64,000 nucleotides of DNA from Planctomycetota bacterium (GTDB lineage Bacteria > Planctomycetota > UBA8108 > UBA1146 > JAJFFE01), in NCBI GenBank assembly GCA_021776775.1, contig JAJFFE010000316.1, forward strand, positions 617 to 64,616. Reading direction: 5' to 3'. The position numbers and the translations under genes are program-made. The notes under the pieces are model-generated. The model was not told the origin of the DNA. It did no database searches and was given only the letters and a program-made list of their open reading frames with translations. Positions within the stretch are counted from its first letter, which is position 1, and each line of letters begins with the position of its first letter. Shown piece after piece: positions 1-64,000 of the stretch.

Positions 1-20
1 CGCGAGCATCTCTCTGATTC

Positions 21-443
21 TCAGTCCGCCCAGCGCGCAGTGATCTCCTTTTCGCCTTCGATGGTTCGGTGTACCGGGCACTTGTTCGCGATTTCGAGGA
101 GCCGTGCGCGTTGGTCGTCGTCGAGGTCTCCCTCGACGGTGATGATCCGCTCAATGCGGTCCACGCGCCCTTGTTCACTCTCACATGACTCGCAGTCTTT
201 GGCGTGGATCTTCGAGTGTTCCAGCCGGACCGAGATCTTCTCGACCGGCCACTTCTTCCGATCGGCGTACATGCGAAGCGTCATCGAGGTACACGTGCCG
301 AGCGCCGCCAGCAGAAGATCGTACGGGGTGGGGCCGGTGTCGAGCCCGCCGACGTCGGCGGGTTCATCGGCGAAGAAGGTGTGGTTTCCGGTGAGGACCT
401 CCTGCTGAAATCCCTTGCCCGTCTCGTTGACTGTGACGCTCAT
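21..443 (-). CDS. OsmC/Ohr-family peroxiredoxin-like protein
   Basis: Translation contains the OsmC-family core 'DTGPTPYDLLLAALGTCTSMTL' and is about 140 aa from the internal Met (MSVTVNETGKG). That Met is preceded by GGAACGGAACCACC-ATG. The ORF track extends to 533 (MESGG...), so the start is ambiguous. Confidence 0.8.
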   Translation of the reverse strand: MSVTVNETGKGFQQEVLTGNHTFFADEPADVGGLDTGPTPYDLLLAALGTCTSMTLRMYADRKKWPVEKISVRLEHSKIHAKDCESCESEQGRVDRIERIITVEGDLDDDQRARLLEIANKCPVHRTIEGEKEITARWAD

Positions 444-587
444 GGTGGTTCCGTTCCTGAGGAATCTGGCCGCTCGATTTCGTAGCAGCATAGGACGAGC
501 GAGATCTTCGCGCTCGGCTCCTCCAGATTCCACTCCTCGTCACAGAGTTACGGTCAGGCGCGGGCGGATAAGCACGGCAGGATGAGA

Positions 588-611
588 GGAAGGCCCCGTG
601 AAGGGCCTTCC
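588..611 (-). terminator. GC-rich hairpin downstream of the dockerin-module operon (putative terminator)
   Basis: Perfect inverted repeat ggaaggccc-cgtgaa-gggccttcc sits 38 nt past the stop of the 649..2508 gene. There is no clean U-tract, which is common in high-GC genomes. Confidence 0.35.
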
Positions 612-648
612 TAAGTGTCACATGATCGGCTGGGTCTGAATCACCCGA

Positions 649-2508
649 TCACGGGCAGTTGTCGAACTCGTCGCATGGTAATCGATCGGGGTTGGGCTCG
701 ACGCCGCAGGCGGCGAATGGCGCGGAGGGATCAGCGCCGCCATCGAACAGGCCGGTGAGCGCGAAAATCGGATCTCCGATATCGAGTCCGCCGTCAGCGT
801 TGATGTCCGCGGCGGCCGCGCATGGTGGTTCCGCCCCGGATTCGAAAAGGTGAGAGAGTAGGTAGATCGTGTCTGCGATGTCGTAGAGGCCGTCGTTGTT
901 CGCGTCGCCGCGCCGGAAGGGGACTTGGCTCGCAGCGACGGGTGCCACCGGGTTCAGCTCAACGTTGCCGTCGATCTCGGCCGGGTCGAGTGCCACTCCC
1001 GCGGAAATGAAGATGTTGGTGACGAGAGGTGTTCCGAGCGTCTCGGTCCAGGTAAGCGCAGCGTCGACGCTGTCGGAGAACCCGATCAGTTCGGCGGCGT
1101 TGGTCTGGTAAGCGACGGATACCAAACTCGCGGGGGCGTCGATCGTGATGGTCTCCGCGCCGAGGAAGCTGTAGACGGTGCCGAGCGTGACGCCGTCGGC
1201 GAACAGCGTCGCTTCGAAGTAGTCTGGACCGACCCCGCCGGCAAGTGCGGCGAGCGCGTTGACCGCAACGACGTTGGTCGCCTGAAGCGCGGTCTCCGGG
1301 TGCGCGAGTCCGAAGGAGAATCCTTGGGTGATCGTCGCGCCGGAGGCGTCGGAGAACAGGAGGTCGACCGAGAAGTTCGCGGCACCGGTGGCCGGGTCGA
1401 CGTCGATCGAGTGGTTTCCGGCGTCCATCACGAGGTCGCTACTCGTGGGTGGGTCAATCGGGCCACCACCACCCCCGGAGCCGCTATGCGGCGGCACGCC
1501 GGGCGGATTCGAGTCTTGGCTGTTGATGGTGATGAGTCCGTTGACCAACTCCGGCACGATCGGCTCGAGATCTTCCACCAACAACGTGTCGGTTTCCGGT
1601 ATGCCGACCGTGTCGCAGAACGCAATCTCGACGGCGGATCCGACCGGACCGACCAGGGAATACTCGACATCGAGAATTTCGAGGTCGTCTCCGACGGGAA
1701 GCACCACGCCGGCGAGGAAGCTGACCAAACAAAGGTTGAGCACGCCGTCGGAGTACGCCTCGGCGATCCAGAAGTCTGGATTGAGCGCCACGGTGTCGGC
1801 ACCCATGTTGGCCGAGATCGGATACAGGTCGTTTTCGTCGCTACAAATCGACATCGACCAGCCTCGAACCAACGACCCGCCATTATCGAACAGGACGGTG
1901 ACGTCGGCGCGTTCGTCGGCGGCGAACGTCGGAAGTTCGAAGCTGTAGTCACCGCTCCCCGTCGGCGGTGGGTCAATCGGTGGGTGCGGGTTGGGGTCAG
2001 TCGCGACGATCGTGATCGAGCCTGCGGTCGTCGTGGGTGTGATGGACACCATCTCGACGACCACCCACGGCAGTACGACCGGGGTGCCGAGCGTGCAAAT
2101 GGTCAACGGGCTGACTTCACCGGGAGCTCCGAGCATCGAGTACTCGATGTCGAGAACCTCCAAGCCGAAACCGACCGGGAAGACCTCGACGCTCATGAAG
2201 TCGACGATCATGCCGTACGTGACTCCGCCGCCTTCGAGATCGATCACGACAAAGTCCGGGTTCACCGCGACGACGTCGCTTCCCGGTTCCGCGGTTACGG
2301 GAAGCACCAGGGATGGCGTGCTGCACACGCCCATGGAGAATCCCCCTACGTTGCCACCCAGATTATCGAACTGTATGGTCGCGACGACTCGTTCGTCGCC
2401 GTCGACGTTCGGTGCGTTGAACGTGTAGTCACTGCTCTGGCAAAAGACAGTATCTGCGACAAAGAGCGTGCACAGAAGCACCGCTATCGCACGGGTTGTT
2501 CTCAGCAT
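649..2508 (-). CDS. Secreted protein with three ~170-aa cohesin-like tandem repeats and a C-terminal Cys-rich dockerin-like module
   Basis: N-terminal signal peptide MLRTTRAIAVLLCTLFVADTVFC. Three internal repeats start DYTFNAPNVDGDERVV.., DYSFELPTFAADERADV.. and DLVMDAGNHSIDVDPATG... Each carries AVNPDF / ALNPDF motifs reminiscent of the cohesin VYPD core. The protein ends RRGDANNDGLYDIADTIYLL...CAAAADINADGGLDIGDPIFAL...CDEFDNCP. Confidence 0.8.
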   Translation of the reverse strand: MLRTTRAIAVLLCTLFVADTVFCQSSDYTFNAPNVDGDERVVATIQFDNLGGNVGGFSMGVCSTPSLVLPVTAEPGSDVVAVNPDFVVIDLEGGGVTYGMIVDFMSVEVFPVGFGLEVLDIEYSMLGAPGEVSPLTICTLGTPVVLPWVVVEMVSITPTTTAGSITIVATDPNPHPPIDPPPTGSGDYSFELPTFAADERADVTVLFDNGGSLVRGWSMSICSDENDLYPISANMGADTVALNPDFWIAEAYSDGVLNLCLVSFLAGVVLPVGDDLEILDVEYSLVGPVGSAVEIAFCDTVGIPETDTLLVEDLEPIVPELVNGLITINSQDSNPPGVPPHSGSGGGGGPIDPPTSSDLVMDAGNHSIDVDPATGAANFSVDLLFSDASGATITQGFSFGLAHPETALQATNVVAVNALAALAGGVGPDYFEATLFADGVTLGTVYSFLGAETITIDAPASLVSVAYQTNAAELIGFSDSVDAALTWTETLGTPLVTNIFISAGVALDPAEIDGNVELNPVAPVAASQVPFRRGDANNDGLYDIADTIYLLSHLFESGAEPPCAAAADINADGGLDIGDPIFALTGLFDGGADPSAPFAACGVEPNPDRLPCDEFDNCP

Positions 2509-2521
2509 TCGGTGCTCCTTT

Positions 2522-2884
2522 CTACGGGCAAGCTACATAGGAATCGCAGGAGGTGAGGTCGGCGGTCGGATCGTCACCGCAGCTACTCGGCGGCGGAATC
2601 GGCGGAGATCCGGCGGTGAACAGGTCGGCCAGGAGCACGATGGGGTCGGCGATGTTGACTTCGCCATCGTCATTGATATCGGCGGCGTCGAGGCAGGGGA
2701 GGTCTGACTGACCCGATAGGAAGACCAAGCACTCTATGACGTCTGCGATGTTGATCGCGCCATCGCCTCCGATGTCACCCCGGACGAAGTCGTCCGCTAG
2801 CGCTTGATTCGGAGCGATCGAGACGACGACCGCCAGAGCAAGAGTCGCAAGCGCGCCCCCTAGGCTCTTGGAGAATTTCGACAT
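2522..2884 (-). CDS. Small secreted protein consisting only of signal peptide plus Cys-rich dockerin-like module
   Basis: Internal start MSKFSKSLGGALATLALAVVVSIAPNQALA (signal peptide) is preceded by GAGAGGAAACTCG-ATG. The remainder is VRGDIGGDGAINIADVIECL...CLDAADINDDGEVNIADPIVLL...CDSYVACP. The ORF track runs further upstream to 3034, but that N-terminal extension lacks a signal peptide. Confidence 0.7.
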   Translation of the reverse strand: MSKFSKSLGGALATLALAVVVSIAPNQALADDFVRGDIGGDGAINIADVIECLVFLSGQSDLPCLDAADINDDGEVNIADPIVLLADLFTAGSPPIPPPSSCGDDPTADLTSCDSYVACP

Positions 2885-3000
2885 CGAGTTTCCTCTCACG
2901 AGCAAAATTTTCGTTCTGCGTCCCTGCAGAGCGTTCACACAGATGATCCCGTGCTCCGCCTCCCGGTGACGAAGAAGTGGAGATAGATTTACGTTTCGCA

Positions 3001-4401
3001 TCATGGCGCGCACGACGTTGCCGGGTAGTAGCAATAGGGGAGAGTGTCGTCGGTCGAGTCAGCCGTGCACGGGCCGAAGGGGCTGCCCGTCGAGAAGAGT
3101 CCGTCCAAGATTTGAATGACGTCTCCGATCCCCATCGTGCCGTCGTCGTCGAAGTCGGCGGCGTCTTGACAGGTGGGAGTAGCGTCGTCGCCGAAGAGTG
3201 CCCCGAGTAGCAGAATCGGATCGGCGAGGTCAATCACGCCGTCGCCCGTGGCATCTCCGCGCCGGAAGTTGGTGATCGACGGAGTCGAGGCGTTGACGAA
3301 CACTTGCAGACTATTGGCGACCGAGTTCGCGACCACGACATCCAGGGCTCCGTCGCTGTTGACGTCGATCGATGTGAGAGAGACGCAGTTCGATTCGGTC
3401 GAAAAGACGACGGCGGCATCGAACCCACCAGAAAGGTCCCCTTCGTTGAACGACAACTCGTCACTGCCCGCGTTGACTGCCGCGACATCGATAGCGCCGT
3501 TCAAAGTGAAATCCGCGAGCAGGGTCGCTCGGGGTTGTTGACCCGCGGTCAGCGATACCGATGGAGCGAACCCTCCACCGGGCGTGGCGAGCATGAACGT
3601 AATGATGTCTTGGTTCGGGCAGGGAATGACCAGGTCCAAGAGGCCGTCTTGATTCAGGTCGTGCGTCGAGATGAACCAGATTGAATCGTCGATGCCGAGG
3701 TTGAACGGAACGATGGTCGGGAAGCCGCCGGTGCCGTCGCCGTGAAGCAAGCCGAAGGTGCTGTCCGTCGAGTTGCTGACCACGAGGTCGAGGTGGCTAT
3801 CGCCAGTGAACTCTCCGGACACCACGAACACCGGCGTCGTCAGGAACGCCAAGCCGAGGCTCGCCGAAAACGTGCCGTCCCCGTTTCCGTAGAACACTCG
3901 GAGCAAGTCGTCGCCGTGCGCCGTCACCGCGAGGTCGACCGAGCCGTCTTCGTTCAGGTCAGCGGTTGCCAAAGACGTTGGCGCGTTCCCGCATGGTATC
4001 GGTGTCTGTGGGATGAACGTCCCGTCGCCAACCCCGAGCAGCACCGTGAAGGACGCGTCGAAGATGTTGGCTGCGATCAGGTCGAGTACGGCGTCGTTGT
4101 TGACATCGTCGACGACCAAGAAGAACGGCGAGCCCGTGGCATACTCGACCATCGGCCCGAATCCACCGGTCCCGTCTCCCAGCGTGATCACTACGGAGGA
4201 GCCGAGGGTGCTCGCGATGGCAAGGTCCACGTGGCCGTCTCCGTCGAAGTCTCCCGAGACGACGCTTTGCGGAGTCTCCACACTTAGTGCTGCCGATTCC
4301 GCGAACTCGACGTCTCCGTGGCTCACGCCCGTCAAGCTTGCGAGTAACAGCGCCACGACCAGCACACGGCGACAGCTGTCGCGTATGGCTTTCGTTCTCA
4401 T
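3001..4401 (-). CDS. Secreted FG-GAP/VCBS-repeat beta-propeller protein with C-terminal Cys-rich dockerin-like module
   Basis: Signal peptide present. Repeated FG-GAP signatures: GDFDGDGHVDL, ADLNEDGSVDLAV, GEFTGDSHLDLVV, HDLNQDGLLDLV, IDVNSDGALDVVV. C-terminus RRGDATGDGVIDLADPILLL...CQDAADFDDDGTMGIGDVIQIL...CYYPATSCAP. The start overlaps the upstream gene stop by 4 nt (ATGA). Confidence 0.85.
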   Translation of the reverse strand: MRTKAIRDSCRRVLVVALLLASLTGVSHGDVEFAESAALSVETPQSVVSGDFDGDGHVDLAIASTLGSSVVITLGDGTGGFGPMVEYATGSPFFLVVDDVNNDAVLDLIAANIFDASFTVLLGVGDGTFIPQTPIPCGNAPTSLATADLNEDGSVDLAVTAHGDDLLRVFYGNGDGTFSASLGLAFLTTPVFVVSGEFTGDSHLDLVVSNSTDSTFGLLHGDGTGGFPTIVPFNLGIDDSIWFISTHDLNQDGLLDLVIPCPNQDIITFMLATPGGGFAPSVSLTAGQQPRATLLADFTLNGAIDVAAVNAGSDELSFNEGDLSGGFDAAVVFSTESNCVSLTSIDVNSDGALDVVVANSVANSLQVFVNASTPSITNFRRGDATGDGVIDLADPILLLGALFGDDATPTCQDAADFDDDGTMGIGDVIQILDGLFSTGSPFGPCTADSTDDTLPYCYYPATSCAP

Positions 4402-7289
4402 CGTTTCTCCTCCTCGTTCCCCGTTGTTGTCAGATTCAAAGAACGGTCGTCATAGTTGACCTGCAGGGTTGCGATAACACTGAGTTGGTTGGCCGGAGCG
4501 ACACTGACTTGTGCCCGTTCGCCACGCGGCCCGTCTCGCAGCGATACGGAGTAGTTGCCCGTTCCGAGGAAGTCGAATGTGACCTCTCCTTGGTCATCCG
4601 TTCGACCCAGATACACCGCGTCTGCGATATCCCACACTTCGGGGGTGATCCAGAGGTCGCGATGACCCAACGGCACTCCCGTCGTGTTGCTGATCCGGAG
4701 GGTGCGAGCGACGCGGGGTTCGAGCACGATTGGAATCGTGTCCGAGGCCGTCCACACGTAGAACGCGGCGGCATACTCTCGTGTGTAGACCATTCCGCGC
4801 GCGCCGAGGATCGCGGATCCGTCGTGAATCTTGCGCGGCCATCCGTCGAGGCCACCGAAGACAATGACCTCTTCGGTCGTCGGGTAGTCGCGGGGCAGCA
4901 GCACCAAGTTGCTGAGCGTGCGAATCGGTTGTCCGGTCGTGGATCGGAAATCCAACCGTCCGATGCGGTGAGTCGACGTGCGATCGACCACGAGGTCGAG
5001 GGTGTCGCCGACTTTGGCTCGGCACGTGTTTCTGGAGCCGAGGAACCCGAACCGGGGAACGTCGGCGTTGTTTGAGCGGATGAGATCGAACGGTCGCTCG
5101 ACCGCGAGCAGCAGTCCATGCGTGGCGCGCGTGCTTTCGTCACCGCGACTGGAAGTCTCGGCCAGGGCGCCCCAGCGTAGATCGTTGCGAGTCGCACGGA
5201 CCGGGGGGAGTTGACCGAACCCACCGAGTTCGAACCGCCCCTCGGCGTCGGTCGTGATGGACGGCCCCCAAAGTTCATCACCGAGAATGGACCCGATTTG
5301 CAGCGCCACGTCGGCGACCGGGGCGCCCGATCGATCGCGGACCGTGCCTCGGATGAACTCGCCGGCTCGCATTTCAACATCCGCGCGACGCGTTTCGTGG
5401 GCGACGAGATCCGAGATCGCGAACTCATCGCAGCGGTACTCGGCGTGCCAACCGGTGAGGAGGTAGTCGCCTTCCGCCACGCCCGTGAAGCGGTAGAGAC
5501 CGTCGTTATCGCTGGTCGCTTCGGGGAGGTCTCGCGCGAAGAACGTCCCCGTCTGTGGAATCAGGCGCATGCGAAGTCCCGCGAGCGCGGCGCCGTCCGG
5601 CGAAGTCGCGCGCCCTTCGACCACCGCGCCGTCGTCGAGCACGATGAGCGTTTGGTCCGTTGCCTTCAGCGCGCTCTGTGTCGTCGGGTGGTGGGGGTGG
5701 CGTACCGTGACTGCTACCGGCTCGTTTTCGGTGACGGCCAACAGGGTAACGATCCCTTCTTCGTCGCTGTGCGTCGTGAGGGGTGTTCCACGCCACTGCT
5801 TCGTTCGCATTTCGACGACGGCGCCGACCACCGGGACGCCGCGTTCGTCGACCACCGTGCAGTCCCAGGACTCTCCGCGTCGTAGTCGAACCGTGGACGA
5901 CGGTGCTCTTGCGACATCGCTTGCGGCCGCGCACCCATCCGTCTGAATGGAGTAGAAGACGGCGTTCGACTCCCACGAGAATTGCACCCGGCCGTCACGA
6001 TCTGAAACGAGAGTCTCGTACGTTCCCGACGCCGACGGTCCAACCGTGACGGGGACGCGAGCGAGTGGCCGGTCTTGCTCGTCGAGCACTTCGATCGAGC
6101 ACGTCATCGCTGGGTCGAGAACGATCACATACGGAGACGCGTCGGTCGTCCGCGATCGGCACGGCTCGCGATACTCTTGGAATCCCGTCGCTCTCACCGC
6201 AAGTCGCGCCGATGCAAACTCGGTCACGTCGACGGCGATGTATCCGTCCTCGTCGGTGACGCCGACGACTGCCGAAGCGAACGGCTGAGACAGAATGGAA
6301 GGAGCGTCGCGACCTCCGGAGGTGAGCGCGGAGACCATTCGCAGTTGTCCCGTCGAGACCGTGGCTCCGCGAATCGGCGTGCCCCCGATCGCGTTGAGCA
6401 CGCGGACTTGCTGTGTGCTTGCGGACGGCACCAGGGAGTTTGTCGCGACACCTTGTTCGGTCAGGTCGCGGGTAGACCTCGAGGCGTGATCACTGCCGCG
6501 AGTCGCGGTCGCACCCAAACCGTTGCCGGTAGACGTCGGCTGATTCGCAGCCGTCGGGTCCATCACGGTCGGTGAACCGCCGGGCGTGCCGTCCCAGAAA
6601 AGCCACACCAGAACGGCCAACGTCAACAGCGTGAGCGCGATCACTTTGCCTCGGCTGCGCATGGCTCGGTGATCCGTCGCGCGCGCCGTCGATGAACTTC
6701 CAGAGTCCCACGGAGCCGACTCGCGAAGCTGGTCGAGTAGTACCGGTTCTATCCCCGGCCCGACGCCGCCGAGCAGAATCAAGAACGCGAGTCGACGATC
6801 TCCATCTTCGCTCGTGAACTTCTCGCGCAATAGCGCGAGGCCACGCTTGATCTGCACCCGAACCGTGTTCGTCGCAACGCCGCGAATCTCGCCGATCTCC
6901 GCGGCGGTGTGCCCCCCGTAGAAGTGGAGCGTCACGACGCTTCGATACGGCTCGCGCAGGCTTAGTACATCTTGCGTCAGCGTCTTGCGCAGTTCGCGCG
7001 CTTCACACGGATCGTCGCCAGGGTCGATGGCTTCCGGGCGCGCGGTCGCTTGTTCGCGGTTTCGGCGACGCCCGCTCTCCCGAAACGATCGTCGCGCAAA
7101 GTTGCGCAGTACCGTGGACAGCCACGATGTCAGTTTTTCGCGCTGTTCGGGGGGCTTGCCGAGGGCGGCGACGTAGGTCATCTGCACAATGTCGTCGGCG
7201 GCACTCTCGTCGCGAACCAAGCTGCGGGCCAGTTTCTGCAGCCAGTCGGAGTGAGAGATCAGCTCTTGTTCGAGCATGTCCGGTGGCAT
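4398..7289 (-). CDS. ECF sigma factor fused to a transmembrane helix and a large extracytoplasmic CarboxypepD_reg-like repeat domain
   Basis: N-terminal ~180 aa has sigma-70 region 2 (DDIVQMTYVAAL) and region 4 HTH (LREPYRSVVTLHFYGGHTAAEIGEIRGVATNTVRVQIKRGLALLREKF). The frame then continues with no stop into MRSRGKVIALTLLTLAVLVWLFW (TM helix) and ~750 aa holding at least 5 Ig-like units of CarboxypepD_reg type (e.g. IRGTVRDRSGAPVADVALQIGS...TTDAEGRFEL). Confidence 0.8.
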   Translation of the reverse strand: MPPDMLEQELISHSDWLQKLARSLVRDESAADDIVQMTYVAALGKPPEQREKLTSWLSTVLRNFARRSFRESGRRRNREQATARPEAIDPGDDPCEARELRKTLTQDVLSLREPYRSVVTLHFYGGHTAAEIGEIRGVATNTVRVQIKRGLALLREKFTSEDGDRRLAFLILLGGVGPGIEPVLLDQLRESAPWDSGSSSTARATDHRAMRSRGKVIALTLLTLAVLVWLFWDGTPGGSPTVMDPTAANQPTSTGNGLGATATRGSDHASRSTRDLTEQGVATNSLVPSASTQQVRVLNAIGGTPIRGATVSTGQLRMVSALTSGGRDAPSILSQPFASAVVGVTDEDGYIAVDVTEFASARLAVRATGFQEYREPCRSRTTDASPYVIVLDPAMTCSIEVLDEQDRPLARVPVTVGPSASGTYETLVSDRDGRVQFSWESNAVFYSIQTDGCAAASDVARAPSSTVRLRRGESWDCTVVDERGVPVVGAVVEMRTKQWRGTPLTTHSDEEGIVTLLAVTENEPVAVTVRHPHHPTTQSALKATDQTLIVLDDGAVVEGRATSPDGAALAGLRMRLIPQTGTFFARDLPEATSDNDGLYRFTGVAEGDYLLTGWHAEYRCDEFAISDLVAHETRRADVEMRAGEFIRGTVRDRSGAPVADVALQIGSILGDELWGPSITTDAEGRFELGGFGQLPPVRATRNDLRWGALAETSSRGDESTRATHGLLLAVERPFDLIRSNNADVPRFGFLGSRNTCRAKVGDTLDLVVDRTSTHRIGRLDFRSTTGQPIRTLSNLVLLPRDYPTTEEVIVFGGLDGWPRKIHDGSAILGARGMVYTREYAAAFYVWTASDTIPIVLEPRVARTLRISNTTGVPLGHRDLWITPEVWDIADAVYLGRTDDQGEVTFDFLGTGNYSVSLRDGPRGERAQVSVAPANQLSVIATLQVNYDDRSLNLTTTGNEEEKR

Positions 7290-7671
7290 TGAAGAAGCCC
7301 CTCACCCATGGCCAGTCCCACGCGAGACCGGCAGAGAACTCGCCTGCACAACGCGTCGGTACGACGTTGTGAAGACGCAGGTTACGACAGTCCGAATGTA
7401 GCCCCAAAACGACGCTGCGCAATCGACTTGGCGGGACCTCGCCGCCGAAGCCCTCGGGGCGCGATCCGTTGGGCTCACCCGACTTGCGACTCCCATCGCC
7501 CGTCAACGTACCACGCGGCGAGAGGAACCCGAGTCGGCCAGGCCTATTGAGCGACATCCCGTGACTGAGAGAGGCGTGACAATAAACTGGGAAAACTTTC
7601 CCCGGCCAGTGATTCTCGCCTCGGTAGGATCCACGCCTGGCAGACCTTTCAACTTTCACTGAGGAGCCCCC

Positions 7672-7839
7672 ATGTCCCCGACTGAAACGGCCATCCCGCA
7701 AAAAGAGTTCGACCGTATCGCCGCGATGATCCACAGCGACGCGAGTCCGGTCGGCATCGACGCCAAGACCACCCACGTGATCATCATCCACAAGCTCGAG
7801 TCCATCGAGCGCCGTCTCACCGAACTCGAAGCTCGTTGA
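7672..7839 (+). CDS. Small hypothetical protein (55 aa) upstream of ECF sigma gene
   Basis: Not in the ORF track (below its length cutoff). ATG is preceded by a strong SD ACTGAGGAGCCCCC-ATG. Translation MSPTETAIPQKEFDRIAAMIHSDASPVGIDAKTTHVIIIHKLESIERRLTELEAR. Lies 66 nt upstream of the sigma gene on the same strand. Confidence 0.4.
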   Translation: MSPTETAIPQKEFDRIAAMIHSDASPVGIDAKTTHVIIIHKLESIERRLTELEAR

Positions 7840-7905
7840 ACTCCGTCAAGTCCCCCGTGAGCGGACTCGTCCGGGCGGGCGTCTTGGCAGTATCCTGAGT
7901 GTCCC

Positions 7906-8496
7906 ATGACTGAGCACGACGATAGTGACGAACGAGTGCGAACCGTAACTCGCCTTCTCGGCGCCTTGGACGACATCCCCGGGGAACCGTCGGAGGCGTT
8001 GCTGCCCATCGTGTACGAAGAGCTTCGCGCTATCGCACGCCGTCGCATGGTGGAAGAGCCGGCCGGGCACACCCTGCAAGGGACCGCACTGGTCCACGAA
8101 GCGTTTCTTCGTCTCGTCAAAGACGAAGGAGCCCGCTGGCAGAATCGTCGCCACTTCTTCGCCGCGGCCGCAGAGGCGATGCGCCGCATCCTGATCGAGC
8201 GCGCGCGCCGCGTTTCGCGGGTGAAGCGCGGAGTTGACCGACGCCGCGTGGACATCGATGAGATCGAGGTCACGGCCGAACCGCAGAGCCACAGCCTTCT
8301 CGATCTAGATGAAGCGCTGATCGAGTTCGAGTCACGCTTCCCCGACAAGGCGAAGATCGTCAAACTGCGCTACTTCGCAGGGCTGACCGCCGCGGAAACA
8401 GCAGACGTCATCGGTGTTGCGGAGATCACCGTGCACAAGCAGTGGCGCTTCGCGCGCGCGTGGTTGCTGCGCTTCCTCGGCGGCGCTGCTCAATAG
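7906..8496 (+). CDS. ECF-type RNA polymerase sigma factor (planctomycete Sigma70_ECF / PF07638-like)
   Basis: 196 aa. Region-2-like LPIVYEELRAIARRRM...ALVHEAFLRL. C-terminal HTH KIVKLRYFAGLTAAETADVIGVAEITVHKQWRFARAWL. This architecture is typical of the kinase-associated ECF group. Confidence 0.85.
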   Translation: MTEHDDSDERVRTVTRLLGALDDIPGEPSEALLPIVYEELRAIARRRMVEEPAGHTLQGTALVHEAFLRLVKDEGARWQNRRHFFAAAAEAMRRILIERARRVSRVKRGVDRRRVDIDEIEVTAEPQSHSLLDLDEALIEFESRFPDKAKIVKLRYFAGLTAAETADVIGVAEITVHKQWRFARAWLLRFLGGAAQ

Positions 8497-9388
8497 CGCG
8501 ATCCCGGCGATGCTGAATCTCGGTTTCACGCTACCAACTCTGGCGGGCTTCCACGCCGGTCAGCTCCGGGTCGTTGCCCGCGTAGAACGTTCGCGGACCA
8601 CGTGCCAATTCCAGCCAGCGTGCAATGGCGTGACCCGGACTATCGGGTGAACCCGTGGGGGGCGCGGAGAACGTGGGTCGGGTAACGCAACGATCCGAGA
8701 TCGCGGGCCAGGGCGGACCGCTGATCCCGCTTCGATTGCCTTCGGCTCAGCGGGGCGGTCCTTAGGGCTTGTCGCACCCGCCACCGCTGAGATCGGGTCA
8801 GAGTTCGACCTTCGAGTCGTAATGGACAACGACGCGTACCCGGCAGGAACGGGGACCGTCGATCACAACGTCCGCGCGCTCACGTTCGGATTGAGCGCGG
8901 ATTGTGACTACGACACGCTGCTTGGGACCCTACCGGAGAATCCTGGCGAGATAGGGTCCGGAGTTGCGTTCTCGGACGGGGCGGGGGCCCATCTCGCAGT
9001 GTTTTGGTACGGTCGATACTCACGGCCCGGAAGGGATACCGAGCCCGAGCAGAGGAGTATCGCGACCGCCAAACCTCGTCCGGATCCGGACGAGGTGGCC
9101 CATCCGCATCTCCGACAGGGATCACATAGCCCCCAGCAACATCCACATATCCCAACCAACCCGCAACGGAGTCGGGCCCACGCGCTGCCCTTCGCCCGGA
9201 ACAGACTCGTTTACGCCCCGATGCACCGTCACTCGTTCTTCCCCGAGCTTGTTCGCCAATCCGCTCCCCGGCGTCCGACCTCACTCGCGTGCCTCATAGT
9301 CGGTGGCGAGCCATCGACTCGACTATCGCCAACCCACTGGTGTTCGAGCCACGCCACGATGCGCTCGTCTTCTTCGTAGTTGCTCGCG

Positions 9389-11884
9389 CTAGGATCCGGT
9401 CCCGAGTTTGGGAGTCGGCCGCTCGGGCGGGGGTTCGCCGTACAAGATCGCCTCGTACGTGGCCACTTCGAATGGCTTCTCGAGCCGCTTGAACAGCGTG
9501 ATGAGATGCTCGAGCGTGCTTTGAGATCGGGGGTGGTGGGGCCCGATTTCACGGAGCTGAATGCTCCACGCGTGGAGCAGCGCTTGTTTGGCTCCGTCCA
9601 GATCGCCCGCACCTATGAGACATGCGCCCTGCAGCGAATAGGATGCTGCCGCAGAGACTGAGTCCTTGCCGTGTAGTGTTTCGATGAGCTCGGTCGATTC
9701 TTGGTAGTACGTCGCCGCTTCGGCGTGCTCGCCGCGATAGACCAAGCAGTCGGCGAGGCCGCGAATCGGCATGATCATGTTCACCGTCGGGCGATCGAAG
9801 TCGAGGCGCGCGCGTTGGTCGCGAAACAGCGCCTCCGCGCGAGCGATCTCGCCACTTCGCATGAGCGCGTGCGCGTAACCGCTCTCGGCTCGCATGCGCA
9901 ACGGGTGGCTATCGCGATACTCTTTCTTCAATGATTCGATCGCTGAAACGTAGAGCTGCTCCGACTCGTCACTGTCGTTCGTGAACGGTGCGAAGTCGAG
10001 CATTGCAATGATGACGCGCCGTTCGGAGGGATCGCCGCTTCGAATGATCTTGTAGGTGACCTCGCGGAGTTGTTGGATCCCATCCAGACTCTTCTTCGGA
10101 TCGATCGAATAGGCGAGCAGTCTGGCGAGGGACCGCTCTGTGGACAATCGGCGCGGGTGTAGTTCAGGAAGAATGCGTTCACCAATAGCACGGCTTCGGC
10201 GCAGGATCTCCTTGGCGCGGTCGTAGTCGTGTTCTCCGCTGTATATGTCGGCGAGCGCGTTCAGCATGTCGACCGTATCGGTGTGCTCTTCTCCGTTCAG
10301 GTCGATGGTGTCGGCCAAGCACTCCTCGGCGAATGGGATCGCCTTGCCGGGCATGCCGTTGTGATTGAGGGCGCGGGCGATGGCAGAGAGGAGGTCGAGA
10401 CGGAGTTGCTTGCGGTGCGCGAATTCGACGCGTACCTGCTCGCCCATCGATACCAGCAGGTCGACGAGTTTGACGTCGGGACCTTCGAGGTCAGGAGAGG
10501 GCGCGGTGAACACCCTCATCAAGAACTGGTTTATCTCGTTGGCTCGCGTCGCCTCGTTCTGGGCTTGAATCGCCGCAAGCTCTGCTTTGCCTTTTTCTCG
10601 AAGGGCGAGCACGGTTCCGATCGACAGCGCGATGATCGCGACCGCCATTGCGCCGAGGATGGCGCGGTGGCGTTTGGTGTACTTGGTCAGTAGATAGATC
10701 GTGCTTGCGGGTCGTGCCGAGATCGGTTCGTTGTGGCGGTAGCGGCGAAGATCGGCCGAGAACTCCGAGACCGTCTGGTACCGGCGATCCCGTTCCTTGG
10801 CCAGAGCCTTGGCGACAATGGTCGCCAAGTCGCCGCGGTACGCTCGATCGACAGAATGCAGCGACAGGGCGTCTACTTCCTTGATGATGCTGATCGCTTC
10901 GTGAAGCGTCTTGCCCTTCACGTCGTTGGGCAGGCTCCCCGCGAGCAGCTCGAACAGCACGACGCCGAGGGAATAGACGTCCGATCGTGTGTCGAGAAGA
11001 TCCGGATCCCCGCTTGCCTGCTCTGGGCTCATGTACTGAACCGTACCGAGGATTTGACCGGCGTAGGTATGCGGGGCGGCTTCGTCGTCACTGTCGGACG
11101 AGAAGACGCGCGCGACGCCGAAGTCGAGCACCTTTACCCGGCCGGACTCGTCGACCAAGATGTTGGCCGGCTTCAGGTCTCGGTGGATGACTCCCTTTTG
11201 GTGGGCGTGTTGAACCGCTTCGCAGATTTGCTGGAAGAGTTCGAGTTTAGCGTCGGTATCGAGACTGTGGATCGTAACGAACTTCGTAATGGAGACGCCT
11301 TGCACGAACTCCATGGCGAAGAACGGGATGCGCTGGCCGTTCCCGGTAGCGGTCCCCGCCTCGAAAACACGGGCAATGTTCGGGTGCTCGAGCAGTCCGA
11401 GCACTTGGGATTCGTGCTCGAAGCGACGCTCGGCGCTCTGCGACGGAAACGCGCTGCGCATCACTTTCAGCGCGACCGTGCGCTTGGGGCTGTCCTGCTC
11501 GGCGCGATAGACCACGCCCATTCCGCCTTCGCCGATCGGTTCGATCAAGCGGTAGTGACCGACCCGCTGTCCCGGTTCGAGTTCGTTCTCTTGGAGCAGT
11601 GCGTGGATGGCGATCGGGTCGGGATCGAGCAGAGGTGTTTCGGACGCGTCACATTCCAGGAGCGCGTGCAGCTCGGCGCGAACGGTCGAGTCTTCCAGCG
11701 CTTCGAGGAACTGCTCCCGAGCTTCACCGACCAACTCCACGGCACGATCGAAGAGCGACTCGAGTTCGCGATCGCTGGGTAAGGTCGGTTTTCGTGACAC
11801 AGTTCGTTCCCCCCAGCCCGGATTCACCGCCGTTGAATGGTCGCCCGATCGCTCAATGATACGGGTGGCGACGACGACTTCCAC
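9389..11884 (-). CDS. Serine/threonine protein kinase with transmembrane segment and C-terminal TPR-like domain
   Basis: Hanks kinase motifs GHYRLIEPIGEGGMGVVYRA, VALKV, HRDLKPANILV, DFGVA, GTVQYMSPE. TM ILGAMAVAIIALSIGTVLAL. The long C-terminal helical repeat region is TPR-like. An alternative GTG start at 11800 has a GGGGGGAA SD. Confidence 0.9.
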   Translation of the reverse strand: MEVVVATRIIERSGDHSTAVNPGWGERTVSRKPTLPSDRELESLFDRAVELVGEAREQFLEALEDSTVRAELHALLECDASETPLLDPDPIAIHALLQENELEPGQRVGHYRLIEPIGEGGMGVVYRAEQDSPKRTVALKVMRSAFPSQSAERRFEHESQVLGLLEHPNIARVFEAGTATGNGQRIPFFAMEFVQGVSITKFVTIHSLDTDAKLELFQQICEAVQHAHQKGVIHRDLKPANILVDESGRVKVLDFGVARVFSSDSDDEAAPHTYAGQILGTVQYMSPEQASGDPDLLDTRSDVYSLGVVLFELLAGSLPNDVKGKTLHEAISIIKEVDALSLHSVDRAYRGDLATIVAKALAKERDRRYQTVSEFSADLRRYRHNEPISARPASTIYLLTKYTKRHRAILGAMAVAIIALSIGTVLALREKGKAELAAIQAQNEATRANEINQFLMRVFTAPSPDLEGPDVKLVDLLVSMGEQVRVEFAHRKQLRLDLLSAIARALNHNGMPGKAIPFAEECLADTIDLNGEEHTDTVDMLNALADIYSGEHDYDRAKEILRRSRAIGERILPELHPRRLSTERSLARLLAYSIDPKKSLDGIQQLREVTYKIIRSGDPSERRVIIAMLDFAPFTNDSDESEQLYVSAIESLKKEYRDSHPLRMRAESGYAHALMRSGEIARAEALFRDQRARLDFDRPTVNMIMPIRGLADCLVYRGEHAEAATYYQESTELIETLHGKDSVSAAASYSLQGACLIGAGDLDGAKQALLHAWSIQLREIGPHHPRSQSTLEHLITLFKRLEKPFEVATYEAILYGEPPPERPTPKLGTGS

Positions 11885-11983
11885 CGCGCGGTTCGTGCTC
11901 GGTCTGCGTCATGGATTTCCGAAAGTGACGATCCGGCGAAGCGTTGGAGTGTCCAGCCGCGCAATGACCGCGACTTCGAGCGC

Positions 11984-12823
11984 TCAGCGACTCAGGCTCG
12001 GAAGCATCCAGGTGGGCGAGTGTTCGTGATGAGTCACTCCCGCGACTCCGGTGCTGACAAGGGCAGAGTCGATCCCGGCCGCGTTGGCGCCCGCGATGTC
12101 GGTACCGAGCTGATCACCGATCATGATGACGTTGCGCGTACCGACACGCGACAGAGCGGACTCGAAGATTGGCGCTCCCGGTTTGCCGAGGTGCGTGAAA
12201 CGCCACTCGGCTTTGGGATAGCGTGTCTCGAGCGCCGCTTCCAAGAGCAGCGCGATTCCACCCGCCGTGAACCCGAACGAGCCTTCGGCTCGCGGATAGA
12301 TGACGTCTGGGTTCGGGAGCAGCAGGTGCACCGTGTCGCCGCGATCGAGCCTTCGGTATAGCGCGCTCAACGTGTCATCGAGGCTGTCGATGAACGAGTA
12401 GCCCTTCGCGCCGCACGGGATCACCACGTCGAACTCGGCTTGCGGTGACGGGGCGACGATCGTGGCGCCGAGTGACTCGACGAACGAAACCGCGCTCGGG
12501 CCGCCGAGCACCAGTGCACGGGGATTCGTCAAGCCGTGGTCGCTAAAGTGCTCGCCGATCAACGATCCCGAGCTGATGACGCGTTCGACAGGGATGGGAA
12601 TGCCGTACCCGGCGTATCGTTCTGAGCACTCTTGCGGAGAACGTGACGCGTCGTTGGTCAGGATGTAGTACGGCCGATCGTACGACTCCAAATGCTCGAT
12701 GAGAGCGTCGGCTCCCGGGATGGGGCCGTCGTCGTGGACTAGTACGCCGTATGCGTCGAAGAAGATCGCTTCGTAGCGATCGAGGATCTCACTCATCGAA
12801 ATGGTCGGAGTGTCGTGCGTCAT
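11984..12823 (-). CDS. HAD-superfamily hydrolase, subfamily IIA (NagD/sugar-phosphate phosphatase-like)
   Basis: N-terminal FFDAYGVL (DxDG-type motif I), ILTNDAS (motif II) and C-terminal IGDQLGTDIAGANAAG (motif IV). Confidence 0.8.
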   Translation of the reverse strand: MTHDTPTISMSEILDRYEAIFFDAYGVLVHDDGPIPGADALIEHLESYDRPYYILTNDASRSPQECSERYAGYGIPIPVERVISSGSLIGEHFSDHGLTNPRALVLGGPSAVSFVESLGATIVAPSPQAEFDVVIPCGAKGYSFIDSLDDTLSALYRRLDRGDTVHLLLPNPDVIYPRAEGSFGFTAGGIALLLEAALETRYPKAEWRFTHLGKPGAPIFESALSRVGTRNVIMIGDQLGTDIAGANAAGIDSALVSTGVAGVTHHEHSPTWMLPSLSR

Positions 12824-13923
12824 AGTTCACTTTCGATGAGTTTGGCCAACAGCGCCGCGCTTCGCGGCCAGCGGTAACGGTCGATTCGATCCTGGCGCCG
12901 CAGATCCAACGCTGCGCGTTGATCTTCGTCGGTCAACAGCGTCTCCAGCCCGCGCGCGATCGACGCGGGTTGTAGTGGATCGCAGTACAGAACGCTATCG
13001 CCCAACACCTCGGGCAGGCTCGACCCGTCTGAAACCAGGCAGACCGTTCCGCACGCCAACGCTTCCAACGGCGGGAGCCCGAACCCTTCGTAGAGCGAAG
13101 GGTAGAGGAACGCGCGCGCCGACGTGTACAGCGCGGCTAGTGTCTCGTCATCGACGTCTTGCAGTTCGACGATGTCTTCTGAGCCGCGAACGCCGTCATG
13201 AGCGAAGATCGCTCCGCCGCCTCCGACGACGACGAGCTTGTGTCGCGACCGGAGGTCGTGACCGAGCAGTCGCCACGCTTGCACGCTACCGGCCACGTTC
13301 TTCCGAGGATTGCCGCCCCCCATTGTCAGCACGTACTCGCCGAGTTCGGTGACGGCCGGGGTGGGGGCACGCGGACTCCAGAACGGATCGACTCCGCACG
13401 GCACGACCGAGACGGTCTCTCGGTCGGCGATGCCGAATCGGTCGAGTTCTTCTCGGCTGAACTCGCTGTCCGTGATGACTCGACGGACGCGCCGCGCGAG
13501 GCGCGGCCACGTCAGGCGGGTGTAAGTCCGAAACGGCCACGAGAACCAGTCGTTGCTCGCGAACGGTGAAGCGTCGTGCAGGGTTAACAGTTGGTTGGCG
13601 AGGACCAGCGGTCCCATGTTGCACGGCGACCAGAGTAGATCGATCGAGTGCCGGCGACAGAGGACCGGCAGTTTCATCTGTACCCAAGCCGGCAGCGGCA
13701 GCGAGGAGTTGTCGCGCACGACGTGGTCGGCGATCGACTCCGACGGCGCCACGCCCGGGGCGAGGATCACCGTTTCGAAGGAGCGATCATCGAGGTCGGT
13801 CAAGGCGCGAGTCAGTTCGCGGGCGTAGCGCTGCACTCCGGTTTGTCGCTGCGCGAGGAAGCTACCGTTGATCCCGAGGCGGCGCGCTCGGCGAGCCTTT
13901 GGCTGTGTCACGAACGAACCCAT
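12820..13923 (-). CDS. Glycosyltransferase family 4 (GT-B, group 1)
   Basis: C-terminal EGFGLPPLEALACGTVCLVSDGSSLPEV motif. 4-nt overlap with the HAD gene. Confidence 0.85.
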   Translation of the reverse strand: MGSFVTQPKARRARRLGINGSFLAQRQTGVQRYARELTRALTDLDDRSFETVILAPGVAPSESIADHVVRDNSSLPLPAWVQMKLPVLCRRHSIDLLWSPCNMGPLVLANQLLTLHDASPFASNDWFSWPFRTYTRLTWPRLARRVRRVITDSEFSREELDRFGIADRETVSVVPCGVDPFWSPRAPTPAVTELGEYVLTMGGGNPRKNVAGSVQAWRLLGHDLRSRHKLVVVGGGGAIFAHDGVRGSEDIVELQDVDDETLAALYTSARAFLYPSLYEGFGLPPLEALACGTVCLVSDGSSLPEVLGDSVLYCDPLQPASIARGLETLLTDEDQRAALDLRRQDRIDRYRWPRSAALLAKLIESEL

Positions 13924-15638
13924 CCGAGTTCCTCGGCGGGGTAGCAGAACGAGGTACCGGTCAGTATTCCGTCGCAGACGACGTCGAGTCCCCGGCTCGA
14001 TCCCGGCTCGAGTTCGGCGAGTGATCCCACCGCCGGTCGGTAAGGCGGGTCGCCCGCGGTCGCTTCCATGAACTCGATCGGAATCATCCGGCGGAAGAAG
14101 ATGTGGTACGCGTAGCGCCGTGCCCGTTCGAGCCGCTCCTCGTCGAGCGGGTCGAGCGGAAGCTGCGTCAGAAGTTCGGCGTACTCTTCACGGCTGGCGG
14201 CGTCGTACGTAAACCCTTTGCCTCGAACCCACGCTTCGCCGGCGACGATGACCGGTTTGCCGGTGGCCGCCAACTCGACACCGGTCTTGGTTCCGTAGAT
14301 GAGCGCGGCGTTGCATTGATCGAGTAGCGCGTAGGTGCTGACTTCGCTCTCCGGCGGAACAATGCTCACGTTCGCGGGCAGGACTGGGAATGCGCGTTCG
14401 ACTTCGTCGACCACTCGTTGTCGTGACGGCAGCGTGCCACGGATCTCGGCGGGGTGGACGCGAATGACCAGGTGCAAGTCGGGGCGTGACGCGAAGTGAT
14501 CAATCGTTTCGAGGACCCAGTGCATCATGGACTCGAACGCGTTGGCCGCGTAGTGCAGCTGCGCATCCCAGATGACGTTTGTGAGCAGACCGATCACCGG
14601 TTTGTCGAGCGGGATCTTCGCTTCGCGGGTGATCGACTCGAGCGCTTCGCGCGGGCGATTGTGAAACCAGATCCAATCCTCGGTGCCCCGGCGTCGGCTG
14701 TCGAGGTAGGTGAGCAGCGCGTCACGTTCTTCGTCGCCGAACGGGATCGACTCCCACTCCGACGTCGGCTCGTCGAGGAGCGTGTGGTGATACGTATCGT
14801 CGTGGCTGAAGATGAAGCACTGCTTGCGATAGGCCGGCGTCCAATTCACGACGCGCAACCCGACGGCTCGGGCGACCGCTCCGATGATTCCCTGCGGCAC
14901 GTAGATCCCGTGGTGGAACGCGGTCGCCGTGTAGTCGTGTTCGGCGAAGAGTCGGCGGCTCACGGTGGCGGTGGTGAGCGCCGCGCGAAAGTAGCGTCGC
15001 AGGACCGCGTCGCCGGTCGGCTCCGATTCCAGATCTCCGCGGGCGAAGAACCGTAACGCGCCAGCGAGTGCGTGCTCTCCGGTGGGAACGCCGTCGAGTT
15101 GGTGGGCGCGGATTTGTTCCACTGTGAGGTCTCGAGCGAGCGCGGTGTGCTGGCCGAGTTCTTCCGGCGTGATCCAATCGCTGTAACGGTGGACGCGGAA
15201 TCCGAGTTCTTCGAAGTAGCGTTGGCCGGGTTTGAAGCAGCCGCCGCAAAGGTCGGCTTGCGGCCCGTGCTGGGCGAACGACGCCGGGTCGGCATGGGCT
15301 CTTACTTCGCACCGTTGGCACGCGTCGAGGATTCCGTCGCAAAGGAGCACGTCGACGTCCGCGCCGCGCAGCGTGAGCGCCATCCCGAGCACGCTTTCGA
15401 GCGTCGTCCCCGCCCAGTATCCACCGAGGCTGGTGGCGAGGAGTATGCGAGGACTGGGCGGGTTGGATGGTCCGGGAGCGCGCTGCGCGCACGATTGCCA
15501 CTTATCCCAATCGGGGCCGAGCAGCGCCGACCACCGGGGGTAGGCCGAGGTCCGGCCGCGGTACCAGCGAACCAGCCGGCGCAGTGTGCGAAACCGTCGT
15601 AACGTCTCGCGCACGTTCACGCTCCGTTCGGGGGGCAA
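13908..15638 (-). CDS. GT-B fold glycosyltransferase-like protein, possibly KpsS/KpsC (Capsule_synth) family ulosonic-acid transferase
   Basis: 576 aa. Rossmann-like halves: RILLATSLGGYWAGTTLESVLGMALTLRGADVDVLL and KPVIGLLTNVIWDAQLHY...HLVIRVHP...ALIYGTKTGVELAATGKPVIVAG. The family call is tentative. Confidence 0.55.
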   Translation of the reverse strand: MPPERSVNVRETLRRFRTLRRLVRWYRGRTSAYPRWSALLGPDWDKWQSCAQRAPGPSNPPSPRILLATSLGGYWAGTTLESVLGMALTLRGADVDVLLCDGILDACQRCEVRAHADPASFAQHGPQADLCGGCFKPGQRYFEELGFRVHRYSDWITPEELGQHTALARDLTVEQIRAHQLDGVPTGEHALAGALRFFARGDLESEPTGDAVLRRYFRAALTTATVSRRLFAEHDYTATAFHHGIYVPQGIIGAVARAVGLRVVNWTPAYRKQCFIFSHDDTYHHTLLDEPTSEWESIPFGDEERDALLTYLDSRRRGTEDWIWFHNRPREALESITREAKIPLDKPVIGLLTNVIWDAQLHYAANAFESMMHWVLETIDHFASRPDLHLVIRVHPAEIRGTLPSRQRVVDEVERAFPVLPANVSIVPPESEVSTYALLDQCNAALIYGTKTGVELAATGKPVIVAGEAWVRGKGFTYDAASREEYAELLTQLPLDPLDEERLERARRYAYHIFFRRMIPIEFMEATAGDPPYRPAVGSLAELEPGSSRGLDVVCDGILTGTSFCYPAEELGWVRS

Positions 15639-15901
15639 CGAGGTTTCTCGAGCGGAGTTGCGTGCGGTTCACGTGCTCGAGTTGGGGACCGCATTCTCGG
15701 AATCGATGCGGAGGGTTGCAAGGCAAACAACGGTTCGTGAGAGAGCTCTGTTTTCTGGCGCAACCGTCCACTATCCCTTGCACATCCGTTCCCTCGATGT
15801 AGAGTGAAACTGCGCGTGGCATGCGTTCTAGCAAGTACTGATCTTGTTGAGACTTCAGTCGTGTTCCGCGAGCCTGCACTCACCAAATCCATTGCCATAA
15901 C

Positions 15902-16798
15902 TTGGGGTCGATCAAGCGCATGACGAGCAATCAGGGAGACTCTCCCACCACGGGCGAGGCTCGCACTCGCAGTGTGTCCGCGGACAAAGCCACCGGTCGT
16001 TGGGCCCTCGACGAACGCGTCGCGATGGTCACCGGGGCGTGCGGCAAGCTGGGTCCGATTTGGGTGCGCGCGCTTCTCGAGACCGGTGCCCGCGTCGCGG
16101 CGCTCGATCTCGCGTCGGCCGAAGCTTCCGGGCCGTACTCCGAACTCGCCGCTCACTATCCTGATCAGTTGCAACGTTTCGACGTCGACGTAACGTCACG
16201 CGATTCGTTGACCGAGGCTCGGGACGCAGTGGAAGAACGGTTCGGGCCGGTCTCGGTCGTGGTTAACAACGCGGGTATCGATCAACCGCCCGGAGCGCCG
16301 TCGCAGTCGTTTACCGTGGAAGACATTCCCGAGGACGTTTGCCGGCAAGTGCTCGAAGTGAACCTGATCGGGCTGTTTCTCACTACTCAGGTTTTTCTTC
16401 CGTCGATCAAACGGGCTGGCGGCGGATCGATCATCAACATCGGGTCGATCTACGGTCATGTCTCTCCCGACGTGCGGCTCTATTCTCACATCGACGTCGA
16501 CCCCCCGTTCTTGAAGCCGCCGATGTACGGCGCCTCGAAGGCGGGCGTCGACAGCTTGACGCGCTATCTGTCGACGCATCTCGCCGCGGACGGAATCCGG
16601 GTCAATTCGTTGGTTCCCGGTGGTGTTCTCGGTGGGCAAGACGACGAGTTCAAACGTAAGTTCTGCGATCGCGTCCCACTGCAGCGAATGGCGACCGCTG
16701 ACGATCTGGTCGGCCCGCTGCTGTTTCTGGCGTCGGACGCCTCTTCCTACGTGACTGGGCAATCGCTCCTGGTCGACGGAGGATTGTCCGTCTGGTGA
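15902..16798 (+). CDS. Short-chain dehydrogenase/reductase (SDR)
   Basis: TGxxxGxG (VTGACGKLG), NNAG and YGASK catalytic motifs. The start may be an internal Met. Confidence 0.85.
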   Translation: MGSIKRMTSNQGDSPTTGEARTRSVSADKATGRWALDERVAMVTGACGKLGPIWVRALLETGARVAALDLASAEASGPYSELAAHYPDQLQRFDVDVTSRDSLTEARDAVEERFGPVSVVVNNAGIDQPPGAPSQSFTVEDIPEDVCRQVLEVNLIGLFLTTQVFLPSIKRAGGGSIINIGSIYGHVSPDVRLYSHIDVDPPFLKPPMYGASKAGVDSLTRYLSTHLAADGIRVNSLVPGGVLGGQDDEFKRKFCDRVPLQRMATADDLVGPLLFLASDASSYVTGQSLLVDGGLSVW

Positions 16799-16886
16799 CA
16801 GTAGCTAGCTTTGAGTGACCGGCTGACTTTAGTTATCCTGAGGTACGCGTGCGCTGTTCGAGCGCCGTCGTGAAAGTAGCGAGGCG

Positions 16887-18359
16887 ATGAAAACGATCCC
16901 CAATTGGATCCGGAACCGTGAAGTGCCGGCCCGCGACGGCCGCACCATCGAGAAGCACGACCCCGCCACCGGCGAGGTGTTGAGCCTCGTGGCACGTAGT
17001 TCCGCCGACGATACCAAGGACGCCATCCAGGCGGCGCGAGATGCGTTTCCCGACTGGAGCACACGCACGCCCGTCGAGCGCGGTGAGATCCTCCGCCGAG
17101 TGGCGCAGATCATGGAAGAGCGTCGCGAAGAGATCGCCAGCATCGTCGCCAAGGAAACTGGCAAGTCGTTCAACGAAGGCTTCGGCGAAACCGGCGCGGC
17201 TATCGAGCAAGGCTACTTCGTCGCGGGCGAGGGTCGCCGGTTCTACGGTAAGACCACGACTAGCGCGGTGCCCGGCAAGATGGCCATGGTGTGGCGGCAG
17301 CCGGTCGGCATCGCTGGTTTGATCATCGCTGCGAACACGCCCATCGCCAACGTCGCGTGGAAAGCGTTCCCCGCCATGTTGTGCGGGAACGGCGTGATCA
17401 TGAAAGCGTCCGAGGACACTCCCGAGACCGCGTTCATCTTTGCTCAAATTTGCAAAGAAGCCGGCGTGCCCGACGGAGTCTTCAACGTGATCCAAGGACT
17501 CGGCGTGGAAGCGGGCGCTCCGCTGGTCGAGTCGCCACACGTCGACCTGGTGAGCTTCACCGGCTCGTGCGGGGTCGGCAAGTGGATCGCCGAGACGGCC
17601 GGAAAGCGACTGGCCAAGGTGTGCCTCGAATTGGGCGGCAAGAACCCGCTCGTGGTCGCGGACGACGCCGACCTCGACAAGGCGGTCGACGGCGCGTGCT
17701 CGGCGGCGTTCTCGAACGCTGGCCAACGGTGCGCGTCGGGTAGCCGGGTCATCGTGTTCGACGCCATCTATGACGCCTTCATGGAGAAGTTCACGGCGGC
17801 GACGGCCAAGCTCAAGGTCGGGACGTCGAACGACAGCTACCTCGGCGGGGTGATCAACGAGCGTCAGCTCATGAACATGATCGCTGCGGTACAGAAATCG
17901 GTGGCCGAAGGCGCCACGCTCGTCGTGGGCGGGGGACGCGTTACCGATCCCGAACTCGCCGGCGGCTACTTCATGCAGCCGACGATCTTGGCCGACGTCG
18001 ATCCCGAAGATGAGATTTCCCGAAGCGAGATCTTTGGCCCGATCACGTGTGTGTATCGGGTGAAGGGCTTCGACGAAGCGGTGGCCATGGCCAACGACAG
18101 TCCATTCGGGTTGACGTCGGCGATCTACACCCAAGACTTGGACCGCGCTATGGTCTTCGTGCAGCGCAGCAGTGCTGGCGTAGCCGCGGTCAACCACCCG
18201 ACGCACGGCAGTGAACCGCACATGCCGTTCGGCGGATTGCGAAACTCCGGCAACGGCACCCGCGAAGCGGGGGCCGAAGCACTCGATGTTTACTCAGAAC
18301 TCAAGACAGTGTACGTGAACACCGACCCCGCTCGCGCCGCGAGTGGCGGGTCCAACTAA
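16887..18359 (+). CDS. NAD(P)+-dependent aldehyde dehydrogenase
   Basis: ALDH signatures ELGGKNP and FSNAGQRCASGSRVIV. 490 aa. Confidence 0.9.
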   Translation: MKTIPNWIRNREVPARDGRTIEKHDPATGEVLSLVARSSADDTKDAIQAARDAFPDWSTRTPVERGEILRRVAQIMEERREEIASIVAKETGKSFNEGFGETGAAIEQGYFVAGEGRRFYGKTTTSAVPGKMAMVWRQPVGIAGLIIAANTPIANVAWKAFPAMLCGNGVIMKASEDTPETAFIFAQICKEAGVPDGVFNVIQGLGVEAGAPLVESPHVDLVSFTGSCGVGKWIAETAGKRLAKVCLELGGKNPLVVADDADLDKAVDGACSAAFSNAGQRCASGSRVIVFDAIYDAFMEKFTAATAKLKVGTSNDSYLGGVINERQLMNMIAAVQKSVAEGATLVVGGGRVTDPELAGGYFMQPTILADVDPEDEISRSEIFGPITCVYRVKGFDEAVAMANDSPFGLTSAIYTQDLDRAMVFVQRSSAGVAAVNHPTHGSEPHMPFGGLRNSGNGTREAGAEALDVYSELKTVYVNTDPARAASGGSN

Positions 18360-18411
18360 CGTGTGATCAATTTCGGCCGCCAAGGCGAGACAGCCAAGGA
18401 GAACCACAGGC

Positions 18412-19467
18412 ATGGCACGATCCCTTACGATCAACGGCAAGACGATCGACGACGACTCCCCGTGTTACGTCATCGCCGAAGTGGGTCACAACCACGGCGG
18501 CAAGCTCGAGACGTGCAAGGACCTCTTCCGTAAAGCGAAGGAGTCCGGGGCCAGCGCGGTGAAGCTGCAGAAGCGTCACAACAAGACGCTGTTCAGTCGC
18601 GAGGCGTACAACAGGCCGTATGACAACCCGAACAGTTACGGTGGCTCGTACGGCGAGCACCGCGAGTTCTTGGAGTTCGAACGCGCCGAGTACGAAGAGC
18701 TGATCCCGTTCTGCAAAGAACTGGGAATCGACTTCTTCTCGACCGCCTTCGACATCCGGAGCGCCGACTTCTTGGCCGAGCTCGACATGCCGGCGTACAA
18801 GATGGCGTCGGGGGACATTCGCAACACACCGCTCATTCGTCACGTGGCGAAGATCGGTAAGCCGATGATCATCTCGACCGGCGCCGCGACCCTCGACGAC
18901 GCGCGACGCGCGTTCGAAACGGCGGCCGAGCACAATACCCAGATTGCGCTGCTGCAGTGCACGGCAGGTTACCCGGCCGCGTTCGAAGAGCTCGATCTCG
19001 ACGTGATTCGCACGTACCGCGAACAGTTCCCGAACACCGTTTGCGGCTTGTCCGCGCACGACAACGGCATCGCCATGTCGCTGATCGCGTACGTCTTGGG
19101 TGCTCGCATTGTCGAGAAGCACTTCACGCTCAACCGAGCGATGAAGGGGACCGACCACGCGTTCAGTCTCGAACCGCTCGGTTTGCAGAAGATGGTGCGC
19201 GACCTCACGCGAGCGCGCGCGGCGATCGGCGACGGCGTGAAGAAGATCTACCCGTCGGAAGAGCCCGCGTTGGTGAAGATGGGCAAGCAGATCGTCGCGT
19301 CGACTGACCTTCGTGAAGGCGACGTCTTGAGCGCAGAGAACATCACCGTCCGTAGTCCGGGCGGCGAAGGTTTGATGCCATTCGAGTACGACAAGGTCCT
19401 CGGTATGAAGGCTCGTCGGGCGCTCGCGCAAGACACGCCGATTCGTCGTGAGGACTTGACGGGATGA
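18412..19467 (+). CDS. neuB: NeuB-family nonulosonic/ulosonic acid synthase (sialic acid synthase-like) with SAF domain
   Basis: YVIAEVGHNHGGKLETCKDLFRKAKESGASAVKLQKR N-terminal TIM-barrel motif. C-terminal SAF-like ITVRSPGGEGL. Confidence 0.85.
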   Translation: MARSLTINGKTIDDDSPCYVIAEVGHNHGGKLETCKDLFRKAKESGASAVKLQKRHNKTLFSREAYNRPYDNPNSYGGSYGEHREFLEFERAEYEELIPFCKELGIDFFSTAFDIRSADFLAELDMPAYKMASGDIRNTPLIRHVAKIGKPMIISTGAATLDDARRAFETAAEHNTQIALLQCTAGYPAAFEELDLDVIRTYREQFPNTVCGLSAHDNGIAMSLIAYVLGARIVEKHFTLNRAMKGTDHAFSLEPLGLQKMVRDLTRARAAIGDGVKKIYPSEEPALVKMGKQIVASTDLREGDVLSAENITVRSPGGEGLMPFEYDKVLGMKARRALAQDTPIRREDLTG

Positions 19468-20243
19468 TCGCCGGGGACGCGGACGCGAACCGCATGCGCG
19501 TGATCGGATTGATTCCGGCTCGGAGCGGATCGAAACGTGTCCCCAACAAGAACGTCCGCCGACTGGGCGAGCACCCGTTGCTCGCCTACACGATCGCGGC
19601 GGCGCAAGCGTCGGAGGTTTTCGACCGTGTGGTCGTCTCGACCGAAGACGAAGCGACCGCCGAGATCGCACGGCACTACGGGGCCGAGGTCCCGTTCCTT
19701 CGCCCGGCTGAGTTGGCCGCGGACTCCTCGACCGACATCGACTGGATCGAGCAGTTCCTGGCCGTGTTGGTCAAGCAGGGAGAGTGTCCCGAGGCGTACT
19801 CCATTCTGCGGCCGACCAGCCCGTTTCGCCTGCCGTCCACCATACACCGAGCGTGGAATGCGTTTCGCGCGGCCGACGGTGTCGACTCGTTGCGCGCGGT
19901 CGAACCGGTCAAGCAGCACCCCGGCAAGATGTGGGTGGTGCGCGGTCAGCGACTGTTGCCGCTGCTCCCCTTCGGCCCCCCTGAGCAACCGTGGCACTCG
20001 AGTCCGACGCAATCGCTGCCGCAGGTGTACGTGCAGAACGCCAGTCTCGAGATTTCGTGGACTCGCCTCGCGCTCGAGCAGCGATCCATCGCCGGAGAAA
20101 CCATCCTTCCCTTCGTGACTGACGAGTGGGAGGGATTCGATATCAACGACCCCGAAGACTTCGAGCGGGCGGAGCGCATCGTCGCGGCCGGTACCGTCGA
20201 GATCCCCGAGATCAACGTCAACGCGTACGATCTCGCGAACTGA
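19464..20243 (+). CDS. neuA: Acylneuraminate (CMP-nonulosonate) cytidylyltransferase
   Basis: IPARSGSKRVPNKN motif of the CTP_transf_3 family. 4-nt overlap with neuB. Confidence 0.85.
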   Translation: MIAGDADANRMRVIGLIPARSGSKRVPNKNVRRLGEHPLLAYTIAAAQASEVFDRVVVSTEDEATAEIARHYGAEVPFLRPAELAADSSTDIDWIEQFLAVLVKQGECPEAYSILRPTSPFRLPSTIHRAWNAFRAADGVDSLRAVEPVKQHPGKMWVVRGQRLLPLLPFGPPEQPWHSSPTQSLPQVYVQNASLEISWTRLALEQRSIAGETILPFVTDEWEGFDINDPEDFERAERIVAAGTVEIPEINVNAYDLAN

Positions 20244-20261
20244 AAACCCAGGAGCGTTCCG

Positions 20262-22157
20262 ATGGCTGAGTTACTGTTTGCCCCGAAGTCCGAGTTCGAT
20301 CGCGTCCTTGCCTCTACTGACAAGCTCGGTCGCGTGCGCGCGTTCTCCGCGCTCGCTCGACTCAATACCATGAGCATGATCAAGCAAGCCGGCTCGGGTC
20401 ACATCGGCACGAGCTTCAGCTGTCTCGAGCTGGTCTCCTGGATTCACCTCGAAGGAATGCGTCGCTGCGACAACCCCGCCGACGGCTTCCGCGACATCGC
20501 GTTCTCGTCGAAGGGGCACGACGCTCCCGCGCTCTACGCCGTCTTGACCGGTCTTGGGTTGCTCGACTTCGATCTCGTGCACAAGCTGCGTCGGATCGAC
20601 GGACTGCCGGGTCACCCGGACGTGTCGACGCCGCACGTCTTGACCAACACCGGATCGCTGGGCATGGGCATTTCGAAAGCGCGCGGCATGTTGCACGCGG
20701 CGCGTCTCGACGGTCGCGACGACCACGCGTTCGTGGTCACCGGTGACGGCGAACTTCAAGAGGGACAGTTCTGGGAGTCACTGCAGCCGACGGTCAACCT
20801 CGGGGTGTCGGACATCACCGTGGTCATCGACCACAACAAGATTCAGTCGGACACCTGGGTCGAGCGGGTGAGCGATCTCGGCGATCTCGAGCGCAAACTC
20901 GAGAGCTACGGTTGGCGGGTCAGCCGCATCGACGGGCACGACGTGACGGCCATCGACGCGGCGCTCTCGGTGCGAGACGATCGGCCCCACATTGTGATCG
21001 CCGACACCATCAAGGGGCATGGCGTTTCGTTCATGCAGTCGACCGAGTTCCCGGACGACGGCAAGTTCTACGGTTATCACTCGGGGGCGCCGTCCGATGA
21101 AGACTACGCCGCCGGTCTCGAAGAGCTACTGGCGACCGCCAACGACGCGTTGTCCGCGATCGGGCTCGATGAGTTGTCGGTCAAGCGCGTGCCGATGCCG
21201 AGCAAGGTCGCGCCGCCGCCCACTGCGCAGAAGCTCGTCGGTGCGTACGGACGCGCACTCGTCGAACAGGCGACCAAGAACAAAGACATTGTCGCCCTCG
21301 ACGCTGACTTGGTGCTCGACACCGGACTCACCGAATTCGTCGAGCGTTTCCCGGACCGCTTCATCGAGTGCGGTATCGCGGAAATGGACATGGTCTCGCA
21401 AGCGGGCGGACTCGCACTTCGCGGCAAGCTGCCGGTGGTGCACTCATTCGCGTGTTTCCTGAGCACCCGTCCCAACGAACAGATCTACAACAACGCGACC
21501 GAACGGACCAAGATCGTCTACGCCGGATCGCTCGCCGGCGTCGTGCCCGGCGGACCGGGCCACTCGCACCAGTGCGTGCGGGACATCGCAGCACTGTCGG
21601 GAACGCCCGGCTTCTTCCTGGTAGAGCCGGCCACGGAAGCGGAGGTCACCAAGGTGGTCGACTTCTGTCTGAACCGCACCGAGGAGAGCTCTTACATTCG
21701 CCTCGTCAGCATCCCGTGCGACGTCCCGTTCTCAGTGCAGGACGTTCCTCTGGTGGAAGGGCAAGGCAGCGCCATTCGTGACGGCGCCGACGCGATCCTC
21801 TTTTCATACGGACCGGTGGCATTGAGCGAAGCGTGGCGTGCCGCGGAGAAGCTCGACGCAATGGGGGTCGCGCTGCGCATCGTCAACCAGCCGTGGCTCG
21901 ACCGCGTCGACAACGAGTGGCTGGCCAAAGAAGTCGGCGGGTACTCGAAGATCGTCACCGTCGATAACCACTACATCGAAGGCGGCCAAGGCAACATGCT
22001 AGCCGCGGCGATCGCTAGCTTCGGTGAGAAGAAGCAAGTGCACCGCATCGGCCTGACCGAGATCCCGGCCTGCGGAACCAACGACGAAGTGTTGAAGCAT
22101 CACCGACTCGATGCAGAGAGCCTGGTCGAAGACATCTTCGCGTTCGTGCGCAGCTAG
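20262..22157 (+). CDS. Transketolase-family TPP enzyme
   Basis: The region SGHIGTSFS...SSKGHDAPALYAVLTGLG...LPGHPDV...TGSLGMGISKARGM...VVTGDGELQEG aligns with the TktA TPP-binding region. 631 aa, single polypeptide. Confidence 0.8.
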   Translation: MAELLFAPKSEFDRVLASTDKLGRVRAFSALARLNTMSMIKQAGSGHIGTSFSCLELVSWIHLEGMRRCDNPADGFRDIAFSSKGHDAPALYAVLTGLGLLDFDLVHKLRRIDGLPGHPDVSTPHVLTNTGSLGMGISKARGMLHAARLDGRDDHAFVVTGDGELQEGQFWESLQPTVNLGVSDITVVIDHNKIQSDTWVERVSDLGDLERKLESYGWRVSRIDGHDVTAIDAALSVRDDRPHIVIADTIKGHGVSFMQSTEFPDDGKFYGYHSGAPSDEDYAAGLEELLATANDALSAIGLDELSVKRVPMPSKVAPPPTAQKLVGAYGRALVEQATKNKDIVALDADLVLDTGLTEFVERFPDRFIECGIAEMDMVSQAGGLALRGKLPVVHSFACFLSTRPNEQIYNNATERTKIVYAGSLAGVVPGGPGHSHQCVRDIAALSGTPGFFLVEPATEAEVTKVVDFCLNRTEESSYIRLVSIPCDVPFSVQDVPLVEGQGSAIRDGADAILFSYGPVALSEAWRAAEKLDAMGVALRIVNQPWLDRVDNEWLAKEVGGYSKIVTVDNHYIEGGQGNMLAAAIASFGEKKQVHRIGLTEIPACGTNDEVLKHHRLDAESLVEDIFAFVRS

Positions 22158-22571
22158 TGTGAACGGCGGGCGTCGCGCGACTGGTGGTCGAACCACTGGC
22201 CAGCCCACCCGGCAGTGAGTCGATCTACTATCCCCCGGTGTCAGGGATTGTTGTCGTCATGAATCAAAAGGCCGAAACGCTTCCGACGAGTGCACGCGTA
22301 GCCTAACTCTTTCCCGTGAGGCGGGTCCGGCCCCGGCGGGAGTTGGGTCTCCTGCCTCCGGGGGGATCGATTCGAACAACATTCAGCGGGCGATGGAGTT
22401 GCCGCAGAGTCCTTGAAGAGCTTGAAATGCAAGCCTACGGGCCCCCTACGCAGGGAAGAACACGTCGCGGGAGATCCACGCCTAGCGTCATTTCACAGGA
22501 TTGCCCGTACCAAACCTGTGCGGCTCCGTAGGCTCACCCGATAGTCAAGCTCGGCCGCCAAAGGAGGAGTA

Positions 22572-23348
22572 ATGAAATTCGCTGTTCTTGCAATCGTGAT
22601 CCTTGGTCGAGTCGGTCATGTCACGGGCGCGACACTGTCGGTTCCGACGGACTTCCCGACGATACAATCCGCGATATCTGTCGCAGTGTCAGGCGATACG
22701 ATCGAAGTCGCGTCGGGGACCTATAACGAGACAATCGAACTCGAAGGCAAGGATCTCACGCTCGTCGGCTTGTCCGGGCCCCAAGATACGTGGATTGTTG
22801 GCGACCTAACTTCAACGGTCGTCGCTGCAACTCTCGGAGAGAACTTCGAACTGCGCGGGCTCACAATTGCATACGGAGGCAGTCCCCCCCCCGGTCCAGG
22901 GGGTGGGATTCATATCGTCAGCGGTACCGGCGTTATCGTGGACTGCATCTTCCGAGACAATGTTGCCTGGGAGGGCGGCGCCATCTTCGCGGACGACTCC
23001 GAACTCTATGTCTCTCAAACGGTCTTCGCAAACAACTCGTCTCTTCGAGGTGGTGGGATCTACAGTCTCGGCGGTTCGTTGAATTTAACCCAGTGTGAAT
23101 TCGACAGCAACACGGGCTGGAGCTTTGGCGGGGGCTTGTTCTCGTCTGGAAACGCGGTGGTCGCGGAATGCGTGTTTCGCAACAACGGCTCTGAGTCGGG
23201 AGCTGGTATCAACCTTTGCTGTGGGAGCCCCGGCCCTGTGATTCTTGAACTCTCCAACACAATTTTCGACTCGAACATCGCCGGAATCGGCGGTGCGGTC
23301 TCCCTCGACCAAGCGCAGAGGTCCTGCCCCGGGGTCGTTTTGAGATGA
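22572..23348 (+). CDS. Secreted right-handed parallel beta-helix repeat protein
   Basis: Signal peptide MKFAVLAIVILGRVGHVTGA. Repeated G-rich beta-helix rungs (IHIVSGTGVIVDCIFRDN, GGGIYSLGGSLNLTQCEFDSN, NAVVAECVFRNN). RBS AAAGGAGGAG. Confidence 0.75.
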   Translation: MKFAVLAIVILGRVGHVTGATLSVPTDFPTIQSAISVAVSGDTIEVASGTYNETIELEGKDLTLVGLSGPQDTWIVGDLTSTVVAATLGENFELRGLTIAYGGSPPPGPGGGIHIVSGTGVIVDCIFRDNVAWEGGAIFADDSELYVSQTVFANNSSLRGGGIYSLGGSLNLTQCEFDSNTGWSFGGGLFSSGNAVVAECVFRNNGSESGAGINLCCGSPGPVILELSNTIFDSNIAGIGGAVSLDQAQRSCPGVVLR

Positions 23349-23573
23349 TCGACTCGGACGTTCCTATTCTTCGAGTACCGGCAGTGTGTGAGTTGAGGAT
23401 GCCACCCGTGAGGCGGATGAACGAGTCCAAAACTCGAACTCGAGTCCGCTCTGGGCCCCATCTTGTGTCCACGAGGCGCAGATGGCCACGAGGCTCCCAG
23501 GCGGTGCTCTGTCGAGCACCACTTGGGAGCCTCTAGGCTGGCTGAGGCGAAGATTGTCGTCGACATTCGCAGA

Positions 23574-24548
23574 TTACGGGTCGTCGGTCAGTAGCTCACT
23601 CCAGATGCACTCGCCCCAGGGAGTTCGATCGAAGCCGATCCGGAAGTGCATGACCCAAGTACCGACCGGAAAGGTGACGTCCTTCGTGCCAGCACGCACC
23701 TGGTTGAGGACGGAACGGTACCGTTGGTTGCGACGTCGACGCCACTCGAGCATCGAGATGCGCAGTTGCGTATTCTTGCAGGCTACGTGAGGTACTCGCT
23801 CGAAGAGCGGAGGGTCCTGCGTCGGGCTCGCCGTCAGGGATTGACGGAGGATCTTCTTTCGACCAGCGAAACTTTTTCCGGCCGTAGCCATCTCTTCGCA
23901 TTTGTCCTGTTCGCGACGGTTGTGCTCCTCCGACATGCGCTGTCGAAGCTCTTCTTGCGAGCAATCCATTACCTTCGGAATGGCGAAGGTGACGATGACG
24001 TACTCAGGAAGGCCTTCGAAGCTGTAGAAGAGCTGAGGGCGTTTGATCCGCAGCGTCAAGCGTCCCATCTGGCTCGGGAGGATACAGACGCCCGGCCACT
24101 TCTTCGCATGAGAGACGAGTTCGGCCTGCACCGCTTGAAGTGAGATATAGCAGCCGTGGTCAATGACGTCCTCGGCGAACGGGGCGACGAGGACACAGTT
24201 GACTCCTTCAGGGTCGAGGAGGTTGCCTCGTCGACCTCGAATACAGTTCGTCGATCGACTCAAGAGGCTGAAGAAGCGAGTGTTGTACTCCTGAAGTCGA
24301 TCACCTTCGACATCGGTCAGCAAACTGTGACCATGGTTCGACAGAAGAGACGCGAGATGGTGAACGACGCCCGTGGTGCCTTCGGCATAGCCGAGTAGGT
24401 AGAGAAAGTTCTCGTTGATGTCCTCGTCGGGACGAAACCAGTACTGCCCCGTGGTCGTACGGAACGTGAGTTTGTGGATCGAGCCGGGCGGACTGATGAC
24501 GGGTGGGGTAACCACGAGAGACGCCTCCTTGTGAAGGCGCCATTGCAT
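23574..24548 (-). CDS. Hypothetical protein (lower-GC islet)
   Basis: 324-aa ORF with no recognisable motif. Local GC is roughly 57% against ~65% elsewhere, with AT-rich codons used. Confidence 0.5.
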   Translation of the reverse strand: MQWRLHKEASLVVTPPVISPPGSIHKLTFRTTTGQYWFRPDEDINENFLYLLGYAEGTTGVVHHLASLLSNHGHSLLTDVEGDRLQEYNTRFFSLLSRSTNCIRGRRGNLLDPEGVNCVLVAPFAEDVIDHGCYISLQAVQAELVSHAKKWPGVCILPSQMGRLTLRIKRPQLFYSFEGLPEYVIVTFAIPKVMDCSQEELRQRMSEEHNRREQDKCEEMATAGKSFAGRKKILRQSLTASPTQDPPLFERVPHVACKNTQLRISMLEWRRRRNQRYRSVLNQVRAGTKDVTFPVGTWVMHFRIGFDRTPWGECIWSELLTDDP

Positions 24549-24821
24549 GCGGCGCGCCAGGACCCTCGGAGGCGTTGAGATCTAGCGCAACGCGCGGCGA
24601 TTGGAATGAACGCAGGTGGGAAGAGCGCATGATTCGAGTCTGGACTTCGGTTTAGGCGACTCGATACGGTTCGATCGTCCAATTGCGGACGGGTCAGGTC
24701 GGTGGGACATCGCGCGTACCGGCCACGTGACCTGAGAAGACCCGGGGGCGGGGCTGGCGTAGCCACACCCGCGCAACGAACCGAGTCTCCCCGTTACCGA
24801 GGCTTCGCACGCAGACGGGAC

Positions 24822-25319
24822 CTATAACCACATTCGGTGTAAGCCAGCCGCACGGCGCGCGTCGGCCATTTGACCACGATGCATATACCAGTGGTCGGCA
24901 ACAAACTGTAGGCAGAGGCGATACGTGCCGAACGTATCCTCGAAGCCTTCGGGTGTATTGGCGCTAGCTTCGTCGAGGTCATCCTCGGACAATGAGTCGA
25001 GGCGTGCCGTGGTCCACTCGCGCATCTCGCGACACGCCGAAAGGACTTCGTCGAACGGCGGGTAGTCGGTCGCTTCCCCAGTCGTGTCGGATCCGTCGAA
25101 GACGCTCTTCCACTCCGCTAGCGGATTCGACTCGCCCAGCATGAACTCCCGAATGACGAGCGCTTCGATGTACGCCAAATGTCCGAGCACCCAGATCGTA
25201 TGGCCGCCGCCGTTCGGAGTCGGAAACACCACGCCGTGGTCACGCATGTCCTCGACTTTGGCGAGCACTCGCTCGGTGCTCTTCTTCAAGTTGTCACGTA
25301 TGAGATCAATCGACTGCAT
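24822..25319 (-). CDS. DinB/YfiT-like (DinB_2) four-helix-bundle metal-binding protein
   Basis: VLGHLAYIEALV and HWYMHRGQ histidine motifs. Confidence 0.8.
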   Translation of the reverse strand: MQSIDLIRDNLKKSTERVLAKVEDMRDHGVVFPTPNGGGHTIWVLGHLAYIEALVIREFMLGESNPLAEWKSVFDGSDTTGEATDYPPFDEVLSACREMREWTTARLDSLSEDDLDEASANTPEGFEDTFGTYRLCLQFVADHWYMHRGQMADARRAAGLHRMWL

Positions 25320-25331
25320 GGTTCCTCGGAT

Positions 25332-25958
25332 CTATCCCTCGTCACGTGCGAGTAACTCAGCGATCTTCCGCTTCAGGTTGGTGCGCGCTCGCTCTTCGCA
25401 TCGTTCGCCGAGCAGCTCCGTGTTGTAGATTCGCGTTCGTTCCAAGAAGCTCGTCAGTATTCGTGCGCGCCCGGCCCGGTACTCCGACTCGGGAACCCAA
25501 TGGTACTCGCGCCGGATGGCCGCGTCGTACGTCTCGAACACGTCGGCCGGCGTGCCCAGAATTGCGAGATCGATATCGAGCATGATCTGCGCATCGATAT
25601 CAAGGGCTCGGTGCGCCTTCGTCGCGAGAATCAACGTCGCGACTCGGTCCACGACCTCTGCGGGGGCGCCTACCGACTCGAGGAATCGACGGGCCCAATC
25701 CGCACTACACTCCTCGCTGTCGGACCGTCGGGTGTCGTACACGGCGTCGTGAAACCAGAACGCGACTTCTATCTCGGCTGGCCGCACGGCTGACGCTCGA
25801 AGGGTATCGAGCCGGGACAAGCATTCAGACACGTGCATGTCGGTGTGGTAGTGCCGTTCGGGTGATGTGTACGCGGTCTTCAGGTCGTCGAAGATCTTCG
25901 ACGTCGGCGGCGCACCAATCGTGAGCAGGCTGCGTTCTAGGTTTTCGCGAGTGAACAT
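25332..25958 (-). CDS. HD-superfamily metal-dependent phosphohydrolase-like protein (COG4339-like)
   Basis: HYHTDMHVSECL ... FWFHDAVYD (H...HD). Likely start at MFTRENLERS. The ORF track extends to 26006. Confidence 0.7.
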   Translation of the reverse strand: MFTRENLERSLLTIGAPPTSKIFDDLKTAYTSPERHYHTDMHVSECLSRLDTLRASAVRPAEIEVAFWFHDAVYDTRRSDSEECSADWARRFLESVGAPAEVVDRVATLILATKAHRALDIDAQIMLDIDLAILGTPADVFETYDAAIRREYHWVPESEYRAGRARILTSFLERTRIYNTELLGERCEERARTNLKRKIAELLARDEG

Positions 25959-26060
25959 TACTGTCCTCGGTTGAGGTCGGCGATCCGGTCGTCGCCGTTC
26001 TTGCAAGCGTAGACGGCATAGTGCGGGATCACTTATCGAGGGCGCCCGCGAAGGGCCGGG

Positions 26061-26306
26061 TCACGTCAGCGTCCAAACCAGCGCTCGGCCGGGCCCTTTG
26101 ACTCGCGCCAGCCCGATGTCGTTCTCGAGTCGCTTGGTCCACGTCGGGCAAGGTCGCTCGTACGGAAGGTCCGCGCGCTCACGGAGTTCGGACCAGGTTA
26201 GCCCGTTTCCGCTGCGTCGAAGCTCGCTTTGGATCGTCGCCTTGAACTCTTCGTATCGCACCAGTCTTCTCTCGGTGGATTCGTCAGGGCGTCCGCCCTG
26301 GTTCAT
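26061..26306 (-). CDS. Small hypothetical protein (81 aa)
   Basis: Intact ORF in an otherwise gene-dense stretch. No motif recognised. Confidence 0.35.
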   Translation of the reverse strand: MNQGGRPDESTERRLVRYEEFKATIQSELRRSGNGLTWSELRERADLPYERPCPTWTKRLENDIGLARVKGPGRALVWTLT

Positions 26307-26578
26307 CCCGGGGCAGAGTCGCGTGTTACAGACGACAGATGGTAACCGCGTACGCCGTTCGGAGACAGATTCGAGGGTCGGGTGCGCGCCCCTCGCGGGC
26401 TATCGATTCAGAATCTTGGGAATTTGTGTGGGGTGTGGGGTCGCTGGTGCCACTACGGCGTGAAGGTCGCGGAGACCGGTGACGACGCCCATGCGGCTGC
26501 GACGCCCGTGCGGCCAAGACAATCATGCGGCGACTCCCGCTTCGGCGGCTGGCCGCACCCCGCCATTGGAGGCTGACC

Positions 26579-26866
26579 ATGTCCGATACCAAGATCGTTT
26601 CTGCTACTGCTTCGCCCGTCGCGGCCGCCGTGTTCCTGGCGCTCGCTGCTTTGACCGCGAGCACCATCGACTTTTCCGCCACGACGACGGTCCTAACTCT
26701 CGGCGTGGTCCAGTTCGCGATCTACCTCGGCCTTGCGATCGCAGCGTTCACGCTTCGTCACCGACCCATTGCTACCAAGGGTCATCCGCGTTGGCAACTC
26801 ATCGCCGCGTCCGCGGTAGTCCTCGCGATCACCGCGATTGGAGTCGTCGCCACGTTCAACATGTAG
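26579..26866 (+). CDS. Small hypothetical membrane protein (3 predicted TM helices)
   Basis: MSDTKIVSATASPVAAAVFLALAALTAS...VVQFAIYLGLAIAAFTL...IAASAVVLAITAIGVVATF. Confidence 0.45.
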   Translation: MSDTKIVSATASPVAAAVFLALAALTASTIDFSATTTVLTLGVVQFAIYLGLAIAAFTLRHRPIATKGHPRWQLIAASAVVLAITAIGVVATFNM

Positions 26867-26964
26867 CCGTGATGACGAAGAACGAGACGGGCCACATATG
26901 CCCGTCTTCTTCGTCTTGACCTCTGCTACGCGACCGACCGTCCACTAGCCCCGGAGCGGCAACC

Positions 26965-27720
26965 CTAATTTGCGTCACTCGCACTGATTCGAACGCGGCC
27001 GATTAGATCGCCGCGGAAGTCGCGGAACTCGCCGATGAACTCGATGCCGAAGAGCTTCGCCCATCCTACGTTTGGTTGAGTTTTGAGGCGTCGCACCATG
27101 TTCTCGCGAATGGTTGCCTCGATGCGGGTGCGATCGGTTTCGGAGGCGACGATGTTGGCGAGCTCGTAGCGGACGGTGAGCACGCTGCCAGGTCCCGCGG
27201 TCGCTCCGGTCAGGGTTACGTTCTCGTCTATCTTCGTGGGGGCGTTCTCGGTGATCTTCTCTGCCGTACTTTCGAGTCCCCGCACGACGAGAACGTTCAT
27301 CGCTCCGAACGCAAGGAGGCCGAGGACGAGCAAGCTGACGATGGACCACACGACGATCTTGCCGCCTTTGCCTTTCCTCTGGAGCTGTCCCCGCGCCGGA
27401 GCGCGTCGCCCGTGTCCCTGCTGACTTCCGCGCGGTACTGTGCCGCGAGGTGCAGTGCCGCGAGGTGCAGTGCCGCGGCGGGGCAGCTCTCGCCGCGGCC
27501 GAGTCCCAGCCCCCGACTCTGTCGCTGGTTCCGGTAGCGGAGCGGCTTCCGCCGGCGGCGCCCCCGAGATGGCGTGCAGGATGTCGATCGGATCTCCGGT
27601 CTCCGCGTCGTAAACACGCAACGTCTCGGGCAACTTGCCGTTCTCTACAAGTTCTTCGAGCTGTTGCGGAGAGTAGGGGCCGCGGTTGCCAGATTTTGTA
27701 CGAACGACATAGCCGTTCAT
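26965..27720 (-). CDS. Membrane-anchored protein with N-terminal DUF4339 (GYF-like) domain and conserved C-terminal domain
   Basis: N-terminal MNGYVVRTKSGNRGPYSPQQLEELVENGKLPETLRVYDAETGDPI. Pro/Arg/Gly-rich linker. TM IVVWSIVSLLVLGLLAFGAM. C-terminal ...IEFIGEFRDFRGDLIGRVRI, shared with the neighbouring gene. Confidence 0.7.
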   Translation of the reverse strand: MNGYVVRTKSGNRGPYSPQQLEELVENGKLPETLRVYDAETGDPIDILHAISGAPPAEAAPLPEPATESGAGTRPRRELPRRGTAPRGTAPRGTVPRGSQQGHGRRAPARGQLQRKGKGGKIVVWSIVSLLVLGLLAFGAMNVLVVRGLESTAEKITENAPTKIDENVTLTGATAGPGSVLTVRYELANIVASETDRTRIEATIRENMVRRLKTQPNVGWAKLFGIEFIGEFRDFRGDLIGRVRISASDAN

Positions 27721-27806
27721 GGTGATCTCCTTGATGCGTCTGTCGGTTGTATGGACTCGTCACTGCGAGCCACTCGTGCAATAAAGTCGATTGGCGTCGT
27801 CGGCGA

Positions 27807-28244
27807 TCACTTCGAAGGTGGTTCGACCTCCTCCAGCGGGAGGCGGACGATGCCGATCACGTCTCCCTCCTTGTCGCGAAACTCACCGACGTACGTGATA
27901 CGCAGTTTCTGTTGTCGTTCGAGTTCAGACATCGTGCTGAAGTATCTCACCATCCTCTCCCTCTCGCGCGCTTCGTATACGTCGCGGTCGATTTCGGACG
28001 CGAGGGGATTGGACTCGAGGAATTCGTACACGATGGTTCGGGTCCCGTCCAACCGTGCTCTCATCAGCGTCGGCCCCGCAAAGTTCCGAATCGGCGTTCG
28101 CTCGTTGATCTCGTCGATTCCGGTCTGGAGCCGACTCTTGAACTTTGCGTTGCTCCACCAAAGGAGCCCGCCGCCGACGGCGACCAGTATGAGCACGATT
28201 GCAAGAACAGCGGTCGTCGCCTTGCCCATGGTGCGCTGGTTCAT
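27807..28244 (-). CDS. Membrane-anchored paralog of the preceding protein (C-terminal domain only)
   Basis: Start MNQRTMGKATTAVLAIVLILVAVGG is preceded by AGGAGCCTCCAA-ATG. C-terminal ITYVGEFRDKEGDVIGIVRLPLEE matches the neighbour. Confidence 0.65.
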   Translation of the reverse strand: MNQRTMGKATTAVLAIVLILVAVGGGLLWWSNAKFKSRLQTGIDEINERTPIRNFAGPTLMRARLDGTRTIVYEFLESNPLASEIDRDVYEARERERMVRYFSTMSELERQQKLRITYVGEFRDKEGDVIGIVRLPLEEVEPPSK

Positions 28245-28276
28245 TTGGAGGCTCCTAGTCTTCGTCGCTCGACGAC

Positions 28277-30910
28277 TCATAGTTCGATCACCCGCGAAAG
28301 GTTCGGCGCGCCCCCGGTTCTCGCGCGCAGGTCTTCGATGACTTTCCACCGTTCAGTTCCAGGTTCGCCAACTCCGACGGAATAGACTCCCGCGTCGTAC
28401 ACGCCGACGTCGAACTCGGGGTACTGTTCTCGGATCGTGTAGATGATCTTCCCTTCGGCGTTCTTGATCTGAACGACAGGGTTCTCCATTCCGCGGACCA
28501 CGAAGCGCGTCAACCAGTGCGTCGGTTTGGGACCGTTGTCGCGCTGCTGGATGGTGATGGGCCAACCGTCGTACGGCTTGGCGTCGTCGCCGGTGACGTC
28601 GACCCAGCGGGGCCAATTGGTGAACGTGACCGCGCGTTTGCTCTTGTCGAACTCTGCAATTCCGAAACCTGGGGCTCGGTCGTTGATGGCGTGCGGAGGC
28701 TTCGGGGCAATGTGCGGGTTCGATACCGCGTGAACAGTCATGCGATTGCCGAATCCGTCGAGGTAGTCACCGCTGTAACGCGGGGAGCCTTCCGCGCGAT
28801 TGCCGCCCGGTTGCGACGGAAACCAGCGACGCGGCCACACGTTGGCGACCGACGGGACGCAGAGGGCGAAGCCTGCGTCGCGAAAGCTGTCGACGCCGTA
28901 TTGAATGGTGCTACCGAGGTGCTGATCGCCAGCGATGTGCACGGCGAACCCGCGACGCATGCGATCGACGGCGGCGTTGCGTTTACTCTGCGGCCAGCTA
29001 TTCGAATCGAAGTCGGTCACCGGGACTTCATGGTCTGGATAGCCGCCGAGCGGCCACACCTTGAGTCGCGGGGTGACAGCGTCGTTGTCCGCCGGCGGGG
29101 GGAGCGTCGCGACGTTGGCAAAGATCGTCTGTGAGCAGACGCACTTCATCTCAGCGCCGCCCGACCAGTCATTGGCCCACGACTCCAAGAAGTCGAGCTG
29201 CCGTTGCCCGAGGAGGACCGCTTCCTTGGCGTCCGCCTTGGCGCGGATTTCCGCTTGGGTCATGTCGAACTCAGGGTTCTTGATCCAACCGTTCACGATC
29301 CTCGCCTCGGGAAGCACGACTGAGGGCGCCGACTTCCACTTGCGATCTTCGAGCACCGCGAAGCTGATTCCGCCGTACAGCACGTCACAGTAGTAGACGC
29401 CGATGCCTTGAGCGACCGGGGTCGGGTCAGGGGAGTCGGGCATGTGGCTGGTCTGAGTCCGTTGAACGACGTTGACCCAGGTGGCCGGCATGCGGTATCC
29501 ACCGTTGTCGGTCGCGTACCCTTCGGCGATACGCTTCTCGATACTGATACCACCGGCGCCCCAAATGTTTCCGTGGTAGACGTCGTGGTCATCGGTCATA
29601 GCCAGGCTTGGCGTGTTGCGAAGGAGCTCGCCGTATTCCCAGCCGTAGATCATCCACTTTCGCAAGTAGTCGAGCGTGGCCGTCGCGAGTGGCTTGCGCT
29701 GGATTCCGTACTCTCCGACACGTTCGTACAGTTGGTCCCCGGTGAACACGAGCATGTCGGGCCGAAAGTGCTGAACGTTACGAACAATGTCGGCGTGCGG
29801 GAAGCCGAGATCGTTGTTCCCGGTGAACGCGGCGACGACGATCTTCGCTTGGTCCTTGGGGTCGGGTCGTATCGTGCCTTCGTATGTGAACGTTTTCGGA
29901 CTCTTGCGACCGGCACTCAGTTCGAAGCGAACGCGATAGCGGGTTGGCTTCGTTCGCGCGTAGCCTTCGACGCGGAACGTTGCCGTGCACGCAAGCGGGT
30001 CTCGCTGGGCGGTTGCGACCGGCGACCACGACTCTCCGTCGAAGAGGTCGAGGTGCGCCACCACACCGTCGGCGCCGACCGGCGGCAGTTGTGCCGTGAG
30101 CTTGAGCGAGCCTCGACTCAGGGTGTGTTGGGTGAAGAAGATCGGCCCGAACGTTCGCTCGGCGTGCTCCAAGATGCCGAGCCCGCTGACACGGAAGTCG
30201 CGAAACCAGAATCGCATAGCCCCGCCGCGTTTCGTACGCGGCTTGCCGCCCCATTGCGGATCGACGACGTTGCCCAGGGCGATCGGCGTCTCTACCAGTT
30301 TCGCCGATGAGCAGACCAGGGCTATGCCGCCGTCGAGCGCGCCGCCATCGAGGTCGCGACGGTCGACCGTGACCGGTGCGCCATCTTCGTTCTGCGCGAT
30401 CAACGTCAGTAGGCAGCGGTCGCCTTCGATCGGCATGGCGGTGAGCTTCAAGCTAAACGGAGAGCTCGTGTCGATGCGCAGAGGGTTTTCCGAAGGGGCG
30501 TCACTCGGAGGCTTTCCGAGGAAGGCTACGCCAGTCGGAGTGACGCCGCAGTTGAGCCCGAACCCTCGCACTGCGCTGTCGCGATAGTCGTCGAAGTATC
30601 CACGGACGCCGATGCGAAAGCCGACCCAGCCGAGCGGCTTCTCCTTCGCGTCGAGCGGACCGCAGTCCACCGACAATTCGAACCCGGCCGCACTGTTCTC
30701 GATCGAATGCGTGAGCAGGTAGACGTTGCGGTCTCCTCCCGCCACGTGGCATTCGATTCGTCCGCCGTTCAACTGCCAGTCTTGGAGGGGGTTCGCCCAG
30801 AACTCGGGGCCGATCCAAGGACGTTGCGTCTCGGGGAGCTCGCTTTGATAGTCGTCGGCCACGGCGGGGGTGGCCGCGAGGACGGCGAGCATGATCCAAG
30901 TCGATCTCAT
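28277..30910 (-). CDS. Secreted PhoD-like metallophosphatase (alkaline phosphatase D family)
   Basis: Signal peptide MRSTWIMLAVLAATPAVADD. Calcineurin-like motifs VVAAFTGNNDLG, MLVFTGDQLYE, MTDDHDVYHGNIWG, AVHIAGDQH. The ORF track starts upstream at 30976. Confidence 0.85.
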   Translation of the reverse strand: MRSTWIMLAVLAATPAVADDYQSELPETQRPWIGPEFWANPLQDWQLNGGRIECHVAGGDRNVYLLTHSIENSAAGFELSVDCGPLDAKEKPLGWVGFRIGVRGYFDDYRDSAVRGFGLNCGVTPTGVAFLGKPPSDAPSENPLRIDTSSPFSLKLTAMPIEGDRCLLTLIAQNEDGAPVTVDRRDLDGGALDGGIALVCSSAKLVETPIALGNVVDPQWGGKPRTKRGGAMRFWFRDFRVSGLGILEHAERTFGPIFFTQHTLSRGSLKLTAQLPPVGADGVVAHLDLFDGESWSPVATAQRDPLACTATFRVEGYARTKPTRYRVRFELSAGRKSPKTFTYEGTIRPDPKDQAKIVVAAFTGNNDLGFPHADIVRNVQHFRPDMLVFTGDQLYERVGEYGIQRKPLATATLDYLRKWMIYGWEYGELLRNTPSLAMTDDHDVYHGNIWGAGGISIEKRIAEGYATDNGGYRMPATWVNVVQRTQTSHMPDSPDPTPVAQGIGVYYCDVLYGGISFAVLEDRKWKSAPSVVLPEARIVNGWIKNPEFDMTQAEIRAKADAKEAVLLGQRQLDFLESWANDWSGGAEMKCVCSQTIFANVATLPPPADNDAVTPRLKVWPLGGYPDHEVPVTDFDSNSWPQSKRNAAVDRMRRGFAVHIAGDQHLGSTIQYGVDSFRDAGFALCVPSVANVWPRRWFPSQPGGNRAEGSPRYSGDYLDGFGNRMTVHAVSNPHIAPKPPHAINDRAPGFGIAEFDKSKRAVTFTNWPRWVDVTGDDAKPYDGWPITIQQRDNGPKPTHWLTRFVVRGMENPVVQIKNAEGKIIYTIREQYPEFDVGVYDAGVYSVGVGEPGTERWKVIEDLRARTGGAPNLSRVIEL

Positions 30911-31052
30911 GCGAAGTCCTGATTCATCTCGTGAATGGGTGTCAAGAGTAGGCACAGTTTGACCGAGTTCGCGCATCCGCGACAGGGATCATCACGGAGG
31001 TCGGGCTGCTCTCGCTCTGGCTTACATCGCGTGGGTCGGCTATACGTCAGGC

Positions 31053-31634
31053 GTGTCTCGGAGTCTGGCCCTCGAAGGAGCGATCATGATTTGGGTTTGG
31101 ATCGTCATTGGCGCCCTGGCGGCGTTGATCATCGTGCCGGTCGTGATCGGCCTTTTTCTTCCCGAAGTCTACGTCGGCCAAGCAGACCGCCGATTTGAGT
31201 GGACGCCCGAAGAAGTGTGGGCGGCAATCCATGACGCGGCGAAGAACCCGGTGAGTGGACGCCAGTGTCGAGGTGTGGAATCCGCGGGTGACAGCGTCGA
31301 ACTTCCGTCCGGGCCAAACGATCGCGATGAGTCGAGCCTACCGAACTGGATCGAAGACATGGGCTCCACCAAGATCACCGTGACGACCATCGAGAGCGAT
31401 CGTCCCAAACGGGTGGTGCGACACTTCAAGGACTCCGTCGTCCCTATGACGGCCGAGTCGATCATCACGATCGAAGCCGACGGTGGGGCGACCAAGGTCA
31501 CGGTTGAGAACACGATAACCATCAAGCGCGGCACCTGGCACGTACCGATCTTTCGATTCATGATGACGATCATGAACGGTGCCCGTCGAGGCTGCAGTGA
31601 CTACCTGAAGAATCTCAAACGCCCGAGCGACTGA
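31053..31634 (+). CDS. Membrane protein with SRPBCC (polyketide cyclase/START-like) domain
   Basis: N-terminal TM MIWVWIVIGALAALIIVPVVIGLF followed by ~150 aa with a SRPBCC-like pattern. Low certainty on family. Confidence 0.55.
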   Translation: MSRSLALEGAIMIWVWIVIGALAALIIVPVVIGLFLPEVYVGQADRRFEWTPEEVWAAIHDAAKNPVSGRQCRGVESAGDSVELPSGPNDRDESSLPNWIEDMGSTKITVTTIESDRPKRVVRHFKDSVVPMTAESIITIEADGGATKVTVENTITIKRGTWHVPIFRFMMTIMNGARRGCSDYLKNLKRPSD

Positions 31635-31676
31635 CGCCGATCCGAGTCGTGGGAACGCCGCCCAAGGTTGGCGGGA

Positions 31677-31724
31677 AACAAAAGCGGGCGCGCGAACCGA
31701 GGTCCGCGCGCCCGCTTTTGTTTC
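31677..31724. terminator. Bidirectional rho-independent terminator
   Basis: aaacaaaagcgggcgcgcg-aaccgaggtc-cgcgcgcccgcttttgttt is a perfect 15-bp GC stem flanked by an A-tract and a T-tract. It sits between convergent genes. Confidence 0.8.
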
Positions 31725-31739
31725 AGTCATCGACGAGTC

Positions 31740-34700
31740 TTAGGGACAGGTGTACTCGAGACACGTCTCGCCACTCGGAGTGGGATCTGGCAGACACTCC
31801 CCGAACGGCGACGGTGGAGCCGCTCCGTCGAGGAAAATGTACTGCAGCATGTAGATCACGTCCCCGAGGTCGACCATGCCGTCATCGTTGTGGTCGCACG
31901 CGGAGAGGCAGCTGCTCACCGGGAAACCCTGGAACGTGAACCGCATGATCTTGATGGCGTCGGCCATGTTGACGATGCCATCCGAGTTGCAGTCACCGCG
32001 AATGAACGCCGGATCCGGATCGGGGTCGACCATGACCGTAGCGATCTGGCTCGTCACCGAACCGCACGCGTTCGTGATCACGACTTCGTAGACTCCGGAG
32101 TCCGTCGGCTGCGCGTCGGTGATGGTCAGCGTGGATCCGGTTTCACCCAGGATCTCTAAGCCGTCCAAGAGCCACTGGTACGAGAACGGCCCAGTGCCGT
32201 CGACCGCAACAGTGAGCGTTACCGTTGCGCCGACAGCGAACATGCCACCGACCGGCTGCGCCGTGATCGTCGGCGCTTCGCCGACGGTGACGTTTGCCGA
32301 TCCGCTCGTCACGCTGCCGCAGTCGTTAGAGACGACGACGTCGTAGCTGCCGGCGTCGCTCGCGACTGGACTCGGGATATCGAACGACGACATCGTCGCG
32401 CCCGGAATATCCACGCCGTCGCGGCGCCACTGGTACGTGAACGGACTCGAGCCCGACGCGGTCACCGACATGCTGATCGGATCGCCTTCGCAGACATCCG
32501 CGTCGGCCGGGTCGGTCACGCTCGGAGGAGTGAGAACCGAGAGGTTCCCGCCGCCGCTGGTGACGGTTCCACATGCATTCGACACTTCGACCGTGTAGTT
32601 GCCGGCGTCGGCCGTGGCGGCCGCGGCCACGTCGAACGACGCGCTCGTGGCGCCCGCGATCGGTGAGCCGTCGACGAACCACTGGTACGACAGCGGAGCA
32701 CTGCCGGCGGCCGCGACCGAGAACGACGCCGACATGCCTTCGCACGTCGTCTCGTCCTGCGGATCGGCGGTGATCGTCGGTGCGGTTTGCACGACGAGCG
32801 ACGCGGGGTCACTGGTCGCCGAACCACAATCGTTGCTCACCGTCACCGAGAAGTCCCCAGCGTCCGCGGTCGAGACCGAGGCGATGGTATAGGAGCTACT
32901 CGTGGCGCCCGGGATCGCGGTGCCGTTCATCAACCATTGGAAGGTGAGAGGCGCGTCTCCCGAAGCGGTCGCGGTGAACGTTGCCGAGTCGCCTTCGCAG
33001 GCGGTGACGTCGTCCGGGCTCGCCACGATTTCGGCCCGAGCTTGCACCACGAGAGTGGCGCCCATGCTCGTCGCCGTTCCACAGACATTCGTGACTTCGA
33101 CGGTGTAGGTACCAGCGTCGCCAACTGTCGTGGCGGGGATCATGTACGAGTCGCCGGTCGCACCGGGGATCATGGCGCCGTTCATGAACCACTGATACGT
33201 CAGGGGAGCGGTGCCGGTCGCGGTGACCGAAAAGCTCGCGCTATCACCGGAACATGCGGTTGCCGAACTCGGCTGCGACGTGATTGCCGCCGCCGTGTCG
33301 ACCGTCAACGTCGCGGCGCCGCTGGTCGCGGTACCGCAGTCGTTGGTGACCGTGACCGTGTAGCTTCCCGCGTCGCCTGCCGCCATGGCAGCGATGAGGT
33401 AGGAGTCGCTCGTGGCACCAGGAATCGCGGCTCCGTCGAGGAACCACTGGTACGTCAGCGGCGCGTCGCCACTGGCCGTGACCATGAACGTCGCCGAGTC
33501 GCCTTCGCAACCCGTGACGCTCGCCGGTCCCGTGACGATCGCCGCCGCCACCCCGACCGTCAGAGTTGCGCCGACGCTAGTGGCGCTACCGCACGCGTTG
33601 GTGACTTCGACGGAGTAGTTGCCGGCGTCACCGACAGCCGCAGCCGCGATCATGTAGGTCGCCGACGTGGCACCGGGGATCGCGGTTCCGTCCTTCGACC
33701 ATTGGTACGACAGCGGTGCGGTCCCGGTCGCGGTGACCGAGAAGGTGACGCTGTCACCCTCGCACGAGGTCGAGCCTAAGGGTTGGGAGGTGATTTCCGG
33801 GGCGGTGTCGACCGTCAACGTGGCGGCGTCGCTGATTGCGGTTCCGCAATCGTTCTCGACCGACACGGAGTAACTTCCGGCGTCACCGAGCGCGGCGGAT
33901 GCGATCGAGTACGTGCTACCCGTCGCACCCGGAACGGCGATTCCGTCCTTGAACCACTGAAAGAGTAGTGGAGCGTCGCCCGTGGCGGTCACGGCGAAGC
34001 TTGCCATGTCGCCTTCGCAGACCGAGGTAGAGCTGGGCTGAGCGGTGATCGCCGGTGCGATTTCGACCGTCAGCACGGCGCCCGAGCTGGTCGCTGTGCC
34101 GCAGTTGTTCGACACTTCTACCGAGTAGGTACCCGCGTCGGAAACGGCGGCGCCGGCCAGCGTGAACGCGCTGCCGGTCGCACCAGGAATCGCAGTGCCG
34201 TCCTTGAACCATTGGTACATGAGCGGTGCGCTGCCGGTCGCGGTGATCGAGAAGGAAGCCGAGTCGCCTTCGCACACCGTGCTCGACAGTGGGTCGCTCG
34301 TGATGGCCGGCGCAGTTTCGACAACGAGCACCGCGGCGGTCGACGTGGCCGACCCGCAGTCGTTGGTCGCAGTGACCGAGTAGCTACCCGCGTCACCGGT
34401 CGCCGCCGATGCGATCGTGAACGAATTCATGGTGGCGCCCGGAATGGTGCTGCCGTCCTTCGACCACTGGTACGAGATCGGATCGCTGCCGGACGCCGTC
34501 ACACTGAACGTCACCGAGTCGCCGGCGCAGACGGTGCCGCCGGCTGGGTTCGCGGTGATCTCCGCGGCGGTGCGCACGGTGAGCAACGCGCCCGCGCTGG
34601 TCGCGGAGCCACAGTCGTTCGTGACCGTCGCCGAGTAGACGCCTGCGTCTGACGGCGAGCTGCTCATGACCGTCAAGCTGCTCGAGGTTGCGCCAGGGAT

Positions 34701-36992
34701 AGCCGTGCCGTCTTTCGACCACTGGTATGACAGCGGGCCGCTGCCGCTCGCCGTGATCGAGAAGGTGGCGGCGTCGCCTTCGCACACCGTCATGTCCGAC
34801 GGATCGACGTCGATCACGGGAGGCGTGCGAACGGTGAGGTCGGCGGCGCTACTCGTCACCGAGCCGCACTCGTTGGCGACAGTGACGGTGTAGGAGCCGG
34901 CATCCGCGACGGAGGCCGTCGCGATGCTGAACGACGTGTTCGTCGCTCCGGGAATCGCGCTACCGTTGAAGTTCCATTGGTAGGTCAGCGGTGTGCTGCC
35001 GGTCGCGGTGACGGTGACCGTGACCGAATCGTCTTCGCACACCGTTTGAGATTGCGGTTGGGCGGTGATAGCCGCCGGAGTCCGAACGGTGATCGCCACG
35101 CCGGACGACGTCGCGCTGCCGCAGCTGTTGGTTGCCACGATGTCGTAGGTGCCGGAATCGCCGACGCCGACCGACGCGATGGTGAACGAGCTGCCGGTCG
35201 CGCCGGGAATTGCGGAGCCGTTGCGTCGCCACTGCAGGGTGATCGGTGCCGATCCGTCGACCGTAGCCATGAACGTGACCGAGCTGCCTTGGCAAGGCGT
35301 CATCGAGTCGACGGACACTTGCACGATGGTCGGCGCGACTTCGACCGTGAGTACGGCCGCTTCGCTGGTGTCGCTACCGCAGCCGTTCGTCACGACGGCG
35401 TCGTAGCTGCCGGCGTTCGCTTCGGTCACTCCAGTCAAGCTCAGCGTGGTGCCGGTTTCGCCGGAGATCGGACTGCCGTTCTTGCGCCACTGAATGGTCG
35501 GTGCCGGGTCACCCGTCACCGAGACGGTGAAACTGACGTCACTGCCAACACACACGGTCTGATCGTCAGGGTCACTGACCGTTGGCGTGGTTTGCACGGT
35601 CAACGCGGCCGGCGCGCTGGTGAGCGTGACGCACGGGTTGGTGACCACGACGTCGTAGGTTCCTCCGTTGGAACTCGTCGCGGCACCGATAGTGAAGGTG
35701 GAGCTCGTCGCGCCCGGGATCGCCACGCCATCTTTGCGCCACTGATACGTGATCGTGGCGGTGCCGCTGGCATCGACGGAGAACGACACGGAATCGCCTT
35801 CGCAGACCGTCTGGTCGTTCGGCTGGGTATCGATCTGGCCCGAGCAGACGACGTGAATGATCGGGTCGCAGACGGTGTCGCCACCGAACTCGTCAGTAAC
35901 GTGGTACCAGAACGGGTGCGTTCCGATATCGGCCGCGGTCGGCGTCCACGTGAAGACGCTCGAGGTGCTAGTGCCGGGGCTGGAGTCGAGCGGCAGCGCC
36001 GGAGTGTGAACCGCGCCGGCCGGGAGACCGATCTCGGTGATGACCACGGACGCGTCGTAAGTGGTCGACTCTCCGTAGACGGTGAAGGTCAGGGTCTGAC
36101 CGACCTCGACGGTGTATTCCTCGCCGCCCGCGACCGGCACGCCGGCGGGGGTGAGTTCACAGATGGGCGGGGTGACGGGAGGTGTTGCCTCGAAGACGAT
36201 TCCGTCGATACCACCGGAGCCGTCGAGTTCGACTTCCATGCGGTGAACGCCGGAGACGCCCACGCCAGCTGCGCCGATGGTATGAATTCGGACGCCATTG
36301 CAACCCGTCGCTCCGAGTGAGAACGCTGCGATCAGGCTACCGGAGGAATCGTAGAGACGCGCCGTGCCGGGCGCTTCGGATGCTTCACCATCGATCGTCG
36401 TGATTTCGAAGATGGTGATGTCTGTCGGGACGAACGGCGCGGTGATCGTCGAAAAGTCGAAGTCGAAGATCATGTCCGATTGGGCGGCGTCGTCCGGGTC
36501 GTCGACGAAGCCGTCGGCGGGCGACGTGTCGACCAAGTCTTCCGCGAAGATCAGGATCTTACCGAGGGGGAAACTGTTCTCGAACGGCTGGCCCATCTCA
36601 CCCGCGGGACCCATGCCCGGTCCGCCGAACGTGTTGTTCGGTGAGCCGAGGTCGAAGTCTCCGCCGGTGGGGTTGGAGCTGTCGAAGATCAAAGCTCGGT
36701 TGGTGCCGGGATCACTTGGGATCGAGCCGTCGAGCCCGATCGGACCGACCGCAGTGCCGGCCGCGTCGCCGTCCACGGACGAAACCACTTCACCGGTGCT
36801 ATGGCTCTCGAAGTCGATGACCGCGGTCACGCCTTGTGCGCTAGCGGTCCGTGTCCCAAACGCCATCGATAGTGCCACGGCAGCGATGGAAAGCCATCGC
36901 AGACCGGTGGCAACGGGTGCGTTCTGCACTGTAATCCCCCTCGATTTTTTCAGCGGTTTTGAGCCCGAGGCAGCGCCCGCCCACACGAACAA
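31740..36992 (-). CDS. Giant secreted protein with 15 tandem Ig-like (I-set type) repeats and C-terminal Cys-rich dockerin-like module
   Basis: 15 repeats of ~85 aa with core QxxTVCEGDSxTFSVTATGxxPLxYQWxKDGxAIPGATxSxxTIxxAxxxDAGxYxVxVxNxCGxxTSxxAxLTV. C-terminus IRGDCNSDGIVNMADAIKIM...CLSACDHNDDGMVDLGDVIYML...CLEYTCP. The likely true start is GTG at 36929 (SD GAGGGGGA) giving a signal peptide. The ORF track starts at the ATG at 36992. Confidence 0.9.
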   Translation of the reverse strand: MFVWAGAASGSKPLKKSRGITVQNAPVATGLRWLSIAAVALSMAFGTRTASAQGVTAVIDFESHSTGEVVSSVDGDAAGTAVGPIGLDGSIPSDPGTNRALIFDSSNPTGGDFDLGSPNNTFGGPGMGPAGEMGQPFENSFPLGKILIFAEDLVDTSPADGFVDDPDDAAQSDMIFDFDFSTITAPFVPTDITIFEITTIDGEASEAPGTARLYDSSGSLIAAFSLGATGCNGVRIHTIGAAGVGVSGVHRMEVELDGSGGIDGIVFEATPPVTPPICELTPAGVPVAGGEEYTVEVGQTLTFTVYGESTTYDASVVITEIGLPAGAVHTPALPLDSSPGTSTSSVFTWTPTAADIGTHPFWYHVTDEFGGDTVCDPIIHVVCSGQIDTQPNDQTVCEGDSVSFSVDASGTATITYQWRKDGVAIPGATSSTFTIGAATSSNGGTYDVVVTNPCVTLTSAPAALTVQTTPTVSDPDDQTVCVGSDVSFTVSVTGDPAPTIQWRKNGSPISGETGTTLSLTGVTEANAGSYDAVVTNGCGSDTSEAAVLTVEVAPTIVQVSVDSMTPCQGSSVTFMATVDGSAPITLQWRRNGSAIPGATGSSFTIASVGVGDSGTYDIVATNSCGSATSSGVAITVRTPAAITAQPQSQTVCEDDSVTVTVTATGSTPLTYQWNFNGSAIPGATNTSFSIATASVADAGSYTVTVANECGSVTSSAADLTVRTPPVIDVDPSDMTVCEGDAATFSITASGSGPLSYQWSKDGTAIPGATSSSLTVMSSSPSDAGVYSATVTNDCGSATSAGALLTVRTAAEITANPAGGTVCAGDSVTFSVTASGSDPISYQWSKDGSTIPGATMNSFTIASAATGDAGSYSVTATNDCGSATSTAAVLVVETAPAITSDPLSSTVCEGDSASFSITATGSAPLMYQWFKDGTAIPGATGSAFTLAGAAVSDAGTYSVEVSNNCGTATSSGAVLTVEIAPAITAQPSSTSVCEGDMASFAVTATGDAPLLFQWFKDGIAVPGATGSTYSIASAALGDAGSYSVSVENDCGTAISDAATLTVDTAPEITSQPLGSTSCEGDSVTFSVTATGTAPLSYQWSKDGTAIPGATSATYMIAAAAVGDAGNYSVEVTNACGSATSVGATLTVGVAAAIVTGPASVTGCEGDSATFMVTASGDAPLTYQWFLDGAAIPGATSDSYLIAAMAAGDAGSYTVTVTNDCGTATSGAATLTVDTAAAITSQPSSATACSGDSASFSVTATGTAPLTYQWFMNGAMIPGATGDSYMIPATTVGDAGTYTVEVTNVCGTATSMGATLVVQARAEIVASPDDVTACEGDSATFTATASGDAPLTFQWLMNGTAIPGATSSSYTIASVSTADAGDFSVTVSNDCGSATSDPASLVVQTAPTITADPQDETTCEGMSASFSVAAAGSAPLSYQWFVDGSPIAGATSASFDVAAAATADAGNYTVEVSNACGTVTSGGGNLSVLTPPSVTDPADADVCEGDPISMSVTASGSSPFTYQWRRDGVDIPGATMSSFDIPSPVASDAGSYDVVVSNDCGSVTSGSANVTVGEAPTITAQPVGGMFAVGATVTLTVAVDGTGPFSYQWLLDGLEILGETGSTLTITDAQPTDSGVYEVVITNACGSVTSQIATVMVDPDPDPAFIRGDCNSDGIVNMADAIKIMRFTFQGFPVSSCLSACDHNDDGMVDLGDVIYMLQYIFLDGAAPPSPFGECLPDPTPSGETCLEYTCP
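32100..35850 (-). repeat. Tandem ~255-bp coding repeats (Ig-like domain array)
   Basis: Visible as the periodic recurrence of the ...YQW[FSRL]KDG... and ...CG[ST]ATS... codon blocks inside the giant gene. Confidence 0.8.
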
Positions 36993-37564
36993 AGCGAAAA
37001 GTAGGGCGCTGACTCTATTTCTGTTTCTCTGCGCCCACCTTCCGGAATTCCGCCACTCTCATCAATGGGTTACTTCCGTTGGCTCGCGATTCGGAGACGC
37101 GCGCTTGGCCTTAAGTGTTGAAAGAGTTGTGTTTTGTGGACGAGTTTCACGGTCGTAGCCGAAACCGGTGTGCGTAGGAAAACCCATCCGTACGGAGCCG
37201 CGGTAGCGGTCGTTTCGCAAGAATAGAAAAGCGTAAAAAGAAGAAGCGCGCCGTGCCGGGACGTGAGCCCCCGCTCGGACGCGCTTCGAGCCTACTGCGA
37301 GCCGGAGCCTCCCTGCCTGGAGAACTCCGGCGGACTACGCTGCGACCGTTTTCCCGGACCCGGGAGGTCGAAGCGCATCGACGTTGATCGAGACTGATAC
37401 CGGCTGGGCGGTCCAGCGGGTGGGCTCTCGCAACGACACTTCCTTGACGAAACCGAGAGACGCTCGGAGTCGATTCCTTAGCCGTCGCCGAACACGACCG
37501 CGCGAATCTCGACGACGCCTCAACCACGAATCCGACGGAGGGTCCGCGTGCAAGGTTCTTCGCC

Positions 37565-38611
37565 GTGCCACAGCCGCCGCGGTTGTGCTGCCGCGAGCCA
37601 GCGATTCGTTCGAATTTCCGGAGTGGCATGCCCAAGCGCCACTTGGAACCTATTCTACCGTTCGACAAATCACGGGCTACCGCGCTCTTCGCAGGTTGCC
37701 GAATCTCTTGTAGATACGACGGGAACGCGAAAGAATCCCGCCCTCGGATAGGGGAGGAATCGCCTTTGGCGAATTCGCGCGAACCGCTCACAGTGATCGC
37801 GGCGACATGTAACGAACTCGACCAAGTAGAGCAGTGGTTAGATTTCGTAGGGTTTGCCGATCGAGTCGTGGTGGTCGACACCGGATCCCGCGACGGGACG
37901 GTCGAGCGACTCCGTGCGCATGGAGTCGAGGTCACGACCGTCGACGCTGGCGATACTGAGTCGGTCGGCGCGGTGGTGCATCGCGCGAAGAACCGGGCCA
38001 TCGCCCAGGTCACGCAAGGCTGGATTCTCGATCTCGATCTCGACGAACGGTTACCCGACCGAACCATCGAAGAGATCCAACGAGTCACCACGGCTGACTC
38101 GCCAGTGAACGCCTACGCGATTCCGTTTAGGCACTACGTCTTTGGCCGCTGGTTGAAGTACGGCGGATGGCAAGGTGCCCACCGCAGGCTGTATCGCGCC
38201 GGTCAAGCAACCTACCCAGAAGATCGAGCCCACTCCACGCTCGAGGTCGCGGGAACCATCGGACTCCTCGAGAACGAGGTCGTTCACTTTGCTCACCCGA
38301 CGATCCACGAGTTTTGGGTGAAGATGAATCGCTACACATCTCAAGACGCCCCGCTGTTTGTCGAGCACGGTCGTGGTGGACTGAGGAACCGACCGCGACT
38401 TCCGGTGTCGCGACTTCGTTGGCTTCGAGCGTCCGCTTCGGTATTTTGGAACCGTTACATCAAGGCGGCGGGGTTTCGGGACGGCGTGCCGGGGCTGGTC
38501 GTCGCGGTGATGCTCTCTATGTATACGTTCGTAGAGCAGGTCAAGGCGTGGGAGTACGAAACCCAAGTGTCTGATTCTGACCGAGACGTTTCCTCAGGGG
38601 TGATCGTATGA
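37565..38611 (+). CDS. Glycosyltransferase family 2
   Basis: PLTVIAATCNELDQVEQWLDFVGFADRVVVVDTGSRDGT (GT2 DxD region). The true start is probably the internal ATG at 37628 or the TTG at 37766 (SD GGGGAGGAA). 4-nt overlap with the ABC exporter gene. Confidence 0.8.
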   Translation: MPQPPRLCCREPAIRSNFRSGMPKRHLEPILPFDKSRATALFAGCRISCRYDGNAKESRPRIGEESPLANSREPLTVIAATCNELDQVEQWLDFVGFADRVVVVDTGSRDGTVERLRAHGVEVTTVDAGDTESVGAVVHRAKNRAIAQVTQGWILDLDLDERLPDRTIEEIQRVTTADSPVNAYAIPFRHYVFGRWLKYGGWQGAHRRLYRAGQATYPEDRAHSTLEVAGTIGLLENEVVHFAHPTIHEFWVKMNRYTSQDAPLFVEHGRGGLRNRPRLPVSRLRWLRASASVFWNRYIKAAGFRDGVPGLVVAVMLSMYTFVEQVKAWEYETQVSDSDRDVSSGVIV

Positions 38612-40818
38612 CTGACGGTCGCGACAGCGCGAGTTCCCAACCCGACCGACGAAGTCGATACGAGCCGCCGGAGGTTATCGCAACTCCGGAGTCGGCCACC
38701 ATTCGCTCGCTCTTCGGCTGGCTGTTTGTCTTCGCTCGGCCGTATTGGCGTTTGTTCCTGTGCGTTCTGCTCTTGATGGCCGTCTACGCGAGCGGCAACA
38801 GTGTCCGCGTCGTGATGATGGGCGTGATCTTCGACAGTCTGTTGGTGCCCTCCGAGGACGCCACGCAAAAGAGCAAGATCGTCGAAGCGTACGAGAGCGT
38901 CACGCCGAAGCAGTGGCACTTGCCGCGCGTGGAGCGGCACTCGATCTCGGCCACTGAGCTCGAATTCAGTGGCGTGGTGCTCAACGAAGACGCGACCATC
39001 GACGATCCCAGCCGCCAGCGGTACAAAGCCGTGTTCGTTCCCGTCAAGGGTGAGGACATTGCACTGCGCGGCGCGTCCGACGGTGGGACCTTCAGCTACT
39101 CCAAGCTGACCCGGCTCGAAGTGACGACGAGGGCTCCGCTCGTGGCGGTCGAGGGTCGCTATCAGTACTCCGGGCCCTCGGTTCGAGTGAACATCGAACG
39201 CGGTGGGGGAGACGACAAAGGGTTGATCCCGTTCCTGATCGGCTTCGCGGTCCTCGGCGCGTTTCTCGCGGTCACCATTGCAACGTCTAACTATGGGCGA
39301 CTCTATCTTTCGCAGGTCTTGGTCATTCGGGTGATCGCTTCGATCCGGGGTCGGATCTTTCGTCACCTTTCACACCTGTCCGTCGACTTTTTTCAAGCGA
39401 GACGATCGGGAGATCTGATCTCGCGGTTGACCAACGACGTCGGCGCAATTCAGCTCTCGCTGCGGTACCTATTCGGGGAGATTTTTCAGCATCCGCTCAA
39501 CATCGTGATTTCTCTCGGAGTCGCGTTCTACGCCTCGCCTCAGTTGACGATCATGTTGTTGCCCCTGTTCCTCCTGCTGGTGATACCGATTGTTCGGCAG
39601 GGGAAGAAGGTCAAGAAGCACGGCCGAGGATCTTTGGCCAAGCTCGGCGAGGTGACCGAGGCCATGAGTCAGCTGTTGTCGGGGATTCGGGTGATCAAAG
39701 CGTTCGGGATGCAGCAGGGACAGAACCGCGAGTTTGAACAGCGCAACACCGAGTTCATTCGCAGCAACCTGCGCATGGTCAAGGCGAAGGTCAAGGGGCG
39801 GAGCCTCGCCGAGGGGCTCTACAACCTGCTGGCCGCCCTCGCCATGCTGTTCGCCGCATGGCTACTGATCTCCGAGTTCATCCCGTTGACGTTCGGTGAG
39901 TTCACCGTGTTCTTCGGCGCAATTTCCGCCATGTACCAGCCGTTGAAGTCGCTCTCTCGGGCGTACAACACCATGCAAGAGTCGGTCGCCGCGAGTGACC
40001 GCGTGTTCGAGATATTGCGTAGTCGATCGAGCGTCGTCGACCGAGAGGGTGCACCAGCGTTGGCGCCGTTCGCTCGGGAGATCACGTTCGATGGCGTTAG
40101 TTTTCGCTATGACGAGAACGCGGCTTGGGCGGTTCGGGACATCACATTCAAGGTTCCTCGCGGTAACACGCTGGCGCTAGTTGGCCGTAGTGGCGCGGGG
40201 AAATCGACCATGCTCGACTTGCTCGCGCGGTTCTACGATCCGACCGAAGGGCAGATTTTCATCGACGGCGTGAAGCTCACCGACGCGACGCAGGGGTCGC
40301 TGCTCGAGCAGATCTCGATCGTTGGCCAGGACGCGTTTCTCTTCAACACCAGTATTGAAGAGAACATCCGCTACGGTCGACCCGATGCGACGCTCGACGA
40401 CATTCGCCAGGCCGCCGAGGCTGCCGCAATCGATGACGAAATCATGGCGATGCCCCAGCAGTATCAATCGGTGATCGGCGATCGCGGCGCGAAGCTGTCC
40501 GGGGGGCAACGGCAGCGAGTGACGATCGCGCGCGCCATCCTCAAGAACGCCGAGATCCTGATCCTCGACGAAGCGACCTCGGCGCTCGACTCCGAGAGTG
40601 AGCGCCAGGTTCAGCAAGCCCTCGAGAACCTCATGCGCGGGCGAACCACGTTCGTCATCGCTCACCGACTATCGACGATCAAGCATGCGGACACCATCCT
40701 CGTCATGGATGCCGGCCGCATCGTCGAAGTCGGCAATCACGAGCAGTTGGCTGCCACCGACGGTCACTACGCGCGACTGCTTCGCATGCAGGACGAGGGA
40801 TTCCAGCGTGCCGAGTAG
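38608..40818 (+). CDS. ABC exporter, fused permease/ATPase (MsbA-like type I exporter) with a ~130-aa periplasmic insertion after TM1
   Basis: Walker A GRSGAGKST, signature LSGGQRQR, Walker B ILILDEATSALD, H-loop. Six TM segments, with a long loop between TM1 and TM2. Confidence 0.9.
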   Translation: MTDGRDSASSQPDRRSRYEPPEVIATPESATIRSLFGWLFVFARPYWRLFLCVLLLMAVYASGNSVRVVMMGVIFDSLLVPSEDATQKSKIVEAYESVTPKQWHLPRVERHSISATELEFSGVVLNEDATIDDPSRQRYKAVFVPVKGEDIALRGASDGGTFSYSKLTRLEVTTRAPLVAVEGRYQYSGPSVRVNIERGGGDDKGLIPFLIGFAVLGAFLAVTIATSNYGRLYLSQVLVIRVIASIRGRIFRHLSHLSVDFFQARRSGDLISRLTNDVGAIQLSLRYLFGEIFQHPLNIVISLGVAFYASPQLTIMLLPLFLLLVIPIVRQGKKVKKHGRGSLAKLGEVTEAMSQLLSGIRVIKAFGMQQGQNREFEQRNTEFIRSNLRMVKAKVKGRSLAEGLYNLLAALAMLFAAWLLISEFIPLTFGEFTVFFGAISAMYQPLKSLSRAYNTMQESVAASDRVFEILRSRSSVVDREGAPALAPFAREITFDGVSFRYDENAAWAVRDITFKVPRGNTLALVGRSGAGKSTMLDLLARFYDPTEGQIFIDGVKLTDATQGSLLEQISIVGQDAFLFNTSIEENIRYGRPDATLDDIRQAAEAAAIDDEIMAMPQQYQSVIGDRGAKLSGGQRQRVTIARAILKNAEILILDEATSALDSESERQVQQALENLMRGRTTFVIAHRLSTIKHADTILVMDAGRIVEVGNHEQLAATDGHYARLLRMQDEGFQRAE

Positions 40819-41602
40819 CAGCGCTTTTGAGTGTGTTCCGGTCGGGCACTTTCGCAGCGCTGCGCAAGCGAAAGTCGAGGCGCCTCGCCAACCGGGCCTG
40901 CTGCCGGACAACGTGGGACGAGTCGAGTTTCTTCCCGAGTACGCCGGAGCGATCTCTGATCTCGAGGGATTCGAGTTCGTCTGGCTCATCACGTGGCTCG
41001 ATCGGGCCGAAGGGTGGAGTCCGACTCTTCGTCCACCACGTTCGCGAACAAAGAAAACTCTGTTCGCGACCCGATCACCGCACCGGCCGAATCCTATCGG
41101 GCTGTCCGCGGTTCGAGTGCTGCGCCTCGACGGTTCCGTCTTGCACGTGAGAGGGCACGACCTTCTCGACGGCACTCCCATCCTCGACGTCAAACCGTAC
41201 CTAGCGTACGCCGATGCGCATCCCGACGCGCGGGCCGGTTGGGTCGAGGACGCGGACGGTGAGGTTTACGATGTAGAGTGGTCGGCCGACGCCCGCGAGC
41301 AGCTCGAGTGGCTTCGTGATCGAAGCGTGGATCTCGGTTCGGCGGAAGGGGTGCTCACGCTCCGGCCCCGACCGGCCCCGAGTCATCGGGTGCGAGAGCG
41401 GTCCGTCCTTGGCGAAACGGTCCTTTGCGAGTTCGCACTGCGCACGTGGCGTCTCGACTTTGATCGCGACGATCGTGTCGCGCGGGTGGTGATCACCGCG
41501 ATCCGAACCGGCTACTCGGACGCGGTGCTTCGGGGGGACGAGGAGAGTCGGTGGGATGACGTGCCGCTCCACCGAGAGTTCGGCGCCCGATTTCATCGGT
41601 AG
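40808..41602 (+). CDS. tsaA: TsaA/TrmO (YaeB) family tRNA methyltransferase-like protein
   Basis: The region FECVPVGHFRSAAQAKVEAPRQPGLLP...EGFEFVWLITWL...RPNPIGLSAVRVLRLDGSVLHVRGHDLLDGTPILDVKPY aligns with E. coli YaeB. GTG start 10 nt before the ABC stop, SD GAGGGA. Confidence 0.8.
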   Translation: MPSSSAFECVPVGHFRSAAQAKVEAPRQPGLLPDNVGRVEFLPEYAGAISDLEGFEFVWLITWLDRAEGWSPTLRPPRSRTKKTLFATRSPHRPNPIGLSAVRVLRLDGSVLHVRGHDLLDGTPILDVKPYLAYADAHPDARAGWVEDADGEVYDVEWSADAREQLEWLRDRSVDLGSAEGVLTLRPRPAPSHRVRERSVLGETVLCEFALRTWRLDFDRDDRVARVVITAIRTGYSDAVLRGDEESRWDDVPLHREFGARFHR

Positions 41603-41813
41603 GAGCTGGCCAACACGTTGCTCCGAAATGGTTTGTGGCCATGGCGCTCCACAGTTCGGATCTGGCCAGCCGGGGGCTCGCCCGTTATAGTTCAGCCTCG
41701 AATTCTGGCGGATCACCGGCCGTGCCCGGGCGCTGTCGCCGTTGGCGTCTCCTCTGTCGCCAAGGGCCATCCCTCACCGTCATGAAATCGAAGAAACACT
41801 GGGAGGTACTCCG

Positions 41814-42461
41814 ATGCGTATCCCGTCCGTAATCATCGCCAGCGTCGTGCTGGTGCTCGTCTGTACCGGCGCGCTCGCCCCGATCGGGCTCGGCGTCGTC
41901 GGCAAGGTCAAATCCGTATCCGAAGACGGCAAGTCGTTCGAGATCAGCGCCAAGGGCGTCAAGAAGACGTTGGTCTTCGACGACAAAGAGACCGCCTTCA
42001 AGAAGGTCGACGTCAAGCCGTTCAGCACGTTCAAAGAGGGCGATCGTCTCTTTGTGCTCGGTAAAAAGACAGAAGGCAACGAACGCGTCGAAGCTGCGAT
42101 CAACGGGATCATCGCGATTGCCAGCGGCGAGTTCGACTCCCCGGATCTGCCGGAGAAGCAAAAAGGCATCAAAGGGCTCGAGTGGATCAGCGGCTCGCTC
42201 GAGATGGACGGCAAGCGACTCAAGCTCGGCGGCGCAACTCTGACCACAGGTGGTAAGCGCGGGGTTGCCGTGTTCTCCAAGTGCAAGCGGGACGAACTCA
42301 TGAAGGCGAAGACTTCTGTCTTCGTCCGCGGTCGATTCCACAAGAAGTCCAAGGAAGAGAAGTTTCACCGAATCATGGCGTCGGAACTCACTCTCATCAA
42401 CAAAGGTGTTTCGCCGAAAGAGTACAGCTTCCTGTTTGATTTGAGCCGAGAGAAGAAGTAG
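41814..42461 (+). CDS. Secreted Lys-rich hypothetical protein (lower GC)
   Basis: Signal peptide MRIPSVIIASVVLVLVCTGALA behind SD GGGAGG. Lysine-rich composition that is atypical for this genome. Confidence 0.55.
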   Translation: MRIPSVIIASVVLVLVCTGALAPIGLGVVGKVKSVSEDGKSFEISAKGVKKTLVFDDKETAFKKVDVKPFSTFKEGDRLFVLGKKTEGNERVEAAINGIIAIASGEFDSPDLPEKQKGIKGLEWISGSLEMDGKRLKLGGATLTTGGKRGVAVFSKCKRDELMKAKTSVFVRGRFHKKSKEEKFHRIMASELTLINKGVSPKEYSFLFDLSREKK

Positions 42462-42465
42462 TCAG

Positions 42466-43008
42466 ATGCCAAAAGAGCGAGCAATGGGCGCGACCGCGGT
42501 GAAAGACCTGGTCGCGTGGCTGCAAGGATTCGAAGAGAGAATCCCGATCGATGAGTTGAAAGCTCGACTCATCGAAACGCCGATCGCGATCGACGATGTC
42601 GCGGACAAGGTTCAGTTTGGAGAGAGAACCTATCAGCGCAACCTGCTCGCTCACGGACGCCAGTTCTACGCCATCGTGATGTGTTGGAAGCCGGGGCAGT
42701 CGAGTCCGGTGCACGACCATCGCGGAGCGTCCTGTGGGGTTCGAGTCCTGCAGGGCGTGGCGACCGAAACGACCTATCGCTGGGAGAACGAGAAGCTAGT
42801 CGTCGACTCAGTCCAAGAGCGTCCGCAGGGTGGGGTTTGTGGATCGTTCGACGCCGACGTTCACGACATCAGCAACAACGGTGACGTGGGACTCGTCACG
42901 TTGCACATTTACTCGCCGTATCTGACGAACGTGAACATCTACGATTTGGAGAGTGGTGAGGTCACGGTCTTCACCGACCCGCTTGTCGAAGAGATGCTGA
43001 AGGCGTAG
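42466..43008 (+). CDS. Cysteine dioxygenase type I-like cupin (thiol dioxygenase)
   Basis: Cupin metal site VHDHRGASCGVRVLQG ... LHIYSPYL (3-His CDO pattern). Confidence 0.8.
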   Translation: MPKERAMGATAVKDLVAWLQGFEERIPIDELKARLIETPIAIDDVADKVQFGERTYQRNLLAHGRQFYAIVMCWKPGQSSPVHDHRGASCGVRVLQGVATETTYRWENEKLVVDSVQERPQGGVCGSFDADVHDISNNGDVGLVTLHIYSPYLTNVNIYDLESGEVTVFTDPLVEEMLKA

Positions 43009-43034
43009 CCAACGCGACTCGGCCCGCCGCGCGA

Positions 43035-44045
43035 CTACGGTCGGTTCATGGCCTCCCAAATGCCAACGTCGAACCGGCCGTTCGAATCCGCGGCTCCGCG
43101 AAACATCCCCTGAGAGTTGAACGAGAAGACGATCGCTCCATCGGAGCCGACCGCGATCAATCCGCCGTCGCCGGGTGAGAGTACGTCGTGAATCACCTGG
43201 TCGGCGGCGGTTCGAAGAGACGCGCCCGCGTATTGCATTCGCGCCGCCACGTCCCGAGCCACGCCGTGGCGGATGAACAGCTCTCCCGTTCCGGTGCACG
43301 ACACGGCGCACGTGGTGTTGTCGGCGAAGGTTCCCGCGCCGACGATCGGCGAGTCCCCGACCCGACCGAAACGCTTGTTGGTCATTCCGCCGGTCGACGT
43401 GGCCGCCGCCAAGTTCCCGTGCCGATCGAGCGCGACCGCGCCTACCGTCCCGTAGGCGTCATTCGGCAGCATGGCGGCGTTGTTCGCCTCCCGCGCCTTC
43501 GCCCGCTTCAACGCTTCGCGACGACGCTCGGTCTGGAAGTACGTGTTGTCGACAAAGGTGAGACCTTGCTCACGGGCGAACTGCTCTGCGCCAGACCCGA
43601 TGAGGAAGACGTGCCGTGAATTCTCCATGACGCGCCGCGCGAGCGTGATCGGGCTACGCACAGTCGTGATTCCCGAGACCGCGCCGCAGTTGAGATCGGC
43701 GCCGTTCATGATGGAGGCGTCGAGTTCGCACGTCTCCGCGTTCGTGAACACCGCGCCCTTGCCAGCATTGAACAGCGGGTTCTCTTCCATGAGCCGGATC
43801 ACCGCCTCGACGGCATCGAGGCTGGTCCCACCATCGTCCAGGATCTCTCTTCCTGTTTCGAGCGCGGCGGTAAGAGACTCTCGGTACGCGACTCGCTCAG
43901 ACTCCGGGCGATCGTGTGAGATCACTCCCGCGCCGCCATGGATGGCGAGTGCCCACTCTGCCTTCGGTGCGGATTGGCAGCCGCATAGGGATGCGACCGC
44001 GAGCAGCAGAGCGATGGTGATCGAACTCGTGGAGAACTTCCGCAT
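43035..44045 (-). CDS. iaaA: Isoaspartyl peptidase/L-asparaginase (Ntn-hydrolase, plant-type asparaginase family), periplasmic
   Basis: LAIHGGAG, autoprocessing/nucleophile motif GTVGAVALD, GGMTNKRFGRVGDSPIVGAGTFAD. Signal peptide from internal start MRKFSTSSITIALLLAVASLCGC. Confidence 0.85.
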   Translation of the reverse strand: MRKFSTSSITIALLLAVASLCGCQSAPKAEWALAIHGGAGVISHDRPESERVAYRESLTAALETGREILDDGGTSLDAVEAVIRLMEENPLFNAGKGAVFTNAETCELDASIMNGADLNCGAVSGITTVRSPITLARRVMENSRHVFLIGSGAEQFAREQGLTFVDNTYFQTERRREALKRAKAREANNAAMLPNDAYGTVGAVALDRHGNLAAATSTGGMTNKRFGRVGDSPIVGAGTFADNTTCAVSCTGTGELFIRHGVARDVAARMQYAGASLRTAADQVIHDVLSPGDGGLIAVGSDGAIVFSFNSQGMFRGAADSNGRFDVGIWEAMNRP

Positions 44046-44440
44046 GACTGGCTCCTTGGTAGACAGGGAGCTGTAGTCCACCGAGGTTTGGATTGGCCGT
44101 CAAGGGGTTGGGTGCACCGGGCGATAGTCGGCGGGAGGTTTCGACTCAACGGCGCTTGCGGCAGACACGACTCGGCTAGATTCGCGCTTCGAACGATTCG
44201 GCGCGCCGCTCAGTACGGCTGTCCATCTTCAGCCTGGCGATGCGTCTAGGCGATTGGGAACGCTGTTCGTTGTGCTTTCGTCTCTTGGCCGCTTTCTCGC
44301 CAAGCCGCGAAGGACCGCCAAGGCCGCCAAGAACTTGACCCTCGTAGCCGTGCAATTGTTGGGCTGGACTCGCGTCGAGAGATTCAGCACGGCGGCTAAG
44401 TTCCAGGTATCCCATCATCAGCTTGGCTGATGCGAAGGGG

Positions 44441-44854
44441 CTAGCTAGCGTCGCGCTCGAGCGACTCTTGCCATGCGTCTTTCGTGTGCCACGCGTGATC
44501 GACGCAGTGTTCCGATGAGAAGGCGATCTCTTCGATCCAGCGTAACAGGCCGATCAGATGGGGCGTGTCGTCGGTGCCGAACAGCCGGCGAAGGCGAGAC
44601 AGCTTCGATGCGACCACGACGAGCCAGAGATCTCTCTCTTCGTCGACACAGCCGACCAAGACGGCGAAGCGGTGCTTTCCGAGGCGAACATTCACTGTCC
44701 ATGAATGCGCGTTTTGAGTGAGGGTCACGGCGTCGGCGCCGCGCTCCGTCAAGCCATCGACGAAGGTGCGGGCGACGATCTCTCGCGAGTCGTTGTTCTT
44801 CAGGTCGGTGTTGTGGCCGTGAGTCGGCCAGCGGAAGGTCAGGTGATCGTGCAT
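44441..44854 (-). CDS. Hypothetical protein (137 aa)
   Basis: Intact ORF ending 3 nt before the next gene's start. No motif recognised. Confidence 0.4.
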   Translation of the reverse strand: MHDHLTFRWPTHGHNTDLKNNDSREIVARTFVDGLTERGADAVTLTQNAHSWTVNVRLGKHRFAVLVGCVDEERDLWLVVVASKLSRLRRLFGTDDTPHLIGLLRWIEEIAFSSEHCVDHAWHTKDAWQESLERDAS

Positions 44855-44856
44855 CG

Positions 44857-45795
44857 TTACCGTTCGAGCGAATCGAAGTCGATCGACGCGAAGAGTGTCT
44901 CCAGAGTGGAGAGGTGCGTCATCGTTCCGACGAGATATACGTGGAACCGTCCGCGCACGACGACTTCCGCCGAGGCCGTGGAGGCTAGACCGTTGTAACG
45001 CACGAATCCCGGGTGGTTGCCGAACATCCTTGCTCGTTCGAACTCCAGGCCGTCGGACGCCCGCTCACGGGTGGCTGCTTGTTGCCACAGCAACGCTCGC
45101 CGGGTGAGTTCGGCGCACTCGCGACCGAGGTCGGCGATGTGCAGTTGGACGCGACCCGCTTTGCGGTGCTTATAGTTCGCGGACGCCGTCGTGGCGGCCG
45201 TGCCGAAGATCGACCCTCGCCAGTGATCCGTGGTGATTCGTTTCAGCCCTTTGCTGGAATCGTCCGCCGGCAGTGTCGATTCGAGTGTTGCCGATGCGAC
45301 GAGTCTGTCGTACAGATCGCCGGGAACGTGCACATCGCGCGAGACCACGGGCTCGTTCGATTTGACCGTCCGTGGCTTCGCGGACTCAGACGTGGACGGT
45401 GGAGCGTCGCCGAGAAGTGCGCCCAAACCATCCGGGTCCTTGCCGAGCTCATCCGTCGATTTCAGTAACTCTTCGAGCGCCGCGTCGCGTTCGGGGCTGC
45501 TCTCCGGCTCCGCGCCACCGCCGAGCATCTCCAAGAGTTCCTCCGCACTCATCTTCTTGGTCGTGTTAGGCCCGTTGTTTGTGTGGGGCGCGGCGTTGCC
45601 CCCCGGATCCGTCGCCCCGGCGTTTCCCTGGGCGGTGTTGATAGAAGTGGGCTGGTCTGGGTCGGGGTCGACATCGCGCGGCACCGTTTGCCCACACGCG
45701 GTCAGGACGACCGCGGCCAGGAGCGCGGAAGCTAGATGCCGGTTGCGATTTCGGGCGTCGGGTAGCCGCTCTAGGATCACGGTCGTGTGGATCAT
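44857..45795 (-). CDS. Putative lipoprotein, unknown function
   Basis: Internal start MIHTTVILER...LASALLAAVVLTACGQ (lipobox LTAC). Low-complexity Pro/Asp/Gly/Asn linker, then a globular C-terminal region. Confidence 0.55.
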   Translation of the reverse strand: MIHTTVILERLPDARNRNRHLASALLAAVVLTACGQTVPRDVDPDPDQPTSINTAQGNAGATDPGGNAAPHTNNGPNTTKKMSAEELLEMLGGGAEPESSPERDAALEELLKSTDELGKDPDGLGALLGDAPPSTSESAKPRTVKSNEPVVSRDVHVPGDLYDRLVASATLESTLPADDSSKGLKRITTDHWRGSIFGTAATTASANYKHRKAGRVQLHIADLGRECAELTRRALLWQQAATRERASDGLEFERARMFGNHPGFVRYNGLASTASAEVVVRGRFHVYLVGTMTHLSTLETLFASIDFDSLER

Positions 45796-45946
45796 GCGCT
45801 CTCTTTCGCGTCGCTCGCCTGGATGGACTTGGGGTGTGGAGGCGGCGTGGCTGAAGTGTCTCACGACGAGTGTCACCTAATCGTGTCACCGAGTCGTGTC
45901 GATCGCTCTACTGTGCCCTACTGTGCCGCCTCGGAACTCCCGGCAC

Positions 45947-46843
45947 TTACTTCTTCTTCTGCTGCTTCGCTTTCAACGCTTCCGCTTCGGCCCGGGTCTT
46001 GGTCGCTGCGTCGCTCTTACCTTCGAGCTCTTCCAGGTCAGCGCGCAACTCCAAGAACTTGAGCTTGGATCGGGCGTCATTGTAGCGATCTGCGTTCATC
46101 AAGCCACGTTCGATGGTGACGGTCGCGCGGGGGAGACGGCCGAGTTGCATCAGGATCGGTGCCATTTGTAGGTCGAGCCCATTGGCGCTTCGGTGAAGCG
46201 CTAACCCGTGGTACAGGATTCGTGCCGTCGAGATCGATTTCAACGCTTCCTCGTGCTTGCCGAGTCCGCCGTGCGCCCGACCCAGCGCGGACATCGCCAT
46301 CGCCGTTCCCCACCAGTCGCCGAGAGGCCACGCTGCGTCGAGTCCCGCCTGAGCGTGCGTGACGGCTTCGTCGTACTTCTTCTCTTTGAATGCGTTCGAC
46401 GAAGCGCGGCACTCCCGCTGACCCACTCGGAACTGCTTCTTCTGATCGTCGCTCCAACCCACGAAGCTCGAAGTGTAGTCGTAGATGTCCGGTGACATGA
46501 ACGCTTGCGACGCCGCCTTCGCTCCCCGGAGCGCGCGCTCGTGCATCGCTTTGATGTCCGCCGCCTTGGCGTTACCCTCCTTCTCGAACAATCCGAGGCT
46601 TCCCTCGAGGTAGCTGTCGATGAGAAACATCACCCCGTTGGGGTTGTCGCGGAACAGTTTGACGACGTCGTCGTGCTTGTCAGCGCTGTCGAGTGTTTCG
46701 AACCGCGCTTTGAGTTCTTTGCCCGACAGCGGCGCCTGTAAGGCGGCGGGGGATGGATTAGGCAGGAGGTTGGCATTCGCGGGCGCAGACGGTGCGATCA
46801 CGTGCAGCAACGTCGACGTCACCATGAAGAAAGTCGCGAGCAT
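45947..46843 (-). CDS. Secreted helical-repeat (TPR-like) protein with Lys-rich C-terminus
   Basis: Signal peptide MLATFFMVTSTLLHVIAPSAPANA, helical repeats, C-terminal KAKQQKKK. Confidence 0.55.
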   Translation of the reverse strand: MLATFFMVTSTLLHVIAPSAPANANLLPNPSPAALQAPLSGKELKARFETLDSADKHDDVVKLFRDNPNGVMFLIDSYLEGSLGLFEKEGNAKAADIKAMHERALRGAKAASQAFMSPDIYDYTSSFVGWSDDQKKQFRVGQRECRASSNAFKEKKYDEAVTHAQAGLDAAWPLGDWWGTAMAMSALGRAHGGLGKHEEALKSISTARILYHGLALHRSANGLDLQMAPILMQLGRLPRATVTIERGLMNADRYNDARSKLKFLELRADLEELEGKSDAATKTRAEAEALKAKQQKKK

Positions 46844-47199
46844 GGTTTTCCCTCTCGTGGGTTCAGTGGCTCACGCGGACACGGGTCGACGCGGAGCACT
46901 CGATGTCGCCGGACGGCGATCTAACAGCGTAGCAACCTACTCGGAGGGAAGGAAGGCCGCCTCGGAGGACTTCCGCTCGGAAGAGCCGCGGATGGAAGTG
47001 TGGGCCGCTCCGTGCGTCAGCAGCTGCAGGGTATGGCTAGCCCGGCCGAAAAGTCAGAGGCACGGAAAGCCGTAACCAGGTCGTTCGCATCCGGGCGCGG
47101 GTGATCGGGACGGTGATTCGATAGAGCGAGGGGGGGGGTGTTGGACCGGAACGTCCCCAAGCGCGTATGGGCCGATCCCTGAGACCGTTGATCGGTCCC

Positions 47200-47246
47200 C
47201 AAAAAAGAACGCGGCGCAACTCAGCGATAGGCTGAACTGCGCCGCC
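47200..47246 (-). terminator. Rho-independent terminator of the oxidoreductase gene
   Basis: On the minus strand the stem gcggcgca/tgcgccgc is followed by TTTTTTGGGG. Confidence 0.6.
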
Positions 47247-47267
47247 TCCTAGTTTGGTTCTCGGAGC

Positions 47268-48590
47268 TTAGACGAGTGGCGTTTGGCCGGGGATCGCTAC
47301 CGGATCCGTCTGCAGCGCGCCGAACTCCCACGTACTCGGAACAATGTTGAGCTCCGAACTCATGGCGAAGTCCCAAGTCACAACCTTGCCCGTGTAGGCG
47401 CTCATTCGGCCCATGATCGCGGTCAAGGTGGACTCGGCGATTCGCTGGCCTTCGTTCAACGGTTCGCCGGATCGGATGCTCGCGATCAGATCGGTGTGCT
47501 CTTGAACGTATGGGTTTCGATCTTGGCGGCCGTTGTGGCGATAGGGCGTGGCGCCTTCGAGGCGTCCACCGGGGTTGGACCACCCCTTGGTCCCGACGAT
47601 CTTCTCCGCCACTCGGCTATCGGAGCCCGGAGCTTGTCGGCACATGCTTTGAAAGCGAACGCCGTTGGCGAACTCGTACTCGATCGCGAAGTGATCGAAG
47701 ATGTTGCCGTACTCTTCGGCCGTTCGCGATTGTCGGCCACCCATTCCGTACGCTTTGACCGGCGGTCCACCCATCGACCAGTTCATCACGTCGAGGTTGT
47801 GTACGTGTTGCTCGACGATGTGATCTCCTGAAGCCCACGCGAAGTAGAGCCAGTTGCGCAGCTGGTACTCCATGTCCGTGTAGTCGGGCTTTCGCTTGTG
47901 AACCCAGAGTCCGCCTTGGTTCCAGTAGACCTGTCCGCCGACGACGTCGCCGATGTCTCCGTTTTGGATTCGCTTCATGCACTCGAGGTACGAAGTCTGA
48001 TGTCGACGTTGAGTTCCCGCGACGATCGCCAGCTTCTTCTCTTTGGCGAGCTTCGAGGACTCGATCACCGATCGGATGCCCGCCGGATCGGTCGCGACTG
48101 GTTTCTCCATGAAGACGTTGACGCCACCCTTGATCGCCGCGTCGAGGTGTATGGGGCGAAACGCCGGCGGGGTCGCGAGGATGACAAGGTCGACTCCGGA
48201 ATCGATCACTTGTTGGTAGGCGTCGAAGCCGGTGAAGCACCGCTCGTCGGTAACCGCGTAACCGTCCCCGAGGTTCTTTAGGTTGTTGCGCGATCCCTGC
48301 AGGCGGTCGCCGAACAGATCACCCATGGCCCAAATTTGAATCCCGTCGGACGATTCGACGCAGTTGGAGGCAGCGCCTGTCCCGCGCCCGCCGCAACCGA
48401 TCAATCCGACCTTCAACGTGTCTTGCCCAGCGGCGAAGAGTTGCACGGGAGAAACCGCCACGGCAGCGGCCGCCGCGCCGAGCGCCGACACTTTGATGAA
48501 CTCACGTCGGCTCGTTTCGCCGGTTGGCCGCGGTGTGTGGCCATCCTTCTCGGTGCTCATGGTCGGACCCTTTCTGTAGGTGATCATCAT
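47268..48590 (-). CDS. Gfo/Idh/MocA-family NAD-binding oxidoreductase with Tat signal
   Basis: Twin-arginine motif SRREFIKVSALGAAAAAVAV. Rossmann VGLIGCGGRGTGAASN. GFO_IDH_MocA C-terminal domain. Confidence 0.85.
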   Translation of the reverse strand: MMITYRKGPTMSTEKDGHTPRPTGETSRREFIKVSALGAAAAAVAVSPVQLFAAGQDTLKVGLIGCGGRGTGAASNCVESSDGIQIWAMGDLFGDRLQGSRNNLKNLGDGYAVTDERCFTGFDAYQQVIDSGVDLVILATPPAFRPIHLDAAIKGGVNVFMEKPVATDPAGIRSVIESSKLAKEKKLAIVAGTQRRHQTSYLECMKRIQNGDIGDVVGGQVYWNQGGLWVHKRKPDYTDMEYQLRNWLYFAWASGDHIVEQHVHNLDVMNWSMGGPPVKAYGMGGRQSRTAEEYGNIFDHFAIEYEFANGVRFQSMCRQAPGSDSRVAEKIVGTKGWSNPGGRLEGATPYRHNGRQDRNPYVQEHTDLIASIRSGEPLNEGQRIAESTLTAIMGRMSAYTGKVVTWDFAMSSELNIVPSTWEFGALQTDPVAIPGQTPLV

Positions 48591-48733
48591 GGGGTTGGGA
48601 ATCGGCCTGTCAGAAGTAGCCTACGAGTGTTGCAAACCGGCGCGGCCGTGTCGAGGCAAGCGGCCGACTCTACCGAGAGAGAGCGAAAATCGGTAGGCTG
48701 ACACCCTTCGACGACAGCGATGAAAGAGACCGT

Positions 48734-49129
48734 TTGAACGACCGAAGGCCAGCCGAACCCAAGCTCTACGAGTACGAACTGCCCGGGGGGTGGCGCGTGC
48801 TCGCCGGACGCACCGAGTCGGACAACGACCGCCTGTCGACCCGGCTCGCGAACGCGAACGACTTCTGGTTCCACGTGCGAGGGATGCCGGGAAGTCACGT
48901 CGTCCTCCGCGTCGACGACGTCGAACCGGACCGCGAGGTGGTGCGCGGTGCAGCGGCGATCGCGGCGTACCACTCCAAGGCTCGCGGGGGCGGCAAGGTG
49001 CCGGTCTCGTGCACGCGGGCTAAGTACGTTACGAAGCCCAAGGGGGCGAAGCCCGGCACCGTGCAGATTCGTCGCGAGAAGGTGCTGACCGTAGCGCCGG
49101 CGCTGCCTAAGGACGCCGATAGTTCGTAG
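48734..49129 (+). CDS. NFACT-R_1 (DUF814) domain protein
   Basis: Characteristic WFHVRGMPGSHVVLR motif. Confidence 0.7.
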   Translation: MNDRRPAEPKLYEYELPGGWRVLAGRTESDNDRLSTRLANANDFWFHVRGMPGSHVVLRVDDVEPDREVVRGAAAIAAYHSKARGGGKVPVSCTRAKYVTKPKGAKPGTVQIRREKVLTVAPALPKDADSS

Positions 49130-49199
49130 GTGATCGTCTGAGGCCTGTCGCGCCAGCGCGAAACAAAATGACTCGAAGAAAATCCCGCTAAGGAGTGAC

Positions 49200-50711
49200 G
49201 TGAGCGATCTGTTTGTCGGACTCGATATCAGCACTACCGCTAGCACGGCGATCGTGATCAACGCCGAAGGTGAGGTTATCGCCCGCGCCTCGGGAGAGCA
49301 CACGTTGTCGACGCCGCGCCCGCTTTGGTCCGAGCAAGATCCTCGAGAGTGGTGGACGGCATCGTGCCTCGCCTTGCGAGAGGTGCTCGACCATGCAGAC
49401 GTGGATGCGGACGCGGTGCGGGCGGTCGGGCTGACGGGGCAGATGCATGGCTCTGTGTTTCTCGATCACGCCGGTGACGTGCTGCGACCGTGCATCCTCT
49501 GGAACGATCAGCGCACCGCCGCCGAGTGTCGCGAGATCACCGATCGCGTCGGTGCGTCTCGCGTCATCGAGACGACCGGCAATCCGGTTCTCACCGGGTT
49601 CACGGCCGGAAAGATCCTGTGGGTCGAACGCAACGAGCCGGATGTCTACCAGCGCATCGCATCGGTGCTCTTGCCGAAAGACTACGTGCGCTATCGACTG
49701 AGCGGCGTTCGCGCCGGCGATGTCTCCGACTGTTCCGGGACCTCACTGTTCGACGTGGCGCGTCGACGCTGGTCCGATGTCATGATCGAGGCGGTTGGCG
49801 TCAAACGGTCCTGGCTACCGGAGGTTTTCGAATCGAGTGAAGTGTGCGCGGAAGTCTCGCAAGAGGCGTCGGGGGTGACGGGGCTTCGACCGGGAACTCC
49901 GATCGTCGCCGGCGCGGGCGATCAAGCAGCGCAAGCGGTCGGCACCGGAATCATCGACGAAGGAGTCGTTTCGTGCACGCTCGGAACTTCTGGTGTGGTG
50001 TTCGCCGCTTCCGATGAGTACCGGGTCGAGCCCGAAGGTCGCTTGCACGCGTTCTGTCACGCCGTTCCTGGCAAGTGGCACCTCATGGGAGTGATGTTGT
50101 CCGCCGGGGGCAGTCTTCGCTGGTATCGCGATGTCGTTGCCGATTCCGAGGTCGCCGCGGCGACCCGACAGCAGGTCGATCCGTACGACGCGCTGATGGA
50201 GCAAGCGGCTCTTGCTCCCGCCGGCTGCGAAGGGCTGCTCTTCCTCCCGTATCTCACCGGCGAGCGAACTCCGCACGCCGACCCCGACGCCCGCGGCGCC
50301 TTTGTCGGATTAACCGTACGGCATCAGCGCGCGCACTTGGTGCGTTCGGTCGTCGAGGGTATTAGCTGCGGTCTGCGGGACTCGCTCGAACTCATGCGAG
50401 GGTTGGGAATCGCGACGCGAGTCGTCCGGGCATCCGGCGGCGGTGCGGAGAGCTCGTTCTGGAGGCAGATGCTTGCCAACGTGTTCGGCACCGAGATCGC
50501 CACGGTCAGCAGTGCCGATGGCGCTGCCTTCGGCGCCGCGCTTCTCGCCACGGTGGGGGCGGGGGCGCACGATAGCGTCGAGGCGGCCGCTTCGAGCTGC
50601 GTGCGAGTCGTCGACTCCATCGCACCGCAGTCGGATCGCGCTGTTTACGATGCCGTGTATCAGCGATATTGCGAACTCTACCCGGCGCTTCGCGGGACCT
50701 GGGAGAAGTAG
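49200..50711 (+). CDS. xylB: Xylulokinase (FGGY carbohydrate kinase)
   Basis: N-terminal LFVGLDISTTASTAIV, FGGY N- and C-domains, 503 aa. Confidence 0.8.
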   Translation: MSDLFVGLDISTTASTAIVINAEGEVIARASGEHTLSTPRPLWSEQDPREWWTASCLALREVLDHADVDADAVRAVGLTGQMHGSVFLDHAGDVLRPCILWNDQRTAAECREITDRVGASRVIETTGNPVLTGFTAGKILWVERNEPDVYQRIASVLLPKDYVRYRLSGVRAGDVSDCSGTSLFDVARRRWSDVMIEAVGVKRSWLPEVFESSEVCAEVSQEASGVTGLRPGTPIVAGAGDQAAQAVGTGIIDEGVVSCTLGTSGVVFAASDEYRVEPEGRLHAFCHAVPGKWHLMGVMLSAGGSLRWYRDVVADSEVAAATRQQVDPYDALMEQAALAPAGCEGLLFLPYLTGERTPHADPDARGAFVGLTVRHQRAHLVRSVVEGISCGLRDSLELMRGLGIATRVVRASGGGAESSFWRQMLANVFGTEIATVSSADGAAFGAALLATVGAGAHDSVEAAASSCVRVVDSIAPQSDRAVYDAVYQRYCELYPALRGTWEK

Positions 50712-50720
50712 GCACCTGTC

Positions 50721-51167
50721 ATGGCACTACTCGACGTGGTTCGCCCGAGCCTTCGGCGGTCGATCGATCTCTACGCTGAGCTTGTCGCACTAGTCCCGGA
50801 GTCGGCACTCGAAGATTCGATCCCCGGAGTCCGTTGCAATACGATCGGTCAGCAGCTGTGGTGCGTGGTCGGTGCGCGAGAGAGCTACGCGGCGGCGATC
50901 GAGTCGGGGCAGTGGTCTGGGTTCACCTGTTCATTGGAGTGGGGCGACTGCGGTTCTCAGTCCGCGGTGAAGAGCCGACTCGAGAGTTCGGGGAACCGCC
51001 TTCTCCAAGCCGTCGCCGGCGACGAATTCTCAGACGCGCAGTATCAGCTCATCGTGGATGAGGTCGAGCACGAAGCGGCGCACCACGGTCAGCTCATTCG
51101 ATACTTGTACGCGCTGGATCTGCCCATCCCGCCTGGGTGGAAAGCTCGGTACTCATTGGATGGATGA
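50721..51167 (+). CDS. DinB-superfamily protein
   Basis: HEAAHHGQLIRYL C-terminal motif. Confidence 0.65.
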   Translation: MALLDVVRPSLRRSIDLYAELVALVPESALEDSIPGVRCNTIGQQLWCVVGARESYAAAIESGQWSGFTCSLEWGDCGSQSAVKSRLESSGNRLLQAVAGDEFSDAQYQLIVDEVEHEAAHHGQLIRYLYALDLPIPPGWKARYSLDG

Positions 51168-51198
51168 GCCGGGTCGAGCGTCTGCTCGGATTAGCCGT

Positions 51199-52347
51199 TC
51201 AGATGAGCCGTTCGTCTCGAAGTACGCCTTCGATGTTGCGCCGGAAGTTGGCGACGTCGAACTCCCACGCGCGCTCGCGCAGTACCTTGGGGTCGTAGCT
51301 GTTGTGGTCGCGTTCCATACGCAGCACGGCGTCGGCGAGAGAGTCGACTGTGGGCTCCCCGAAGAAGCTCCCGGTTCGACCCGCCACCACCGTCTCGCAT
51401 GCGCCACCGAGGCCGAGCGCGATGACCGGTCGGCCGCTCGCCATACTCTCGAGCGGAGTGATTCCAAAGTCTTCTTCGCAAGGGAGCAGGAAGGCGCGGG
51501 CGGTCGAGTAGGCGCGCGCCACCGCGTCGTCGGACTCCCAACCTCGAAACTCGATCGTGGGACCGGCGAGCGCTTTCAGCCGACGTTCGTGCTGCCCACG
51601 GCCGATGATCACGAGCGGTTTGCCGAGACGGTTGAAGGTCTCGATAGCGAGGTCGACGCCCTTGTACGGGGCGAGCGCGGTCACCATGAGGTAATGCGAC
51701 CCGACCGCTTCGCCCTTTGCGATAGTGAACCGTTCCGTGTCGACGGGCGGATAGATCACTTCGGAATCGCGGCCGTACAGTCGCCGGATACGCTCTGCGA
51801 CATAGTGCGAGATGGCGATGAATCGATCGACGTGCTTGGCCGCGGCGCGATCCCACGCGCGGAGTTCCGGGAGAAAGCTACGCGCCGCGAGCCGAACCGG
51901 CCACGACGCCCGGGTGGGGTCGAGGTAGGTATCGGCGTGATCCCACAGGTAGCGCGCGGGTGTGAAGCAGTAGCAAATGTGGCGAGCGCCGGGTCGCTTC
52001 TGAACCGCTTTGGCGGCGCAGTGAGAAAGCGACACGAGAGCGGCGTACTCGTCGCCCGGTAGTCCCGCGGTCACGTAGGGGAAGAACGGAAGCAGCTTGC
52101 GGTAGTGCCGACGCAACCAAGGCAGCCGAGAGAGCGCGCTGGTTCGAACGGAGTGACGTTCGATGCGTTCGGAGACCGACCCGGGTTCGTGAACGAGAGT
52201 CAGAATAGGAGCGTCGGGGAGCAGGTCCGCGAACACTTCGAGGCACCGTTCTCCACCGCGCATCCCCGTCAGCCAGTCGTGCACGAGGGCTACCGGCGGA
52301 GTCGCGGTACTCGCTACGTCGCCGTCCGGTAGCCGGTGCGGGCTCAC
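51199..52347 (-). CDS. Glycosyltransferase family 4
   Basis: EDFGITPLESMASGRPVIALGLGGACETV motif. Confidence 0.85.
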   Translation of the reverse strand: MSPHRLPDGDVASTATPPVALVHDWLTGMRGGERCLEVFADLLPDAPILTLVHEPGSVSERIERHSVRTSALSRLPWLRRHYRKLLPFFPYVTAGLPGDEYAALVSLSHCAAKAVQKRPGARHICYCFTPARYLWDHADTYLDPTRASWPVRLAARSFLPELRAWDRAAAKHVDRFIAISHYVAERIRRLYGRDSEVIYPPVDTERFTIAKGEAVGSHYLMVTALAPYKGVDLAIETFNRLGKPLVIIGRGQHERRLKALAGPTIEFRGWESDDAVARAYSTARAFLLPCEEDFGITPLESMASGRPVIALGLGGACETVVAGRTGSFFGEPTVDSLADAVLRMERDHNSYDPKVLRERAWEFDVANFRRNIEGVLRDERLI

Positions 52348-53456
52348 GCCAAGGTCTCGGCGATCGCGGCGATGACACGGTCCGGATCTTCATCCTTCAA
52401 GCGGTGGTGGATCGGCAGGCCGAGTACGTCTCGGCACCCGGCTTCGGCGACCGGGAAGTCACCGTCGCGGTGGCCGAGGTTTGCGAAGACCGGTTGGCTC
52501 GGCAGGGTCGAGGGGTAGTACACGGCGCAGCCAATTCCCTGATCGCGCAGCGACTGCATGACGTGGTCGCGATTCGGCACTCGCACAATGTACTGGTGCC
52601 AGACGTGGTCCGACCCGTCCGTGAGTCCGAGCGGACGTACGATGTCCGAAAGCCCACGCGCTTCGATCGCGGCGTGGTATCGCCCGGCGTTCTTCGCCCG
52701 CGCGGCGTGCACGGCGCGAAGCCGTTCGAGGCGAATCGACAGGATGGCTCCTTGGAATCCGTCCATACGCGCGTTCCAGCCCAAGTGCTCGTGCTGGTAA
52801 CCGCCGGCATCGCCGTGTACTCGCAGTGAACGCATGCGTTCGAACGTCGCTTCGTCGCGCGTCACGATCATTCCGGCGTCGCCAGCCGCGGCGAGGTTCT
52901 TGGTGACGTAGAACGAGAACGTGCCGCAGCGACCGAGACTGCCGAGCGCGCGTCCTTCGTACCGTGCGTCGAAACTCTGCGCGGCGTCTTCGATCACCTC
53001 GATACCGGTCTCTTCGGCGAGCGCCAGCAGCTCCCCCATGGGCGCGGCTTGGCCGTAGAGGTGCACCGGCATCATCGCTTTGGTGCGTTCGGTGATGTGG
53101 CGCTTGGCCTCGGCCGGATCGAGTTGAAGCGTCTCTGGCAGCACGTCTGCGAACACCGGCGTGGCGCCGAGGTGCGCGACCGACGACGCGCTGGCGAAGA
53201 ACGACGTCGCCGGAACGATCACTTCGTCGCCGGGCCCGACACCGAGCGCCTGCAGGCCGATGCGCAACGCGTCGGTACCGTTCGAAACGCCCAGTGCAAA
53301 GGGGACGTCGAGGAACTCACACGCTTGCGCTTCGAAGTTCGTCACTTCGTTGCCGAGGCAGAACGCAGTCGCGTCGACCGTGCGCTCGAGCGCCGTCAGC
53401 CACTCGGCGCGTTCTTCTAAGTCGTCGGGCCCCAAAGCCACCATCGAAATCGACAT
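52344..53456 (-). CDS. DegT/DnrJ/EryC1/StrS-family PLP-dependent sugar aminotransferase
   Basis: Region LGVSNGTDALRIGLQALGVGPGDEVIVPATSFFASASSV. PLP-lysine region FSFYVTKNLAAAGDAG. Confidence 0.9.
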   Translation of the reverse strand: MSISMVALGPDDLEERAEWLTALERTVDATAFCLGNEVTNFEAQACEFLDVPFALGVSNGTDALRIGLQALGVGPGDEVIVPATSFFASASSVAHLGATPVFADVLPETLQLDPAEAKRHITERTKAMMPVHLYGQAAPMGELLALAEETGIEVIEDAAQSFDARYEGRALGSLGRCGTFSFYVTKNLAAAGDAGMIVTRDEATFERMRSLRVHGDAGGYQHEHLGWNARMDGFQGAILSIRLERLRAVHAARAKNAGRYHAAIEARGLSDIVRPLGLTDGSDHVWHQYIVRVPNRDHVMQSLRDQGIGCAVYYPSTLPSQPVFANLGHRDGDFPVAEAGCRDVLGLPIHHRLKDEDPDRVIAAIAETLA

Positions 53457-53608
53457 GCTGTTCTTCCCCTTGAACGTCGTGATGGCGGAGTCCGCCGCGT
53501 TCAGTCTGTGACGTGTTGTGGTGAGGCGTCGGCGGTCGACCCGGTCGACACCGTGTGATCGTGACTCCGTGTGATCGTTATCCGAGCGCCGGGCAGTGCC
53601 GAATGTGA

Positions 53609-55045
53609 CTACGGTCCGGTGATTGCGCCCGACTCACCGTAAGGATTCTCCTTGGGCCGTCGCCACGCTCGAAGCAGCGTCAAGAACAGGATCTTGAGAT
53701 CGAGCCAGACGGACCAGTTGCGCAGGTAGTATAGATCGAACTCGACTCGCTTCGACAGGGAGGTCTTGCCGCGCCAGCCGTTGACTTGCGCCCAGCCGGT
53801 CAGGCCGGCCTTCATGCGGTGACGCAGCATGTATCGAGGGATCGTCTTGCGGAACTCCTCGATGAATACTGGTCGTTCGGGTCGCGGTCCGACCAACGAC
53901 ATTTGGCCTTTGAGAGCGTTCCATAGTTGCGGCAGTTCGTCCATCGACGTGCGTCGGAGGAACGCCCCCAGGGGCGTGCAACGATTGTCACTATCGTCGG
54001 CCCAGACCGGTCCGGTCTTGTTTTCGGCGTCATGCACCATGGTGCGAAACTTGAGCATTGGGAACGTCATGCCGTCGAGGCCGACGCGGTCTTGGACGTA
54101 GATGATCGGACGGCCCGACGTCAGCCAAATCGTCAGCGCGATGCCGAGCAGGACCGGCGATAGCAGCACGAGTAGCGTTGCGCTCAACGTGATATCGAGC
54201 GCCCGCTTGATGACCGCGTTGGCGCCGTCGGCGCGAACCCCGCGCAAGTTGATGACTTGTAGTCCGTCGAAGTCGGCGATCTCGCGCGAGAACGTGTTGA
54301 ACGCTTCGAGGTCGAGAACCGATCGGACCCCGACATTCGTTCGTGACAGCCGCTGATCGATTTCCGGGAGCACACCCAAGTCGCGAAACGGGAGAGCGAC
54401 GATGACTTCTTGAACGCCGTGCTCTTCGAGGACGCGTTCGAGGTCGTCGAGGTCACCGAGCACGTCGTTCTTCTGAGTCACACCGTCGGACTGCTCTCCG
54501 GCGTCCAGAAAGCCGCGAATCTCGAGGCCGGTCCAGGGGTGCTTGCGAATTCGTTTCGCGATGCTGCGGGCCATCGACCCGCGGCCGACGATCAGGCAGC
54601 GTCGGGTCCCGACGCCTTCCATGAACAGTCGGCGCTCACGAGCGAGCCAGATCAGATGGTGAAGAAAGATCACGATCGGGTTGATCACGAAGAAGGTGCT
54701 GATGATCACGCGCGAGTAGCTGTGCTGGCGGAAGTAGAACCCGACGAAGAATGCGATCAACCCCATCTGCACGTGGACCTTGGCCAAGTCGATCAGCAGG
54801 CTGCCGTACGAACCGGCGCGTCGCGGGCGGTACAGGTTGAACGAGTGCGCGGCCCAGACATAGGCGATCCACAAGATGGGCAGCACGTTGATGTAAACGC
54901 TTACTTCCGGCGTGCCTTTGGAGAGGGGACGAGGAAAGTCGAACTCTGCGGCGAGGTAGTACGCCGAGAGGATGGCCGCCGCGATGAGCGCTAGGTCGAG
55001 CGGCAGTTTGATCGAGAGCGCGGCATAGGCACGCAGGCTCTTCAT
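53609..55045 (-). CDS. Polyprenyl-phosphate sugar phosphotransferase (WbaP/EpsL-like priming glycosyltransferase)
   Basis: N-terminal TM helices. C-terminal bacterial sugar transferase domain ...RPIIYVQDRVGLDGMTFPMLKFRTM...DELPQLWNALKGQMSLVGPRPERP. Start taken at MKSLRAYAAL. The ORF track extends to 55177. Confidence 0.85.
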   Translation of the reverse strand: MKSLRAYAALSIKLPLDLALIAAAILSAYYLAAEFDFPRPLSKGTPEVSVYINVLPILWIAYVWAAHSFNLYRPRRAGSYGSLLIDLAKVHVQMGLIAFFVGFYFRQHSYSRVIISTFFVINPIVIFLHHLIWLARERRLFMEGVGTRRCLIVGRGSMARSIAKRIRKHPWTGLEIRGFLDAGEQSDGVTQKNDVLGDLDDLERVLEEHGVQEVIVALPFRDLGVLPEIDQRLSRTNVGVRSVLDLEAFNTFSREIADFDGLQVINLRGVRADGANAVIKRALDITLSATLLVLLSPVLLGIALTIWLTSGRPIIYVQDRVGLDGMTFPMLKFRTMVHDAENKTGPVWADDSDNRCTPLGAFLRRTSMDELPQLWNALKGQMSLVGPRPERPVFIEEFRKTIPRYMLRHRMKAGLTGWAQVNGWRGKTSLSKRVEFDLYYLRNWSVWLDLKILFLTLLRAWRRPKENPYGESGAITGP

Positions 55046-55278
55046 TACTCGGTTCACCCTACGAGTCTGGCTTACCAGAACCGACCCGCCAGACATGGAG
55101 AGCACGTCTGGCGAACACTTCTGGCAAGAAACGACAACGTGCGATACGTCGTCGCGGGCAGCCGACGATCGTCCCAACGATGGGTCCCGAGATATGAGTC
55201 GCGACGAGGGTTTGCAGCACCAAGTGGGTTTGCAGGTCGGCGCGGTCGAAGCTCAGGACCGTACGGCGTCGATCGGGA

Positions 55279-56252
55279 TCAAGCGGTGACGACTCCGCGG
55301 CTCGGCTGAATGGCCAGGCTGGCGATGTAGTTCGAGATGCCCGTCTCGATCGAAGTGGCGGGATTATAGCCGAGAGCCTCCCGCGTGTGCTCGATATCTG
55401 CGCAAGTTCTCGACACGTCGCCGGGCTGTTGGGGGAGGTATTCGATTTTGGGTTCGACGCCGAGCTCCGACGCGATGAGTTCCACGAGCTCGTTCAGGGC
55501 CACCATGCGATGGTTTCCCAGGTTGTAGATGTCGTAACCCCGGTTTCGATCGAGGGCGCGGAGCACTCCGTCGACGATGTCACCGACGTACGTGTAGTCG
55601 CGTTGCGACGAGCCGTCGCCGAACACGGGGATCGTCGCGCCCCGCGCGAGAGCGCGTGTGAATTTCGAAATCGCCATCTCGGGACGCTGCCCCGGACCGT
55701 ACACGGTGAAGAAGCGCAGGCAGGCCACATCCATCTCGTAGAGGTGGTGGTACGTGTGCGCGATGAGTTCGCCGGCTCGTTTCGTGGCCGCGTACGGCGA
55801 GACCGGGCGATCGACCGGATCGGTGGTGAGGAACGGTGTTTTGGTTCTCTCGCCGTAGACCGAGGACGACGACGCGAACACGAACGAGTGGATTTCGCGT
55901 TCGCGGGCGAGTTCGAGCACGTTCGACGTTCCACCGATGTTGACTTCCGCGTAGAGCGCCGGGTGAGCGATCGACGGGCGGACTCCCGCCCGAGCGGCGA
56001 GGTGAATGATGCCGTCGAAGGCGTGGCGGCACGCCACTTCGTCGAGTGTTTCGGCGTCGCGAATGTCGCCGCGATAGAACGCGAAGTTCGAGTGTTCGAG
56101 CAATGCCGCGAGGTTTTGCCGCTTGATATCGGGGTCGTAGTAGTCGTCCAAGTTGTCGTACGCGACCACGCGGTCTCCTCGTTCGAGAAGCGCTGCCGCG
56201 ACGTGACTGCCGATGAAGCCGGCTCCACCGGTGACTAGGATCGTCTTACTCA
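55279..56252 (-). CDS. NAD-dependent epimerase/dehydratase (UDP-sugar 4-epimerase-like SDR)
   Basis: MSKTILVTGGAGFIGSH start behind GGAGGGCGCAAGAC. YAATK catalytic motif. The ORF track N-terminal extension to 56514 is Arg-rich junk. Confidence 0.85.
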
Positions 56253-56399
56253 TGTCTTGCGCCCTCCTGCCGAGCGGTCGACGGGATTGGGTTGCTCGTA
56301 GGCCCCGTCCCCTCTTTCTTCGGCTGGAACGTTCCTGTCGTTCACCCGGTATTCCAGGGGTTTTACGCAGATCGACGTCGTGTTGGCGATGGCGGCGGG

Positions 56400-57104
56400 T
56401 CATGCCGAGTAGCGAGTCGGGTCCGGGACCCCTGCTTGTTCGAAACCGCGCCGCCGCAGGCCGCAGGCGTCGCAGCGGCCGCAAGCAAGGCCCGTTGGCG
56501 TTGCCCGATAGCACGAGACGGTCTGCGCGTAGTCGACTCCCAGCTCTGTCCCGCGCTGAATGATCTCCGCTTTCGTCATTTGGATCAGCGGTGCGTGCAG
56601 GCGAAACGCAGCGTCGGCGGTCGTCTCTGTGCCCGTCCGCGTCGCCAGGTGAGCGGTGCGTTCGAACGACTCGATGAACTCCGGACGGCAGTCGGGATAC
56701 CCGGAGTAGTCGAGCGCGTTGACGCCGAGGAAAATGTCACGAATGCCGCGTGCCTCGGCAGTTGCGACTGCCAGTGACAGGAATACCAGGTTTCGCGCGG
56801 GTACGTACGTCGACGGGATTGCCGGGGTGGACCCGGCCCCCGACGGACTCTCATCGGGGATTTCGCCCTCTCCGAGGAGCGACGAACCCCCTATGGCGGA
56901 AAACGGGACTTCGAGCACCAGGGCGTCAGCTGAGAGTCCGAGTTGGTCGACGATATGTTGCGCGTGTCGCACTTCCGCGTCGTGGCGTTGACCGTATCGA
57001 AACGTCAGCGGCACCGGTCGAAAGCCCTGATCGTGAGCGATGGCCAAGACCGTCGTGGAATCGAGCCCACCGCTGGTCAGGACGACAGCACGTGTTGTGT
57101 TCAC
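56400..57104 (-). CDS. queC: 7-cyano-7-deazaguanine synthase
   Basis: PP-loop VVLTSGGLDSTT. C-terminal Zn cluster CGRCDACGLRRRG. 234 aa. Confidence 0.8.
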   Translation of the reverse strand: MNTTRAVVLTSGGLDSTTVLAIAHDQGFRPVPLTFRYGQRHDAEVRHAQHIVDQLGLSADALVLEVPFSAIGGSSLLGEGEIPDESPSGAGSTPAIPSTYVPARNLVFLSLAVATAEARGIRDIFLGVNALDYSGYPDCRPEFIESFERTAHLATRTGTETTADAAFRLHAPLIQMTKAEIIQRGTELGVDYAQTVSCYRATPTGLACGRCDACGLRRRGFEQAGVPDPTRYSA

Positions 57105-57237
57105 CGTCTGCCTCCTCTCCGAGTCGTAGGAGGGTATCGCGAGTTAGGCACGATCGGTACCCAGCGCTTGACGGATCGTCGGTTCCCAGTGGAGGTTCTG
57201 GCTCGGTCCGCGTTAGTATGGCGGTCGAGGTGGACGC

Positions 57238-58269
57238 GTGAAGGTGCTCTTGGTAGCCGGTCAGCTTTCGTATTCGAACCCCGCGATCTACACGATCTCG
57301 GTGGCTCGCGGCCTCGCTGTGCGCGGCCACGAGGTTCAAGTCGTGGCCGACGCCGGCGCGCTCGGACGGCTCCTCGATCCGTTGGAAATCGAAGTTTACC
57401 GGATACAGCACGGGTACCTCCCGTTTCGCCGATTGACGCAATTCATCCGCGAATTCGGACCCGACGTCGTGCAATCGACGGGCGGCCGCGGCTCGTTGGA
57501 ACCCGCCGCGAAGTTTGCCCGAGCGTGTGAGGCGCCGCTTTACCACACGGTTCACTCCTGGCTGCGGGAGGATCAGGACGAGCGCTACCCGAAAGACCTC
57601 GCCGGGCTGGTCACGGTCAACCAGGCGCTTCGAGAACACCTGGTCAACGACCGCAACGTACCGAAGAGTCAGATCCGAGTGATCCCGTACGGCATCGAGC
57701 TGCCCGCGAGCCCTTCCAGCCGAATCGCCGGTTCTCTCGCACCGGTGGTCGGGACCGTGGGACGTCTCGCGGAAGGGCGCCGACACCACGAGTTCGTTCG
57801 CGCGGCCGCGCTGGTGCGCGAGCGGCTGCCCGAGGCCTTGTTCGTGGTCGCCGGCTCGGGTCCAGACGAGCGTAGGCTTCGTCGACTCTCCAAACAGCTC
57901 AAGCTCGAGGATGCGCTCACCTTCGTGCAACCAAACAGCTCCGCGGAGATCTTCTCGGTGCTCGATCTCGCGGTCGTGCTGCCCGACTGGGGCGGCGTCG
58001 GCTTGACGCTCTTGGAGGCGATGTCCCACGGCTGCCCGGTACTTGCAACCGGGGGTAGCGAGGTGTTCTCGGTTCTGACCGAGGAGGACACCTGCGCCGT
58101 GGTCGACAGCACGACCCCGGAGAAGCTCGCGGAGGGGAGCGTGGAGGTGCTCGAAGACCCGTCTCGTCGTCAGGAACTCGTCACGAACGCCCGTGAGCAC
58201 GTTCTCGCGCATTACCCTCTAGATGCGCATCTGCACAGCTTGGAAGAGTTGTATTCGATCACCGTGTGA
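57238..58269 (+). CDS. Glycosyltransferase family 4
   Basis: GLTLLEAMSHGCPVLATGGSEV motif. GT-B. Confidence 0.85.
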   Translation: MKVLLVAGQLSYSNPAIYTISVARGLAVRGHEVQVVADAGALGRLLDPLEIEVYRIQHGYLPFRRLTQFIREFGPDVVQSTGGRGSLEPAAKFARACEAPLYHTVHSWLREDQDERYPKDLAGLVTVNQALREHLVNDRNVPKSQIRVIPYGIELPASPSSRIAGSLAPVVGTVGRLAEGRRHHEFVRAAALVRERLPEALFVVAGSGPDERRLRRLSKQLKLEDALTFVQPNSSAEIFSVLDLAVVLPDWGGVGLTLLEAMSHGCPVLATGGSEVFSVLTEEDTCAVVDSTTPEKLAEGSVEVLEDPSRRQELVTNAREHVLAHYPLDAHLHSLEELYSITV

Positions 58270-58430
58270 CACCGAAGCGCTGCACGCGGGCTCGCCGACT
58301 TCCCGTCCCGCCAGCGCTCTGCCCTCCAGTGCTCGGCCGAATCTCCGGGGTGCGGCGAGCTCGGGCTTTCTCGTTCTCGCCGACAGGCACGTCTCGACGG
58401 ATCGTGCCTACCTCGCTATCCTCCCGATCC

Positions 58431-59219
58431 ATGAACCGCGTCATCGTCATCCCGGCCCGCCTCGCTTCCGAAAGACTGCCACGGAAGCTCCTCCTGCGCG
58501 AGACCGGCTCCCCCCTGATCCAGCACACAGTCGAGCGCTGCCGAGACGTGCCCGGAGTGCAGCGAGTTGTCGTCGCCGCCGACGGTGACGAGATTGCGAC
58601 CGCGGTCCGAGAATTCGGCGGGGAAGTGGTACTCACCGACCCCGAGCTTCCCTCCGGGACGGACCGAGTTGCGGCCGCCGTTGGCGCCCTCGGCTCAGAC
58701 CTGCCTGAGGGTGCGGTCATCGTCAACGTGCAGGGGGACGAACCAGAGATCGATCCCGCGCAGGTCGATCTTCTGTTCCGCATGCTCGAGGCGACGGGGT
58801 CGGGCGGGCGCGAAGCGTCGGTAGCGACTCTAGCTACCGTAAGAGACGACGCTGAGGGGTTCGCAAATCCAAACCGCGTCAAGGTGGTGGTGGATTCGCA
58901 CGGATTCGCGCTCTACTTTTCGCGCTCGGGCATTCCCTTTCCTCGGGGACAGGCCGTACCATGGCTCTGTCATGTGGGGATCTACGGATTTCGTCCCGGA
59001 GCCCTCCGGCAGTTTTCTAGTACCGCACCTTCGATCCTGGAGCGGACCGAAAAACTCGAGCAGTTGCGCTTTCTCGAGTTGGGTCTCGGCATTCGTGTGG
59101 AACGGATCGGGGCGGGACAAGAGACACCGAGCGGTTCCGGGGGGACCGGACCGGCGCCCGCCGGAATCGATACGCCAGAGGACTATGCGAAGTTCTGTGA
59201 GCGGTTCGGTTCGAGATGA
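58431..59219 (+). CDS. kdsB: 3-deoxy-manno-octulosonate cytidylyltransferase (CMP-Kdo synthetase)
   Basis: MNRVIVIPARLASERLPRKLL start. CTP_transf_3 fold. 262 aa from the internal Met. The ORF track starts at 58266. Confidence 0.85.
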   Translation: MNRVIVIPARLASERLPRKLLLRETGSPLIQHTVERCRDVPGVQRVVVAADGDEIATAVREFGGEVVLTDPELPSGTDRVAAAVGALGSDLPEGAVIVNVQGDEPEIDPAQVDLLFRMLEATGSGGREASVATLATVRDDAEGFANPNRVKVVVDSHGFALYFSRSGIPFPRGQAVPWLCHVGIYGFRPGALRQFSSTAPSILERTEKLEQLRFLELGLGIRVERIGAGQETPSGSGGTGPAPAGIDTPEDYAKFCERFGSR

Positions 59220-59426
59220 GTCTTGCGACGACGCAGCGATGGGGACGGGTAGTTCGTCAGTCGGATTCCCAGTGGCAATGCCCGCCAAGCGATGACCCTT
59301 GGAAGAACGACGTCCGACTTGATCGCGACCGTTTGGTCGGTCGAGTGGGGACGTACAATGGAGGCTGCCCGACCGAGTGCTTCGTGCACCGTCGGCGCGG
59401 TCAGTTCGTGCTTTGAGAGCGATGGA

Positions 59427-61040
59427 ATGACGCAGTACATCTTCGTCACGGGTGGTGTGGTATCGAGCCTCGGCAAGGGGCTTACTTGTGGTGCGGTGGG
59501 CGCGCTTCTCGAGAGTCACGGTCTTACGGTTGTGATCCAGAAGTTCGACCCCTACATCAACGTCGACCCGGGGACTATGAGCCCCTACCAACACGGAGAG
59601 GTGTACGTCACCGCCGACGGTGCCGAGACCGATCTGGATCTTGGCCACTACGAACGCTTCACCCACGCCAAGTTGACGAAGCACTGCAACATCACGACCG
59701 GCAAGGTCTATGACGCGGTGATTCGTCGCGAGCGTCGCGGCGACTACTTGGGGAGCACCGTGCAGGTGATTCCTCACATCACCGACGAGATCAAGGACGG
59801 CGTGAAGCGGTTGGCGACGAGCGACGTCGACGTCGTGATCACCGAGATCGGCGGGACGGTCGGCGACATCGAGAGCTTGCCGTTTCTCGAAGCGTTGCGT
59901 CAGTTCGGGCACGAGAACGGTCGCGAGAACTGTCTCTACATTCACCTGACACTGCTTCCGTATCTGCGCGCGTCGGGTGAGTTGAAGACCAAGCCGACGC
60001 AGCACTCGGTAGGTCGCCTGCGCGAGATCGGGATCATTCCGGACGTGTTGGTCTGCCGAACCGAGAAACCGATGCCGGAGGGGATGCGCGAGAAGATCTC
60101 CCTGTTCTGCAACGTCCCGGCGAAGGCCGTGCTCGAAGAGAAGGACGTCGACTTCACGATCTACGAGGTGCCATTGATCCTGCGTGCGCAGGGGCTCGAC
60201 CGGATTATTCTCGACCGCTTCGGTATCGAGACACCCGGTAGCAACATGGACGAGTGGATCGCCATGATCGAAAAGATGAAGAGCCCGACCGGTGACGTCG
60301 AGATCGCCGTGGTCGGAAAGTACGTCGAGCTCATGGACTCCTACAAGTCGATCTACGAATCACTAACTCACGCCGGTACGGCCAACTCGGCTCGTGTGCG
60401 CTTCCGTAGGATTCAAGCAGAAGACCTGAGCGACGGTGATCTCGATGCCGCGCTCTCTGGCGTTGACGGAGTGCTGGTTCCGGGCGGGTTCGGCGAGCGC
60501 GGGCTACTCGGGAAGATTCGTACAGCAGGGTACGCCCGCGAGAAGGGGCTGCCGTACTTCGGGATTTGTTACGGCATGCACGCCGCTGTGATCGAGTTTG
60601 CCCGTAACGTGCTGGGCCACGAAGACGCGAGTTCCACCGAAGTGGGAGACACGAGCCATCCGGTGATCACCTTGCTCGATGAGCAGATGAACGTGACGGA
60701 CATGGGCGGTACCATGCGGCTCGGCGCATACCCGTGCACGCTCGTCGACGGGAGCCGGGTACGCGAGGCGTACGGTGTCGAGCAGGTTGACGAGCGACAC
60801 CGCCACCGGTACGAGTTCAACAATGACTACCGTTCGGCGTTCGAAGAAGCGGGCATGACGCTGTCAGGGTTGTCTCCGTCGGGAAAACTCGTCGAAATCG
60901 TCGAGCTCCGCGATCACCCGTGGTTCGTGGCGGTACAGTTCCACCCGGAGTACCAGTCGCGTCCGATCAAACCTCACCCCTTGTTCCGCGACTTTGTCGC
61001 GGCAGCGAAAGCGCACAAGAAGAAGTCCGATGGAAATTAG
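59427..61040 (+). CDS. pyrG: CTP synthase
   Basis: [18 protein letters not shown] start and C-terminal glutamine amidotransferase domain ([14 protein letters not shown]). 537 aa. Confidence 0.9.
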
Positions 61041-61455
61041 GAAGAAGCGCGTCGACGAGGACTGGAAGGTTCAGGCCGAGCGGGAGAAAGAGAAGATCGC
61101 ACTCGAGGAGGAAGCTGCTCGTCGTCGTCGCGAGGGCATCGCCGACGACGTCGACGCCGCAGGCGGGCCTCCGCCGGGAGCGATCCCCCTCATTCCCATC
61201 TTCGAGCAGCTGGGCGCCCAGGCGATGATGGGGCTCGGTCAGGTTCCCGATCGAACCGGGATGCGAGGCTTGGATCTCGACATGGCCCAGTACGCGATCG
61301 ACATGTTGTCGTCGATCGAAGCGAAGACTGCCGGCCGCCTCGACGAGCAGGAAGACCGAGTGCTCACCGAGATGCTGACCGCGCTTCGCGACGCGTACTC
61401 TCAGATCGAGGCCTCCGCAGCTCAGGCTGCACCTCCACCCGACCCCGAAGCGTAG
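61030..61455 (+). CDS. Hypothetical protein, DUF1844-like
   Basis: Start ATG overlaps the pyrG stop (GATGGAAATTAG). Lys/Glu-rich N-terminus then ...[21 protein letters not shown]... Family assignment is from memory only. Confidence 0.5.
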
Positions 61456-61591
61456 TACGATCGATCGATCCCGCTCGACCGGTGCGCGCACTTGCGCACC
61501 GCTTTGGCTTCATCGCCAAGGTTGACCCTTCGCGGACACCTGGCGGTCGAGCTATTTCAAGACTTCCACGGCCCGAATAGTGAGCTTTACG

Positions 61592-63547
61592 ATGAACGCC
61601 CGCCGCGACCGTTTCTACGTCACGACACCGATCTACTACGTCAACGACGTTCCACACATCGGTCACGCGTACACGACGATCCTCGCGGACGTCCTGTCTC
61701 GCTACCACCGCTTGCTCGGGGTGCCAACGCACTTTCTCACCGGTAGCGACGAGCACGGGCAGAAGGTGTACGACGCTGCGGCCGCGGCCGGGATCTCTCC
61801 CCAAGAACAGACCGACCGCACGGTGGTGCGCTTCCAAGATCTGTGGAAACGCATCGACATATCCCACGATGATTTCCTTCGCACGACCGAGCCTCGACAT
61901 ACGGCGGTCGTACAAGAGATTCTGCAAGACTTGTTCGACCGCGACGAGATCTACGCCGGGGACTACGAAGGTTGGTACTCGGTCAGCGAAGAGCGGTTCT
62001 ACACTGAGAAAGAGCTGGTCGACGGGAAGAGTCCAGAGGGCAAGCCCGTCGAGAAGATCGTCGAGAAGAACTACTTCTTCCGGATGAGCAAGTATCAAGA
62101 GTGGCTGATCGACCACATCGAGAAACACCCTGAGTTCATTCAGCCGGCGACGCGTCGTAACGAAACACTTGGATACCTCAAGAAGCCGCTCGGTGATCTC
62201 TGCATTTCGCGACCGAAACAGCGTTTGCCGTGGGGCGTCGAGCTGCCGTTCGACGATGGGTACGTCTGCTACGTTTGGTTCGATGCGCTGGTCAACTATA
62301 TCAGTGCTGTCGGTTATCGACGCGACGACGCGCAGTTCGAGAAATGGTGGCCGGCGGACTACCACTTGGTTGGCAAAGACATTCTGACGACGCACACCGT
62401 CTACTGGCCGACGATGTTGCGAGCGATGGGCCTCGCAATGCCCAAGACCGTCTTCGCGCACGGTTGGTGGCTGGTGAGCGGGGCGAAGATCAGCAAGTCC
62501 GACGGCAATGCCGTCGACCCGATGGACATCATCGATCTCTACGGTGTGGACGCGCTGCGCTACTACCTCATGGCCGAAATGACGTTGGGCCAAGATTCGA
62601 CGTTCACCATCGATGAGGACGGGCAGCCGATCAGCTTCATCAAGCGTTATAACTCGGACTTGGCCAATGATCTCGGCAACATGGTCAGCCGCGTCGTCAC
62701 CATGATTCAGCGGAATTTTGACAGCGTCGTTCCGGCTCCTGGTGAACTCACCGATGACGATCGCGAACTCGAACGCGCGGCGCTGGCCGCTGTCGACGGC
62801 ATGGTTGAGCACCTCGGCGAGATGACTCTCGATCGTGGCTTGTCGAGTGTGCTCGAGGCGGTCCGGGCCGGTAATCGGTACTTCGATCGCACCAAGCCGT
62901 GGGGGCTGGTCAAGTCGGGAGACACCGAACGTCTCGGGACTGTGCTCTACACCGCGGCCGAGTGTCTGCGCATCGTGTCGGGCCTGTTGTTTCCGGTGAT
63001 GCCGACCAAGATGGCGGAGCTTCGCACTGCATTGGGGCTCGGCGACGCGGCGGCGAATCCAAGCTTTGAGCAGCTCGGCCAGTTGGGGACGTTGACCGCC
63101 GGTTCCAAGCTTCCGACGAGCCAGGCGTTGTTTCCGCGGATCGAGCTCAAGAAGGCAAAGAAGACGAAGGAACCCAAGAAGGCGAAGCCCAAAGCGCCCG
63201 CGAAGCCGGTCGAGCTTGCGCCGGGTGTCATCGACGTGCACCAATTCTTCGAGACGAAACTGCGCGTCGCCAAGGTGGTCGAGGCGGTGCCCGTTCCGAA
63301 AGCGGACCGCCTGCTTCAGCTCCAAGTCGATCTCGGTGACGAACGGCGACAGATCGTTGCCGGTATCGCTGAGCACTACTCGGCCGAGGAGATGGTAGGA
63401 AAGCTTGTCGTGGTGGTTTCGAACCTGATGCCAGCCAAGATACGTGGGCTCGAGTCCAACGGCATGTTGCTCGCAGCCAAGGCGGATGGCGTCGTCAAGG
63501 TCGTGACCGTCGATGGTGAGGTCCCGCCGGGGAGCGAGGTCGGCTGA
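61592..63547 (+). CDS. metG: Methionine--tRNA ligase with C-terminal tRNA-binding (EMAP/Trbp111-like) domain
   Basis: HIGH motif PHIGHAYTT, KMSKS motif KISKSDGN. C-terminal OB-fold ...KLRVAKVVEAVPVPKADRLLQLQVDLG... Confidence 0.9.
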   Translation: MNARRDRFYVTTPIYYVNDVPHIGHAYTTILADVLSRYHRLLGVPTHFLTGSDEHGQKVYDAAAAAGISPQEQTDRTVVRFQDLWKRIDISHDDFLRTTEPRHTAVVQEILQDLFDRDEIYAGDYEGWYSVSEERFYTEKELVDGKSPEGKPVEKIVEKNYFFRMSKYQEWLIDHIEKHPEFIQPATRRNETLGYLKKPLGDLCISRPKQRLPWGVELPFDDGYVCYVWFDALVNYISAVGYRRDDAQFEKWWPADYHLVGKDILTTHTVYWPTMLRAMGLAMPKTVFAHGWWLVSGAKISKSDGNAVDPMDIIDLYGVDALRYYLMAEMTLGQDSTFTIDEDGQPISFIKRYNSDLANDLGNMVSRVVTMIQRNFDSVVPAPGELTDDDRELERAALAAVDGMVEHLGEMTLDRGLSSVLEAVRAGNRYFDRTKPWGLVKSGDTERLGTVLYTAAECLRIVSGLLFPVMPTKMAELRTALGLGDAAANPSFEQLGQLGTLTAGSKLPTSQALFPRIELKKAKKTKEPKKAKPKAPAKPVELAPGVIDVHQFFETKLRVAKVVEAVPVPKADRLLQLQVDLGDERRQIVAGIAEHYSAEEMVGKLVVVVSNLMPAKIRGLESNGMLLAAKADGVVKVVTVDGEVPPGSEVG

Positions 63548-64000
63548 TGGAGCTTCACATCGACGACCATCCGCTTCTGGACGCTGTTGTCTTCGTCACG
63601 GAGTTTGCCCGACCGTTGGGCGAAATCGAAACGCCCACTCGCATTCTCGAGCTGTTCGCTCTCGATGCCGTCGCGCCCGTTCAGCGCAGCGACGACATTC
63701 GGGCGGCGTCGCGCAATATCCTGCGCCACGGCGGCTATAAGCCGACGGGACGGGGTAAGCCGGCCTCGGAGTATCTGGTCAAGGCGAGTGAGTCCGGCAC
63801 CCTCGAGTCGATCAATCCCGCGGTCGACGTTCTGAACGCGGTCTCCCTCCACAGTGGCATTCCCATCAGCGTCGTCGATCTGAACCTCGCCTCCGAACCG
63901 TTTCGCATCGGTATCGCTGGTGATGATGCGAGCTACGTGTTCAACCCCTCGGGTCAAGAGATCGGACTGAAGGGGCTGCTTTCTCTGCACGACGCGCAGG
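63547..64000 (+). CDS. B3/4-domain-like protein (PheT-related tRNA-binding fold), partial; runs off window
   Basis: ATG overlaps the metG stop. MELHIDDHPLLDAVVFVTEFARPLGE... Weak similarity to solo B3/4 domain proteins. Confidence 0.4.
   Translation, partial: MELHIDDHPLLDAVVFVTEFARPLGEIETPTRILELFALDAVAPVQRSDDIRAASRNILRHGGYKPTGRGKPASEYLVKASESGTLESINPAVDVLNAVSLHSGIPISVVDLNLASEPFRIGIAGDDASYVFNPSGQEIGLKGLLSLHDAQ

Follow-up and report, generated by a model that had tools for sequence, protein, structure and literature searches.

The canonical pathways to Neu5Ac, pseudaminic acid and legionaminic acid (NeuC/NeuB/NeuA, PseBCHGIF and LegBCHGIF) couple a SAF-domain synthase of the NeuB family to a NeuA/PseF-like cytidylyltransferase. 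The locus described here contains the same pair, but lacks the hydrolysing 2-epimerase, 4,6-dehydratase, aminotransferase and N-acetyltransferase of those pathways. It also resembles the Kdn route of Bacteroides thetaiotaomicron (Kdn-9-P synthase, a HAD-type Kdn-9-P phosphatase and CMP-Kdn synthetase) and the animal Neu5Ac-9-P route: a NeuB-family synthase with what is probably a phosphorylated sugar as its substrate, then a HAD phosphatase and CMP activation, with no need for amino-sugar genes. These routes, however, have no counterparts of the SDR, the aldehyde dehydrogenase (ALDH) and the transketolase (TKT)-like enzyme found here, and in the present module the type of phosphatase differs among lineages.

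Two further systems bear on these additional enzymes. In Shewanella the KdnB dehydrogenase and the KdnA aminotransferase act on the terminal carbon of Kdo to give Kdo8N: an oxidoreductase tailors the distal end of a ulosonic acid before incorporation, as may happen here, but the enzyme families differ (KdnB is a metal-dependent alcohol dehydrogenase, KdnA an aminotransferase), and there is neither C–C cleavage nor a second carboxylate. The second is the conversion of gluconate to L-tartrate, with 5-keto-gluconate and tartaric semialdehyde as intermediates, by gluconate 5-dehydrogenase (an SDR), transketolase and succinate-semialdehyde dehydrogenase (an ALDH) (PMC13527115, PMC12016104). The three enzyme classes are common to both, as, on the reading proposed below, would be a coherent order, the shortening by two carbons and the dicarboxylic end; yet the tartrate route starts from a free C6 acid and depends on housekeeping enzymes that are promiscuous, or on engineered ones (PMC13527115, PMC12016104), whereas in the module the three genes stand with NeuB and NeuA in an operon that is dedicated and conserved, the TKT has a remodelled substrate channel and the substrate would be a 3-deoxy-ulosonic acid.

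Genes in the window (the whole stretch of 64,000 nucleotides analysed, from a member of the Planctomycetota) were identified from the list of open reading frames combined with Pfam and NCBIfam model searches. All members of the SDR–ALDH–NeuB–NeuA–TKT set that a preliminary description had placed at 15902-22157 were recovered, as were the HAD phosphatase, glycosyltransferase and KpsS-like protein it had assigned to the same region at 11984-15638 (Table 1). The translational coupling claimed for NeuB and NeuA is borne out by an ATGA overlap.

Table 1. Features of the two divergent units; positions are those of the window.
Feature	Position	Strand	Basis
HAD-IIA family phosphatase, 279 aa	11984..12823	(-)	Pfam Hydrolase_6 + Hydrolase_like; TIGR01460 HAD-SF-IIA 85 bits
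GT4 glycosyltransferase, 367 aa	12820..13923	(-)	Pfam Glycos_transf_1 + Glyco_transf_4
KpsC/KpsS-like GT-B protein, 576 aa	13908..15638	(-)	PF05159 Capsule_synth 29.5 bits
Intergenic stretch between the two divergent units	15639..15919		Position only
Classical SDR	15902..16798	(+)	adh_short_C2 151 bits; likely start at in-frame ATG 15920
Aldehyde dehydrogenase (ALDH), NAD(P)+, 490 aa	16887..18359	(+)	Aldedh 514 bits
NeuB-family PEP-condensing synthase, 351 aa	18412..19467	(+)	NeuB domain 262 bits + SAF domain
NeuA-like cytidylyltransferase, 259 aa	19464..20243	(+)	CTP_transf_3; closest model PseF
Transketolase (TKT)-like ThDP enzyme, 631 aa	20262..22157	(+)	N, pyrimidine-binding and C domains in a single chain

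The intergenic stretch separates the HAD-IIA/GT4/KpsC-like unit from the SDR–ALDH–NeuB–NeuA–TKT unit and, judged by its position, presumably holds divergent promoters; a scan of it for the sigma-70 consensus returned no match. The GT4 frame overlaps both adjacent genes by a few bases, and the KpsC-like protein is 568 aa long in public data as against 576 aa for the open reading frame. A genuine KdsB is encoded at 58266-59219 of the same window, so that NeuA is an additional activating enzyme.

In order to assess conservation, 81 loci containing NeuB orthologues (one per species) were searched with the window proteins by tblastn. These loci come from Acidobacteriota, Planctomycetota, Methylomirabilota, Gemmatimonadota and Chloroflexota, together with Nitrospirales, Actinobacteria, Cyanobacteria and alpha- and delta-proteobacteria. 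Fifty-two, from about ten phyla, are full loci, flanked by 8 kb or more on either side, and in 41 of them the SDR, ALDH, NeuA and TKT genes all lie beside NeuB and on its strand. The SDR is the most constant partner (51/52), followed by NeuA (47), the ALDH (45), the TKT (44) and the KpsC-like protein (39). The SDR, ALDH and TKT genes are always on the strand of NeuB, and NeuA is so in 47 of 48 matches. Since most loci repeat both the partners and their orientation, the gene neighbourhood is not due to chance. We came across no published account of this module.

The arrangement is not invariable. Seven full loci have no ALDH nearby (loci without it, among all 81, include L008, L009, L011, L013, L014, L057 and L070), and the Moorena module comes in two pieces, NeuB–SDR–ALDH–GT and NeuA–TKT–HAD, a grouping that does not obviously follow the order of the steps proposed below. 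The TKT and HAD genes adjoin in most loci and remain together in Moorena. In Kallotenue the module is embedded in a Wzx/Wzy locus that is complete and includes an initiating phosphoglycosyltransferase. The HAD, glycosyltransferase and KpsC-like genes of the neighbouring unit are counted in the module, as the preliminary description had it, but GT4 is not a conserved core member, because related loci hold only distant GT4 relatives (∼30% identity); it probably builds the acceptor glycan.

Public annotation labels the proteins N-acetylneuraminate synthase, sialic acid synthase and transketolase, names that would fit an ordinary Neu5Ac, legionaminic, pseudaminic or Kdn cluster lying beside housekeeping SDR, ALDH and transketolase genes. 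That 41 of the 52 loci, each standing for one species and together spread over many phyla, have the same neighbours contradicts this, and the properties of the enzymes speak against it. NeuB scores 295 bits on TIGR03569 (cut-off 400) and 241 bits on PseI (cut-off 340); it is 30–34% identical to NmNeuB, CjPseI and BsSpsE, and its clade stands at the same 30–34% to solved synthases (the Kdn-9-P synthase not among them), whereas the median identity to clade members from other phyla is 60%. NeuA comes closest to PseF, at 135 bits against a cut-off of 206, and retains the motifs PARxGSKRxxxKN and LRPTSPFR. Both proteins fall under every equivalog cut-off. No equivalent of NeuC, PseB, PseG, PseH or LegG was present among the window ORFs scanned, in accordance with the earlier claim that the usual partners are absent; the sole aminotransferase and dehydratase lie ∼30 kb away and score far under the PseC, LegC, PseB and LegB cut-offs.

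The catalytic, PEP-binding and Mn-binding residues of NeuB are conserved, but 54 of 59 clade members carry Ser in place of Arg314 of NmNeuB and 56 of 59 carry Lys in place of Phe288, with Ala at the position of Asn184. In bacterial synthases Arg314 is fully conserved and touches the N-acetyl carbonyl of ManNAc, whereas the mammalian 9-phosphate synthase lacks this N-acetyl-contacting Arg (PMC11339185), as does the module NeuB. NeuB belongs to a distinct clade, and its product is probably an omega-phosphorylated 3-deoxy-ulosonate. The view of the gene set as dedicated and non-canonical therefore stands, and an ordinary cluster of any of the four kinds is highly improbable.

The phosphatases across the loci are of three types, HAD-IA (39), KdsC/YrbI-like and directly after NeuB (16), and HAD-IIA (2), and no locus holds two types together. 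Three mutually exclusive forms argue for a phosphorylated ulosonate as the product of NeuB. The KdsC-like copy of Kallotenue papyrolyticum reaches 102 bits with TIGR01670, whose cut-off is 107, and 85 bits with the Kdn-9-P phosphatase model, a further likeness to the Kdn route that extends to the 16 loci with such an enzyme after NeuB. A homologue of the HAD-IIA protein (44–45% identity) follows the TKT gene in another Planctomycetota locus, L007. We propose that the HAD-IIA enzyme of the window strips the phosphate from the ulosonate made by NeuB; dephosphorylation followed by CMP activation, as first suggested, is well supported.

The role first suggested for the transketolase fares differently. 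The TKT-like protein is not a housekeeping copy: it lies beside NeuB in 44 of the full loci and scores 114 bits on the canonical bacterial transketolase model (cut-off 682). It has the short, human-type architecture, and the closest solved structure is human TKT (202 bits). The ThDP-binding and catalytic residues are retained: equivalents of human H37, H77, H110, G123, D155, N185, H258 and E366 are kept in 43–46 of 46 orthologues, the shortfalls being alignment gaps and one Asn at H110. The substrate-phosphate site, in contrast, is lost: R318 is replaced by Val or Ile, S345 by Asp (46/46), H416 by Leu (41/46) and R474 by Ser (40/46); all four canonical phosphate-binding residues are replaced in 46/46 orthologues. 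The stereo-determining Asp (D424) is Pro in all 46. Clade-wide replacement of the sugar-phosphate site makes it unlikely, as far as residues can tell, that this enzyme supplies an aldose phosphate, although phosphate could be bound via other residues.

This bears directly on the pathway of the preliminary description, in which transketolase provides an unusual aldose phosphate for NeuB to condense with PEP, the HAD enzyme and NeuA follow, and the SDR and ALDH would have to prepare or trim the precursor. The phosphorylated NeuB product, the phosphatase step and the adjoining TKT and HAD genes are in its favour; but with the phosphate-binding residues gone (one of them to an invariant Asp), with common aldose phosphates already available from the housekeeping transketolase, and with the SDR and ALDH left without a coherent role, it is unlikely as a whole.

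We favour, tentatively, a different reading: that the region is a self-contained, widespread module that makes and transfers an unusual CMP-activated 3-deoxy-ulosonic acid by a seven-step route. NeuB would condense PEP with a common sugar phosphate to give a 3-deoxy-ulosonate omega-phosphate; since the conserved module has no substrate-preparing gene, the simplest guess is a hexose 6-phosphate. The HAD phosphatase would then remove the phosphate, and the NAD+-type SDR would oxidise the penultimate hydroxyl to a ketone, creating a terminal HOCH2-CO-CHOH- group that resembles a transketolase donor. From this the TKT-like ThDP enzyme is proposed to split off a two-carbon ketol unit, leaving an aldehyde from which the ALDH would make a second carboxylate; starting with a C9 precursor, the outcome would be a 3-deoxy-hept-2-ulosaric (Dha-like) acid. 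NeuA would form the CMP-sugar, and the KpsC-like GT-B protein would move it onto a surface glycan made by neighbouring glycosyltransferases. The substrate of NeuB, the order SDR, TKT, ALDH and the position oxidised, hence also the structure of the product, are what we infer, with the conversion of gluconate to tartrate serving as chemical precedent. Such putative tailoring of a dephosphorylated ulosonic acid suits the anatomy of the locus better than aldose-phosphate supply. We know of no glycans with such a sugar from bacteria carrying the module. The fate of the ThDP-bound two-carbon unit is not explained by the route.

Motif-level catalytic competence extends to the SDR and ALDH. The former has TGxxGxLG, NNAG, the Ser and YxxxK, and an Asp after beta-2 suggests that its cofactor is probably NAD+; the latter conserves ELGGKNP and GQRCASGSR. 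Their similarities are generic, and every specific model stays under cut-off: the best for the SDR include D-mannonate oxidoreductase and gluconate 5-dehydrogenase, no better than FabG, and those for the ALDH are 2,5-dioxovalerate/alpha-ketoglutaric semialdehyde dehydrogenases (432 bits, cut-off 770). Because the ALDH is missing near some loci it may be accessory, for instance by oxidising the glycolaldehyde that is set free; the pathway would then have another product.

The loci without ALDH are also accounted for if tailoring precedes condensation. The SDR and TKT-like enzyme would start from a hexonic or hexuronic acid and, by way of the 5-keto compound, arrive at a four-carbon aldehyde-acid (a tetruronate), from which NeuB and PEP would directly make 3-deoxy-heptulosaric acid, with the ALDH serving only to clear glycolaldehyde. 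The formation of tartaric semialdehyde from 5-keto-gluconate by transketolase is precedent here too, and a substrate carboxylate could be held by Lys289 and Lys/Arg314, which are specific to this NeuB clade. A conserved phosphatase, in three interchangeable types including one KdsC/Kdn-9-P-like after NeuB, would then have no substrate, and we regard this order of events as decidedly improbable.

Alternatively, the TKT-like enzyme could add rather than remove carbon. Transketolases are reversible, ThDP enzymes do build branched sugars (YerE, in yersiniose biosynthesis) and the donor-binding histidines are conserved; transfer of a two-carbon ketol to an aldehyde or keto group newly formed on the ulosonic acid would yield a C10–C11 or branched acidic sugar. 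Extension would leave no aldehyde, and hence no role for the ALDH; classical SDRs do not usually turn primary alcohols into aldehydes; and a donor would still be required, yet the site that would bind the phosphate of the usual donors is gone. Addition is accordingly quite unlikely.

For the last step of the favoured seven-step route, the candidate transferase of the CMP-activated sugar, on the strength of its predicted fold, is the KpsC-like protein. It resembles KpsC/KpsS (GT107) and WbbB (GT99), the beta-Kdo transferases of Kdo capsule and glycolipid systems: PF05159 Capsule_synth is matched by 15 of 15 orthologues tested, the gene adjoins that of a CMP-ulosonate synthetase in the module, and a confident AlphaFold2 model (pLDDT 90.3, pTM 0.91) has as its best Foldseek matches in the PDB the KpsC beta-Kdo transferases 6MGB, 6MGC, 8FUX and 6MGD (E 2e-8 to 3e-7), with the WbbB beta-Kdo transferase ranked lower. 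In contrast to Kdo systems, the donor sugar would come from a NeuB-type rather than a KdsA-type enzyme. Identity to the known beta-Kdo transferases is 12–14%, with TM-scores of ∼0.5, and the protein differs from them in an extra region containing four invariant cysteines.

Every gene named in the preliminary description was confirmed by ORF listing together with Pfam and NCBIfam scans: genes for an SDR, an ALDH, NeuB, NeuA and a three-domain transketolase-like ThDP protein (hereafter TKT-like), and a divergent unit of a HAD-IIA phosphatase, a GT4 and a Capsule_synth-like GT-B protein (hereafter KpsC-like). Together these form the module considered here. The reported absence of the usual partners also holds, with no NeuC, PseB, PseG, PseH or LegG among the window ORFs scanned. 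No Pse genes were found in the module or the window: a DegT protein scores 209 against the PseC cut-off of 423, and a dehydratase 45 against the PseB cut-off of 408. A scan for promoter and terminator consensus sequences returned nothing informative.

Features of the window, in order of position
Feature	Position	Strand	Basis or remark
963-aa protein with N-terminal ECF-type sigma factor	4398-7289	-	
831-aa Ser/Thr protein kinase, C-terminal TPR array	9389-11884	-	directly downstream of the HAD-GT4-KpsC-like unit
HAD-IIA phosphatase	11984-12823	-	ORF listing, Pfam/NCBIfam
GT4	12820-13923	-	ORF listing, Pfam/NCBIfam
KpsC-like (Capsule_synth-like) protein, 576 aa	13908-15638	-	ORF listing, Pfam/NCBIfam
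SDR	15902-16798	+	likely start ATG 15920; ORF listing, Pfam/NCBIfam
ALDH	16887-18359	+	ORF listing, Pfam/NCBIfam
NeuB with SAF domain	18412-19467	+	ORF listing, Pfam/NCBIfam
NeuA-like cytidylyltransferase	19464-20243	+	ATGA overlap with NeuB
TKT-like protein, three domains, 631 aa	20262-22157	+	ORF listing, Pfam/NCBIfam
258-aa protein, polymorphic-outer-membrane-protein / beta-helix repeats	22572-23348	+	just downstream of TKT
Segment between TKT and the counterparts of L001 genes	22572-38600		
899-aa PhoD-like protein	28277-30976	-	
1750-aa protein, 15 Ig-like repeats and dockerin-like end	31740-36992	-	
Apparent counterparts of L001 genes	38608-44081		~16 kb beyond TKT
Second glycan patch	51199-61040		~30 kb from the module
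GT4 (second patch)	51199-52347	-	
DegT-type aminotransferase, generic (second patch)	52344-53456	-	
WcaJ-type undecaprenyl-phosphate glucose phosphotransferase (second patch)	53609-55177	-	above model cut-off
NAD-dependent epimerase/dehydratase, generic (second patch)	55279-56514	-	
GT4 (second patch)	57238-58269	+	
KdsB (second patch)	58266-59219	+	genuine, scores above cut-offs; adjoins pyrG
CTP synthase (second patch)	59292-61040	+	

Scanning one genome per species yielded 203 relatives of the window NeuB, the best 80 of which are 58–71% identical to it. The hosts of these 80 are Acidobacteriota (mostly Vicinamibacterales), Planctomycetota, Methylomirabilota, Gemmatimonadota, Chloroflexota, Nitrospirales and Actinobacteria, together with Cyanobacteria (Moorena) and alpha- and delta-proteobacteria (Tistlia consotensis, Rhodocista pekingensis); the closest relatives are Planctomycetota MAGs. 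Among species-level genomes the module occurs in 81, belonging to phyla of soil, groundwater and marine settings, and its homologues in public metagenomes number in the thousands.

Co-occurrence was counted from tblastn hits with the window proteins at the 52 loci having at least 8 kb on either side, because crude clustering of ORFs was contaminated by long antisense ORFs in high-GC genomes. Beside NeuB we find an SDR in 51 of the 52 loci, NeuA in 47, ALDH in 45, TKT in 44 and the KpsC-like protein in 39. SDR, ALDH, NeuA and TKT are all present in 41, a recurrence of the same partners on which we reject a chance neighbourhood. By the same tblastn hits SDR, ALDH and TKT are always co-directional with NeuB, as is NeuA in 47 of 48 hits. 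The commonest order is NeuB-SDR-ALDH-NeuA-TKT-phosphatase-KpsC-like protein; the window and its closest relatives have SDR-ALDH-NeuB-NeuA-TKT. Lineages differ in gene order, and selection therefore targets the gene set rather than an inherited block. Moorena has the module in two separate pieces, NeuB-SDR-ALDH together with the KpsC-like gene and, elsewhere, NeuA-TKT-HAD; in the cultured Chloroflexi Kallotenue papyrolyticum it is embedded in a complete locus that also encodes Wzx, Wzy, glycosyltransferases and an initiating phosphoglycosyltransferase. A catabolic sugar-acid cluster was also considered, and was rejected on the grounds that the NeuB family consists of synthases and that NeuA and glycosyltransferases are present.

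Automatic annotation labels the module as a sialic acid synthase plus a transketolase, and an ordinary sialic-type cluster is one rival reading. The window NeuB matches the superfamily model (PF03102, 262 bits) and falls below the cut-offs of the specific families: 294.6 bits against 399.65 for the N-acetylneuraminate synthase equivalog TIGR03569 (296 bits for the Kallotenue orthologue) and 241 against 340 for PseI (TIGR03586). It is 30–34% identical to N. meningitidis NeuB, C. jejuni PseI and B. subtilis SpsE, and a median of 60% identical to members of its own clade.

The active-site comparison proposed in the preliminary description has a two-part outcome. The catalytic core is conserved: E25, K53, Q55, K129, S132, S154, Y186, S213, H215, E234, H236 and D247 are kept in 58–59 of the 59 aligned clade sequences, so that the metal ligands (His215/His236), the PEP-binding Lys and Ser residues and Glu25/Glu234 of the NeuB superfamily are all in place. 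The N-acetyl-binding Arg314 of the SAF (antifreeze-like) domain (NmNeuB numbering) is replaced by Ser in the window NeuB and in 54 of 59 clade members, where the local motif reads [KR]SPG in place of RPG; Lys takes the place of Phe288 in 56 of 59, and Ala that of Asn184 in 54 of 59. This Arg, which NmNeuB cannot do without, touches the carbonyl of the substrate's N-acetyl group and is invariant among bacterial synthases (PMC11339185). With catalytic, metal and PEP residues kept and Arg314 replaced, the window NeuB is predicted to be a competent PEP-condensing synthase with an altered sugar pocket, one compatible with a phosphorylated, possibly non-acetamido substrate. Because the conserved module has no gene that would prepare a special aldose, the economical guess is that this substrate would be a sugar phosphate of central metabolism. 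The text seen of a large NeuB phylogeny (PMC8208679), which assigns all homologues to NeuB, LegI or PseI, makes no mention of this clade.

Besides the window, 56 of 82 related loci have a HAD gene; the window's own HAD-IIA protein is 44–45% identical to a homologue that directly follows TKT in a second Planctomycetota locus. A HAD-IA protein follows TKT in 39 other loci, and in 16 a KdsC/YrbI-like phosphatase of 150–176 aa stands immediately after NeuB; these types are mutually exclusive, no locus having two. For the Kallotenue copy of the KdsC/YrbI type, the KdsC/YrbI model gives 102 bits, against a cut-off of 107, and the Bacteroides Kdn-9-phosphatase model gives 85. Members of the KdsC/YrbI-type family act on Kdo-8-P and Kdn-9-P. 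Three interchangeable phosphatases, one of them from this family, argue that NeuB releases a phosphorylated ulosonate, and bear out the dephosphorylation step envisaged from the window alone. As in Kdn-9-P and Neu5Ac-9-P synthase pathways, a dedicated phosphatase is encoded with the synthase. The module resembles a Kdn-type pathway of synthase, phosphatase and CMP-synthetase that is linked to a KpsC-like transferase, with three conserved tailoring enzymes in addition.

Among solved structures, the TKT-like protein stands closest to human transketolase (202 bits) and to a split bacterial transketolase; it reaches only 114 bits on the canonical bacterial model TIGR00232 (cut-off 682) and 376 on its best model, NF004559 (cut-off 488). 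The module falls outside the NeuB and PseI equivalogs and outside canonical transketolase. The 114 bits, together with the position beside NeuB in 44 of 52 loci, led us to reject a housekeeping transketolase. The window protein was aligned with human TKT, E. coli TktA and 46 TKT-like orthologues.

Transketolase positions in 46 TKT-like orthologues (substrate-phosphate and acceptor roles are those we take from the human and yeast TKT structures)
Human TKT (yeast)	Role	State in the clade
H37, H77, H110, G123, D155, N185, H258, E366	ThDP, metal, catalysis	conserved, 43-46 of 46 (shortfalls are alignment gaps and one Asn at H110)
Q428 (His481)	catalysis	His in 46 of 46
R318 (R359)	substrate phosphate	V or I
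S345 (S386)	substrate phosphate	Asp in 46 of 46
H416 (H469)	substrate phosphate	Leu in 41 of 46
R474 (R528)	substrate phosphate	Ser in 40 of 46
D424 (D477)	reads acceptor C2 hydroxyl	Pro in 46 of 46

The GDG...N motif, the activating Glu and the catalytic histidines are kept. All five substrate residues are replaced in both the HMMER pairwise and the MAFFT alignments, and the local motif of the clade is GSLAGxxPGGPGHSHQ. In window numbering, the residues at the altered site are D353, L424, P432, H434 and S483. Judged by these residues, the protein should be a working ThDP enzyme with a transketolase fold that does not bind ordinary sugar phosphates. The rival in which TKT acts upstream of NeuB has its origin in the preliminary description, where the transketolase supplied NeuB with an aldose phosphate; an enzyme lacking the phosphate site counts against that role. 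In one TKT-like orthologue (P0350, 851 aa, 57% identical) a GNAT acetyltransferase domain forms part of the same chain, a hint that some variants of the pathway may include an acetylation step.

The SDR has the classical motifs, with an Asp after beta-2 that suggests NAD+ as cofactor. D-mannonate oxidoreductase and gluconate 5-dehydrogenase are among its best-scoring models; since the scores are below cut-off and no better than FabG, they give a weak hint of a link to sugar-acid dehydrogenases. Both catalytic motifs are present in the ALDH, which scores best, below cut-off, on 2,5-dioxovalerate dehydrogenase models. NeuA (PF02348, 72 bits) keeps the nucleotide-binding motifs, including the N-terminal PARxxSKxxxxKN, and is closest to the PseF model (135 bits, cut-off 206), with KdsB models at 47 or less; it belongs to the CMP-ulosonate synthetase family and scores below every equivalog cut-off within it.

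The KpsC-like protein matches PF05159, the model of the GT107 KpsC/KpsS beta-Kdo transferases, at 29.5 bits (threshold 20) over residues 355–483 only, and all 15 of 15 orthologues match it weakly (best E-value 1.8e-8). A profile search with the family against PDB sequences gave no useful match. An AlphaFold2 model built with 34 homologues (pLDDT 90.3, pTM 0.91) was compared by Foldseek: the top matches are the KpsC beta-Kdo transferases 6MGB, 6MGC, 8FUW, 8FUX and 6MGD (E 1.7e-8 to 3.3e-7, target-normalised TM-score 0.49–0.56), followed by generic GT-B proteins and then the WbbB beta-Kdo transferase. These fold matches point to a distant kinship with enzymes whose donor is a CMP-ulosonic acid. 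The family alignment shows an invariant RVHPAE motif and several invariant Asp, which may or may not correspond to the HP / QxxxKE motifs and the catalytic Asp nucleophile of KpsC or WbbB. Four cysteines in the N-terminal half are also invariant (C92, C99, C123 and C126 in the 568-aa form), which suggests a metal-binding insertion; we know of no mention of such an insertion for KpsC.

The need for a phosphatase, a TKT-like enzyme without a phosphate site and the known chemical logic of an SDR, a transketolase and an ALDH acting together lead to a proposed order of steps. In the precedent, gluconate 5-dehydrogenase yields 5-keto-gluconate, transketolase converts this to tartaric semialdehyde and a semialdehyde dehydrogenase produces tartrate (PMC13527115; PMC12016104). 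By analogy, NeuB would condense PEP with a hexose 6-phosphate, the phosphatase would free the terminal CH2OH and the SDR would oxidise the penultimate hydroxyl to give a ketol end; the TKT-like enzyme would then remove a two-carbon unit, the ALDH would make the second carboxylate, NeuA would activate the resulting 3-deoxy-hept-2-ulosaric acid and the KpsC-like enzyme would transfer it. The C7 product of a C9 precursor could still form a pyranose ring, which is why such a precursor is favoured. The order of the tailoring steps, the oxidised position and the identity of the product are all putative, and the stereochemistry need not be that of the D-lyxo isomer (Dha) of plants. It is possible, although we would sooner doubt it than assert it, that bacteria of many phyla make a CMP-activated, Dha-like dicarboxylic acid by using a dedicated ThDP-dependent enzyme to cut two carbons off a Kdn-type nonulosonic acid. 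The main weak points are that ALDH is absent nearby in 7 of the 52 full loci, that the two-carbon fragment has no assigned fate and that the SDR and ALDH similarities are generic. Two further rival readings are condensation by NeuB with a tetruronate, and chain extension in place of two-carbon removal.

Ulosonic acids (sialic, pseudaminic and legionaminic acids, Kdo and Kdn) are key surface sugars whose pathways are thought to be well catalogued. If the proposed route is correct, it would be, to our knowledge, the first C-C cleavage by a ThDP-dependent transketolase-like enzyme in nucleotide-sugar biosynthesis, and the first genetic route to an ulosaric acid. A new acidic sugar would add one more monosaccharide to bacterial glycobiology, account for some of the ulosonic-acid gene signal that is still unassigned in environmental bacteria and bring a new type of transketolase-like reaction, on a non-phosphorylated sugar acid. 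A full-text literature search found no paper describing this gene set or linking NeuB-family genes with transketolase, and the entries inspected on ulosaric acids were plant and algal papers, with no bacterial glycan paper among them. The activated form and origin of Dha in plant rhamnogalacturonan-II were described as unidentified in a 2012 review (PMC3355719); were the product a heptulosaric acid, the module would offer a template in the search for how plants and green algae make Dha. The module is widespread and well delimited, and cultured strains put it within reach of experiment: carriers include Kallotenue papyrolyticum, where the locus lies on JAGA01000003.1, Tistlia consotensis, Rhodocista pekingensis and Moorena producens, so the question is directly testable.

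Several neighbouring features are of note. The second glycan patch may be the source of an acceptor glycan, or else consist of unrelated LPS/EPS genes. By tblastn, the related loci show no conservation of the 831-aa kinase. In 19 loci (e.g. L002:8997-9962; also L011-L013, L016, L024 and L074) the module has beside it, upstream of or near NeuB, a protein of some 320 aa that neither Pfam nor NCBIfam matches; a methyltransferase often accompanies this protein, which is absent from the window. In L001, the closest relative (locus 12296-21056), a beta-helix protein also lies near the module, and an ABC transporter, a 227-aa protein, a cysteine-dioxygenase-like protein and an asparaginase follow TKT within about 3 kb. 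The intervening segment that separates TKT from their apparent counterparts in the window, and which holds the Ig-like repeat and PhoD-like proteins, looks like an insertion or synteny break relative to L001. Finally, in the 963-aa protein sigma-70 regions 2 and 4 are followed by CarboxypepD_reg, Big_1 and MG4-like extracytoplasmic domains: by its predicted domains, a sigma factor joined, unusually, to a large array of surface-type domains.
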